Shown piece after piece: positions 1 through 64,000 of a DNA stretch of 64,000 bases; position 1 is the stretch's first letter, and each line of letters opens with the position of its first letter. Under the pieces are notes generated by a model that saw only the letters and a list, made by a program, of their open reading frames with translations, was not told where the DNA came from and made no database searches. The DNA is from Octopus vulgaris. Taxonomy: Eukaryota. The position numbers and the translations under genes are program-made. Where the stretch lies: contig OX597814.1 of assembly GCA_951406725.2 (NCBI GenBank), forward strand, positions 119,970,001 to 120,034,000. The letters run 5' to 3'.

Positions 1-322
1 CCAGGTCTCACTCCATTTGATTTTCACATGTGGAGTTATACAAAAGAGGTGTACAAGACAAAACCTCCCACACTAGAGGACTTGAAGACACGGATTTGGG
101 AGATTTTCAATGATATTCCAAACGATGTCCTGCAGAAGGTTGTTCATTCCATCCCTGACCGTTTGAGGAAACTGACTGACGCCACCGGTAATTACGTTGA
201 AATATGAAGATTTCTTTCATGTTTTCCATGCACCATGTATCATTGTCTTCATTAAATTTGTAAAAAGGAATATGGATTAATACCAATTTTTAAGGCATAC
301 TTACTTTTCATCCACCCGTTAT
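1..322 (+). mobile_element. 3' end of a Tc1/mariner-superfamily DNA transposon (transposase C-terminus plus probable right TIR), cut by the window edge
   Basis: Frame 1 (1-207) reads PGLTPFDFHMWSYTKEVYKTKPPTLEDLKTRIWEIFNDIPNDVLQKVVHSIPDRLRKLTDATGNYVEI*. This matches the SPDLTP.DF.LWG..K..VY..KP.T...LK..I C-terminal motif. A TIR-like 'ttttcatccacccgtta' precedes the (TA)n tract. Confidence 0.8.
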
Positions 323-323
323 G

Positions 324-356
<33 letters not shown>

Positions 357-477
357 ATTTGTATATGTGTATATGTGTGTGTGTGTGTGTATGGGGGAAG
401 AAACTAATAAAATGCACATTAGGTATAATAGTAATGGCTTTTTAATAAAAGCAATGATATATACATACATATAAATT

Positions 478-635
478 ATTTGAGGTGGAATGAAGAAGTA
501 TACAAGTCATTATTATGAGTCACAATAGAAAATTGATTCAAAGTCAGTGGTCAGCTCTAACGAAACCGGCATGACTTTGACTTTCTGTAATGGCTCATAA
601 TGATGATTTTTCTATTTCTTAATTCCATTTCAAAT
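478..635. repeat. Imperfect inverted repeat / hairpin (small MITE-like remnant)
   Basis: Left arm atttgaggtggaatgaagaa...tcattattatgagtca...caaagtca is the reverse complement of the right arm tgactttg...ggctcataatgatga...ttcttaattccatttcaaat. Confidence 0.6.
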
Positions 636-799
636 CATTTATTTCTATTTATATATCTTTGTCTTTTTTATCGAAAACATCATTACTTTTATAATTGATG
701 TGCATTTTCTTTGTTTGATTTTAGTTTTCCACTATCTATACTACGTGTAGTATATTTTCTCTTTGAAACCTGTTTCTATTACATATGTATGTGTATATG

Positions 800-902
<103 letters not shown>

Positions 903-1016
903 ATATTTCGGAATGGTCATATTGCCAGTTTAGCCAATAAAAACACACGCACTATATATTTGGTGTTATTTTGCTTCAGTGATATTTATTTTTTACATTA
1001 ATCTTAATCTTATTTC

Positions 1017-1061
1017 GGCCAAAGTTCTTTCGTCACACTCCTGTGACCGCATCAGTGGTCC
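1017..1061 (-). ncRNA. Variant minimal type I hammerhead-ribozyme fold in pLTR (copy 1)
   Basis: Minus strand GGACCA CUGAUG CG GUCAC AGGAGU GUGAC GAAA G AA C U U UGGCC: stem I CCA/UGG, stem II GUCAC/GUGAC, 2-bp stem III. The canonical A9 is replaced. Confidence 0.65.
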
Positions 1062-1564
1062 TTTGTTTTCTTCTCACTTACTTGTGTCTCTCCTTACTAA
1101 CCGTCAGCCATTTTGTATTTCTATTGTATGTCTTCATTTGCGCATGCTTATATCTCTATGTGCGTCTATGTTTATTTAGTGTGTGTGTGGGGGGGATGCC
1201 TGTAATATTTGTATCTTCTGGTTATATACATTCTTGTAATTTGTATTTTGTTTTTGTTGTTGTTGCTTTTGTTCTAATTTTGTTCATGTGTTTACATCCA
1301 CCCATTATTATCATTACATATGCTTGTATGTATGTATAACAACAATATTAGTAATAATAATAATAAATCTAATCGAAAAAAAAAAAAGAATATATATATA
1401 CATATATATATATACATACATATACATATATATATATATACATATATACACACATATATACACATATACATATACATATATATACACATATACATATATA
1501 TAGATATTCATTTCTATTTCTTTAATTACCTGTGTATTTATTATGTTTGCAGGATCCACTATTG

Positions 1565-3441
1565 TCATATGTTGTGGTGTGCGCTATTGCTCCATTCTAG
1601 TTTTCTATTCAGGCTAGGTTTATTTTCTATTATATGTGTAGCTTCTGTAATTTGTCTAATTGTTGCATCTGTTCTATGTGTGGACAATATCTTAATCTCT
1701 ATGTTATTGATTGATCCCCCATGTTCTTGTTCGGCGTGTTGGTACAGAATCGATGAGCTTTTACCTTCCTTGAGTTGTCTCCAATGTTCATTCACCCGCT
1801 CACCAATGCTTCTTGCAGTTTCCCCTACGTATGTTACTGTCTTGTTACTGCATCGTCCCTCTATACATCTTATACTATAGACCACATTTCTAGCTTTACA
1901 GTTTGTTTGTGGGCTAAATCTACATACAGTGCAATAGTTATCCGTACAGAGAGTTCTACTAAAAGGATAGGTTCTACCAATTATAGATCTGATAGGGTTG
2001 CCTGGCTTTTCAACAACCTTAATTCTTAGTTTAAGTTTATCTAGGGTCCTTCTAAAGCGGTACGCTAGTTCACCTCCAGGGGTGGTGTCAACGAACATGA
2101 CACTCTGGTATTTATGGCTATCATACCAAGAGTTGGCCTTCCCTATTTTCTTTTTTGTCCTTTCTATAGTGTTCCATGACTTGTTCCTATAGAGTGGGCA
2201 AATCCCATTCCTATCATTACATAATATATTATCAAATTTCTTCATGGCTCCTTTGTATACTCTGATCTTTCTTTATGGCTGTAACCTGAGAACTGCATGC
2301 GGTGAATGAAATACTGTATGTGTCTCTTTAATTCTGTAGGCTCGCACATGCGTGACACATTTCTCATTATTCTGACGAGGTCTGCCATCAAAATATTGAA
2401 TTTGGCATTGCCCGCAATGGCTGAGTTCCGGTGGATCAGGTATTTTGAGGCCATAGGTTTTGCATAGTATGAATGAAGGATTTGGGTTTTATTTTTCACA
2501 ATTTCTAGCCAGAGTTCAGTGTCTAGTACTGGTAGTCTATGGTTGGGGTGTTTAGTGGGGTAGTCTATTGTGACCTTAATACTCTGGTGGATGGAGTTAG
2601 CTATTTGCTGGATGCTCTCCATAGTATTAGTTTCTATTACTATATCAACATTACTCTCTTGTGGGGGTGCCTTTACTACTATATTGATATCATCAACATA
2701 GCGAGAGTACATGTTTACGAGTATGGATTTCTGCAGTAGGCATTCTTTAAGCCTTCTGTCCCACTATACCATGAAGAGGTTGGCCACATCACCAGCGATA
2801 CTAACACCGATGGCTGCCCCCTCGTCCTGGGCATATATTTTATTATTAAATTTAAATGTGTGGCCTTTTAGGGTAACTCTTATACTAGCTCCTAGTGCAT
2901 GTGCGATCATTTTCTTTACCTGATGGACATTTGCGGGGCTCCGTATGGCTCTGGTCCATCCGCGCCATCTTTCTATATGTGTCTTCCTAGCCATAGAAGT
3001 AATTGTAGGCGGTCTACCTCTTAAACATCTACTGGGGCAGAAACTACTAAGATTATGTTTATCTAAGTATTCACTATTATATGTCAGTCTAAGTAGGAGG
3101 CCCAGTTCTTCTGTGTCGACATTACAGAACTCCACCTGGCTCTCGTTGATCATCTCCACGCACTTCTCCACTGCAAAATCTACGTCAATCGATGGGTATA
3201 GGGATACCACATCCATGCTACCTACTATACATCCTGTCAAGTCACAAGTTTTGTTACAGTCACTGATCCTGCTTAGGAGATCTTCTGTGCTGTCATACAC
3301 ATCAGGTGACATCCTGATTATAGGGCGTATGATCATTGAGAGAAAGTAGGAGATTCTGTAATTGCTAGCGATATTCGCTCCACAGACTGGTCTTGTTGGT
3401 GGTCCTGCTATAGGGTCAGTAAAACCTTTATGGTCCTTGCG
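1565..3441 (-). pseudogene. PLE reverse transcriptase + C-terminal GIY-YIG endonuclease, disrupted by one nonsense codon and one frameshift
   Basis: Motifs RKDHK..GPPTRPVCGA, GSMDVVSLYPSI, GAAIGVSIAGDVANLFMV*WD (TAG at 2764-2766, likely from TGG), YSRYVDD, LPVLDTELW, MQFSGY. A 1-nt frameshift near 2265 restores ERIRVYKGAMKKF. It continues VMFVDTTPG, a Cys-rich linker, then [25 protein letters not shown]...RQITEA..I..NKPSLN. This joins ORFs 2764-3336, 2242-2712 and 1565-2245. Confidence 0.93.
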
Positions 3442-3631
3442 AAATAAGATTAAGATTAATGTAAAAAATAAATATCACTGAAGCAAAATAACACCAAATA
3501 TATAGTGCGTGTGTTTTTATTGGCTAAACTGGCAATATGACCATTCCGAAATATAACAATATCTGTTTCAACACACGACTTCACAAAAAAATCTTGCACA
3601 ACAAATATTTAAACGTATATATATATATATA

Positions 3632-3766
3632 TATATGAATAAATAAATGGAGTTGAACGTTTATTCCTTTGGGATAAAACCATGTTGTCTTCGAAACATA
3701 TGTCGAGAGTAAAGGAATTTTGTTAACATCTTCGTTCAACTCCATTTATTTATTTATTCATATATA
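3632..3766 (+). mobile_element. Short PLE-type pLTR remnant with inverted termini and the 3' half of a hammerhead
   Basis: atgaataaataaatggagttgaacg / cgttcaactccatttatttatt inverted repeat enclosing cGAAACATATGTCgagag (GAAA + palindromic stem III + GUC). Confidence 0.55.
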
Positions 3767-3923
3767 ACACACAAATTTCAGCACATGAACCCGGAGTTTC
3801 TACCCTTGGATAGGTCGCTTCAACCGTGTTCCTGACGCGAATTTGCTACCCTGGTATCGGTTCATCGAATTTTCCATGTTGACGGTAAACATAGTATAAT
3901 TCATTCACTTATCGAAATATCTA

Positions 3924-3987
<64 letters not shown>

Positions 3988-4736
3988 TTATTAGAGGTAA
4001 TGGTGTGAGTACGATCCAAAGGAGTCAGGTAATGCTGAGAAAGTACTATGGATAGACTATAGTTAAGCTCCAGGTTTGGTGATTATGTGAATAAGGAGTC
4101 CGACGCTGTTCATATATCGGCATGTGTATATATAAAAATTCAGAATGAGATAAAAAAACAAGGATGTGAAGATTTTAGAACATTGATAAATAGAACATTT
4201 ATAAATAGAAGTTCTTTCAGCTATTCTATTTATAAATATTCTAAGCCTTATTATCATATTCGTTTAAGGAAAACGCAGTCTACTCATTTGTGCGCAATGT
4301 AGTTACCCTGTCATTTACATTCTAAATTCTGAAATATCCTTCAGCGATTTACTACTTAAAATACCTAACCTTCTGTTTCGCCTAAGATAAGTTTCACTTC
4401 TGACCATTGGACATAAAAGTAAACATCTCATTATTTATCTTCCCTATATCAATTTTACGCCAATTCACTGGGAAAGTTGCATCCATTCTGCTCTATTATC
4501 TTTCCAACGCGGTTTCTATTCTTCATACCGCGTAAGACTAATATAGATTAAAAAGGTAAAAGAATTACAGATTTTTTGCTTAATGTTTATACTGTAACAC
4601 CGACAAATTACATTTCGAAATGAATACATATCACAAGTTCTAAGCGCGCGCACACACACATAAAGGTATGTCCAATAACATTATACTTGTTCCACATCCT
4701 CGCGTTGTGTTTACTCTTTGTTCACGTTTGGATTAA

Positions 4737-4774
<38 letters not shown>

Positions 4775-5211
4775 TATGTGAAATCGTGTGTTGAAACATA
4801 TATTGTTGTATTTCGGAATGGTCATTTTGTCAGTTTAGCCAATAAAAACACACGTACTATATATTTCGTGTTATAAATTACACGAACGTATATAAACAGA
4901 AGATACACATATTACAGGCATCCCCCCCACACATTAACTAAACATAGTCGTACATACAGATATACGCATGCGCAAATGAAGACACATACAATAGAAATAC
5001 AAAATGGCTGACTGTTAGTAAGGAGAGACACACAAATAAGAAGGAAGAAAGCAAAGGACCAATGATGCGGTCACATGGGTGTGACGAAAGAACTCTGGCC
5101 GAAATAAGATTAAGATTAATGTAAAAAATAGATAATGCTGAAGCAAAGTAACACCAAATATATAGTGCGTGTGTTTTTATTGGCTAAACTGGCAAAATGA
5201 CCACTCCGAAA

Positions 5212-5222
<11 letters not shown>
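4775..5222 (+). mobile_element. Solo pLTR of the same Penelope family (4876-5222, + strand) with an inverted 5' segment (4775-4875)
   Basis: 4876-5222 is the reverse complement of about 897-1242. 4801-4873 is the reverse complement of about 5150-5222. Flanked by (TA)n on both sides. Confidence 0.88.
5056..5100 (+). ncRNA. Variant hammerhead fold (copy 2)
   Basis: GGACCA AUGAUG CG GUCAC AUGGGU GUGAC GAAA GAAC UC UGGCC. Stem II is intact with substitutions only in its loop; CUC triplet; C3 changed to A. Confidence 0.55.
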
Positions 5223-5274
<52 letters not shown>

Positions 5275-7689
5275 CTTTCCCGTTAATGTATGGCGTAATT
5301 TTATAAGAATTGTAAAATTAACAGCAGGTTGCAGTAAAACATTGTATAGAATGTTTTCCAAATCTATGCGTGATTTTTTTTTTTTGTGCATTCTTCCAAA
5401 TTCTAACTTATTCACTTTTGGTTTTACGCATGGGAGAAAATATATCGATTTATTGTGAAAAGCAGAGAATGAGAATACTAATCATTACAGGAATACATTA
5501 ATTTAAAATCACAAACCAGGATGATCCTTCCGTTTCAACATAGTATACTCGTAGATTTGTATACGTAGCAAACATATGCATTTATCTGTTGTAAGCTTTC
5601 AAATAATATTAGTTAATAGGATATTCAAAATCACAGATAAAATTTACACTTCTTCTATGACAATGTTACAGTTTAATTTAGAAAGAAATGTATTCAACAT
5701 AAATGAATTCACTGGGTCATATTAAGTGTCTAATTGAAGTAGTGTTTTTGTAATGAATATAAAATTGCAATTTAATGGCTCCATTTACCGATCAATACCT
5801 TTTGGTGTGTCCATATTATTCCAATAGGTCCTCTGTAGGATAATTATGATATTGATTTTTTTTCGGTACGCATTCGTGCACTGATGAAAATGCTGTATGA
5901 AAAAAGAAAGCGATTAATTGAAGTTTTTCTGAAGTCATCGAAGTTAACCAAGCGAGATGTAGAGGAGACTGGAGGAATCCAAAGGAACTGAAAGTCATAT
6001 TACGGGTTAAAGTTTGAAACAATTAAAAAAGAAAGAAAACAAATATCCACATTAAAGATTCAATGATAAAATAATAGGAACTACCAGAGGCTACTAGTTA
6101 CATACATCGTATAATATGTAATCAAAATCTAAATAACTTATTTTATGAATCAGAACCATATTTATTCTTTTCTTACTTTGGTTAAATGAGAGTTCATACA
6201 ATGTATCGATAGGAGTTGATAACATCGGTAATTTATATTTATGTATGTGTGTAAATGTATTGAACTATCTGTGAGTGATGTGGGAGTAGGTGAAAAATTC
6301 ATTGAGGGAGAATAAAGTAAAAATGAATATTGGTTGCCAAAGATAATCTGATAAAGATCTGGCCTTTTTAGAATGATTGAATATTGCGTTAAAATTGAAC
6401 TCAAGGGCAAAGATGATTTTAAATAGAAGTTTCATATGAAAGGTCATGAGAGAAATACCAATCAAAAACTTTCTTCTGAAATAAACCGAATGATATTGTG
6501 TGAAATGTAAACAAACAGGAAGTTAGACAATCGGGGATATACCAACATAATCTATCGTTATCTTACAATTTAATTTGTATTTTGAATGTCAAAAGGTTGG
6601 CGTTTCTCATGTGTAAAGAACGCTTGTATTCGAAATATGGAAATACAAATGATAAAATATCTGAAGTAAAATTAAATAAGATAAAATCTGGTACAATCTA
6701 GAAGAATTAACTAAATACCCTATTTTTTAATATCAATACTTTCTATGTCAAAATAATTCGATGTGTTGGTATTATTCTCGTGATCCCTTTGTTACAGTAT
6801 ATAGAAATCGCAGTCTACAGTGACTGTAGAATAACATTGTTTTCACATCGAAGTGGAAAGGAATACTCACTGCTATCGGGGCAGAGTTGGTTATCCACAA
6901 CTGTGTCCCCCGCCCGAGTCAGAGTTCTGTGCTTATCCCTCGCCAATGCTCTGGAACAATGCGCTATCCATTTTGTCCACTGGGGTAAGGAGGCCGAGAT
7001 ACAAATTTCTTTTAGATATTACTTGTTGCTTATTGTTTTATTTTCATCACCCTTGACGGACATTATATCTAATTATGCAATGCGGTAAGCGATGTTAGAA
7101 ACACTTTAGGTATCAGATCTATTTCAAATAAAACAGTTAATAATGTTGTTTTTCTTATAGTTTTCGCTTAAGAAATTTTGTCCTTTATTAACCTAATATT
7201 TTACGAGCTACATGTTAGATATAGCAACTTCAGCCACACTTGCTCAAAGTCATTTAAAAATGATGAAATTCAAGTTCAAATTTCATCGGATCTTACATAA
7301 AGGTAAGATAATCATGGTTTGGATATTTCTGATCGATATTTTACTCAATTAGGGGTTATTTAGATCTAAACAACACCTTTAACAACCATAACATTATTAT
7401 CTTTAGTAGAATGTACTAGACACACGAACTTTAGTAACCACCAGTCTTTGAGAAAATATATCAATATCAGCCTTAATAATTTAATATCGCTGCCAAAAAT
7501 GACAGATTTCTGATTAATCAGAACAAGTCGTTAATTGCTTTATTTAGTGAACCCATTTGTGACAGATATCGTGACAATATGGATATCATCATCTTTCTTA
7601 TTTTGAAGAAACAAAAATGCAGGATAGGGAATATGTCATCCAACATGCATAGGTGTGTTTCTTTAACACGCACAATCTTAAACGCCACT

Positions 7690-7968
7690 ATATATGTGGT
7701 ATCTGTTTATTTACGTACAAAATGTCCCCGGGAAAACCTTATTTTCGAGGTACCGATTTTAAGACGTGGCTAAATAACAGACACATTTTGTATCAATTAT
7801 CATACATCAAGTATCAATTAATGTAATTCGTACTAACTTAGAAACAATGCTATTACAAAATGATGTAATAATGAAATATATTCATGCAAGCTTTAGTAGA
7901 TTTTGGCCTTCTGAAATGGTGTGAAAGAGCAACGTTTTATGTCAAGTAGACTTGGTAACATATTCGTA

Positions 7969-8058
<90 letters not shown>

Positions 8059-8671
8059 TGGGCTTAGTTCACTGGTAGCCTAAACGACTAGTTACACTAA
8101 GTGCTATGATTGGTCGCCAGTTAAGTTCCAAGTTCACAGCTGAGGCTGGAGCTAGGGATCAGGATTAAGCTTCCGTATTAACAGGTATATATGTGACATC
8201 TGTATATTTACGTACAAAATAACCTTATTTTCGAGGTACCGATTTTAAGACGTGGCTAAATAACAGACAAACTTTGTATTATTTAACATATAAAGAGAGA
8301 TGGTCATGCATCAATTATCAATCAATATATTTCGTACTACATTGTCATTATAATGTCTCTGAACAACTTGAAATCACGCTAGTAAAACGGACAATTACGG
8401 CGAACAATCATCCAGACTGCTTGCTGGTGTCATCATTTTGAAGTCGGGTCAGTTGAAAACATTGATCAATTTCCAGCGTAAGCCATTAACTGAAATATAA
8501 TAATTGTTAACAATGGATTTAATAATGATTTCTAACTTAGAAACAATGCTATTACAAAAGGATGTAATAATGAAATATATTCATGGAAGCTTTAGTAGAT
8601 TTTGGCCTTCTGAAATGGTGTGAAAGAGCAACGTTTTATGTCAAGTAGACTTGGTAACATATCCGTAACAC
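7690..8671 (+). repeat. Local tandem duplication (copy A about 7690-7972, copy B about 8187-8671)
   Basis: Shared blocks 'aaccttattttcgaggtaccgattttaagacgtggctaaataacagaca' and 'taacttagaaacaatgc...gtagacttggtaacatat.cgtaacac'. Copy A lacks a roughly 195-bp internal segment that is present in B. Confidence 0.9.
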
Positions 8672-9029
8672 TTCAAACGCTGCTTCAGATAAATCAATAA
8701 ATATGTAAATGAATTATTTATCTCACATATTGAAGACATCATTGATCCAAATATCAAATGTCTTAATTTGATTAGTGTTTCATTATTAACAATATTTATC
8801 TAAACTACATCTTATTCTGCCATTATAGTTGGAAGACGAAGACAATATTTTGAGACACAAGGTTAGTGAGACTGATGTGATAGTAAATATTTTGCAGCAA
8901 AACGTAAGGTAAGAATTATGCTTAGTATCAGGATGCTAAGAAACTAAGATATGATCGATCATATTTCAGTTTGTCATATACGAATCAGTTGTGAGTAAAT
9001 GTGCCCCCAAAGAGAGCCGCCACCACCAT

Positions 9030-9395
9030 ATTTATTTTGTAAAACCCGTTCTGTCTGTCTGTCTGTGTGTGTGTCTTCTAGGATCTCGGGCATCCTCCAT
9101 CCGATTGCGCTCAGATTTGATATGTAGATACCGACGGTATCAGGGCGTGTATAAGTCTTGCAGAAATTACAAAAATCGATCCCAGGTGAGAATGCGATGG
9201 ATAAAGTGAATAAAATCGTTTTTCTTTGGAATAGAAAAAAGTCTATCTTTATTTCTTATTTTGCTGGTGCCTCAAATTTAGGTTAAATCAATGTTTCTCA
9301 ATGGGGAGGCCTATGGGGCGGTCGGACAAGTTGTTTGGAGAAAATTTGGTTTAAATGTTTGACAACTCAGCACCGTCCATTAGAAGGGGGTAGTT
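9030..9395 (+). mobile_element. Possible non-autonomous Helitron/Helentron-type element
   Basis: 5' (tctg)n/(tg)n run followed by 'catccgattgcgctcagatttgatatg', a layout typical of non-autonomous rolling-circle elements. The termini are degenerate. Confidence 0.35.
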
Positions 9396-9806
9396 TTGCT
9401 TATATATATATATATATTTCAGATAGAAACAAATATAGTGATGTATAACAGAACTTCCTTTGGTATGGATGGCTACATCACTAATTGCATTATCCTCCAC
9501 TGTCCTTCATTATTCGCCATAGTCGCTTAACTGGTGGCACAAGACGCAAGAAGACGCTGTAAATTTAGATATAGGACTGGCACTGAGTTTGATGCTTAAT
9601 CGTTATATTCATATAATATGATGGGAAAATATTATTTCAATTTCTTGATATACGCAGCTAATACAGATCAAATTATGCTAATTATATATACAATGTGGGA
9701 GAGGGCTTCCATGTAGATGCTCAGAATGTTAAAAATAACAACTGACCTATTTTCAATTTACACATTACTATTTTCCATCTTAGCAATGATACCATATATT
9801 GAATAA

Positions 9807-9880
<74 letters not shown>

Positions 9881-10873
9881 ATATACATACACACACATGT
9901 TATTCAATATATGCTGTCATTGTTAAGAAGGAAGATAGTACAATACATATATATATACATATTCTGGAAATTAAGGGATAGTCATAGCCGGAAGTGTAAT
10001 CCAGTCAGAACTTATCAGGTATGAACAAAAACAAAAATAAAACCAACACTATCAATATTTTGGGGAAATTCGTTATTGAATATCTTTTCAGAATATATGT
10101 AACAAGTATTGGTTTAGAACAAAACGCATTATCATTTGCTTGAAGGTCAATAATATATAAAATAATAAAACAAATACAGTGAACTATCAAGTTGTAAAGG
10201 AATCCGGAAAAATGCACTTTTGATAATATTTCATGTACGACTGAACAAGCTGAAGACAATTTATATACAACTAAACGAAGACGTATTTTTCGACATAACA
10301 TTCTACTTCTAAAGGACGTTTGTAATATTTCCTTTTGTTATTTGCCATTTACACAGGAAGGCTTTTAACAAACAGATTATTTCACACAAACCTGTATTCT
10401 CAAGGCAAATTTTTACCTTTACGCTGAAATACTTCTAGCTATCGTTTTCAAAATGTAGTCGCATTTGCATGAGAAAATATATATAAATGTACAGGGAATG
10501 TAGAAAAATAAATTAGATTACACGAATCACTTCATTTCCTCAACTAAGGTTAGCAGGATTTTCAATAAATAAATGTAGGAACAGCAACATGCTGAATAGC
10601 TACCGAACGGGAACACTGATACAATTCGTTTGTGAGAAATGATGTACGCATGATGAAGAGTTAGTAAGCATAATACTCTAAAAGATTTAAATATTGTGCT
10701 TCTTTTTTATTGCATATATTTGCATTCCCTCTATTTGAAATCTGTAAATCAAATATCAGGAATTGGACTGTTCTGCCATTGACCGTCAAGTCATGCAGAA
10801 CAGTACTGCCTTTCGGGATTAAGTTACGTTGAATTGAAATTTGAAATAACTGACTAAAAACAGAAGATACACT

Positions 10874-10911
<38 letters not shown>

Positions 10912-10916
<5 letters not shown>

Positions 10917-11007
10917 GAAGAATTCACGAAAAAAAAAAACAACAGACGAAGACAGGTGGTATAGAAAACAAACAGATGTATTAGTATAACACACAGGAAT
11001 TGAAAAA
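10912..11007 (-). mobile_element. pLTR fragment related to the 17382-17592 element, inside (TA)n
   Basis: gggaagaattcacgaaaa...agacgaagacaggtgg..aaaacaaacagatgtattagtat..cacaggaa aligns with the reverse complement of about 17500-17592. Confidence 0.65.
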
Positions 11008-11056
<49 letters not shown>

Positions 11057-11169
11057 CACACACACAGAGACACACACACACATACACATGGAATCTCCGT
11101 GTTGCAGACGACATGGACGGACGAATGTACAGATTGCTGAACGATTTGAACTATGGGTTTACTTATAGT

Positions 11170-11492
11170 GCTGAAATGTATGTGCTGGTTAAAATGTTGG
11201 ATTCACAATCATGTGGTAGTGAGTTCAATTCTCCGACCGGGCCGTGTGTTGTACTCTTGAGCAAGATTCATTTCACGCTGCTCCTGTTCACTCAGCTACA
11301 GAAATAAGATGCAACGTCAATGGTGCGAAGCTGTATCGGTTTTTGCCTTTCCCTTGAATAACAGCAGTGGCATAGAGAGGGAAAATTGGTAAGCATAATC
11401 AACTTTACCCACGCTTGTGCCTCAGGGCGGGAAAGACCTTTCCATGTGCAATCGCATGGCCATTCATGACCGAAGGTCGTCTTTACCTTTAA
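11170..11492 (+). mobile_element. tRNA-derived SINE
   Basis: A-box-like tggttaaaatgttgg, B-box-like gagttcaattc, central 'tcttgagcaagattcatttcacgctgctcc.gttcactcagct' shared with the 13203-13457 SINE, and a tttaccttt tail. Confidence 0.7.
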
Positions 11493-12557
11493 CCGTATAT
11501 TGAAATTTTTACACACACACACATATAAACACACACATGCACAGACACACACATATACACATATATAAACAGTTACATGTTGTGAATAAATCTTTAAAAA
11601 TAGTTTCCCTGTATTAAAAATGCTTATAGAAATAATATTCTAGACGGCTCATATACATGGAGAAATAATCAGAGTTATACACGTCTTTGTGCCTACGTGT
11701 GCTTTTCAACCGATACGTATTATTGTGTTACTGTTATAGATACATTCATTTCATGCATAAAATCAAATCAATAGATGCTTAGTGAATGATATAAACATAT
11801 CTTTCCAATGAAAGACAGGAGTATTATATGTAGAAATACGTCCATATATATCAGTTTTGACGAGACACTTGTGCAAGGGCTTAACAAAAATATAATTCGC
11901 ATATATATTGAGATGTTGACAATAAAACAACAGGATAAGGTGAACAGCTATTCCAAAAGAGCCTAATATTTCTATACCTATGTTGTTATTTCATAACAAT
12001 AGTATGTCATTAATGCAAAAATTCTACACACAGTTTACAATATTTGAAGTCTATATTAAACCACGAATGTGAAAGGTAATTGTGTTGTAGGTTATAAGTA
12101 AGAATGCTATTTGTTCCTCGCATTTAAACCCGTATGAATTGACATTAGGATTATATTGTACATGACCTGAATCTAAAAGCGCCTACGTTGAAATAAGTGT
12201 AATTGAATATCTTTAAGCTATCGCAACAAAATAACAGATATAGATGTGCGTGTGTGTGTGTGTGTGTGTGTAAATCACGAATTGTAGAAGATGATTCACA
12301 AACACAAACTGTAAATGGAGTCAGGCAAGTAGAGGCATGTGACGGGTAAAGTGTAAAAATATAAAACATACAACGACAATCAAAGAAGTGTACAATGAAG
12401 ATAACTACTCAAATGAATAAACATATAATAATGTCTATACGTTTTATCATAGAAAATAAATCATTATAAAAGGAGAGAAAAGTGGAGAAATACACGGGGG
12501 CTAATACGTAAAGTCAGTTTACATGTCATCTCTTACGTATGACATATAAACTGACTT

Positions 12558-12616
<59 letters not shown>

Positions 12617-12644
12617 TGTCAACATAACACATATTAGAGTAAGA

Positions 12645-13750
12645 AGCGCACTCTAAAGAATACAGCAGGAACTATGAAAACAAAAAGCTAATGTATTGTC
12701 ATAGAGTGTCTAATGGTCTCATATCTACGAAAGCTAGTGCCCTGCGGACAGCTAGTCTGACTCTATACAAAGACAAATTTAATTATTCAACACACGGAGA
12801 TGGAGAAATGCTAAGACAAAAATGTTACAGGGCAAACAAATGAAAAACTTATTGAGGACGGGTTATCTCCCCTCCTCCAGAGGAAAAATGGAAGCTAGGA
12901 TCTATATCGTTAAGGTCTCCTATTGGTTTAAACAGCAAATAGAGAGACCCATTTCCCAGTAGGTAGCGCTTGAACTGAACACATTTTGACAAAATCTATT
13001 TCCATATATTTAACGTTCTATGTAGAAGATCATAGAACATTCAAGCCCATATATCAATGGGAACGGCCGCGGCAAAATCTGATTCGCAGACCTAAACTTG
13101 GTGCGTTGAATAACCTTGAACAAATTTCCTCGAAATGTGTTCCTTTTCAGTGCTACCTAATGGAAAGTTAGGTCGCCCGGTTTACTTTATTAACCTAATA
13201 AGAAAAAAAGTTCCTTCTCGAGCCATGCCAGGCTCATAAGGGCCGGTTTCCCGGTTTCAGTGGCGTAGAAATTCTCCACCTAGATGGGACGATGGTCCGT
13301 TGCAGGATTACACATTTTTGACAGCTGAGTGGACTGGAGCAACGTGAAAATGAAATGTTTTGCTCAAGAACACAGCGCATCGCCCGGTCTAGGAATCGAA
13401 ACCACAACATTACGATCTTGAGTTCAACACCCTAGCCACTAAGCCACGCGCCTCCACAACCTAATAAGAGACTTTTACGAAATAGACCATGGCTCCCAAT
13501 TATCCTCTGGCTCAGGGGAGATAACCCGTCCTCAATACACTTTTACTCCGTTTGCTGTTTGACATATTTGTCCTGGCGTTTCTTCACTTCCGCGAGGTGA
13601 AAGGTACGTTTGTGTTTGTATACAGTCTGATGAGCTGTCCACAAGACAGTAGGTTTCGTAGAAAACTTTGGTCGCTCTATGAGCAGACTATAAGTTTATG
13701 TTTTAATATATGTATTTATATACATAGTTGAGGTGTATTCCGTTAAGAAC
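12645..13750. mobile_element. Long foldback / long-TIR element (arms about 370 bp, spacer about 80 bp), right arm interrupted by a SINE
   Basis: 12645-13020 is an imperfect reverse complement of 13100-13202 plus 13458-13750. Examples: attgaggacgggttatctcccct vs aggggagataacccgtcctcaat; taggtagcgct vs agtgctaccta; ctacgaaa..ggacagct vs agctgtcc..tttcgtag. Confidence 0.8.
13203..13457 (-). mobile_element. Full-length tRNA-derived SINE with target-site duplication
   Basis: Minus strand starts GGAGGCGCGTGGCTTAGTGG (A box) and contains GGTTTCGATTCC (B box). TSD aacctaataag at 13192-13202 and 13458-13468. Confidence 0.88.
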
Positions 13751-14077
13751 ATATTACAATACAAATTACTCTTAAAATTCCCAAATAGCCGGTAGTATTT
13801 TTATGGTATGCTACCAATTATAGTTTTAGGTATTCCTCGTGTTTGAAAATAAAATGTAAAGAGTAAAAGAGTCAAAAGGAAGAGTAAGTACAGTGAGGGA
13901 GCTTTTTAATGATCGCTACAAATGTTTCGATACATATATATCTACGAATATATACAGGATTTAAATTTGAATTTAAATTAAATTAGGTAATGATTTACCT
14001 GAATAATAAGATTTATACGTATCTCTTCGGGCGATATTTAATCGCTGTCTCCGCAAGTAAATTTTTATATATGTATA

Positions 14078-14128
<51 letters not shown>

Positions 14129-14166
14129 TATATATATAGATAGATAGATTGATATATGTACGTATG

Positions 14167-14233
<67 letters not shown>

Positions 14234-14606
14234 GTACGTACGTATGTATGTATGTATTATGTATATTAATATGTGTGTATGAGGAAAGGTGTATTCTCAC
14301 GCGGCAAAAACTATAGGAGAATTTGTTTTGAGGTTTGAAAATGCGCCTGAATCTCAAATCAAATAGTCGATTTTCAATATTGTATTAATTTATTCCAATA
14401 CCTGACCGGATTCCACAGTTTTAGGGTTATATATGGAACAAATATAACTAAAGGGTTTAGAAGAATTTACAAGGTAAAAATCGAAAAGAAAAAACAATTT
14501 TTAAACAATCAAATGTTCAAAGATTCACAGAAAAACAAAAATTTCAAGACGTTTCACAGAGGTAGATAGTAATATAAGTGTAAATTGTGGAAACTTGTCT
14601 GGTATT

Positions 14607-14641
<35 letters not shown>

Positions 14642-14685
14642 TTTTATTGTTTTACCTGTTTCAGCTGAAAGACGTTAGTTAAAAT

Positions 14686-15695
14686 ATGCCCTATTCATAA
14701 AGAGAATAGCAGAGCAGAGGCCAAAAACTATAGTCGTTTCTCTCTGACTTCGCACATTAGCAAAGTCATGGAATGAACAGTCAGAAAATGTCTAATCGCC
14801 TTCATTGAGGAAAATAACTTACTGACTGACACCCTTTATTGTTTCTGAACAAGAAGAAGCTGCCTGATTCAGCTCTTACAACACCATGACTAGGTTATTA
14901 AAACAGCTGCTCAACCAGTCAAATCTGGTTGTGATATATCTCGACATTGCAAAAGATTTCGATGAAGTCGATCATGGAATGATACGTCACAAACTGCGTG
15001 ATCCTGGCGTAGTCGAGAAATTGGGAGAATGGCTGCATGACATTTCTGAAGAATAGAAGTCCGGTGGTAGTAGCCAATGAAGCCACTTCCAGTTATACGC
15101 AAATAGTGAGCAGTGTTCCGCAAGGCACTGTTTTGGGACCACTACTGTTAACAATGGCCCTCTCAGATATACCCTCAGCCACACATGAGCCACGATAACA
15201 GGTTATGCAGGTTAAAAAAGTCTCTGAGGTGATACAGAGCCCTGTAGATGCTATACACCTGCAATGTGAGTTGGATGAAATATACAAGCGGGCTGAGAAG
15301 AAGAACTTGCAATTTAACGTTTAAAAGTTTCAGGTTTTGTGCTATCAGCATGCAAAACTAAATGCAATACGAATGAAATACACTGTACCTGGAGGGATTG
15401 CAGTTCCAGAGACACAGTCACAGCGAGACCTGGGCATTTAGATGAGTAATGATATACTCTTCCATGTGCATGATGCTAAGTTGGCAATTAAATACAGGCG
15501 ACTGACCGGATAGATTCTTAGATCAATTAGAACGAGAAATCAAGAAACCATGATGGTCCTCTGGAGGACGGTTGTCTTTAGCCGCTTTGACTATTGCTTC
15601 CAGCTATGGTCACCAACCAGTATAAAACTAATTGTAGAATTTAAGGCAATCCAACGAAGCTACACGAAGAATATTTCCTCTATTCAGCATATAGG
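14686..15695 (+). mobile_element. Decayed CR1/L2-group LINE reverse transcriptase fragment
   Basis: PIHKENSRAEAKNYSRFSLTSHISKVME, IYLDIAKDFDEVDHG, SSVPQGTVLGPLL, SRFDYCFQLWSP; many stops and frameshifts. Confidence 0.88.
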
Positions 15696-16089
15696 CTACT
15701 TATTGTTCATGACTTGTACATGTTCCACAAACTTGCCAATTACTTGATGGTAGAAATCACTTGAAGAATTTATCAAGTCACATTTTAATATTTTCATTAT
15801 GCTTTATGATCTACATTCAAGTGTTGTTGACTGAATAAATACAAAGATTAACTCTTGTATTGGGAGTGTGTTAACATCAATGATTTTTACATAATAGATC
15901 TATAGAGCTATCTCGGCTAGCCACAATTAAAGATAGCTGACCGATGGTGTTTATGAGATTAAGAATGAAAATGATTACTGAAATAAAATAAATTACACCA
16001 CACTACGAACCGATAAAGATGAAAAAAAAATATGTGACATGCAAAGAAAGTTGTTTTTCGTTGGTTTCCTAATTTTAGATACTTCACAA

Positions 16090-16625
16090 ACAACGAAAGT
16101 TTGCGATGTACTCTAGGAGCTTTTCAAATAATTCACAATGTTCGTGTCTCCTGTGCCACATGAATTCGCAGAGATACGAATCAAGCATATAACGGTGGGT
16201 CCCACAACAAGGTTTTCTTAACTCGTTTTAGATAGGCCCAAGTGATTTCCACTTGTTGAGCATGGGTTCAAGATTTCGAGTTAGTAAAATTCATCACTGT
16301 GGTTCACCGTTCTATGATCAAAATAGTATCCAACAATTTCAAATATATGTGAATATGACTTCCACAAATCATTGAAAATAGTGGGGCCTGGAGAATGGAA
16401 TGTCGTATGCACTCTTTCAAGGTGTCAAGATTACGGTTAGGGATAGCATGGAGAAAAACGTCTCTGGTTCCGCACCACACGCCACCGAAGATCCACTACT
16501 CAGGCATCACACTTCCTCGGTTGTATTTGCGTCTTGAGAAGACTGTTTCATCTATTCCAACAATCTTGCCAGGATCACCTATCTGAACTGGGTTGCGGGG
16601 CAAGTGCTCCGCAAACACTTCAAGG
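16090..16625 (-). mobile_element. Merlin (IS1595/ISXO2-like DDE) transposase remnant
   Basis: Minus-strand translation across stops and frameshifts: IGDPGKIVGIDETVFSRRKYNRG...WIFGGV...AIPNRNLDTLKECIRHSIL..PTIFNDLWKSY...HRTVNHSDEF...THAQQVEITW...MLDSYLCEFMWHRR. This matches the ISXO2-like signature (VEIDE, RKYNRG, W.FG, TVNHS, HTQ.IE.W, YL.EF.WR). Confidence 0.88.
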
Positions 16626-17276
16626 ATATAAGGTAAACACAGCAAGTAAACAGAAAAACCGCTCCAAAAATATATATGAAAAATATATCAAATGAAAAAT
16701 ATATAAAATACTAGAACACAGAAAAATATGTAAAACACTAAGAATATGTAAAGCAAAATATGCGGGTGAAGTGAATCTCGTGGTGTGAAGAATCAACAGA
16801 ACGTGTGATTGTCACGGTAACTAACCGTTAATGCATCCCTCCCTGTTGATTGTAAAAAACTCCCCAAATTTAATTCCAAATAGCCACAGATTCTTTAATT
16901 TACGCGATAGAGTATTTAGTTGAGCATAATCACAATTCAGAACTACATCGATACACCAATTTTGAAAACAATCAGAGGAAAATTAAAGTGGGATGATTTT
17001 CAGAATGAGACAGACCAGATCCAACGTAAACATCAAAAACACACACATAAACACACATACACACACACACACACTCACACACACACACACAAACGTATGC
17101 AAATGCACATACACATGCACGCACGCATTTATTTATCTTTTCTCTCTCCCCCTCTCTCTAAAACACAGACTCTATATATATATACGTATTTATTTATTAT
17201 GTATGTGTAAAAAAATGAACCTGTTCCTGTCCTGTAAGTATGTATACATACATACATGCATACACACACACGCACA

Positions 17277-17592
<316 letters not shown>

Positions 17593-19339
17593 ATATATAT
17601 ATATGTACGTATGTATCTAATCTTCTATCTCGTATTGTTTTAGTTGTTGGTCTGTGGGCATGGTGCAGTCACTTTTTGCAGAGGTGCTAGGTTAGTGGAC
17701 GTAATCAACTCAACACCAGCTCTCAGCGGTAGTGAGAGACAAACACAGGCCCAAAGACTTGCGCGAACATATACATTCATGTACAGAGAGAGCGTAACGA
17801 TCGACGTAATAATGTATAAGGCGAAAGAGTGGAATATGAGTGACAATATTAAATCCGTGTAGGGAAGGCTGAATGAATACCATACTTTACACTTGAAATG
17901 GAAGATTATACAAAGACTAAGAACTGATCAGAAAGCAAATAATGAAAAGTTTCCTCTTATTTCTTAAGAAGCAAGTTAGCTGCATTCGCTTCTGATAGTT
18001 TTCTTCACAACAGCTGATACCAGTTTCATTTTAATTTCGCATAATAGAAGGTGTTACTTTCTAATGATTCAACGGGAGACATCTCTCTCGTTGTTCAAAT
18101 CGATAAAGAAAATATTTGGGGTAAATAAATGTAAAGAGTAGAAAGCTTCAATGCAGATGTAATTCTCCAGTAATTGAGCATAAATTGACTAAATAATTGA
18201 AGGAAAGCGTGAAATAAAGAGAAAAAATATAACACAGCTACGACACGGAAATTGCTGAGTCAACACAAACTCACTTCTGAGCTTATAATGTATTCAGATA
18301 AATTACATAAAATATGAATTCAGAAATGCTACGGCATTTAAGTAATTTCATATAAGAACGTACATATAATACATATCATAAAGGAAATGACAATGTCTTA
18401 GAACAATGGTTGTTTTTTATCAAACGTTTGATTAGGTTGAATTTATACTAAGAGTGTAACAGTGTTTGAGAGAGATAATATTAAACATGTAAGAACGATC
18501 TACAGCGAATATCTACACACACATACACACACAATCACATAACTATATTTCAACGAAAAGTATCCAAATATCTTCTTGAAACCCTGACAGAAGTAAACTG
18601 TTTTTACTTCAAATTTTTATGAATTTTTACTTATATTGGATAATATGAGATAATATGAGATAGAAACCAGTACTATTTTCTTATATGATTTTTAAAATCA
18701 TTGAAATGTCTTAGACTTACAACTGTGCCATTTCCGCCATCACAGGTCAATTTCACATACACCTATGGTCCATTATTTCGAGAGTCCCTTGCTTCAGAGT
18801 AAATATAAATAAGTGTAAGCTGTGTGGAAGTGAATCCTTTGACATCCTTAAGATTTCTCGGCCAAAAGCTTTGAATAGATTTACAGAGGTGATCCCTTTT
18901 TGCAACCCTAGGTTTTCGTCTACCTTTTTGAAAGTGTATAGAAATAAAAGTAACTGTAATAATATTGTTTTTGTGTTACGGAGAGTTGAAACCAGCGAGG
19001 TTCAATTCATGTTAACAACAGCCACCTGCATGTTTAGCTATAAAATAATTTATTTATTTTGTGTGTGTTAGAAAAGTTGGACTTGTCCACTGATGGGTTT
19101 ACCTTTAAAATTAGTCATGCGGCAGTGAATCAGCTCTAAATAAAATGTTGCTCTGTTCGTGTTTCCACCTCTATTGAGTTGTGTGTCATTCTGAATACCT
19201 TGCCAATACATTGTTGTTATACTGAATTGTTATCATTGTTAAATTATCACCAAAGGCTGTATATTGCTTGTTGAAAGCGTTCATTATTCATTTCACTGTT
19301 GGGGAAAATAACTAAAATCACTGTGTTGAAAAAAGTAAT

Positions 19340-22300
19340 GTCATGTGGCGATAAGCCAAAGAAACCCATGGAAAACATATTTGAAGACATGTCAAGTTCA
19401 ACTGAAGGATCACCTACGAACACACAAGAGGAGTTCCTAAGTCTGCCGTATAAATAAAGTGTCTAAAAGAATAATTGATACACTTAGTGTGCAAAAAGAG
19501 GAGGAAAATGAAGGTAAAAGAAAAGTTTCGCCTCAGCAGCCGAGGTTAGAACCCGGTAACTCTCAACGAGTAAAACTGAAATAAAAAAAGTACAACACAA
19601 TGATGGGAAAGAACGGAAATGTGGTGAAAGTGCAAACACCAGAGAAACTATTACAATAGGATAGGGAAAAATGATAATTTACCAGACATATAACTTAAAA
19701 TGTTGGAAAATCGATAGGATGTCAGAAGAGGAAATAGAAAAATGTTTAAAAGCTATTTGGTGTGATATCGATTGCATAACAAGAGGGAAGAAACTCAGAA
19801 CAATAGAGGTGAGGATGAAAAATGAAGAAAGGGCGAAATATTACTCGGTGAAAACACTGTAAACAAATGTGACACTCATCCCCATGTTCATGGGGATAAG
19901 AATATCTAGAATAAGGATTGGAAGAACCCCTCCAGAGATAGATCCCATGTTGCTAGCGGCGGCTGTTATAATGAACCAGGACAAAATTACACGGATCTTT
20001 TCCTTTTGAACGGGCAGTTTTCAACACAATTTCTAGTTAACTAAACACTTTTAAACTTCGTATACTGGTAGAATGTGTCAAAATAAAACATTTTTTTCTC
20101 TTGGCTTTCTTGAGAAAATTGGAATTTGTAAGTTTAGTGTAGTTTAATTTTTCGAATTTTAACCAATCGATGGCCTCTATTGAGCTAAAATCATTTGCTG
20201 CGTCTAAAGCTGAGACAATATCCTGTCACTGTTATGTTTACGTACGGAAAGCGTGTGTATAAAATTATAGAATTATTTTGTTTGTTAATTGTTTAAATTA
20301 TTTTCCATTGCTTTCGTTCTTTTCTTAAGCAATGGAAAATAGTTTAAACAATACACGTGTATCTCAAAACAAAAATAAAACGAATAATTATAGACACACG
20401 CGTAACAATTAAATTAATTTAACAATTAAGAAAAAAACGAAACGCTAAAATTTAGGGTTAGGGTTAGGTTTAGAATCAGTGACAGGATGTTATCTCAGCT
20501 TTAGACGCAGAAAATGATTTTAGCTCAATAGAGGCCATCGATTGGTTAAAATTCGAAAAATTAAACTACCTTAAACTTACAAATTACAATTTTCTCAAGA
20601 AATCCAAGAGAAAAAAAACGTTTTACTTTGACACATTCTACTAGTATACGAAGTTTAAAAGTGTTTAGTTAACTTGAAATTGTGTTGAAAACTGCCGTTC
20701 AAAAGGAAAAGATCCAATTACACTCCTCCAGGCTTCAGTCACAGAAAAACAAATTGGACTGGACAGACCATCAATATGATCATAGAAGCAACACCCAAAA
20801 TTCTGGAAGAAATTTTAAAAAACTACAAATAGAAGAGGAGGCCCTCATAGTTTTTGTTGAGACACTAAAACCCAGATGTTTCCAATGTGGCGAGTTAGAC
20901 GTCATTTGTAATGAATGTATAGAAGAAGAGGAGGAGAAAGAAAAGGAGAGAAAAAGAAAGAGAAACAACATCAAACAAAAAGAAGATGCAGCCTACTACA
21001 CAATCCAAAGCGGCGCCGACGTCAGATTCGAGACCCAAGAAAGCTACGAAAAGGGAAAAAGACGAAAGAGGACTAGTGGTAGTTAATACGGATGACGCGG
21101 AATTAACGAGAGACTTCAAACTTAGACGAAATTTCAGAGATGGTGGCAGAAGCAAAGATTAACCGGGAAATATCGGTCGGCTTGCAACTCCGGCACTGGA
21201 GAAGCAAGTCGATGCCTTCAGAGTGCGTCGTAGGCCGTTGGACGGAGGGGCCGGTAAAGTTTCGAGGGGTCTGGTTTGAACCGGATCTCTAGGTAGAGAA
21301 GAACTGGGCCGAGATTTCGAGCAGGGTGGCCTTAGTCAAGACTTGGTCTTGGCGGTGGATGTCCCTGAAAGGGCAGGCGGAGGTAGCCAATTTGTTCATT
21401 GCATCAGTCATTACCTAACGCCTAACCGTCGTTCCTTGCCCGGATTCGTGGTTGACAGCTCTTCCATTTTTTGTGGAAGGGCTCGAAGCAGTTTGTAAGA
21501 CGCTCGATCTGTTGTCAAAGGCCGTTAAAGGGAGGACTAGCGATGCATTGGTTGTTGATGCTCAAATATGCGATGAGGTTGAGGCATCTCTGGATTTTCT
21601 TGGATGGCGAACGGTTGAGACCTCCGCTGGCGAAATAGATGTTTCCATCATTCGCTAGATTTTGTGGACATGAAGACTGCTGCTTTCGTAGATCAAGGTT
21701 GAGTGAGTGGCATACGGAGTGTCGTAAGGTCCTCTTGCTATTCTGTCCCTCGTGTAATGCCAGCGGTGCAGGTTCTACAGCATTTTTCTATAGAGGGTTA
21801 GTAGAGGCTGAATGTGACGATGGCCTGGGAGAGACCCGGAGTATCGGGGGTGTTCAACTTGACAGCCTGTTCTTTAGTACGTTTGGATTGAGAGCGCTGT
21901 ATAAATTCCGAAATACCTAGACTTGGCAATGTTACAGAAGTGCCTTACCCGTTCGGGATAAGCTTGCAATATATGGCAAGGTATGGCCAATACGCTTCAC
22001 CGACCTGTCCAAGATATGCGCGGGATAGGGAAACCGTCCCGCACGCTATTGTCCAGTGTCCGGAGGTATCGGAGATGTGGGCTTATGTAGAACACCTGTT
22101 GTCTGGTGCAGGAAGAGTACAGCTGTCGACTGAGTCAATTATAAAAATTGACCCACCTGAAGTTTTGTTAAATGAAGGTAAGAATTGTTTTGTCATGGTT
22201 GGAGCAACAGCGAAAGAGGTGGTATAGAAGACAAGGATGAAAGTAGCAAAGGCAGGCAACTTAATCTCTGGATTCACTTTACAAATATATTTCGCTTTAC

Positions 22301-22640
22301 ATTTGAAAAGGAAAGTGAGGCTGCAGAAGAGGCGTCTGTCGGAGAAAAAGTTCGATGAAAGATCGAAGTATGTAGCCCGAGTGTTGCGAGTAAACGTAAC
22401 CGTGTGAGTACGCCATAAGTTGTCTTGGAAAAGTATCAGTGGGTGATTGGGGCTCGCGGGGTGGTCGGGGCTAAATCGAAACACTACTCCATTTTTTTTG
22501 TCCTTTGTTTAATGTAAATTATTCGATTATATGTTAAAATTTTTAAACGCATTTTTATGTTGAAATCATATCGTGTATCTAACCCCAATTCAGATTGTGC
22601 TGTCCCCACCTATCTTGGCTCCTAGTGGTCAATAAAGAAT
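19340..22640 (+). mobile_element. Decayed L1/Tx1-group LINE: ORF1 remnant with zinc knuckle and distal ORF2, interrupted by a MITE
   Basis: ORF1-like LKPRCFQCGELDVICNEC (degenerate CCHC) plus a lysine/glutamate-rich stretch. ORF2-like GPVK..GVWF.PDL.VEKNW, WSWRWMSLKGQAEVAN and CPRYARDRETVPHAIVQCP (zf-RVT). AATAAA near 22631. Confidence 0.75.
19993..20715. mobile_element. Long-TIR MITE with 8-bp TSD (Merlin-like by inference)
   Basis: TIRs start GGATCTTTTCCTTTTGAACGG and end CCGTTCAAAAGGAAAAGATCC, extending about 235 bp. TSD aattacac at 19985-19992 and 20716-20723. Internal ttagggttagggttaggtt. Confidence 0.92.
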
Positions 22641-23200
22641 CAATTTTGCTCTGGGGGTGTTTCCTGTTCATCCTGCTGAGGGGGTCATCGCCGTCCTGCA
22701 ATTTACTGTAATTAAACCGCGATGGTGAGCTCCCGAAAAAGGCCAAAGATGTATGTGAATTTGACCCGTGGAAGTCTGTTTATTTATGAACTTTGGACGT
22801 ACTTGTGTGAGGAGAGTAAAATGATTTTTTTACATATTTTTAAAAATATTTTTAATTGTTTTAGTCGCTGGACATTTATTTTATCTTTGTCTATTAATTC
22901 TTTGTTAGTTTATGAATTTTTAGTTGCTTATGTTTACCTTTTTGATAGGCCGTTCCATTTATATTTTATTTTATTTTATTCGAATATATATCTTTACCTT
23001 TTCTGTTTTTATGCATATAATTCTTTTTTATGTGATCAAATGTTCGAGGTATGGTGTTATGAATAAAGTCATTGACTCAAATGTAATGTTTGTTCTATAA
23101 CCAATGTTTCTTTATCTTTGTCTCATTTACATTTGAGCACTTCCTTTGCAGTCCTACAAAACCTTTTTTTTCTGTAAAAAGAGACAATTATTTCTTGTTT

Positions 23201-23241
<41 letters not shown>

Positions 23242-25099
23242 ATAGATTTTCAAATAAATTGACTTATATCAAAGTTCCCTTTTTCATTATGATTTTGTTT
23301 GACACGGTGTACAGTTTAAATTGAGCTTCATAGAAACATCCCTCAATTGAACGTATTATTCCAATGTTCACTTTTAGCAATTATATTTAGAGGAGTCAAA
23401 AATAATAACGAACACTAGTATTCATATTATATGGTTTCATCAAATATTGGAGATTTAATAACAGGCAGATTGAGAAAGGATTTCATTGAATATCAGTCCA
23501 ATTTTCCGCGCTGTCAATTGATATATTACATTGCAAATATACTTTTGTTTCCTATCAAATGAATAACAACTTGCGTTGTAGTGCTCATTGTAAGCAAACG
23601 AATAGTTCATTGTGTTATGTACACAAGTGAAGACTATCTCGAATAACTGAATACCTTCAAGTGCATCAATGCATCTGATTTTCCCAAAACCAAATGCCAA
23701 TTAATATACTATGAGTAATATTTTCAAAGAAGATCTAACCATTTGATATGAAACTCATAAAGAGATTATTATGCTAAGATTTGTAGGAGAACTCATTACA
23801 TAATGCAGTATAGCTGGGACAGTTATATGTACTTTTATCATATATAGCATGTCCTATAGCTGCTTAGTTAAAATGATCGTTTTGTAATAATTTGATTTCG
23901 CCTTCGAAAACATAGCTTACCGTTTTGGCGAAAATATTCTGTTACATTCTTGGTTAGTATAAGGGTATGACGGTAGTAGTAGAAATACATATTCCTTTCT
24001 AGGATTAACTTTAATTTCGTAAAATACTTGGTTCACATCTAACAGATACATAATAGCAACGGCCAAGAACTGTGATGGTTCAGTTGCAATGCATATTCTA
24101 TATGTAATACAAAAACGTTTGCTAAATAATGTATGAAGCTGCCTTGATTTTTGACATGCTTTTAGATATGAAATTGCGATAGAGGAACATTGTGATCATA
24201 AATGTTTTCCCAGTACATATCTCAGCTTATTTTTGTTATATTATAGACGCATATTTCATTATTTTTGAATAAAAAAATGTGGCGTCATTCCAAGTGAATT
24301 TCTTACTATTTCTAGTCAGTCAACAGCTCTCTTATTTCGAGGGCAGTGTTTACAAACTGCGTATAACTATTTCTGTATTTTAAATGCATTTCCTTTTTTT
24401 CTCCTTCTTTCTTTGCTAGTATAATTCTATTTCGGAGAGTTTATATTGCAGAAAATGTAGAAAAAATTTCGTTCAGAAAATATTCTATATAAAATTGGAA
24501 TTAAGGCTTTTAAGAAAATGGAAATATTTCTGATATTTGTGAAATTTAATACATCTCATTTTGTATTTCGTTTTCATTTTATGTTTTGATTTCTGAATAT
24601 AGAAACAATGTTTAGATCAATTAACTGGTGAGAAATATTTTATAAGCTCCAATATAAAATTAAGGCTTCGTCACACAATTAGACGTAAGAAACAAAAGTA
24701 AAATTATACAGAAATACAAATTGTTTGTGTGCGTATGTATGTATGTGTGCTTATTCGCACGCGTGTTTGTATGCGTGAGTGAGTGTAGGCATGGACCCAG
24801 GGTTTGTGATTCGCATATCAAATACGTTATCTACGGGTGTGTTCAGATACGTGTCACTTTGAAAACCTTATACTATTTAACCAATAGATTTGCGATAGCA
24901 ATGCAATAGTATTCGAGATCCCCTGAATAGTATATGCCAACCACATCAAACCTGTTTATACATACACGCTATAGGTTGGTATATATTATATCATACCTTC
25001 ATACAATAAGAACTGAAATGCCAGTTGCTAGGCCACTGAATCAAGTGTTGAAACACGATATGCAGTCAAGTATCCCCAGTTTTCTGTAACTACTGTCGT

Positions 25100-27345
25100 T
25101 ATACTCAGGCCAATTAAGGGGAACAACACATTTGACTACTTCTTCACAAATAATGTGGACCTTGTACATAACGTGAAGATGACGCCAACAGCACTCTTAG
25201 ATGACTGTATTTTTAAGAATTAACTATGTATGGTCCCGCTCGAACTGCTGGTGTCTACCATATCAGGAGAACTCAAACATTTTCCAGCCTGAGTTTCTGT
25301 AATGCAAAATGGGAATCAATCCGCAAAGAGTTCCACAAACGAAACTGGTCCAACGTTCTATGTATGCAAGACATTGAATTGAAACCCCACCACTTTATGT
25401 TAACATTTTAAGCTATATGCACTAAATATACTCCAGAATGAAAAGCCTGCACACTGACAAACATGATTCACAGTCACAGAAACGTCCTTATGAAACGAAT
25501 GTCGATGGTCTCAAAGTAGCTGAGTAGGCAACTAAAGGATAGGGAGAAGTCTATTTTAATACGCACACTGCTAGAAATCGAAAGGCAAGAAAAAAATCTC
25601 TCACGAAAGGGAAAGAGCAGAGAGAGGGAGAAAGAGAAAGAGAGGAGAAGAGAAGAAAACTGTTGAAAGCATGATGACAAATCCCAAAGTTCTCTATAAA
25701 TTCGCAAATGAAACAGCCACAATAAAATATAAAATAGGATTATTTTGCAAAAGAAATGACTCACTGACAGCGTACTCAGGAAGAAGTTAGATGCTCTGAA
25801 CAATTTTAAAATGTCTTCAATTCCCCCCTTGGATACATGCAGATAAAAATCCGCCTGAATTCTTTAATATTGTAGCTCTAAAGAAGGAGGTGCTAGACAA
25901 TGATTACATCAGCATTGAGGATAACAACGGGCATAAATGAAATGAACTCAAGCTTCGAAACTGCTTCTGATGACTTTCTAATTATTCTGAAGTAAAATTA
26001 GCAGGCCTTGGTGAAACCTCTTCAGATACTTTAGCGAAGTTTCCTTGCAAGTGGTAAACTTCCGAAAAAGCTAAAACAAGGCATTGCGTGCCTTATCCAC
26101 AAAGGTGGGAGCAGAGCAGAGGCCAAAGACTACAAGCCAATCTCTCTAACTTCACATATCAGTAAAGTCATGGAGCAAATCATCAGAAAGAATTTCATAA
26201 TGTTCCTAGAATAAAATGACCTACTGAACAATACACAGCATGGCTTCCGTCCAGGACGAATCTGCCCCACATAACTTCAACAGCACTATGACTTAGTTTT
26301 GAAACAGCTGCTGGACCACTTGTTAGCGTGATATACCTAGACTTTGCAAAGGCATTTGATAAGGTAGATCACGGCATGATATATCATAAGGTACGAGACC
26401 TTGGCATTGCTGGTAAACTTGGAAACCCAAATCATAAGCGGCATCCCCCTAGGGAAGTGTCCTGGTGCCATTACTGTTCATAATAACCATCTTAGACATG
26501 TGCACGGTCATTTGGACAGCTACTGTCACTAGCTATGCCGATGATACAAAATTATCACAAGCAATAAAAAAACCAAGATGACATCGTAAGATTACATCGA
26601 GAACTGAATTCGATATACAAATGGGCCGAAATAAACAACATGCAGTTTAGTATACAGGACCGGAAAGCACTGCAATCCCAATGTTACAGGCACTCAAAGA
26701 TTTGGGGGTCAGTATGTAAAATGACGCATCATTTTATATGCACATTATAAAGATGGTAGCAAAGTTCAGGCAACTGGCAGGATGGATACTGATGTTCTTC
26801 AAGATAAAATACCAAGAAACTATTTTGACCCTGTGGAGATACTTTGTTCTCAGCTGTCTGGACTACTACTCCCAGTTATGGTCGCCGCCAAATTAACCAC
26901 AGAGCTTGAAGCAGTTCAATGCCACTACACTAAAAAGACTGAAACAGTGCAGCGGATGAGCTACAGGGATAGGCTGAGAAAACTGCCACTTTACTCCCTG
27001 GTGCGATGGCGTCAGAGATATACAATAGTCTATATATGGAAAACTCTAGAAGGGCTAGTACCTAACTTTGCCTTTGAATGTTATACAAATGCCAGAACTT
27101 GCCGCCATTATATTGTACCAACGATACCATCCACTCGATCTAAATTCAGTACCAGGTATTACAAATCTAAAATTCAGAGGCCCACAGCTCTTCACTGACC
27201 AACCAGAAAATTAAGAATTCTGCATAAGGTGGAAGTAGTTGTCTTCATAAAAGAACTAGAAATCCCCTCTCCACAATATCGAATGAACCAACAGCTCAAC
27301 ATGAGGTGCAGACGAAGGCAACGGAATCAAAGTCTCTTATACATG
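25100..27345 (+). mobile_element. Decayed CR1/L2-group LINE ORF2 (same family as the 14686 fragment)
   Basis: IHKGGSRAEAKDYKPISLTSHISKVMEQI, QHGFRPGR, IYLDFAKAFDKVDHG, SYADDTK, ELEAVQCHYTK, LYSLVRWRQRY. Confidence 0.9.
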
Positions 27346-27579
27346 AAATGGACCAAGAGCTAGGACAAAGGCACATACAAGAGTGGTGATGTGAAACACC
27401 CCAGACTGAAGAAATGAGAAGGACCACCGTGATGTTGCAACGTGACCGCATTCACATGGTTGAAACGAATAAAAGTGTAAAGGAGTATCAACACAACGTT
27501 AATGGAAAAGCACTTGAAAGACTAGTGAAAACTTGTGGATACCGAAGATAAATAGCCACGTAAATATATTATTCCTCTT

Positions 27580-28200
27580 ATGTTAGTCGCCGTTCTACTG
27601 CCCTGGCTATACATACAGAACAAATTCCATCAGTTGATATATTTTGAAATGCTCCAGGGAGATCTTGTGTAACGATGTATTTTTTATTATATAATGTAAT
27701 CATTTGAATCATACGTTTTATATGATTTGAAAATATCATTTGATTTGCCGTATTATAACCTACAGGGTGTTCAAACAACATTTGAGACTTAAAACATAGA
27801 ACACAAAACACAATATTCCAATATTGCCGCTGTCGATCGGTCATAAGACGATTCCGGGAACTGGAGCATAAGTTCGTCACTGAGTGACTGGGAATTCTAA
27901 TGAAGACATCCTTAACTTTAGCATCCAAATCCACATTGAATATTAACGGAAGATTGGTTGCTGTCATTCTAAACAGAACCCAACAAACAGTTATCTTTGG
28001 ATTTACAATTGTGAGAATTAGAAAACCAGAAATTGAGGCTGCTGAAGTCGTAGAAATTTTCTAAGAACTAATTCTGTTTCCAAAGGAATTGAAGAGCAGA
28101 ATCCTGCTGCCACACGTACAGAACTTCTGCAGCAACCCTTTCCAGCAGCTTTATATAGCCATCTGAATTGATCCTAAGTACTTGTATAATGTGGGGCTAC
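27580..28200 (-). mobile_element. Highly decayed RNase H-containing LINE fragment (I/Nimb-like by inference)
   Basis: Ordered remnants on the minus strand: NSDGY..VAAEV (TDGS), SSIPLETEL (S.F.AEL), FLVF/SNS (FSDS), VFIRIPSH (F.WIPSH). Confidence 0.45.
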
Positions 28201-29199
28201 CTGACGTTTCTCTTACTGGAGACACGCTAAAAGAACATTACAATGCCTACGGGCCACAATTCCATAGTCACCGTTGTAGCTATCTATGCCACATCATGCA
28301 TCTTTTATAGCGTACACAGAGCAGCAGCAGAGTAGCAGTCATGATATCAGCATTTTGAGACCCGGCGCCTATCAATCTGATACAGGTAATTCTTCCCCAA
28401 TATTCTGAGGGTTTCCAACTAACGCTTTTTTAACTGCAACACGAATTTTATGCTCTTCAATGCCACTGGAAAGTGGCAACGTATTTAAATTTCAAAAGCG
28501 ATAAACAACAGGTGTACTACAGGAGAAACAGAACTACAAAAACGACGAAACAGTAAGATAAAAATAATTTCCGTTTTAAATTAAATGGGAAAAAGCAATT
28601 GAATTTATCTAACTACCCGATTATATATAAAGGTATGTATGCATGTATGCATGTATGTATGTATGTATGTATGTATCTATGTATGTATGTATGTATGTAT
28701 GTATGCATGTATGTATGTATGTATGTGTGTGTGTTATGCGTATGTATGTATGTTTATCTACGTATGTGAGAGAGTGAGTGCGTGCATGAATATATATATA
28801 TATATATATAATTTGTGTGCATGTATCTAACTCTCTATCTAGGTACACACACGTGCGTGCGCGTGTGCGTGTGCACATGTGTATGAATGTATGTAGGCCC
28901 TATTATCTGTTTTGTTTTAGAGTATTTCATCATCTTTGATGTCAATAGCTATTCCACTAAGTCGGTAAGTTAATACATTTTATTTTTCTTTGCTTTTGCC
29001 GTTCTTTTATCAGGAATTTAGTTTGGGTATTGCATTTTGCACCAGAAATACACTGACGTGTCAAAGTGGCTATCTTTGTGTTATTCTGAAATCGTTCCAT
29101 CTTATGTTCAGCTTTCTTTAGAGTTTCTTACTACTGCATCGCTGAGTAATGTTCACCTGTTATTAATGTTATACTAGCAGCAAGTACAATTTGAAGCGG

Positions 29200-29483
29200 A
29201 GGAATTTCAACCATGTTTCGTGGCCTGCTACCACAACAGCTCCTTTATAGGATCCAGTTAGTTCAAGATATCATCAAAAGGAACCACGTCCGGTTTCGGC
29301 TCCTACTTCTCTTCCGTTTTGACGTGGCGCCCTCACCCTTTCGGAGGTGTCCTCAGCTTTGGTGTTGAGTGCATGTCTTCATTCTCCTCCATTGTTCTGT
29401 TCCCTGGCCTCTTCGATGTAGCGTGAAACGAGAGTCAGCTCCAGCAGTCAACCCCCAGCAAGTTGTCACGTGACACTGTCTAA
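29200..29483 (-). repeat. Dispersed repeat, partial copy of the 59059-59479 element
   Basis: ggaatttcaa.catgtttcgtgg...ccacaacagctcctttataggatccagttag...gttgtcacgtgacactgtctaaact is shared with 59109-59432. Confidence 0.85.
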
Positions 29484-29879
29484 ACTAATATGTAATAGGT
29501 TATTTGCAAATAAAACATAATATAATCCCTCTATTCTGTTACCCAATAAAATTATAAGTGAGAATTTAAGTCAATATCAAAATGCTTTTGATCATATGTC
29601 TACAACAAAAGATGTAAGGTTAACCAAAAACGATGTTACTTTTCTTTCATTAATAATATTGGTTTCAAACGTTGACACAAAGCCAGCCATTTCACAGATG
29701 GAGTAACTCGATTTAACGATTCCAGTGCTATACAAAGAAAGGCAAAGTCGATCTTCGCGGATTTTGAACTCGCTGCGAACAATTCTGCCACGTTGCTGCC
29801 TCATGGATTGATTTCAAATTTCAGCACAAGGCCAGTAACTATGCAGATGGATGTAAGTAGATTGCATCGCTGCCAACGT

Positions 29880-30000
29880 TTAAGTTGCACTTGTTTTATC
29901 GACTGCGAAAAGATGAAACGCAAAGTCGACTTAGGTGGAATTTGAACGCAGATGGTAATGGCTGACGAATCGTCGCTAAGCATTCTGTCAGCTCACCGCC
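29880..30000 (-). mobile_element. Decayed SINE fragment (family starting GGCGGCGAGCTGGCAGAA)
   Basis: Minus strand ggcggtgagctgacagaatgcttagcg...gttcaaattccacctaagtcgactttgc. Confidence 0.65.
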
Positions 30001-30189
30001 CCATTTGCTATAAATAATATCAATTTTTTATACATAACCACCATATCATATATTGTAAAAAACAAATATATTATTGATATATAAGCCAACGCCTGAGTAG
30101 TTCATATTTTGTCGATTGCAAGAGTACAAATACAGTGAATAGTGTCCCGGAGTGGGCCCATATATATTATAACTAATATATATATATAT

Positions 30190-30359
30190 GTCCTCTACCA
30201 TCATCACTACAAGAACTGGAGAGTGTTTTAGCTGAAGAATGGACAAAATTTCCTTTGGAAACAATTCAGACTTAGTACGAGTTCTTCGTAGAATTCAAGC
30301 TGTAATTAATGCCAAAAGTGGTCCTACTCCATATTAAAATAAATTTGTTTGAAATTTTA
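30190..30359 (+). mobile_element. Extra 3' fragment of the adjacent Tc1 family
   Basis: ccatcatcactacaagaactggagag...aaataaatttgtttgaaatttta matches about 31370-31538. Confidence 0.85.
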
Positions 30360-30372
30360 TATATATATATAT

Positions 30373-31568
30373 GAGCGGTTGGGCAAAATAATGCAAACAC
30401 ATAGCATCATAATTTTGAGATATCTATAAAACCGTCAAAAGGTTCTTTATTTTTATGCATTTTGATTTATGATTAGTGGTGCTTAATATATTTTGCTAAC
30501 ATTGCTGTTTCTTATCAGACATCGTCAGAAAAAGGTAATTATTTTTTTTAAATGACAGATTTATCGTAGTTTCAAACAGGTTAAATAGTTGGTGCTCGTA
30601 TGGCAGGCGCTAGCATAACAAAAAAGACAGCCGAATCTTTTGGTGTATCAAAAAGTACTGTCTCGAAAGTAATGACAGCTTTTGAAAAAGAGGAAAAACA
30701 AAACTCGGAGGTAAACCAAAACTTTCAGATAGGGACCATCGTACTCTTACGCGAATTTTTAGAAAGGATCACAAAAGTACAGCTCTCAAAATTACTGCAG
30801 CGCTTAATGACCACCTCGAGAAACCAGTTTCCACAAAAACTGTTCGCCGGGTGCTGCACAAACTCGGATTTCCCGAGTGGGCTGCAATAAGAAAACCACT
30901 ACTTTCAATCAAAAACAAGTGGTAAAATGTTATTTTCTCGCAAGATCATCCTTTACCTTATTTCCGATCATCGGTCTAGTATACGTATAGAGACAGCCAA
31001 AAGAAGCACTTGAGCCAGACTGCCTTTTTTCCAACTGTTAAACATGGAGGAGTACCTTTGATGATCTGAGGCGCTATATCTTGGAAATCCGCCGGCCCAG
31101 TGGTTTCCCTTCATGGCAAGATTAATAGTCAAGACTATTTAAGCAATTTTATGTGATCAAATTCATCCTATGTTTGTGAAACTATTTCCGGCGGAAACCG
31201 CAATGTTTCAGGATGATAATGCACCAATTCACACAGCTAGATTTTGTTACTGAATGGCACGAGGAACATTCAAGTGAAGTTGAACATCTTATCTGTCCGC
31301 CACAATCCCCAGATCTCAATATTATTGAACGCTTATTGTGCATTTTAGAAAAACAAGGAGCCGATATTCTCCACCATCATCACTACAAGAACTGGAGACT
31401 GTTTTAGCTGAATAATGGACAAAAGTTTCTTTGGAAACAATTCAAACTTTGTACTAGTCCGTACCTAGTAGAATTCAAGCTGGAATTACTGCCAAAGCGG
31501 TCCTACCCCATATTGAAATAAATTTGTTTGAAATTTTAAGGTGTTTCAATTATTCTGTCCAACCCATG
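30373..31568 (+). mobile_element. Near full-length decayed Tc1 (DD34E-type) transposon
   Basis: TIRs ggttgggcaaaataatgcaaacac / gtgtttcaattattctgtccaacc, flanked by TA. Transposase remnants MTDLS*FQTG*IVGARMAGASITK..FGVSKSTVSKV, PTVKHGG, FQDDNAPIH, PPQSPDLNIIE (about 30552-31516). Confidence 0.92.
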
Positions 31569-32199
31569 TATATATATGTGCGCGTGTGTATTTATGTGGG
31601 CACCAGTGCACGGGTGTCTGAGTATGTGTGTGTGCACATGTGCATGTATATGTGTGTGTGTATATATATTTTGCTTTAAAAAATTCTTGATGTCAAATCG
31701 AGTTTTTTAATCAGGTATTGTTATACTTGGGGATGATTATATTTTGGCAGTTAAACATACACACAATACATATGCTCCATGAAATGATTAATAACACCCA
31801 CCTCCACCACATTATCAAACCTGACAACTAAAGACAGAATGAGAAGGAAAAAGGACACAGACAAACAATATTTTACATACGCGCATATTCACACACGCAA
31901 GATACACATACACATACACAATGAAATTGGAGAAAAATATATATATAAAAGACACGGGTACGAAGATTGTAGTAAAGAAACACATATGCATCTATACAAT
32001 ACAAATATAATAAACACACATGCACACATATACACATTCAGTTACAGATGCATGATCAGACAGGGATACATACCAAAGAAAGACAAAATGGAATACGTAA
32101 GAGAATAGGACACAGTTTGGGTAGAGTGTGGCTGAAGAAGTCACAGGATGTGCTACGAAGGGTCTTTGACTAAGAAACTAATATAACAATAATATAACT

Positions 32200-32950
32200 T
32201 GAGTGATGACCAAATATAAAATGCGTACGTTTACTTGGTAAAATGTGAGTATTCTGAAGCTTAACAAATTCGATGATGAAATCGTCAACCGTCTTGCAAA
32301 GGCAACCAACACATTTGTCCAACTCCGTCATTGCCCATTGAATGAAAGGGGCATCAAATTTGACACCAAAGTACAGGTCTATAAAGCTGCCATACATACT
32401 ACTCTCTTGTATGGCTAAAGATCGTGGATACCCTATAGACGACACATTAACAAACTAGACATCTTCCACAAAAACTGCCTGAGGGCAATCTGTGGTTATG
32501 CACTAAAAGAGAAAATTTCTAATGCAGGCTTGTTTAGCAAATGTAAAATTAGTGGAATTGAAGGTTTCCTTATACAATCATAATTGCACCGGACTGGCCA
32601 TGTCGTCAACACTACTCATATACAGCCAGCTTGTGTTTGGAGAATGGAATGTTGGGCGAACATGGCTCAGATATAAGGACAGGCTGGACAGTAACCTCTT
32701 AGTGATGAAGATAGCTCACAGCACCTTTGAGCGAACAGCCTTGGTACGAACAAAATGGAGATCATTGTGTCAAAATGGTATTAAAAATGTTGTTGCAACC
32801 AGCATTAACAGGCTTCGAGGTGCAAGGCGAAGAATAAAAGCGGCTGCAAGTATACCACAAACACTGACCTCAAACTTGCAACATTTGTAGCTATCTTTGT
32901 ACATCTTTGGCGAGTTTCAAATGTCACATTCGACATAAGCATTATGAATG
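32200..32950 (+). mobile_element. RTE (BovB-like) LINE 3' fragment
   Basis: DDEIVNRLAKA, GIKFDTKVQVYKA..TLLYG*RSWIPYRRHINKLDIFHKNCLRAI, LVFGE....GRTWLRYKDRL. Confidence 0.85.
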
Positions 32951-34380
32951 ACAACGTAAGAGTATTCTGTTGTGTCTGGGGAGAGTCATTTTCTTTTTGT
33001 GCCTTATAATTTAACACACTCACCGGTAAAATGAGTGTGTTAAAACGAAAATGACTCTCCCCAGACACAACAGAATATGCTTCAACACACGAATTCATAT
33101 AAAGAATCTTGCAAACCAAATCCAAAAACGAAACGTAAGAGTAGCATTACTAAAATTTCTGTACAACAGCAAAGTAATAATATAGATGATATATTGGTTT
33201 CAAATTTTAGCACAATGCCAGCAGCAAAATCGGTGAAGGTGGTAAGTCGATTTCATCAAGTTCTCCTGAGTTCCTGCCCCACACATTTTAGGGATCTTAG
33301 AGTATCTCCATTGGCCTCTGCCACTAGGCACTTTTCACCTCAGCCGTCCTAAATCTACGCCCTCGAGCGACGTAAGTATTGATGTCACAGATAGTTTCCA
33401 AGCACTTTGTATCTTGGGCTTGTCTAACTTACTCTGATTTCCTCGACTTCCATCATATACACTAGTAAAAATTTTAACGAGTTAACGATTCTGTGACGTC
33501 ACCACCTCAATAATATAGATAATTTAATGCTTCTTTTTCGTTCGGTAATTATTATCTTTAAAAACTATATTCTTTAACACTCACTTCAATAGTTTAACTA
33601 GCGTTTCTGAGAACTGGAGAGTAGAGCAAGATTCGAACGAAAGTATAATCTCGTGAGCAATCGTACACTAACCTTGACTTAAACATGAATGCTATAAAAT
33701 TAGTAAAGATAATTTATTTATAACTAAGAACAAAATTTTCTAAATATAGCTTCTCGTGCGACTGCCCCTTCGGCAGTAACTATACGGGCTTTTCTCCAAC
33801 AGACATCCAATACAAATATACCAATTTCAAAATGAATTATGTACTTAACAGTCCTCTATAAACTTTCAACACCCTTACATACTCACCAAAGCAACCACGG
33901 AATTTCTGCTAATTAATATGACGTTATTTGATTTATTTTATTTAGTTAACATTGATGCCTACATTGGCCTTCAATCCATGAGAACAATGGAAATCTGGCC
34001 ATAATTCTTGAAGATGAGAGAAGACCAGACAGTTCAAAAGAACATGAGTTTTGTATTATTACCGGTAGAACGGTAATGTAGGAAATCAGCAAGCGGTGGT
34101 GAAAAGGTTGCAGTGTATTAGTGAGGAATATAATTGCAATCAATCAAACTGGTTTTCTGTCCCCGCGCTAAAGATGTTACACTAAAGATGTTGCGTGCCA
34201 CGCCTATGTAAGGTTAGAATCTGTTGGAGTGTGACTAATTTAAATATTATCTAATATATAGCCTACTCGATATCTTCTTTTTTAAATGCCCGAATTATAA
34301 CAATATGGATATTTAAATACAGCCTAATCAAATTCTTTCAAAATAATACATCATTTATCTCCAGCAATCGCTAAAGCAAC

Positions 34381-34550
34381 GTTGTTGTTGTTGTTGTTGT
34401 TGCTCTTCTTCTTCTTCTTCTTCTTCTTCTTCTTCTTCTTCTTCTTCTTCTTCTTCTTCTTCTTGTTTTTTGCTTTCTTTTTCTTCTTCTACTTGTTTTT
34501 TGCTTTCTTTTTCCTCTTCTCCTTTTTTATTTTCGTTTCCCTCTTCATGT
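34381..34550. repeat. Compound trinucleotide microsatellite (GTT)n(CTT)n with a degenerate extension
   Basis: Directly visible. Confidence 0.95.
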
Positions 34551-36508
34551 TTCAAGTTTATTTCTTGTTTTTATTCTTCCACTTTAATATTTTCCTCCTA
34601 TTCTTATTATTAACATTGTATATTATTCTGTTTCATCTTAATCGCGGTCGTTGTCGTCGTCGTCGTCATCATTATCTTGGCATTTTGACTTTGTTCTTTC
34701 TGCACCTCACCATCTACTTTAATCAGCCCCCCCCCCCATTTCCTCCTTTTTTATTTTCTTCCTATCCGTTTTATTCATTACACAAAAACAAAGCAACTAT
34801 TTTTTGCTTTCTTTGCATTTACCCCATTTGTTCGTTGTAAATATTTCTGTATCATTTGTCCCTTTTTTTATTGCCTTTCATTTTTCAATAATGTCATCGT
34901 TTTGGAAACGTTCGTTAGTAGTGTCTAATCAGGCACAAGAAACAATAATTAATTAGAGCTAATGCAATATTTATGATCAAAGAAAAAAAGACTTATTAAT
35001 AATTTCAATAATTCAGTGTAGGCCTGGCTAGATCTGATGAATTGGACAGAAATCGGAAGGAAAATGTGTTAAATCGACAAAAGTGGTGGGGGAAAAAGAA
35101 AGTATCGAAATTTGCATTTACTATATCAAATTACGGATTTGGCTGTTTGTTTATTTCTTCTATTTCCAGATGAATTAATTTCATATTGATCAGAGATAAA
35201 TTTCATAGAACTAATAATGTGACGTGTGTTGATACTGAATTTTCGCACGTTAACACATGAAACAGACTGAGAAAAATCGTGGCACTTTCTAATCTGAAAC
35301 AATTATTATATTCCGTGGTGAAAAAACAACAGAAGCTAAAAGAAAAAAAATATGCAAATAAATAACTATAATAATCTGTGTTAGCATGCTATGCTGAGCC
35401 GATTTTCTTAGTTTATCGTGTGATTATAGGGAAACAATTAGAAATAAATTATAATGGATTAAAATATTGCTTGCATTTAATAATCAACAGCTCTGATCTA
35501 TAGTGGGAGAGAAACACAGGAAGCGGAAATCGAATCGGATATATTGCTTGCTTCGCGTCTACTAGAAATATAAGCGAAATCCCCTTTGTAGCAGTCTGTG
35601 CTTTCTTACGTAAGAAGCACATTAGTCAATTTCGTGTAAGATTTTGATAAAGCAAACAGTATGATTGAGGCTAGAAGACTTTCACCATGTCTCTGTTCTT
35701 AAGCGTCAAACCGGCATTTGGCAACAATAAATATATGAGATCCGTCAAAAATGGCTTTTATATACCAGAGTGACGGGTCTAGAAAAAAGTAAAACACAGA
35801 AATTTGATTACCATTAATCAACGATAAAACACCAACCAACTGAGAGATAAAATATTTGAGAACCAGAAACCCACTTCGACCGATGTAAACACTAGTTATT
35901 AGAATTCGAGCACATAGTTTCCGGTATTTAAAGACTACAGAGATCGAATTAGCATCTTAGCATCTTAGTAAAGCTATGTGTTGATAGGCAAAATCATCAA
36001 TAATTGCAAGGATTAGAGTAGAATCAGTGAGAATTAGTAAAGAAATAGCGATAATGTACAGTAGACTCGATTGGGAATTAATGACCAAAATAAAAGAGCC
36101 GATTAAGTAAGGCATCGTGACTGACATTCTAGTGGGAGAATCCCCTTTGGTCATTTCTCCAACACAAAACACTAAGGGTACATTGCTGGAGTTAACACAT
36201 GTGCTACACGAAACGAAGGAATGAAAACCATTCGGTAGATAAGGATGGCAGAGCAACACATCTGTTTTTGATAGACCAGAATTGAGATGTGTTACTCGAT
36301 TCCAAGCAGTTATGTGCAATTTTCTATCGGCATTTTGTTCACCTATTCACGACAAGTAGGTGGATGTAGAAATTCTGCAGTTGCTTTGTCTTCAATAGGC
36401 TGCTGCAAATCTCGGAAATAAATGCTTTGTTTTCCAAAATCCCAATAAAAAGACTAAGATAAGGCATGAGATACCTTGTTGTATACCATGCAGGTCACTT
36501 TGTCTTAA

Positions 36509-36549
<41 letters not shown>

Positions 36550-36619
36550 ATGTATGCATGCATGTATGTATATATATATATATACATACTTATATGCAAG
36601 TATATATATATATGCGTGT

Positions 36620-36845
36620 GTCTTTCAGTGTGTGTTTGTGTCACTTACCACCGCTCGAGAAACGATGTTCGGTTGTTTACATCCCCGTAATCTAGCAGTA
36701 TGGGAAAACGACTCGATAGAATAAGTACCTGGCATTAGAAAATATACGGGTTTGATGTCTTCACCTAAGCCTTTCAAGTCGGTGCCCCAGCACGGCTGCA
36801 GTCCAATGACTGAAAGAAGTAAGAGATAAAAAACAAAAGATAAAA
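36620..36845 (+). mobile_element. 3' half of the microsatellite-containing octopus-type SINE
   Basis: gtttacatccccgtaa...gatagaataagtac...ggtgccccagcacggctgcagtccaatgactgaaa.aagtaa, homologous to 46460-46659. Confidence 0.8.
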
Positions 36846-36907
36846 CACACACATATACAAGTTGAGCCCAAAATTCAAGCTACTGTGCAGTATATTTGTA
36901 TGCATTA

Positions 36908-37472
36908 CGGTGGCGTTCTGGAAGAAACGTTAGCATGCCTGGCAAAATGCTTTGCGTATTTCGTCAGTCTTTACGTTCTGAGTTAAAATTCCACCGAGGT
37001 CGACTTTGCCTTTTATCCTTTCGGGGTCGATAAATTAAGTACCAGCTACGTACTGAGGTCGATTTAACCGACTTGCTCATTTTCCCCAAAACGTTGGGCC
37101 TTGGGCTTAGAATAGAAAATAATATTTCGTCTGTCTTTACGTTCAGAGTTAAAATTCTGCAGAGGTCGACTTTGCATTTCATTCATTCGGGATTGATAAA
37201 TTAAGTACCAGTTGCGTACTGGAGTCAATCTAATCGACTGGCCCTCTCCCCAAACATTTCGGGCCTTGTGACTAGAGGAGAAAAGAATCATTAGCACGCC
37301 GGGAAAAATGCTTAGCAGTATTTAGTCAGTCTTTAACCCATGAATTCATATTCCACCGAGGTCTTTCGCACTTCGAAGTTGATAACATGATCACCAGGCT
37401 AGCGCCGGGTTCAATTTAATCAATTTACCCCTCGCCTGAAACTGTTAACCTTGTGCCAGAAAGTAAAACCAA
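36908..37472 (+). mobile_element. Head-to-tail array of three SINE units (GGCGGCGAGCTGGCAGAA family)
   Basis: The unit 'tttcgtc.gtctttacgttc.gagtt.aaattc...gaggtcgactttgc...gataaattaagtaccag...gggccttg' recurs at about 36960, 37125 and 37320. Confidence 0.8.
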
Positions 37473-38323
37473 TATATTTGTATATAATAGATGGTACAAA
37501 AATATTGAATGTGTGTATGGATGTGCGTACATCTATATGTTCGTTTTGCAAAACCTGCAGTATTTTACCAATATTTCCAAGTAACTTTTCGAATATATAT
37601 TTCCAGACTGGTCTAAAACCAAGCAGTTTATAGCACAAACATCGCCTTTCATTTCAGGGAACGGAAACTCGCTATTTTATTCCGTAAAATTTATACAACA
37701 AAATGTCTTCTTTTTTTATTAAATATATATCCTTATTTTAATCATTTTCTTTCGCGTTAATGTATCAGTGAAATTGCTTTCTGTTTAAAGAAATTAAACG
37801 TGTACTATCTCCCTGTACATGTTCCGTGTATTGCTGAGACACGGAGAATGCGAAGAAACGTGAAAACAAAAACAAATTTGTATTATTATCAGTCATACAC
37901 ACAAGCGTATATCGAACTCGAGAAAGTAGGCCAGTAGAAATAAAGTTGCTGAACTTGAGAGATAAAACTCAAAAAACAATATATGCATCATTTACTGATC
38001 GAAATGTTACATGAAACTATAAACAGGATATACGCCATTAATAAAACAGAGTATGCATGCATATAAAGTTATGTGTGTGTCTGTGCGCGCACTCGTCTGC
38101 GTTTGTGTGATTCTGAGCGCGTATATGTGTATTTGTGCGAATGGATGTTTATCATTACCCATGTATGGTGATTTTCCTATATGAGAGACTGCTTGTGTAT
38201 TTCTTGTGTAGTGTGAAGCAAAGTTATTGCATTTCCATAATATATGTTTGATCGGCCGTAACTCATTCCACGTGATTTTATTACTCTGCAAGAAAATGTG
38301 ATATAAACCATTGACATTCACCG

Positions 38324-38381
<58 letters not shown>

Positions 38382-38943
38382 CGCGCGTGTATGTATGTAT
38401 ATAACAGTCACATATATTCTTTCATTATATTCTTCACTCTGAGGAATGTTTAATTCAAAATACTGTTATATGACCTCCTTCTATGCTTAGATTATTTCCA
38501 GTGCATTAAAAACCGGAAATATTTAAAAGCCTGGTTCAGTTCATTTACCTGTTACTATGCTAAGAAGATCGTTTCTGGAATATAATGTACGTTTTTTTTT
38601 TGTTTAAATTCAGTAACTTTAAGAATAGTCTTTATATCCACACATTTTGATGAAAATGTATATTTTAATGATGTAGAAGTAGAGACGGTTATGCTGTTAG
38701 GCTTCTCTATTATAATTGTAATCAGTTTGAAAAAAGTACAGAAAAAATTAGCATATAATGTGTGATGAGGAAAGCTCTACGTATGTAACAGCCACATCTC
38801 ATACATATCTCCTACAATGTCCATGCTACATTTTTTAAAAACAGATTTACTGAAGATTTTTGTCCAGTATATAATATGCTTGAAAAGAAGTTGGGAGTGT
38901 AAAATGGGGAATCCGATCGATGATAAGTCCGCTTCGTCTACGC

Positions 38944-39243
38944 CAGGGGTCCCCAACTTTATTTTGTTTGTGGACCCCCTGAGAGCTATCTTATTATCTG
39001 TGGGCCCCATATATATACACATGTAAATTTGTGATATAAAATATTTGTTTGTAGGTTAGTCAAAACTAACAATGAAACAATTTCGTTATATTCATAACAT
39101 AAATTCCAAATACAAATCTTGAAAATTTCAATAAAAATAGGCACCTCTCCCAGTAAGCAAAATTTATATATGGACACACAAATTACAATGTTTTACTTGT
39201 GGATCCCCTGAAAACTTCTGTGGACCCGGGTTGGGAACCCTTG
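38944..39243. mobile_element. hAT (Charlie-like) MITE
   Basis: TIRs CAGGGGTCCCCAAC / GTTGGGAACCCTTG. 8-bp TSD gtctacgc at 38936-38943 and 39244-39251. Confidence 0.9.
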
Positions 39244-42069
39244 GTCTACGCCAACATAGATTTATTGAACCAACATAGCCATGAACGTGATGAGAAGTTT
39301 TTTTTTTCTGCTCAGTCAATTGACATGTTAGTAAAAGAAGTAAATGTTCGTTAAAATAATCCCACCGTACTAAGAAGTACATATTGACTGATACACCGTC
39401 ACACCTCTGCACAACACATTCAAATATTGCGGAGAAGTGTGTAGCCTTATACTCCATCAGGGTCCTCTCTTTATATTCCATTGTTCATCGTCCTCTTTGT
39501 TACCTGCAACCACATTTTGCCTCGAAATATTTGGGTCCGAAGTTCTAGGTATTCTCTGCCTAATATATACATATTTCGTTGCCCTCACATATGAGCGACT
39601 CATCATGCAAATTATTCCCTTGTGACATGCTATTTTAAATAATTTCCGTTGTTATTGGCCAGGCAAGAAATTTCAGCCTGAAATTTTTGCTGAAATCGCT
39701 GTATCTCCAGGGCATCCTCAAAATTGCGTCACTGAATTAAATATGAAATATCTGTGGCCCTTAATCCTAGATCTACTGAGGCAAGGACTATTTGAAGCTA
39801 AATATAAAGCAAATGTCTTTGACAGAATTCCAGGAATATACTGGCTAGAACGAATCTGGACAACGCTTAATATCCACTGTGTGATATGAAGTATTTTAAG
39901 TCTGATAGGCGGAAGATGTTTGTTCGTATTTTGAGATTGCCTAAAATTAGTATACCATTTGAAAAATGAAAGTAACAAATGCGTTTACTTGACCAATAAA
40001 AGAGGCAGAAAATTAAGTAAAGGTACATGACTTCTTGAAAATTGTTCTTGTGTACTGTGAGTGTATTTTGTCTAATAATCCGAAAGGCCATTTTGAGATC
40101 AACCTTAGATCTTGTGCACAAGAGTCATGTTAGAAATATTTTAACGTTGAGTTAAAGTTGTTATCTAACATGAATTAAGCTTGGCTCCGGATAAAGTATT
40201 CAGACACTTTAGATGTAGTTGCAGACACTTTCGATACAGATGCAAAGTGGCTATGAGAGATTACATAAGATATTCGGAAATTTAATGTGTGTGGAAGCTT
40301 TGAAGATTTAAAATCGTATTGTTCTTGTGTTTGAAGGATACAATGCTGCGTAATATTTCCTTTTCCTTTAGGCATTTAATAACTGGTTTTGTGCCTTAGT
40401 ATAACTGAAACTGGGGTTTCATATCTGTGTTGGAGGATGCTTTAGAAACACACTACTTTGAAAATATGTATTTTGGTGTCCAAGTTCAGTTATTGTGTTG
40501 TAAATACTTTTCAGCTAACTTGTTAATATATTTAACTCTTAGAACGAATGAACCCTATTTACTGTTTATTGATCTTGGCAGCTTTGGAAACCACAAAATG
40601 TTGTATATTTTCCCTTGTGCAAGCATATGAATCACCCTCGACGCTCAGAACTTATGAAAGCTGGTGATTACACTGATGTTTATGACCACCATCACTATGA
40701 TTGTGAATTAGTAACTGTTATCATTGTGAGAAGTTTTGTAGTATCGCTATTATATCGACAAACATACAGAGAAATCGCTCACTAAAGACAGATTTTCCTA
40801 GCGTAGAGATATTAAACGTCAATAACAGCCATTGATGTAATGCATTAACTCTTATTCAGACACATCCATCGTTTTATCGTCTCATATGAAAAAAATATCG
40901 TTTTCTTCTAGTTGAAATAATGTATGTAATAAATGTTGATAAATCACATATCAAGTGATATCAGGATGTTTGTGTGAAACTATTTGCTTACCAAAGCGGA
41001 ATATCTACAAAGTGTTTGAGCAGTCTGGTATTGGTAAACGAATATATCAGTTCATACATACATAAATAATACCTCAATTAAGACAATGTTGTGTTTTTAC
41101 CACGAAGTCGAACGTTCTAAATTATGCTTTGAAGCGTTGTAATTATCAACAAAAGAGGACGTACTTGAGGGAGGAACTCGGGCACTAAACATTATTGTTA
41201 CATTTTTCGTAAAAATATAAATATTTACGACGGATAAAGCAAGCAATAAAACCGAGAATACCATGATAAAATTCACTGTTTTTGTTAAGTATCTTAAACA
41301 AAACAATAAATATGTAGCAGTTAATATTCCTTATTATTTCAGAAAGACAACATATATGCTGATATGCCAAAGATAATGTATGAGAGAATTCAATCAATCT
41401 CTCTACACTTGCATGTGTTTAAATATATTTGTAAATCTACCGCACATTCGTACGAAATATATTACTCTAAGTAGCAAGTAACTGCCTCCATATATGATGG
41501 AGTGTTTGATTGCTCAAATATATTCAGTATAATACATCAAAAAGTTGTTTTACAATCGAATTTTTTTTCAAGCTACGACGATAAAGCAAATTTCAGAAAA
41601 TTCAGTATATTTATGTAACGCCTTATAATGACGGCAGAATATCTTTTTAAACAACTGCATTAAAACTTTTGATCGATTTAATTAATTCTAAAATTCTATA
41701 AGTACAAAGATTCATCGTCCATTAATAAATATTTCATATGCGACAACAAATTCATTATATTATTTCAGAAAAACACAAGTTTTCAATATAATATGTTACT
41801 TCTCACCTGTGCTAAATAGAAAAGATAAACAGGTGAGAAAATTTTCTCCTGTTTCTGGTTAATTTATATGTAACAAATAGCGCATTTAATTTTATATGAA
41901 CATTTTCAAAGCAATACTTCTACATAGGAAATTATCTCAAAATGTAATAAGCACCTGCCAAACGGATCCAGAATGAAAACAAACATTGGAAATAGAATGT
42001 TATACACGTAGAAAAAAAATCACGTGTATGCTGTCAACATATTTGTGACTTGATATGTTTTATTTTGAA

Positions 42070-42140
42070 GGCAGCGTGCCGGCAGAAACGTTAGCACGCC
42101 GGGCGAAATGCTTCGTCTGTCTTTACTTTCTGAGTTCAAG
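42070..42140 (+). mobile_element. SINE 5' fragment
   Basis: ggcagcgtgccggcagaaacgttagcacgccgggcgaaatgctt...ttctgagttcaa. Confidence 0.7.
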
Positions 42141-42199
42141 TGTTACTAGAAATGGTATTGTGTTCCTTTGTTGGGTTCGTCTTTTTATGTTCCTCATTA

Positions 42200-43190
42200 G
42201 ATGATATGTCACAATTTGAGTAACATCGGTAGGCTGGGAGAGTGGCTGCATGATTTCCTGAAGGGCCGAGGTCAGGCTGTCACAGCAAATGGTGCTCTCT
42301 CCGAAGTGTCACCAATCCACTGGGAACAGTACTGGGACCACTATTGTTTGTGGTTGCTCCCTCGCACATGCCCTCAGCCACAGGGTCCGCCACAGGCACC
42401 AGCTACTACGACGATACAAAAGTATCACAGGGGATCAAGGATCCTACTGATATCCTAAGACGGCAGAACGACCTGAATGCAATATATAAGGGGGCAGATG
42501 AGAATAATACGCAGTTCAGTGCCGCAAAATTTTAAGCACTCCACTATCAGCCCAAAAGCAAAGTACAACTGGAGTGCACGGCACCAATAGGCAATGTAAT
42601 CCCAGAGTACGTGACCAGGGAATCCACATAAGCAACGAGGCAACCATCCATGTGCACATTACTCAGATGGCAACACTAAATAGGCGGATCCTTAAATCCT
42701 TCAGGACCAGGAAGAGAGATACAATGCTTCTGCTTTGTAGAACCTTTGTCCTAAATCATCTGGATTACTGCACCCATATGTGGTCACCACAGAGCGTAAA
42801 AGTAATTGCGGAGCTAGAGGCGGTACAACCCCATTATACAAAGAATAAATACTCTGTAAAACACATGGGCGACTTGGAAGAGGATAAAGGAGCTGGGACT
42901 CTACTTCTAGGGGAAGATAAATGAGAGATATGCAGTGCTATGCATATCAAAAATATTGGAGGGTCTAGCTCCAAATTTCGGAATCAAAATCTACAACAAT
43001 CGCCAAACTGGGAGGCACTACACAGTAACAAAGTTCCTAGTTCTCCATCGAGGATACGAACCCAATATTTAATGACTTGGGATTCAAGGGACCACAACTT
43101 TTTAATGCCCTACAACAGAACATCAGGGATTTATCAGGTGTAGGCATGGAAGTCTTCAAAAAAACCTTTGAATTTGTTTTCCTGCCCTCC
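42200..43190 (+). mobile_element. Decayed CR1/L2-group LINE 3' portion
   Basis: GRLGEWLHDFLKGRGQAVTANG, GTVLGPLLF, SYYDDTKV, HLDYCTHMWSP..ELEAVQ. Confidence 0.88.
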
Positions 43191-43254
43191 TTAATTTTAT
43201 ATACCTGAAGCTCTATCAGAGAGCTAATTGGTTGAGCTGCATAAAGTGGATATC

Positions 43255-43256
43255 TG

Positions 43257-43354
<98 letters not shown>

Positions 43355-43416
43355 GCTAGCTAGCTAGCTATTTGTCTGTCTGTCTGTCTGTCTATCTATA
43401 TATCTCTCTATCTATC

Positions 43417-43470
<54 letters not shown>
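43255..43470. repeat. Compound microsatellite (TATC)n(TAGC)n(TGTC)n(TA)n
   Basis: Directly visible. Confidence 0.95.
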
Positions 43471-43475
<5 letters not shown>

Positions 43476-43724
43476 AGCAAAACAATTAAGATTCAAATGA
43501 ATTCAAATCAATTCAAGTGGATATGGTACTTAATTTAGATGCAACAGAATTCTTCATAGTATTAACCATAAAATTATGTGGGGTGATTATAACCAAGAAA
43601 AAAGCAACAACAATTGTACTAATCTATCAATCCATTCTTGTTGCTTTCTTCTTATATATATGCGGGTGCGTGTGTGTATGTATATATATATACATGTATG
43701 TATGTATGTATGTATGTATATATA

Positions 43725-43907
43725 CAACGGGCTTCTATCAGTTTTGGTAGACGGAATCTGAAAGAAGACCATCTCCCAAATCCATTCACGAGAAATTGGA
43801 CGGCCCGAGGCTATAGTAGAAACCACGTGCCAAAGGGTAGCATACAGTGGGACTGAATCCGGAATCATGTGGCTGTGAAGCAAGCACCTTTCCACACAGT
43901 CACTCCT
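43725..43907 (-). mobile_element. 5' half of the microsatellite-containing SINE
   Basis: Reverse complement of ggagtg.ctgtgtgg.aag...ttcagtcccactg...ccttggc..ttctactatagcctcggg. Confidence 0.75.
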
Positions 43908-44039
43908 TTGTGTGCATGTGTGTGTCTGTGTGTGTGTATGTGTGTGTGTGTGTGTGTGTGTATGTGTGTGTATGTGTGTGTGAGTGTGTGTGTTGCTACA
44001 ATGTGTTGATGAAGAGATCTAAAGCTATGATAACTAACA

Positions 44040-44580
44040 GTGCCCTGTGCCTTTCGTCTACATCATCAACAACCATGAGTTTTAGGAGCAGTCCGTGTTG
44101 GTAGAGCCATGTCCCGAACATTCCTGGAAGACCTGATCTATCAATCCTCATCAGCCACTCATCTGCTTGCTTTACAATACTGATGATATTGCTTGTGTCT
44201 GATAGCGACTTGTCAAACATCTTTCCGAGGTATTTAATAGGAGTTTCTTCTATTAACGGAATGGCCTCTCCTTGCACATGCAGCCTAATTTTCTTGGTTG
44301 CCTTAAACCCCACCATGACTAGCATGCTCCTTGAACTTTTGGCTTAAACCTCATTCTTGCCCATATCGCCATATCTTCTAGTGAAGTCAGCAGCCTTTTT
44401 GCATCCCCATGAGTTGCACTTGTTACTGTAATATCATCCATGAAGCCCCTGATTGAGTGCACACTGTTGCCTGATTCCAATGTTTATCCTTGGGCCTCTC
44501 TATCAGCAGTTGATATGAGGAGATTCATACCCATGATGAAAAGAATGGGTGAAGTCGTGCACCCGGTTATGATTCCTTTC
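44040..44580 (-). mobile_element. RT fragment of a restriction-like-endonuclease LINE (Hero/R2-group)
   Basis: GIITGCTTSPILFIMGMNL, GFMDDITVT, GEAIPLIEETPIKYLGK, IDRSGLPGMFGTWLYQHGLL. Confidence 0.8.
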
Positions 44581-45986
44581 TATATACTGTAGCAACACAC
44601 ACACACACATATACAGATGTATATATTTATATATACAAGAAAATGTATATATATTTGAGTATATATACACTTATTCCTTATATACGGTATTATTACCTAG
44701 GTGTTAGAATAAGCCTACAATAGAGAATTCCTTCACTCATCTCCAAGATACTAGAACCACAATCAGAAATGTGATAATACAAGTGATATAGACGTATCTT
44801 TTCCCTAACAATTTTAACTTTGCTAAATTCTTCTCTATCCCCAAATTAGAAATCCCAGTTTATATTGTAGCACCAATCTTTTCTACTGCAATATTAGTAA
44901 TTTTCCTTCACACAGCTCAGAATACAAGAACACGCTGAAAGTGAAAATTCGTGATTATATCCGAAAGTATAGCCAGAAGAAACCATTCCCTACGTTCAAA
45001 ATTATCTAAACACGAGAACATCATTTTCAACACACAGAGAAAAGCATTTCAGAGACATATTCTCGCTACAAAACATTAACAACCTGAGTCTTATAGAGCA
45101 ATTATCATCAGCGGTTCTGTCTCGAAGAGGCAATTACACAAACCCTGAAGTGACGCTATTTAACAACTTCTTTAGTAACGACAACCCTGACATCAGATTA
45201 CCTGTCGATGTGCAAGAATGGAAAATTATGTAGCTAAGAGATACATTGCCGAACAGCGTAACTAAATCCTTTATTATTTCATCCTCTATGAATCCCACTT
45301 AAAGTAATCATAATTAGCTGCTGCGTTAAAAGTTGAATATTTCACCACCAATACGGGGATCGCACTGCCGAAGAAAGGGCGGGTTTGCTCTTTTTCTTTC
45401 CATGATCTCCTTAGTACAGATATAAAATACATATTACTCAACAGCTATTGGGAACCAATGTGTATATCAAGAAAATTTGTTTATTCTTGTTTTCCGACGA
45501 TGAACTCAGACGCCTTTACGGTTTAGAACGCCTTCAAAATTTAATCTTCATTCAAGTATGTCTCTCTTACCTCCACCGATTAAAAACTGTGCTGGCACCT
45601 ATTTATAGACGTATTGATTAACATATGTGCAAACTACACCCCATTCTGGCTCACAAGCAAAAATAGATGCACGACCACACGATAGAGTAATATACTCATC
45701 AGAAAAGTAAAATGGATTAATGAGAAAAGAAACAAAAAAAAAAAACGTTCATTAAGCTAAAATACTACTGTTGGCATCATTTTATCTAAAGGGTTACATT
45801 TTCAGAAAAAAAAAAAAAATCATTTGATATTTCATTAATAACATCATGAATCTCCGTAGAAGACTGGTGATTGCAACAACTGGAGAGGATCCGAAAACAT
45901 TCTTTTTATTTACAAAGACAAAAGGAAAAAGAAAAAAAAATACTGCTAAATTTTTCATCCATCGTTCGACAGCGATTACAATGACG

Positions 45987-46396
45987 TACTCTTTTATTCT
46001 TTTACTTGTTTCAGTCATTGAACTGTGGCCATGCTGGAGCATTAACTTTAGTCGAGCAAATCGACACCAGGACTTCTTCTTTGTAAGCTTAGTATCGGTC
46101 TCTTTTGCCGAAACGCTAAGTTACGGGGACGTAAACACACAAGCATCGGTTGTCAAGCGATGTTGGGAGGACAAACACAAACACACACACACACACACAC
46201 ACACAAACATATATATTTATATATATATATATATATATATGTGGCTGTGTGGTAAGTAGCTTGTTTACCAACCATATGGTTCCGGGTTCAGTCCCACTGC
46301 GTGGCATCTTGGGCAAGTGTCTTCTACTATAGCCTCGGGCCGACCAAAGCCTTGTGAGTGGATTTGGTAGACGGAAACTGAAAGAAGCCCGTCGTA

Positions 46397-46447
<51 letters not shown>

Positions 46448-46832
46448 TTGTGTGTGTCTGTGTTTGTCCCCCTAGGATTGCTTGACAACCGATGCTGGTG
46501 TGTTTATGTCCCCATTACTTAGCGGTTCGGCAAAAGAGACCGATAGAATAAGTACTGGGCTTACAAAAGAATAAGTCCCAGGTTCGAGTTGCTCGATTAA
46601 AGGCGGTGCCCCAGCATGGCCGCAGTCAAATGACTGAAACAAGTAAAATAGTAAAAGAGATATATATACGACGAGATTCTTTCAGTTTCCGTCTACCAAA
46701 TCTACTCACAAGGGTTTGATCAGACCGAGAAAACAGTATAAAACAATTGCCCAAGGTGCAACGCAGTGGGACTGAACCCGGAACCATGTGGTTGGTAAGC
46801 AAGGCGTTTACCACACAGCCACCCCCACGCCT
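45987..46832 (-). mobile_element. Microsatellite-containing SINE (minus strand), split by a second copy
   Basis: 3' half at 45987-46180 and 5' half at 46668-46832, both on the minus strand, flank a + strand copy. Confidence 0.85.
46240..46659 (+). mobile_element. Near full-length microsatellite-containing tRNA SINE
   Basis: gtggctgtgtggtaag (A box), gggttcagtccc (B box), internal (TA)n(TG)n, tail gactgaaacaagtaaaa.agtaaaag. Confidence 0.9.
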
Positions 46833-46844
46833 ATCAAAAACTCA

Positions 46845-47055
46845 GGCGAAATGCCTATTTCTTTACAACCCACAAGGGGTTACACACAGAGGGGAGAAAC
46901 AAGGAGAGACAAACGGATTAAGTCGATTATATCGACCCCGAAAGGATAAAAGGCAAAGTCGACCTCGAAAGAATTTGAACTCAGAGACATAGCGACAGAC
47001 GAAATACCGCTAAGCATTTCGCCTGGCCTGCTAACGTTTCAGCCAGCTCGCCGCC
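46845..47055 (-). mobile_element. SINE (GGCGGCGAGCTGG family)
   Basis: Reverse complement begins ggcggcgagctggctgaaacgttagca and matches 60371-60580. Confidence 0.85.
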
Positions 47056-47647
47056 TTCACATCGTACAGATTCTACAGAGTTAATACAGCTTTGTCTTCA
47101 ATGGTTCCGATGTTCATTTAAGTATTATTGAGGAACTACTCTTCAGCATACTCTATATAACAGACTTTTGACACTACGTGTATTAATGCAGCACTGAAAT
47201 TCAATTCAGTACCGGCTCTTTATTGATTCCCAGCAAGTCTAATAGTAAAATTTTAGATACTGTTAACTGAGTCGTTTGGCCGAACAGATTATCTAAAGTT
47301 AGCATCCCTAGTAACAAATAATAATAGTTGAAGTGTCTCTTGATAAACAAAACACATATTTCAATCAATGGAAGTTACTTAAGATCTACAAATGTCATTA
47401 GAGTTGTTCTATATTATTTACGTAAGTACCATTATATATATCATTAAAAATGGTAAACTACAATTTTTGCGGATGATCGTTAAGTTCCAGAAAGTCTTCT
47501 TTGGATTACGTAACGGAATAAAAAAAAAATCAGAGAACAAGATGCTAAACATAGAAAAAACACATTGGCTTTGGAAAAGAAAATATCTGTTGGTTTGTTT
47601 ACATCACCGTCATCTAGTAGTTCGCCAAACAAACTGATAACATAAGT

Positions 47648-47967
47648 TTTCTTTTCTCGCCCTTTTGAAGCCCAGCCAGGCTCATGGGTCTGGTTTCCCG
47701 GTTCCCCGGTTTCTGTGGCATGTGTGCTCCCCCCAGCTGGACGGGACGCAAGTCCATCGCAGCGTTACAAGAAGCAGGAAGAAAGAGTGATAGAAAGTTG
47801 TGGCGAAAGAGTACAAGAGGGGTCACCATCACCCCCTGCCGGTGCCTCGTGGAGCTTTTTAGGTGTTTCGCTCAATAAACACACACAACGCCTGGTCTGG
47901 GAATCGAAACCGCGATCTTCCGGCCGTGAGTCCGCTGCCCTAACCACTGGGGCCATTGCGCCTCCAG
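47648..47967 (-). mobile_element. Full-length tRNA-derived SINE with 12-bp TSD
   Basis: Minus strand GGAGGCGCAATGGCCCCAGTGG...GGTTTCGATTCCC. TSD gataacataagt at 47636-47647 and 47968-47979. The 3' tail is shared with the 13203 SINE. Confidence 0.9.
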
Positions 47968-48334
47968 GATAACATAAGTATCAGGCTTTAAAAATGTATT
48001 AGTGTTGATTTCTTCGCCTCAGGCGGTGCCCCAGCAAGACGTGTCGAAAATATCAAAGTTGTAGATATAACTCTGAGTAAGAGCCTAAGATGTCTATACT
48101 TCAACAATAAAGTAGATATGGTCAGTTACTTATTGATTCTTAGAAGTTCCAGTTTAGATATCTAGATTCAACACTGCTTAGTGCTCCCAAAGTAGTGTTC
48201 TGAGCACTAAGCACTGTTGTGTATAAATGCAATGTTACTATCATTTCAAATATGCTTGGGGTACGTTTGGACTCGTGAATAAAACATTTACTGTGTTTTG
48301 CCACGGAGAAGATTTCTTGCTGTAGATAAATGGC

Positions 48335-48785
48335 GTCAGGTCTCAACTTGGATAACACTGGCATCTGAGATCTCCATGAACCAAACAGAAAGCACAAATT
48401 GAAGGGACCACCCACAGGGAAATACTGAAAAGCCTTTGATATGGGCATCACCTGAAATAGCTGTATCGTAAATCCTACAAAATTTGTACGATGTGGAATG
48501 TGTACAAATTTTCAAGAATGTCCATAGTAAGTTCACGATACAAAAAACTGATTGACTCAAGACTCATACACTTTCTTCAAAAGTAAAAGTCAAATCGAAT
48601 TTAAAAATGTAAAACACATCTTTCATGGCAGCACCTTGTCCTACTATATCTAACATTACCCCGAGAGATTAAAAAAAAGAAAAGCAACATGATATTCGGA
48701 CGGTACCTGGACAAATTCCTTCAAGAAACACTAGACAAATAACCGATACAGTGATACATCAACTCCTTAAATTAGTGAGCAATAA
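48335..48785 (+). mobile_element. Very decayed CR1/L2-like LINE 3' end
   Basis: RSQLG*HWHLRSP (cf. RSHLDYCSQLWSP) and a downstream LDKFLQETLDK-like terminal motif. Confidence 0.4.
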
Positions 48786-50172
48786 TGTCTCAAAACATAA
48801 TGGTAAATTCGTCATGACCAGCTCCATTAATTGCCAAAGTTTATTATGTTATATGAAGCTCTCAGTACGCATATTTCTCAGCAATAAAATCAAGGTAACA
48901 CTACAGCAGTTACGAATAATATCTCATTAGAATTTTGAAATTTCTCAGGTGACTGGTAGTTTCCTATTGCAATACAGATGACACTGAATATGATTTGCGC
49001 CATATATAATATTTCCACTTGTATATACAACTCGGTAATATGCAATATAAAGTCTGATAATATTATTAACAATACGTTATCTAATAACATAGGGGTGGGG
49101 TAGTCTTTCTTTGTAACCCATATTTTATGAAATGTTTATTCGGAGTTTGATGTAGTAGGTCACAGGTCTAGTCGGTAGTTATTGAATGAAACTTATAGGA
49201 GATAATTTAATATTAGACGTTGGTTGCAATAATATAGATTCAGATGATGTAGAACAGTTATCATAGACAATTTCCTGTTTATAAGGCTTCGTCTCAATAT
49301 CATTGTAGTTCTAATCAACCCCAGCAAACCCCTTCCGATTTCTGCTATCAGTTCCATCATTAGGTTTACTGACTCTGACCACTTCTCAACACCACGCAAG
49401 CAGGTATAAATGCCCTCCACCTCCAAAAACCTTGTACACCCCACATTCTCCCCCAGGGTACACTACCATTAGAAACGAGATTAATATCTACTTCTATTTC
49501 CCATCTTCTGTCTACTTCGCTGCTTAAAACACACTGCTTTCCTCCAGTGCCTGACGAAGCCGTAGTGAGAAACAAAATAAATTTTGTTGGAGTCGAAGTT
49601 CTGGGTTACCATACACACATGCACACCTCAGCCTGCGCGACACATACACACACATACACTCATATGTATGTACATCTATATCTATGAATTATGTATGTAT
49701 GTATTTTTGCATGTATGTATTGTGTAAGTGTGTGTGTTTGTATGTATGTGTGTAATTAGATTTAATTGATAACAATTTCTTGATTACATTAAGCTTCTTA
49801 AAAATAAATATAGGTTTCATCTGCTCTGATATTGCTCTCAATATTTATAATTTGATTGAATTTCGATTTGAACTGCGCCCGATTCCATTCTTGCATGATA
49901 TCGAACTTAAATGATTCACATTATTAATAACAAATTTCTGTGAGTACTCATGAAGAATTTGCGATAACAAAAGTCAAACCGAACACTTTCATTTAAATAT
50001 TAATTGAGTCAAATATTTTAACATGCCACTTCACAATATTCACTCGCTGAATATGATCCCCATATTTTCTTATATATACAATATAAACAAATAATTCCTA
50101 GTGTCTTATTATCTTCTGAATTACATATTTCCAACGCTTGTAATTTCTAACTTCAGTTCCAGTCCCGCTGCA

Positions 50173-50337
50173 AATTATAGCTTGACACCAATAGGTTTCG
50201 TAAATATGTGTAATTATAGTTTGCCACCATCAGATTTCGTAGATAAGTTTAATTATAGTTTGACACCAACGGCTTTCGTAAATAAGTGTAATTAAAGCTT
50301 GACACTAACAGGTTCCATAAATATGTGTAATTTTAGT
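50173..50337. repeat. 39-bp minisatellite, about 4.2 units
   Basis: Units AATTATAGYTTGACACCAAYAGRTTTCGTAAATAWGTGT start at 50173, 50212, 50251, 50290 and 50329. Confidence 0.9.
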
Positions 50338-50594
50338 CACATTTTTTCACTAATCAGAACATATATTAGCATGTGTGCCTACAGTTAACCTTTAATACAT
50401 CATAGGTTGTGTCATAAATGCATATGCCCAATAGCGTAGTAATACATTTAGTATATCAATCTACTGAGCGCGAACATTTCCTCTCATTAAAAACATTAAC
50501 CAAAATTATCAAATATTAAGTAGCTACACAGACACATATTTACGTGTTACACTTTATACACGTAAGCGAAAATAATACACTTTGTATCTATCAC

Positions 50595-50661
<67 letters not shown>

Positions 50662-50713
50662 CCATCTCTCTCTCTCTTTCTCTCTCTCTCTCGTTCTCTC
50701 TCTCTCTCTCTTT

Positions 50714-50766
<53 letters not shown>

Positions 50767-50993
50767 ATAACATCTTTATAAGGATTTATCAAGTAGTTAC
50801 CGTGAAAAACTTCATAAGGGAAAAATCCATCAATTATTCCTCTTAAATATATTTAGTTATATTAAGGACATTACTATACATACATGCCTCACGCTAGGAG
50901 GGACTCTTAAAGTCAAAACTACCATGATAAATGTACATATTGTACCGAACGCGAGGGAATGCAATTCTCGAAGCGAGCATTTTAAAACCAGAA

Positions 50994-51027
<34 letters not shown>

Positions 51028-51030
<3 letters not shown>

Positions 51031-51619
51031 GTTTAAATATTTGTTGTGCAAGATTTTTTATGTGAAGTCGTGTGTTGAAACAGATATTGTTGTATTTCGG
51101 AATGGTCATTTTGCCAGTTTAGCCAATAAAAACACACGCACTATATATTTGGTGTTATTTTGCTTCAGTGATATTTATTTTTTACTTTAATCTTAATCTT
51201 ATTTCGACCAGAGTTCTTTCGTCACACTCCTGTGACCGCATTAGTGGTCCTTTGTTTTCTTCTTTCTTATTTGTGTCTCTCCTTACTAACCGTCAGCTAT
51301 TTTGTATTTCTATTGTATGTCTTCATTTGCGCATGCTTATATCTCTATGTGCGTCTATGTTTATTTAGTATGTGTGTGGGGGGGGATGCATGTAATATTT
51401 GTATCTTCTGTTGATATACATTCATGTAATTTGTATTTTGTTTTTGTTGTTGTTGCTTTTGTTCTAATTTTGTTCATGTGTTTACATCCACCCATTATTA
51501 TCATTACATATGCTTGTATGTATAACAACAATATTAGTAATAATAATAATAATAAATCTAATCGAAAAAAAAAATGTAATCGAAAAAAAATATATATATA
51601 CACATATATATACACATAT

Positions 51620-51690
<71 letters not shown>

Positions 51691-51852
51691 CATATACATA
51701 CACATATACATAGATATATATACATATATATAGTTATTCATTTCTATTTGTTTATTTATCTGTGTATTTATTATGTTTTCGAGATCCTCTATCGTCATAT
51801 GTTGTGGTGTGTGCTATTGCTCCATTCTAGTTTTCTATTCAGGCTAGGTTTA
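51028..51852 (-). mobile_element. Third copy of the Penelope family: complete pLTR plus the last codons of the endonuclease
   Basis: Colinear with 897-1622 and also carries the terminal extension seen at 3560-3616. Ends in (TA)n. Confidence 0.92.
51206..51250 (-). ncRNA. Variant hammerhead fold (copy 3)
   Basis: GACCA CUAAUG CG GUCAC AGGAGU GUGAC GAAA GAAC UC UGGUC: perfect 5-bp stem I GACCA/UGGUC, CUC triplet, G5 changed to A. Confidence 0.6.
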
Positions 51853-51880
51853 ATTCAATTCTGAATTCATAATACAAAGA

Positions 51881-51883
<3 letters not shown>

Positions 51884-51941
<58 letters not shown>

Positions 51942-52030
51942 CAACAACAACAACAACAAAACAAGAACAAGAACGACAACAACAACAACAACAACAACAA
52001 CAATAATAATAATAATAATAATAATAGTAA
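51884..52030. repeat. (AAT)n(AAC)n microsatellite
   Basis: Directly visible. Confidence 0.95.
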
Positions 52031-52079
52031 AAACGAAACAAATTATCATATGCACAGCGTTGTTCTGAGATAAGTTTAG

Positions 52080-53941
52080 ATTCATGTTTATTCCCAAATG
52101 TAGCCAAGTCTGTGATATTAAAATTTGTCTCTCTTGCAATGTTTCTTGAAGTTACATCAGTAAGTCGACAATTTGTTTTTTGGCAATCCAGAGCCAGACT
52201 CTTGCAAATTTTTACTTCATATCGTCTAGTTCAGTCAGTGCTTGGCTAAACATTGATGTCTGGGTTTGCCTGTTGAACGGCATACATTAAGTCCTCCGTC
52301 ATGTCCTCACGATGTTTCATCCAAAGCTGTAGGAGACTGCCAAGTTGACACATGTTCAGTATAGTTTCAAAAAGGTTACGTAGTTTTCCTTGAGAATTTG
52401 ATACTGATGGTTTTTTGATAGCATGCTTTCCTATAAAATTCATACGCATGACCATTTACCCTCCTCGAATTTCGGAATGATTTAGAACCATGTACTTCAT
52501 GGAAAAGGAGCCGTAAGTAGTAGCATTCTGTTTGGCTGCGGGAGGAACATTGTAAACTCTTGCAAGTACATCAGCTCCACATATCCTCTTGTGCCATTTA
52601 TTGTTTCTCCAGATGTAATATTTGGGTAACTGTGGGTAAAGGAGTGTTTTTGCATTTTTATCTACTTGCCAGAACATAAAAATGCAGTAAGGGTAGCCTC
52701 TTTTAAAGAATGTGATTGTTGCAAAGCTGTTTGTTCTGTAAAGATAATTCTATGGCCATTCTCTATATGGACACTGAGATGAATCATTACTGAGTGCTTC
52801 TCACGAATGGGAAAATTAATGATGCGCCAGAAAGCCTCGTTAGTACGGATGTGTCTTCCTCTGTCATACTGTGCATCTTCGTCATTTTAATTCATCGGTT
52901 GACTGCCATTTTGCATAAGAGTGCATGTTGCAGCATCTCAGCCTTTGTTTATAAATTTGCAAACACACTTCTTAGAGTTAACAGAGTTTCAAAATTCAAC
53001 ATTGACTCTGGCTACCGGTACTCATTTTTGCTTCACTGTAGAATACTGATCATCTGCGTTTACCACGACTCCTCTTGTAGAGTGTGAGAGGAATGTTCTC
53101 GGAAACTTTTTCGAAAATTAAAATGGGTATTAAATGAAAAAATGTGTTACGTGAATATCTTCACAAATGTGATTCAAATAAACAGCGATTGTGGAACACC
53201 TGACGCAGGAGCACGGTATCAAACTTCAAATGAAATAGGCATATGTGAGATAGAGAGAAAGTGAGAGAGAAGGGCTGTGTTGTCATGTAAACGTACATGC
53301 ATAAATAAATATGCATACATTTTCGTATGTATGTGTGTGTGTGTGTGATAGAGAGAGAGAGAGAGAGAGACAGACAGAGAAAGTGAATGTCACTTAAACA
53401 TCACCCTCATTCTCTCTTTCTCTCTCTCTCACACACACAAGCATACACACATACATAAATGTGTACAGATGTACTTACAAAAACTCACATGCGCGTATGT
53501 GAGAGAAAGAGAGGAGGAGAGAGAACATTGCAAACAATGAATAAAATAAACATGAAATGAAACAATCGTTTTAATAAAAGCTCTTGTACCAAATATTTAA
53601 ATTTGTGAACTTAGTAAATATTTATTTTAATATATCATAGATGTTTGCAAATAGTGAGTTAAAATTTGAAATGAAAACATCAACATAGAGAGTGAGAGAT
53701 TTAGCAAATGGAAACGGAAAATTTCGCCGTTGCTGCATCAATAGCGGAAGTTCACATTCATAAAACTTTCTAAAGAGGTGAATCACATATAAAGCAATAT
53801 CATTTATTTTCAATAAAAAAAAAGTATATTGAAGATCCTATTATGTACCCGGAGTTAAATTATTTATGCATCCCAAGTCTGGGAGCAATTCGTGCAGCCG
53901 TTTGCAAATACACACACACAGAGGTCTATTTTATATAAGGT
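52080..53941 (-). mobile_element. Helitron remnant: Rep/Hel coding fragments (about 52080-52860) plus probable 5' non-coding end
   Basis: TNEAFWRIINFPI.EKH..IHLSVHIENGHRI, TLTAF, DKNAKTLLYPQLPKYYIW..W.KR..LARVYNVPP, KLRNLFETILNMC...LQLWMKHREDMTEDL. The 5' end ccttatataaaatagac..gtgtgt..aaacggctgcacgaatt resembles Helitron 5' termini. Confidence 0.85.
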
Positions 53942-53988
53942 ATACACACACACACACACATATAGGTGTTTGTATGTGTATATATATG

Positions 53989-54021
<33 letters not shown>

Positions 54022-54175
54022 ATGTATATAAATTTATACTTAGGAATATGTATATATATAGAGACATATACTCGTGTATATATATATATATATCAATAAA
54101 TATATATACATTTATATGTATATATATTTATTTATTTATTCTGTTGTATCTGTAGAGAATCATTATATGTATATG

Positions 54176-54276
<101 letters not shown>

Positions 54277-54280
54277 CTGC

Positions 54281-54327
<47 letters not shown>

Positions 54328-55214
54328 GTATAGACGTGAGTATTTTTTCATACATCGATATACCTACTTGTGCATTCATATAACGTATGATTAATGCAAT
54401 TAAATTACGTTACGCATTTGCCTAGAATAAAATAATACAAATATCTTCTCACAATCAGACTAGAAAACTCCAATAAATATTTATGGCAAACAATGTTTCA
54501 ATCCAAAGCAAACTCAAACACACAGTTTAAATATTTTAAAATAGAATCTCATTCCACCAACTTCAATTTAAACAAAATATGTGTTACACTGAGTGAGTAA
54601 ATACTGCGCTTACAAACATTCTTTTCGAAACATGAAACATAACAACAAAACCCACGGCATGCAAAAACTGTCGTGATCAGAATCTGCCATACATTAACTG
54701 GAAATAACTGTTTTCTCAGCTACTTCTAAGTTTGCCAGAACGATACAAAGAACACAAACTCTCATTAAACAAAACACATACCTTACCCCATATCAAACAG
54801 ATATATATCTTACTATATTCCCCTTCCAATATTTCTGCTTCTCTGATCTACCTACACCACGCCCAATTATCATTTCACATTACTGTACATATCCACTTTC
54901 CTAAATCAACTTGCTTCATGAAACAAGGAGAGACAAGACTCCAAAATCTAATGTAGCACAGTCTGACGAGGGGAGGTAAACGAAACTTTCGAAGCCAATG
55001 ATGACCTTTCACTTGGCAAAGCTATTGAGGAACTATTCAGTTTAGTGTTATGTTTTGATATTTGGCTTCCAATATGCATTCATACATACATATGCATCTG
55101 TGTGTTTGTTTGTGTGCGTGTTCGAGTGTGTCTGTATATATTTATGCATATATATGGGTGTGCCTGCCTTTTTTTGCTTATAGACATACGCATGCATATT
55201 CATATATGAATATT

Positions 55215-55245
<31 letters not shown>

Positions 55246-55808
55246 GTACATGTGTGTGTGTGTGATAGCACGTCTGTGGGCCAATTTCCAAACTAATTAC
55301 AACGATGCATATCTTACTTCTTTTTAATCTTTGTGGACATTCTACTGTGGGTTCAAATTTCGAGTTCATCATTGATTTTACTTCTGATAATTCTAGAAGG
55401 AACAAACGGCATGCAATCATTTCTTGACTTTCTCTAAGTCTCTCTGTTTATTTCTCTTCAGTTGGAAAAAGAAATCACGGTTAGTCACCTAGGAGATGCA
55501 TGAATGCCGACAAACCGAAGCGACACAATTATGTTACGTCTTCGGCTTTGGGTTCCCAACAGAGTTAAGGACGTATAGCATTACATAATATGCTTCATAT
55601 GTAAGTGTGTTTGAGTGTGTGTGTGTGTGTGTGCGTGTGTGTGTATATTTGTGTTGGTGTGCGTGTGTGTATAAACTCTCATAAAAATACGCACATATAC
55701 ATATTTTTATATATGTATAAGTATATATTTAGACCTATATATATATATATATATATATATATGGATGTATGTAGACCTATATACATACACACATATATAT
55801 ATATATAT

Positions 55809-55862
55809 ATTTTGCTAAGACTTAATCATAATTATGTTTATAATTATAATAATTTTTATATT

Positions 55863-55916
<54 letters not shown>

Positions 55917-55970
55917 AATATAAGAATTATTATAATTATAAACATAATTATGATTAGGTCTTAGCAAAAT
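55809..55970. repeat. Near-perfect palindrome centred on (TA)n
   Basis: attttgctaagacttaatcataattatgtttataattataataatttttatatttg-(TA)n-caaatataagaattattataattataaacataattatgattaggtcttagcaaaat. Confidence 0.9.
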
Positions 55971-56397
55971 TGTTTCACCACATACAGAAATATAGAAATA
56001 GCAGTTAAATACTATTTTACTACCATAAGATATCTCCCAGACAGCAATACTCCCAACTCACACAGGCAAAGATTAACTATATGCGCGTTTCTGGATTAAA
56101 GATATGTAAAATAACTCATACCTTATTTCCGTCAACAGTATAGCATTTCAAATATATATTTGAGAGCACGACTAAGCGCCATCGAAAAAAATTAATATAT
56201 ATAAAAGAAAACAGTACTTCTGAATTCATACAGATGAGTTAGGGCTCTCACCTTCCCCCAATCACCCACGTGCGTTACGAGTAATCCTACAGAAACTGCA
56301 GTTTACTATCAGTTTATTAACTATGTTTATAATTATAATATTTCTTGTAGAAGTTTACCGGAAATGAGTTTTTTCACATGCCGAACTACATGGTAAG

Positions 56398-56474
<77 letters not shown>

Positions 56475-56959
56475 CATACATATACATCACATAATACATA
56501 CATGCGTACATAAATACATAGAAGAGAGATAAAAGGGATTAATAAATATGCGTGTGTGCTGCTACGCGAATGTTTGGATGTGTATGTATAAATTCTTGTG
56601 CGTGGAGGAATTTGTCGATAAAGAATATAGCATACAACTCTGCAGCTAACCTTAGCCGGGAGTTATTTTGAGACATTTGTGTTTATTTATCAGCTGTCAC
56701 TCCTTAGTATTTCCTACTTCTTTGCTTCTTTGTGCATAATCCTCGAATGCAGATAACACTAGCATAGCATTTTTCGTGGTAATATGAAAAGGTTTTGACA
56801 AAACATGCATTGGTATGGAGTATGTTCAAAATTACAAACACAGATATGTCAGAAAAACGCATATACATATGTATGTTTTCACACATACACAAACGATTCT
56901 ATATCTCTATCTGTCTACGTATATCTATATCATTCAATCCTTTCTTATCTATCTGCTTT

Positions 56960-57067
<108 letters not shown>

Positions 57068-57182
57068 CCTTTCTTTCCATCTATCTATCTACTTACATAT
57101 ATACATACACACATAAATATACACATAAATGCATGTGTGTGTGCATCTAAGTATCTATCTTTCTATCTATCTATCTATCTAC

Positions 57183-57213
<31 letters not shown>

Positions 57214-57894
57214 CATATGCACACACACACATATATATGTATACATATACATGCATATGTGTGTGCATCTAAGCATAAATAATATTACTTAAGTGCATTA
57301 ATTTATTTATATGTACACGCCTGTATGTATGAATATATTATACGGAGAGTTTTTTTTAAATAATGTTTAGTAAGTCTGTGAAATTTAGAGATCATATCCC
57401 TTACAGTGATACGATCGCTACACTCCATTTGCAATAATGGAAATGCTAATAATTAGGTTTCAAAACGTACTGCCAATTTGTCCTGTTGTTAGATTGGCAG
57501 TGTAGATAGCAAGTTCTTTGCATATTCTCTGTATGTTAAATAACCTCCTACTTTCAGTGAATAATTCTCTCACAAGTGTTTCTCTTGTGAAATTATTGAT
57601 TTATTTGACTATATAAAAAGGCCAAGTGTTTTAGGACTAGCATACGGAGGAATGTGTAGTTTACAAAAATGTTGCTGTAGCTTATTTTTGGAAAAGTCAG
57701 TGAGAAGTAAAATGAAGACAGGAATTACATTTTCCATGCACTTTTTTTTTATGTGATATCTCAAGTATTCTTGTCAGACCACCATAAAACCTGCTGTTAA
57801 TGATGATTATATCTAATTAATACTTTAAAGCAGACCATCATAGAAAGGCATTAAAGCCATTGTACCTTGTCTTAAGACAACAGTTTATAGACAT

Positions 57895-58047
57895 AAGCGT
57901 AGGAGTGGCTGGGTGGTAAGTAGCTTGCTTACCAAGCACATGGTTCCGGGTTCAGTCTCACTGCGTGACCCCTTGGTCAAGTGTCTTCGACTATAGCCAC
58001 GGGCTTTGTGAGTGGATTTCGTAGACAGAAACTGAAAGAAGCCCATC

Positions 58048-58082
<35 letters not shown>

Positions 58083-58661
58083 TATATACATATATACATA
58101 TACATATATATATACATATATATATATATATATGTATGTAGGTAGGTATATATATTAGGTATATATATCTCTCTTTTACTTGTTTCAGTCATTTGACTGC
58201 GGCCATGCTGGAGCACCGCCTTTAGTCGAGCAAATCGACCTCGGGGCTTATTCTTTGTAAGCCCAGTACTTATTCTATCGGTCTCTTTTGCCGAACCGCT
58301 AATGACGGGGACGTAAACACACCACCATCTGTTGTCAAGCAATGCTAGGGGGACGAACACACACACACAAACACACACACATACACACACACACACACAC
58401 AGATATATATATATATGTAAATATTTATGTATGCATGTATGTATGTGTGTATATGTTTGTGCGTTTGTGTTCGTTTCCCCAAGATCGTTGGACAACAGAT
58501 GCGGATGTGTTTACTTCACCGTAACTTAGCGGTTCGGCAAAAGAAAACGATATAATAAGTACTAAGCTTACAAAGAATAAGTCCTGGGGTCGATTTGCTC
58601 GACTAAAGGCGGTGCTCTAGCATGGCCAGTCAAATGACTGAAAGAATTAAGAGAGTAAAGA
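57895..58661 (+). mobile_element. Microsatellite-containing SINE (+ strand) with an opposite-strand 3' half (58168-58360) nested in its microsatellite
   Basis: 5' half at 57895-58048 and 3' half at 58455-58661 on the + strand. 58168-58360 is the reverse complement of the family 3' half. Confidence 0.85.
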
Positions 58662-58719
58662 TTATTTCTTTTGTCGTGGTTATTTCGATAAATTGAAATT
58701 GGCAGTTTTGCAATATAAG

Positions 58720-58850
58720 TTCCGCCGATGTCGACTTGTCCTTTCATCGTTTCGGGGTCGATAAATGAAGTACCAGTTGCGTTCTAGCGTCGATCTAATC
58801 GACGGGCCGCCTCCCCCAAAATTTCGGGCCTTATACCTAGAGTAGAAATG
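58720..58850 (+). mobile_element. SINE 3' fragment
   Basis: ttccgccgatgtcgactt..tttcggggtcgataaa.gaagtaccagttgcg...aaatttcgggcctt..cctagagtagaaa. Confidence 0.75.
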
Positions 58851-59058
58851 AATATAAGTGACATGCGAGGTGTAATTTATTAATAAAATATAATAAAACT
58901 ATAACAAGACTAAAAGGGAATTATGTAGAAGATGTGGATTTTAATTAATTGCAAACGTTAAAAAATAGAGAAAAAACCGTCTAAGAGTGTATTTGGATGC
59001 ACAAAATAGAACACAATCACTAGCGGTTGTCTAATAACGGAGAATGTTCTAATGCAAC

Positions 59059-59479
59059 GTAACTGGTATGTTTTCTGCTTAAACATTTTTCTTCCGGTTT
59101 TGAATTATGGAATTTCAATCATGTTTCGTGGTCTACTACCACAACAGCTCCTTTATAGGATCCAGTTAGCTCAAGACATCATCAGGAGGTACCACGTCCG
59201 CATTCGGCCCCTACTTAACTACCGTTTTGACGTGCCCCCATCCCCCTCGGGGGTGTCTTCAGCTCTGGTGTTGAGTGTATGTCTTCTTTCTCCTTCTGTT
59301 CGCTGGCCTCTTCGATGTAGCCTCAACGAGTGTTAGCGGGTGACTGTCTGTTTGTCAAATTTCCCTTTAAATACCTGCTGCTAGGCTCCAGCAGGCAGCC
59401 CCAGCCAGTTGTCACGTGACACTGTCTAAACTGTGTAACCGGTATGTTTTCTGCTTAAAAATTTTTCTTCCGGTTTTGA
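59059..59479 (-). mobile_element. 376-bp unit with a 45-bp terminal direct repeat; pLTR/retrozyme-like
   Basis: Direct repeat at 59059-59103 and 59435-59479. On the minus strand: GTCACGTGAC, TATTTAAAG, then CTGATGA...GAAACATG. A second copy lies at 29200. Confidence 0.6.
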
Positions 59480-59688
59480 TACAGTGCTGTATCAAGCATT
59501 TTATTTCTCAGTAAAAATTTTGCGCTTTATAATATAATTCTTCCATTTATATATTCTATAACATCATTTAACTGTCCGAATAGCAAGTGTAACATTTGCA
59601 CATAATGCACATCCTTGTATGCATCCAGTTTAACACCCATAGCACATTTTTGTATCATTTCTAGCCCTTGTTCCTGTTTTTATCACAA

Positions 59689-59690
59689 TC

Positions 59691-59722
<32 letters not shown>

Positions 59723-61760
59723 CATCATCATCACCAACATCATCATCATCATTATTGAAGTTGCACAGTATCCAATATTGTGATGTTGTAGATTGAGTGT
59801 AATGTGTGGACCGGAGGTTTGTACTTTCTGTCAAATCACAACCGGGAACTCAGACAGACACTACTTCATGCAATATACGTGCTGTTCCAAGTAAAGCCAA
59901 TTTTTTCGATGTACTAAAATTGTTGGCTATTACTAAAGTCCTCAGATGCTTTTATTCATGTTTCGTGGTAGTAAACACAATGCGCGGGTACGGTGACAAC
60001 AGGAACAAATTTTCTTTGACTGTCATAGCTGCCACATTATGGCGATCTCAAATTTCAGGTCACCATGTTAGTCGAGATTCCATGATAATATAGTGTTGCA
60101 CTGGCACTGCCATGGAGATTATTACCCAGCTCTTGCTTGTCCCTCCTGATGGCTACTAAATCTGGCCTTCGGTGCTGTAACACATTGTATGTTTGGAAAT
60201 CAAATTCCAGAGCTCATTTGCCTCTCCGTTTTTGTCCATTACATTTTCTGGTGAATATCAGTACCAAACAATCGTTACCTCGTATCTATACTTCGGGCAT
60301 AGTAGCCAGTGAAGGATTTTCTCTAATTTTCTGTGTTTGATCTTGTACTATTTGTGTTTTTCTCGTTTTAGGCGGCGAGCTGGCAGAAACGTTAGCACGC
60401 CGGGCGAAATAATTAGCGGTATTTCGTCTGCCGCTACGTTCAGAGTTCAAATTACGTCGAGGTCGTCTTTTCCTTTCATCCTTTTGGGGGTCGATGTAAT
60501 CGACTTAATCCGTTTGTTTGTCCTTGTTTGTTTGCCATCTCTGTGTTTAGCCCCATGTGGGTAGTAAAGAAATAGGTATTTCGCCTGCCTTTATATTCTG
60601 AGTTCAAATTCCGTCAAGGTCGAGTTTCCGTTCATCCATTTAGGGTCCATAAATTAAGTAGCAGTTGCGTACTGGGATCGATTCAATCGACTGGCCCCCT
60701 CCCCAAAAATATCAGGCTAGAGTAGAAAAAGATTGTTTTTCTTCTCCTCCTGTCTATTTTGATTAGTTCATTTAGTATCCAGTTAAGGATATTGTAACTA
60801 ACTTATAACGTGTACGGCTAGAATGTTGATGACTAGTGTTTTGCATTGAACTCTCTTTTCAATATCAGTCTAACATGTCTATAGTATTACTTTTTTATTT
60901 TCTCTTTCATTTGTGTGTGTTATATCTTATCTACTTCAACGATTTCCAAGTATTAGTATGTCTGGCTTTGGTCTAATTCTCTTATTTCATTTGTTTCATC
61001 TAGTGTGACGTTGCTACACTTCACTGGTTTTCCTCTTTTCAAGGCTTCTTTTGCACATTTTTCTAAGCCAAATTTCTTTGGTAAATCTATGTACTGCCTG
61101 TAGTTATGTTTCCAGCTGTTTATCATTTGTAGCATACAGTTCTAGGTCATCCATATATAAGGGGTGACTGATAATTTTGCCGTAACAATTTTATCCACAC
61201 CCAGTCCTGTTTAGCATTTCAAATAAAGGTGTCAGTGCCAAGCAGAAAAGGAGTGGAGAGAACGTGTCTCCAGGGAATATTCCTCTTCTAATGGGGATGG
61301 CTTTGAATTTTATGAGTCCCTCTTTTGTCCGGAGCTGTAGCACTCTCCGTCATTTATTCATGGAATGGGTTATATATCTTATGATTATTGGTGCTAACCT
61401 GTTCATAGCTGGTGTTTTTAGAATCCATGTATGGGAAATACTATCGAAACCTTTTCGGTAATCGATCCAAGTCATACTTAGAACCTTCTTCTTTCTGCGG
61501 TTGTCTTCAGTTATGGATTTATTGATCAGCAGCTGACCTTTACAACCGTATGAGCGCTTGCAGCATCCCTTCTGCTCTTCTGGAAACAGGTTGTTTCCTT
61601 CCAGATGCTTGCTCATTCTCTGTGATATTATTACAGTAAAGGCTTTGTAAATAGTAGGGAGACAAGTTACTGGTCTGTAATGTTGTGGGTTTGCTGTTTC
61701 AGTGGATTTTGGAATTAGGATAGTTTTTCCTACCGTGAGCCATTCAGTCATTGGCTCTGG
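59689..61760 (-). mobile_element. Dong/R4-clade LINE remnants: RT (about 60770-61745) and restriction-like endonuclease C-terminus (about 59800-60300), bounded by (ATC)n/(ATT)n
   Basis: WLTVGKTILIPK..PQHYRPVTCLPTIYK, EQKGC..SYGCKGQLLINK, WIDYRKGFDSISHTWI, HPLYMDD, KFGLEKCA. Endonuclease-like LQHRRPDLV, IISMAVP, KLALLGTARIL. Confidence 0.85.
60371..60732 (+). mobile_element. Dimeric SINE inserted in the Dong/R4 remnant
   Basis: ggcggcgagctggcagaaacgttagcacgccgggcgaaat...; a second internal unit starts near 60575. Confidence 0.88.
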
Positions 61761-61772
61761 CTCTGCAAGGAT

Positions 61773-61827
61773 GTCATCATCATCATCATCATCATCATCA
61801 TTATTGTTATTGTTGTTGTTGCTATCG

Positions 61828-61919
<92 letters not shown>

Positions 61920-61920
61920 A
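61773..61920. repeat. (ATC)n(GTT)n(ATT)n microsatellite
   Basis: Directly visible. Confidence 0.95.
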
Positions 61921-64000
61921 CTTCGAGGTTTCTTTGTCTTTCATACTTCTGGGGTTCGAGTACATGAAATGCCATTAATTGATGTATAGACGTAATGGAA
62001 TCGCTCCTCGACGTAAAATTGCTGGCTTTATACCAACGCTAGGAGGAATCATTATTGTAAATATTTTCATCTTTAATATTACTCTTTGACCAAGTAAAGG
62101 AAACGAAGTTTCTTGCACGCTCTGCCAATTCTCTTCAAGATATATTATTTTCAAATGTTTGTTTTTAAATAAGTTGATGGTCATACCTGAATATATATAT
62201 ATATGACGTATTCAAGAATGGACTTACAAGTAAAATCATTTACCTAGATTTCTCCTAGATGTTGATGTATGTGTACTTAGCTATCAGTGAGACTAGCTTT
62301 AAGGGACTCAAACTCTTGAGAAGTGGATAGCTGTGTGACAGGTATTGCTTAGATTTTTCCAAATTTGCCAATGTCATCTTACACAAACAGCATCGTATCA
62401 TCCATTCTGATTATATGTAAAAAGAGATTTTATTAGGCTAAAATATATTGATTGCACAGATTTTCCGAAATTATAATGTTTCGCTACACAGGCCAAAATG
62501 TTTTCAAACGTTCGTCAAATTTACAAGACATACAGGACTTAGCTCAGTTGCTGGAATCTCGATAGATGTTTTCTAGTAACTTATAAATATTTTCTAGCAA
62601 GTTAATCAGGTGTGAATTCATGTGGTTTGTGTTCAACAACCGATGATAAATCACTCGTAAGATGAACATTAGAACAATGCAGTTGCTTTGAAGCCAACAG
62701 AGAACGTATTATCGGAGGGAGGATGGTTCACATATTACAAAATGTATCAAAGGCGGTGAAAATATCACAATACCATTTGTAAACTTTCCTGTTATCTAAA
62801 ATCAGGGATCTAGATTACAAACTAAGTATCAAATGGAGTTCAATTGTTTCGTGCAGGAAATCAATAACTTCGCAACAAAGCCATTATTCAATGTTCGGTG
62901 GTAACCGATGTACGTGAACGAACTGATTCTAGATGTACTAAGATGCCACCGCCTCTTTAAATTTCTTTTAAGCATGAGGATAGTGATGCCACGCTAAATT
63001 ATTTCATCCATAAAAATTTGTTTCTGTCGGACTAAGAATTAGGCTGAATCATTGGCAAAGAGAGTATAGGAACAAAATATTCTTTTACTTAGGCTCTTTG
63101 AATTCTATGTCCAGCAGCGTCTACTCATCGGCTGCCCTAAATGCTCAGTTCTCAGAATCTATAGGTGTTCACTCTAGCAATACTATGTAATTTGGTTATG
63201 CATATAGGAAACTGAGACATGAGAGAACGTCATCTGCATACGTGTACGGCATCAAATTCATATCGGTTGATATATAAAAGATTGAGATCGATGCTACAAC
63301 TCTCTAAGGTAGAAATTCGTAACAGAAACACATTTACATAAGATCATTATGAAGTTTTATGATAAAGCCGTTGGGGAGAAAAATTAACAGCGGTCATCAT
63401 TTACAGCTGGACCTAAGTTGTGGGATGTTACTCAGCTTCTACTTTTGTTTAGATATCGACATCAATCAGAAATAAATCTAAGTTATGAGTAGTTTCCTCA
63501 TATTCATAAATAGAATGGATGTAATGTAGGACTAGTATTTTCACATTTTTTATATCGTTTGAGTCCTTCTGGTCAAATATCTATTTTGTACTAGCATCCT
63601 GTTAATATAGGACTAAATATTCTAGTAATAGAGATACGCTGAGACATGTTGGCATTTTTGAAAGCAGTGCTATCTATATGACAACCCTACTACATATTTC
63701 TCTACCATCTGGTATATCAGGTCTTCATATAATATACGGGTGAAAAAGTAGTCGATTGACACAAACCTTCGAGTGTTAAAGGGTTATGTGTACGCACAAA
63801 TATTATTCTAAGCATATATTTGTGCTATGTTGAAAATAAACCTACGAGACTATTTGGATGTGTGTTCAGTGAAAAACTATGGATAACTGTAGAATATTCA
63901 TGGATATTCATTGCTACCTAGATAATTGTTGATATGTAAATTGTAGGGAAACAATGTACCATGAGATAAGCCTAAGTTGAAACTTGATGTGACCGGGTTA

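What the first reader, a model, noticed from the sequence alone, without database searches (positions are those of the whole stretch)
1017..1061. Non-canonical hammerhead fold (CUGAUG-CG instead of CUGAUGA) conserved in three pLTR copies of a Penelope family
Seen: copies at 1017-1061 (-), 5056-5100 (+) and 51206-51250 (-) give the consensus GACCA CUGAUG CG GUCAC AGGAGU GUGAC GAAA GAAC UC UGGYC. Stem II is invariant while its loop varies. Stem I is perfect in copy 3. All three copies have CG where A9 is expected, so this is a family trait rather than decay. Stem III is only 2 bp and, unlike typical PLE minimal hammerheads, not palindromic. Established: PLE pLTRs carry minimal type I hammerheads. 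Inference: this is an unusual core variant that standard CUGANGA searches would miss.
Basis: partly seen in the sequence, partly recalled or inferred. Interest (0 to 1): 0.78.

Follow-up and report, generated by a model that had tools for sequence, protein, structure and literature searches.

The report
Altered hammerhead ribozyme in octopus retrotransposon
A recently multiplying jumping gene, likely from an octopus, carries a small hammerhead (self-cutting RNA) motif whose normally fixed core letter A9 became C in its young copies, which likely weakens cutting without stopping spread and gives a natural test of whether these elements need their ribozyme.

Summary
Copy 2 has C3A and copy 3 G5A (private decay, about 1% of copies each); copy 1 has U17. 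They lie in the pLTR of a young Penelope-like element (Nematis-like by inspection; 98% to an Octopus vulgaris protein). 'CG' is two separate things. [quoted passage not shown] Genome-wide there are 3,195 C9 and 549 A9 exact matches in this family. A9 copies are older and basal, a sister family has A9, and all nine intact elements examined carry C9/U17. So C9 is a derived change fixed in the active lineage, not decay and not ancestral. Insertions end mostly 127 or 183 nt past the predicted cut and show no pile-up of 5' ends at it, fitting uncleaved templates. A distant relative independently shows C9 plus G with a U3-A8 core, so a tolerated variant remains possible. Cleavage is untested, and the key variant paper (Lünse 2017) could not be read. 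Verdict: new variant of a known kind, moderate interest.

The parts
1017..1061 (-). Minimal type I hammerhead motif, youngest subfamily (C9/U17). C3=1055, G8=1050, C9=1049, extra G=1048, stem II 1047-1042 with 1037-1032, G12=1031, A15.1=1028, U16.1=1023, U17=1022; predicted cut between 1022 and 1021
   Evidence: window 960-1200 is 100% identical in 40 of 40 scored genomic hits
899..1622 (-). 3' untranslated region/pLTR of insertion 1; ends about 124-127 nt past the predicted cut at a (TA)n run; holds the ATG that opens the ORF in tandem copies (+101)
1565..3439 (-). 5'-truncated PLE ORF (RT, CX4CxxC linker, GIY-YIG endonuclease), broken into three frames near 2250 and 2763
   Evidence: (GIY-YIG E=5e-4, below the Pfam cut-off), compared with intact P0001
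3440..3615 (+). Inverted short copy of the element 3' end (from +4 after the predicted cut to the +183 tail), ending at (TA)n; no hammerhead core
5056..5100 (+). Hammerhead motif, older C9/C17 copy with private C3A (5062) and a changed loop II
4775..5218 (.). Insertion 2: pLTR fragment 4875-5218(+) with an inverted 3'-end fragment 4775-4874(-), between (TA)n runs
51206..51250 (-). Hammerhead motif, C9/C17 copy with private G5A (51242) and a perfect 5-bp stem I
51030..51852 (-). Insertion 3: solo pLTR fragment with the +183 tail, ending at (TA)n

Best explanation
The motif is a minimal type I hammerhead in the pLTR of a young Penelope-like retrotransposon, in which the older core A9 (followed by an extra G) became C9 in the lineage that now holds most copies, likely weakening self-cleavage without stopping spread because insertion likely uses uncut RNA. 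Shown: position in the pLTR, 4.59-kb tandem units with an intact 1,310-1,312 aa frame, the age order A9/C17, C9/C17, C9/U17, and element 3' ends mostly 127 or 183 nt past the predicted cut at (TA)n. Inferred: the ribozyme works, if at all, as a dimer or with help from the element's protein; A9C disturbs the sheared A9-G12 pair that positions the general base (recalled); reverse transcription starts inside the RNA downstream of the motif; C9 spread by riding along with a successful master copy.
For: History: with positions 9 and 17 masked, mean pairwise divergence is 8.7% (A9/C17, n=25), 5.6% (C9/C17, n=43) and 0.7% (C9/U17, n=35). With the whole motif removed and sister family B as root, A9 copies form the basal grades and C9 copies nest inside. 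B copies found without using the motif have A9 in 12 of 13 and C9 in none; core plus stem II match family A at 24 of 24 positions against 66 of 82 in flanks (p=0.011), so the core was conserved earlier. Activity with C9: 9 of 9 intact elements carry C9/U17 at both ends. No footprint of cutting: 1 of 66 5' junctions within 1 nt of the site; 19 of 30 3' ends at +127 or +183. Four insertions carry the same C3 or G5 mutation in both copies, against about 1.8 expected if neutral, i.e. no depletion (weak). Literature: catalytic mutants of a Poseidon PLE hammerhead did not affect insertion in vitro, cleavage needed the element's protein, and no RNA-seq ends mapped to the site (PMC11167929 passages); Naiads spread without canonical hammerheads (PMC8557442 passages); mutations at most core positions cause drastic loss (PMC3088659 passage).
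Against: No cleavage data, and no measured A9C value was found in a held paper. A distant relative with an open ORF has the same C9 plus G (L186), which suggests tolerance. The rest of the core and stem II stayed unchanged through the C9 lineage, and one substitution cannot show relaxed selection. U17 is common in PLE hammerheads (24 of 56 in Fig S3 text, counted by hand), so it is not a second sign of decay. Support for the C9 clade is modest (67-82); one old-clade copy (L042) has C9 and one long-branch A9 copy (L115) falls among C9 copies. A religated circular template would also leave no ends at the site. Shared mutations in paired copies may be gene conversion or copied RT errors.
Confidence: 0.5

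Rival explanations
1. C9 plus G is a tolerated, working core variant. The extra G would slip into the position-9 slot next to G10.1 and pair with G12 while C bulges out, with the element's protein or dimer formation supporting the fold; cleavage still processes or circularises the RNA.
For: Same C9 plus G in L186 (46% amino-acid identity, 753-aa open frame), together with the known U3-A8 covariant core, 6-bp stem II, palindromic stem III and 4-bp stem I (3 of 20,000 shuffles give such a hit; fold z -2.7). C9 is seen only where the extra base is G, and G is the usual extra base in these relatives (L186, L187, L190, L198) but rare elsewhere (1 of 56). C9 also appears on older backgrounds (L042, L323, L432). 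The C9-G12 Watson-Crick misfold has only about 0.07 probability. All other core positions are intact in the active master.
Against: L186 is a single contig and may carry a private change. Other relatives show further core changes that look damaging (G12A in L190, G5A-like in L434), which fits a lax core as well. The slip model rests on recalled base-pair geometry and was not tested. No genomic footprint of cutting.
Confidence: 0.28
2. The fold is now kept as an RNA structure (protein binding, RT positioning, or translation control 101 nt before the ATG), not as a catalyst, so stems matter and position 9 does not.
For: Stem II invariant across families A, B and C. 5' junctions avoid the core/stem II stretch (1 in 27 nt, about 10 expected; scan-corrected p=0.009, GC-adjusted p=0.01) and cluster just 3' of it (9 in 12 nt, p=0.03), as expected if the hairpin forms on the template (post hoc).
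Against: The catalytic positions are conserved as strictly as the stem between A and B (12 of 12). An invariant stem gives no covariation. The junction gap may reflect microhomology preference.
Confidence: 0.14
3. A9C was favoured: weaker cutting preserves full-length template and helped the C9 lineage expand.
For: C9 copies outnumber A9 by about 6 to 1, and C9 occurs on more than one background.
Against: Older copies are undercounted by exact patterns; about a dozen other changes were fixed along the same lineage; succession of masters explains the counts without selection.
Confidence: 0.08

Closest known systems
Minimal type I hammerheads of metazoan PLE pLTRs (Cervera & de la Pena 2014, PMC4209133; read: main text parts 1-2 of 4, supplement parts 1-2 of 3)
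   Same: In the pLTR, one per repeat; extra nucleotide between 9 and 10.1; G10.1-C11.1; long stem II; short stem I; 1-2 bp stem III needing a dimer; C17 or U17
   Different: C at position 9 (all 56 listed examples have A9, but their descriptor required the core); extra base is G (1 of 56; consensus H); centre of stem III is AA rather than self-complementary
Small hammerhead variants of PLEs that cleave as dimers (Lunse, Weinberg, Breaker 2017; title and citation only, text not held)
   Same: Same element class and dimer logic, by title and by the review PMC6765202 (passages, section 11 part 2)
   Different: Unknown whether an A9C or C9+G variant is already listed there; this is the main open point for novelty
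PAc Poseidon element of Anolis (Frangieh et al. 2024, PMC11167929; passages)
   Same: Two defined 3' ends with a tail between them, AT-rich targets, hammerhead upstream of the RT start sites
   Different: PAc has a canonical C3-G8 core overlapping the ORF start; here the ATG is 101 nt after the site, the tail is about 56 nt, and the protein is Nematis-like
Natural hammerhead core variants (Perreault et al. 2011, PMC3088659; section 8 and passages)
   Same: Rare natural core changes with low but detectable activity (U3-A8, A6C, U15.1-A16.1, insertions)
   Different: No position-9 substitution is named in the text read; Figure 5 and supplements were not seen
Nematis clade of EN+ PLEs (Craig et al. 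2021, PMC8557442; passages and supplement alignment rows)
   Same: C-terminal GIY-YIG, CX2-5CxxC linker with a short spacer as in Nematis rows, (TA)n targets, tandem and inverted copies
   Different: Long Asn-rich N-terminal region (1,312 aa frame); clade not tested by a tree with reference sequences

Membership tests
Hammerhead ribozyme (type I) | C3 U4 G5 A6 N7 G8 and G12 A13 A14, A15.1-U16.1, H17 | tested here: met
   Copy 1 and 3,195 genomic matches; not met in window copies 2 and 3 (C3A, G5A)
Hammerhead ribozyme (type I) | A9 | tested here: not met
   C9 in 3 of 3 window copies and 9 of 9 intact elements; met in 549 older copies
Hammerhead ribozyme (type I) | Stems I and II around the core, supported by covariation | tested here: inconclusive
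   93% of cells paired on 10 copies; stem I has 3 pairs with double changes (16 of 500 shuffles), stem II never varies; covariation score reached by 46 of 500 shuffles
Hammerhead ribozyme (type I) | Stable stem III as a monomer | tested here: not met
   2 bp closing a 2-nt loop; absent from predicted folds; a dimer helix with a 2x2 A-A loop is unfavourable alone (+2.4 kcal/mol)
Hammerhead ribozyme (type I) | Site-specific self-cleavage after position 17 | not testable with these tools
   No raw RNA reads on offer; genomic junctions show no excess at the site
Rfam hammerhead families | Covariance-model match | tested here: not met
   No hammerhead family among 137 matches at E<=1 in the window
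PLE minimal hammerhead (Cervera 2014) | Located in both pLTRs flanking an RT-EN ORF | tested here: met
   Two copies about 4.59 kb apart around a 1,310-1,312 aa frame in 9 elements
PLE minimal hammerhead (Cervera 2014) | Extra nucleotide between 9 and 10.1; G10.1-C11.1 | tested here: met
PLE minimal hammerhead (Cervera 2014) | Palindromic 15.2-16.2 and loop 3 | tested here: inconclusive
   15.1/16.1 and 15.2/16.2 complementary, central AA not; family B is self-complementary with G-U
EN+ Penelope-like element | Single ORF with RT and C-terminal GIY-YIG, pLTRs, tandem/inverted 5'-truncated copies | tested here: met
   (Pfam scores weak: GIY-YIG E=5e-4, RVT_1 E=4e-3 on P0002, none on full P0001)
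Nematis clade | CX2-5CxxC linker with short spacer before the CCHH endonuclease | tested here: met
   P0001 compared by eye with Nematis and Neptune rows
Nematis clade | Placement in the RT tree | not tested

The most novel reading that the evidence does not exclude
C9 followed by G is a recurrent, catalytically working re-wiring of the hammerhead core in a Nematis-like PLE clade (this octopus family and, independently, L186), in which the extra G replaces A9 as partner of the general base G12. Thousands of such ribozymes would be invisible to CUGANGA searches, and the natural series A9, C9, C9/U17 in an intact active element would show directly how PLE ribozyme strength is tuned.
Probability: 0.25. 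Interest if true: 0.7.

Novelty: new variant of a known kind. Interest (0 to 1): 0.42.

Why it matters
The role of hammerheads in Penelope-like elements is open: processing signal, protein-assisted switch, or passenger. Here a very young element with intact copies changed a normally fixed core base partway through its expansion, and all stages remain in one genome. If C9 is dead, it shows in a natural setting that an element spread to thousands of copies without a working ribozyme. If it is active, it widens the hammerhead consensus at a position next to the general base, and descriptor searches have undercounted these RNAs. Either result needs only a simple cleavage assay on three natural alleles.

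Tried and rejected
Rfam scan: no hammerhead match; all strong hits were (TA)n look-alikes of microRNA families. C9 as copy-by-copy decay: rejected, since C3 and G5 mutants number 45 and 34 against 3,195 intact C9 matches. C9 as the ancestral family state: rejected. Amplified dead sub-lineages (C3A, G5A, C3G): not found; the tandem C3G pair in L376 has no ORF between its copies and looks like a local duplication, so it was dropped from the paired count, and in L375 only one of two copies has C3G. U17 as decay: rejected. C9-G12 misfold as the dominant structure: not supported. Junction pile-up at the cut site: not found. Sequencing runs: no RNA holder listed; four guessed-RNA runs laid were contigs and cannot show ends. 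Relatives in viral contigs: none in two scans; one in genome contigs. Literature searches for A9 substitutions returned nothing useful; seven look-ups, for five papers, were not held and one recalled id gave an unrelated paper. The mutagenesis paper PMC9901934 (passages; supplement list only) gave no per-base value for position 9. PMC11014351, PMC6155905, PMC1636495 (passages) and the 2026 retrozyme preprint (part 1 of 5) added nothing on position 9. Earlier scan findings: none in three look-ups. No protein structure was predicted, as it does not bear on the question.

Full report
Observation. The three motifs are at the stated places. All read C then G between the CUGAUG-type core and stem II. 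Stem II is 6 bp with a 4-nt loop. Predicted folds show stems I and II but no stem III, and their energies are not unusual against shuffles (z -0.9 to -1.8). Rfam has no match.

Context. Copy 1 lies in the 3' region of a 5'-truncated element with RT and GIY-YIG remnants at 1565-3439 on the minus strand and an inverted 3'-end copy at 3440-3615. The genome is 2.8 Gb, and the 241 nt around copy 1 are 100% identical in 40 of 40 scored hits out of 607 candidates. Locus L122 holds a complete unit: two motifs 4,598 nt apart around a 1,312 aa stop-to-stop frame. Of 12 further loci chosen for long open frames, 8 had frames of 1,310-1,312 aa flanked by two motifs; with L122, 9 of 9 carry C9/U17 at both ends. 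The closest named protein is 98% identical and labelled Octopus vulgaris, so the host is likely that species or close kin. The short-spacer CX4CxxC linker resembles Nematis rather than Neptune rows in a published alignment; this is by eye only.

What 'CG' is. [quoted passage not shown] The G is therefore the known extra base, and the only real departure is A9C. Exact-pattern counts: 5,884 stem II+GAAA sites (control 17); 3,195 with C9, of which 1,396 have U17; 549 with A9 in the same family. Among older copies found by a downstream motif rather than by the hammerhead, 36 of 51 read CG, 9 AG, 3 TG and 3 other. In three other assembled runs, labelled organisms A, C and D, A9 is 18, 13 and 16% of summed depth and C17 65, 93 and 91%; organism E shows one contig, with A9. 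Summed contig depth is a rough measure.

Direction of change. With positions 9 and 17 masked and loci selected for identity left out, mean pairwise divergence outside the motif is 8.7% for A9/C17 (25 copies), 5.6% for C9/C17 (43) and 0.7% for C9/U17 (35). A tree of 53 family A copies with the whole motif cut out, rooted on 6 copies of sister family B, has A9 in the basal grades and C9 nested inside. Support for the C9 group is 67-82. L042 has C9 in an old clade, and the truncated A9 copy L115 sits on a long branch among C9 copies. Family B copies found without the motif (14 of 30 span it, 13 usable) have A9 in 12, G in 1, C in none. Core and stem II match an old A copy at 24 of 24 positions against 66 of 82 aligned flank positions (p=0.011). 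Stem I shows three double changes across 10 copies of families A-C, stem II none, and overall covariation is weak. So the core was conserved in the deeper history and C9 is a derived change fixed in the master lineage. G5 and C3 mutants total 34 and 45, about 1% each, so window copies 2 and 3 are ordinary decay.

Is the RNA cut? In 30 young copies, 13 end at +127 and 6 at +183 past the predicted cut, mostly at (TA)n (found by a motif at +79, so ends before it could not appear; the copies found by the hammerhead pattern also all run past the site). Two end points with a tail match the internal RT starts described for the Anolis element, where hammerhead mutants did not affect insertion in vitro and cleavage needed the protein. 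Of 135 copies, 99 had a 5' junction within 250 nt upstream to 79 nt downstream of the site; of 66 distinct junctions between -100 and +75, one lies within 1 nt of it. Junctions avoid the core/stem II stretch (1 in 27 nt; scan-corrected p=0.009) and cluster just 3' of it; this was noticed after the fact and may reflect hairpin formation or microhomology. The sample upstream of -35 is incomplete. Both copies of one insertion share rare variants at 0.0012 per site (11 events, 43 pairs). With about 770 multi-copy insertions (scaled from a hand count of 24 in the first 100 sites), 1.8 paired C3/G5 mutants are expected and 4 are seen: no depletion, but gene conversion or copied RT errors could give the same. 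None of this excludes a religated circle.

Relatives. Of 19 metagenome loci, three gave a full relaxed match after the ORF: L189 (A9, extra C), L198 (A9, extra G) and L186 (U3-A8, C9, extra G; 46% protein identity, 753-aa open frame; 3 of 20,000 shuffles). By eye, L187 has A9, extra G and a flipped 15.1-16.1 pair, L190-193 a G12A-like core, and L434 a decayed one. The second C9+G is the strongest point for tolerance, but it is one contig, and the range of core changes fits a lax core equally well.

Mechanism and odds. Most likely (0.5) the motif is a dimer- or protein-dependent hammerhead weakened by A9C and carried along by a master that inserts from uncut RNA. That A9 pairs with G12 in a sheared pair and that A9 changes usually cost activity is recalled, supported only generally by PMC3088659 and PMC9901934. 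A tolerated variant with the extra G taking the A9 slot gets 0.28, a purely structural role 0.14, selected down-tuning 0.08.

Novelty. A member of a known element class with a known ribozyme type; the A9C core is a variant not found in the texts read. Lunse et al. 2017, which catalogues such variants, was not held, and figures and several supplements were not visible, so the variant may be in print. Interest 0.42.

Noticed in passing
L186:2489-2542; L187:4950-5005; L190:5140-5185; L434:2530-2575: Relatives of this PLE clade show several hammerhead core variants (U3-A8 with C9, flipped 15.1-16.1 pair, G12A), mostly with G as the extra base, suggesting a clade-wide lax core.
   Followed up: partly
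L186:2560-2600; L189:1730-1770; window 905-960: A TGCGTG-containing motif followed by an ATG and then (TA)n lies downstream of the hammerhead in distant relatives as in the octopus family; it may be the protein-binding or RT start signal.
   Followed up: no
L042, L323, L432: C9 on older pLTR backgrounds, more often than private mutation would suggest; second origin, mosaic templates or gene conversion are unresolved.
   Followed up: partly
L176-L177 (G000:C19:14370800-14387500): Three head-to-tail units about 4.59 kb apart plus an inverted copy, as expected from repeated copying of one template.
   Followed up: no
L032, L116, L250, L252, L257, L258: Many short insertions are fold-back pairs with junctions near the hammerhead, often with short rearranged patches of element sequence.
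   Followed up: partly
P0001 residues about 250-510: Long Asn/Ser-rich low-complexity region in the N-terminal half of the ORF.
   Followed up: no
window 61350-61940 (-): A 196-aa frame resembling a non-LTR RT fragment (YRPVTCLPTIYK, QKGC, WIDYRKGFDS motifs; family recalled as RTE-like, not searched).
   Followed up: no
window 26725-27198 (+), 42508-42924 (+), 32507-32890 (+): Short frames resembling C-terminal parts of other non-LTR retrotransposon proteins (by eye).
   Followed up: no
window 19993-20715; 36773-37363; 43772-47056; 57893-60717: A 240-bp inverted repeat pair (95%) and clusters of a dispersed 130-220 bp repeat family in both orientations.
   Followed up: no
window 1-200: Sequence that looks by eye like the end of a Tc1/mariner-type transposase remnant.
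   Followed up: no
L434: A PLE fragment sits in a contig titled as a bacterial MAG, probably host-animal contamination.
   Followed up: no
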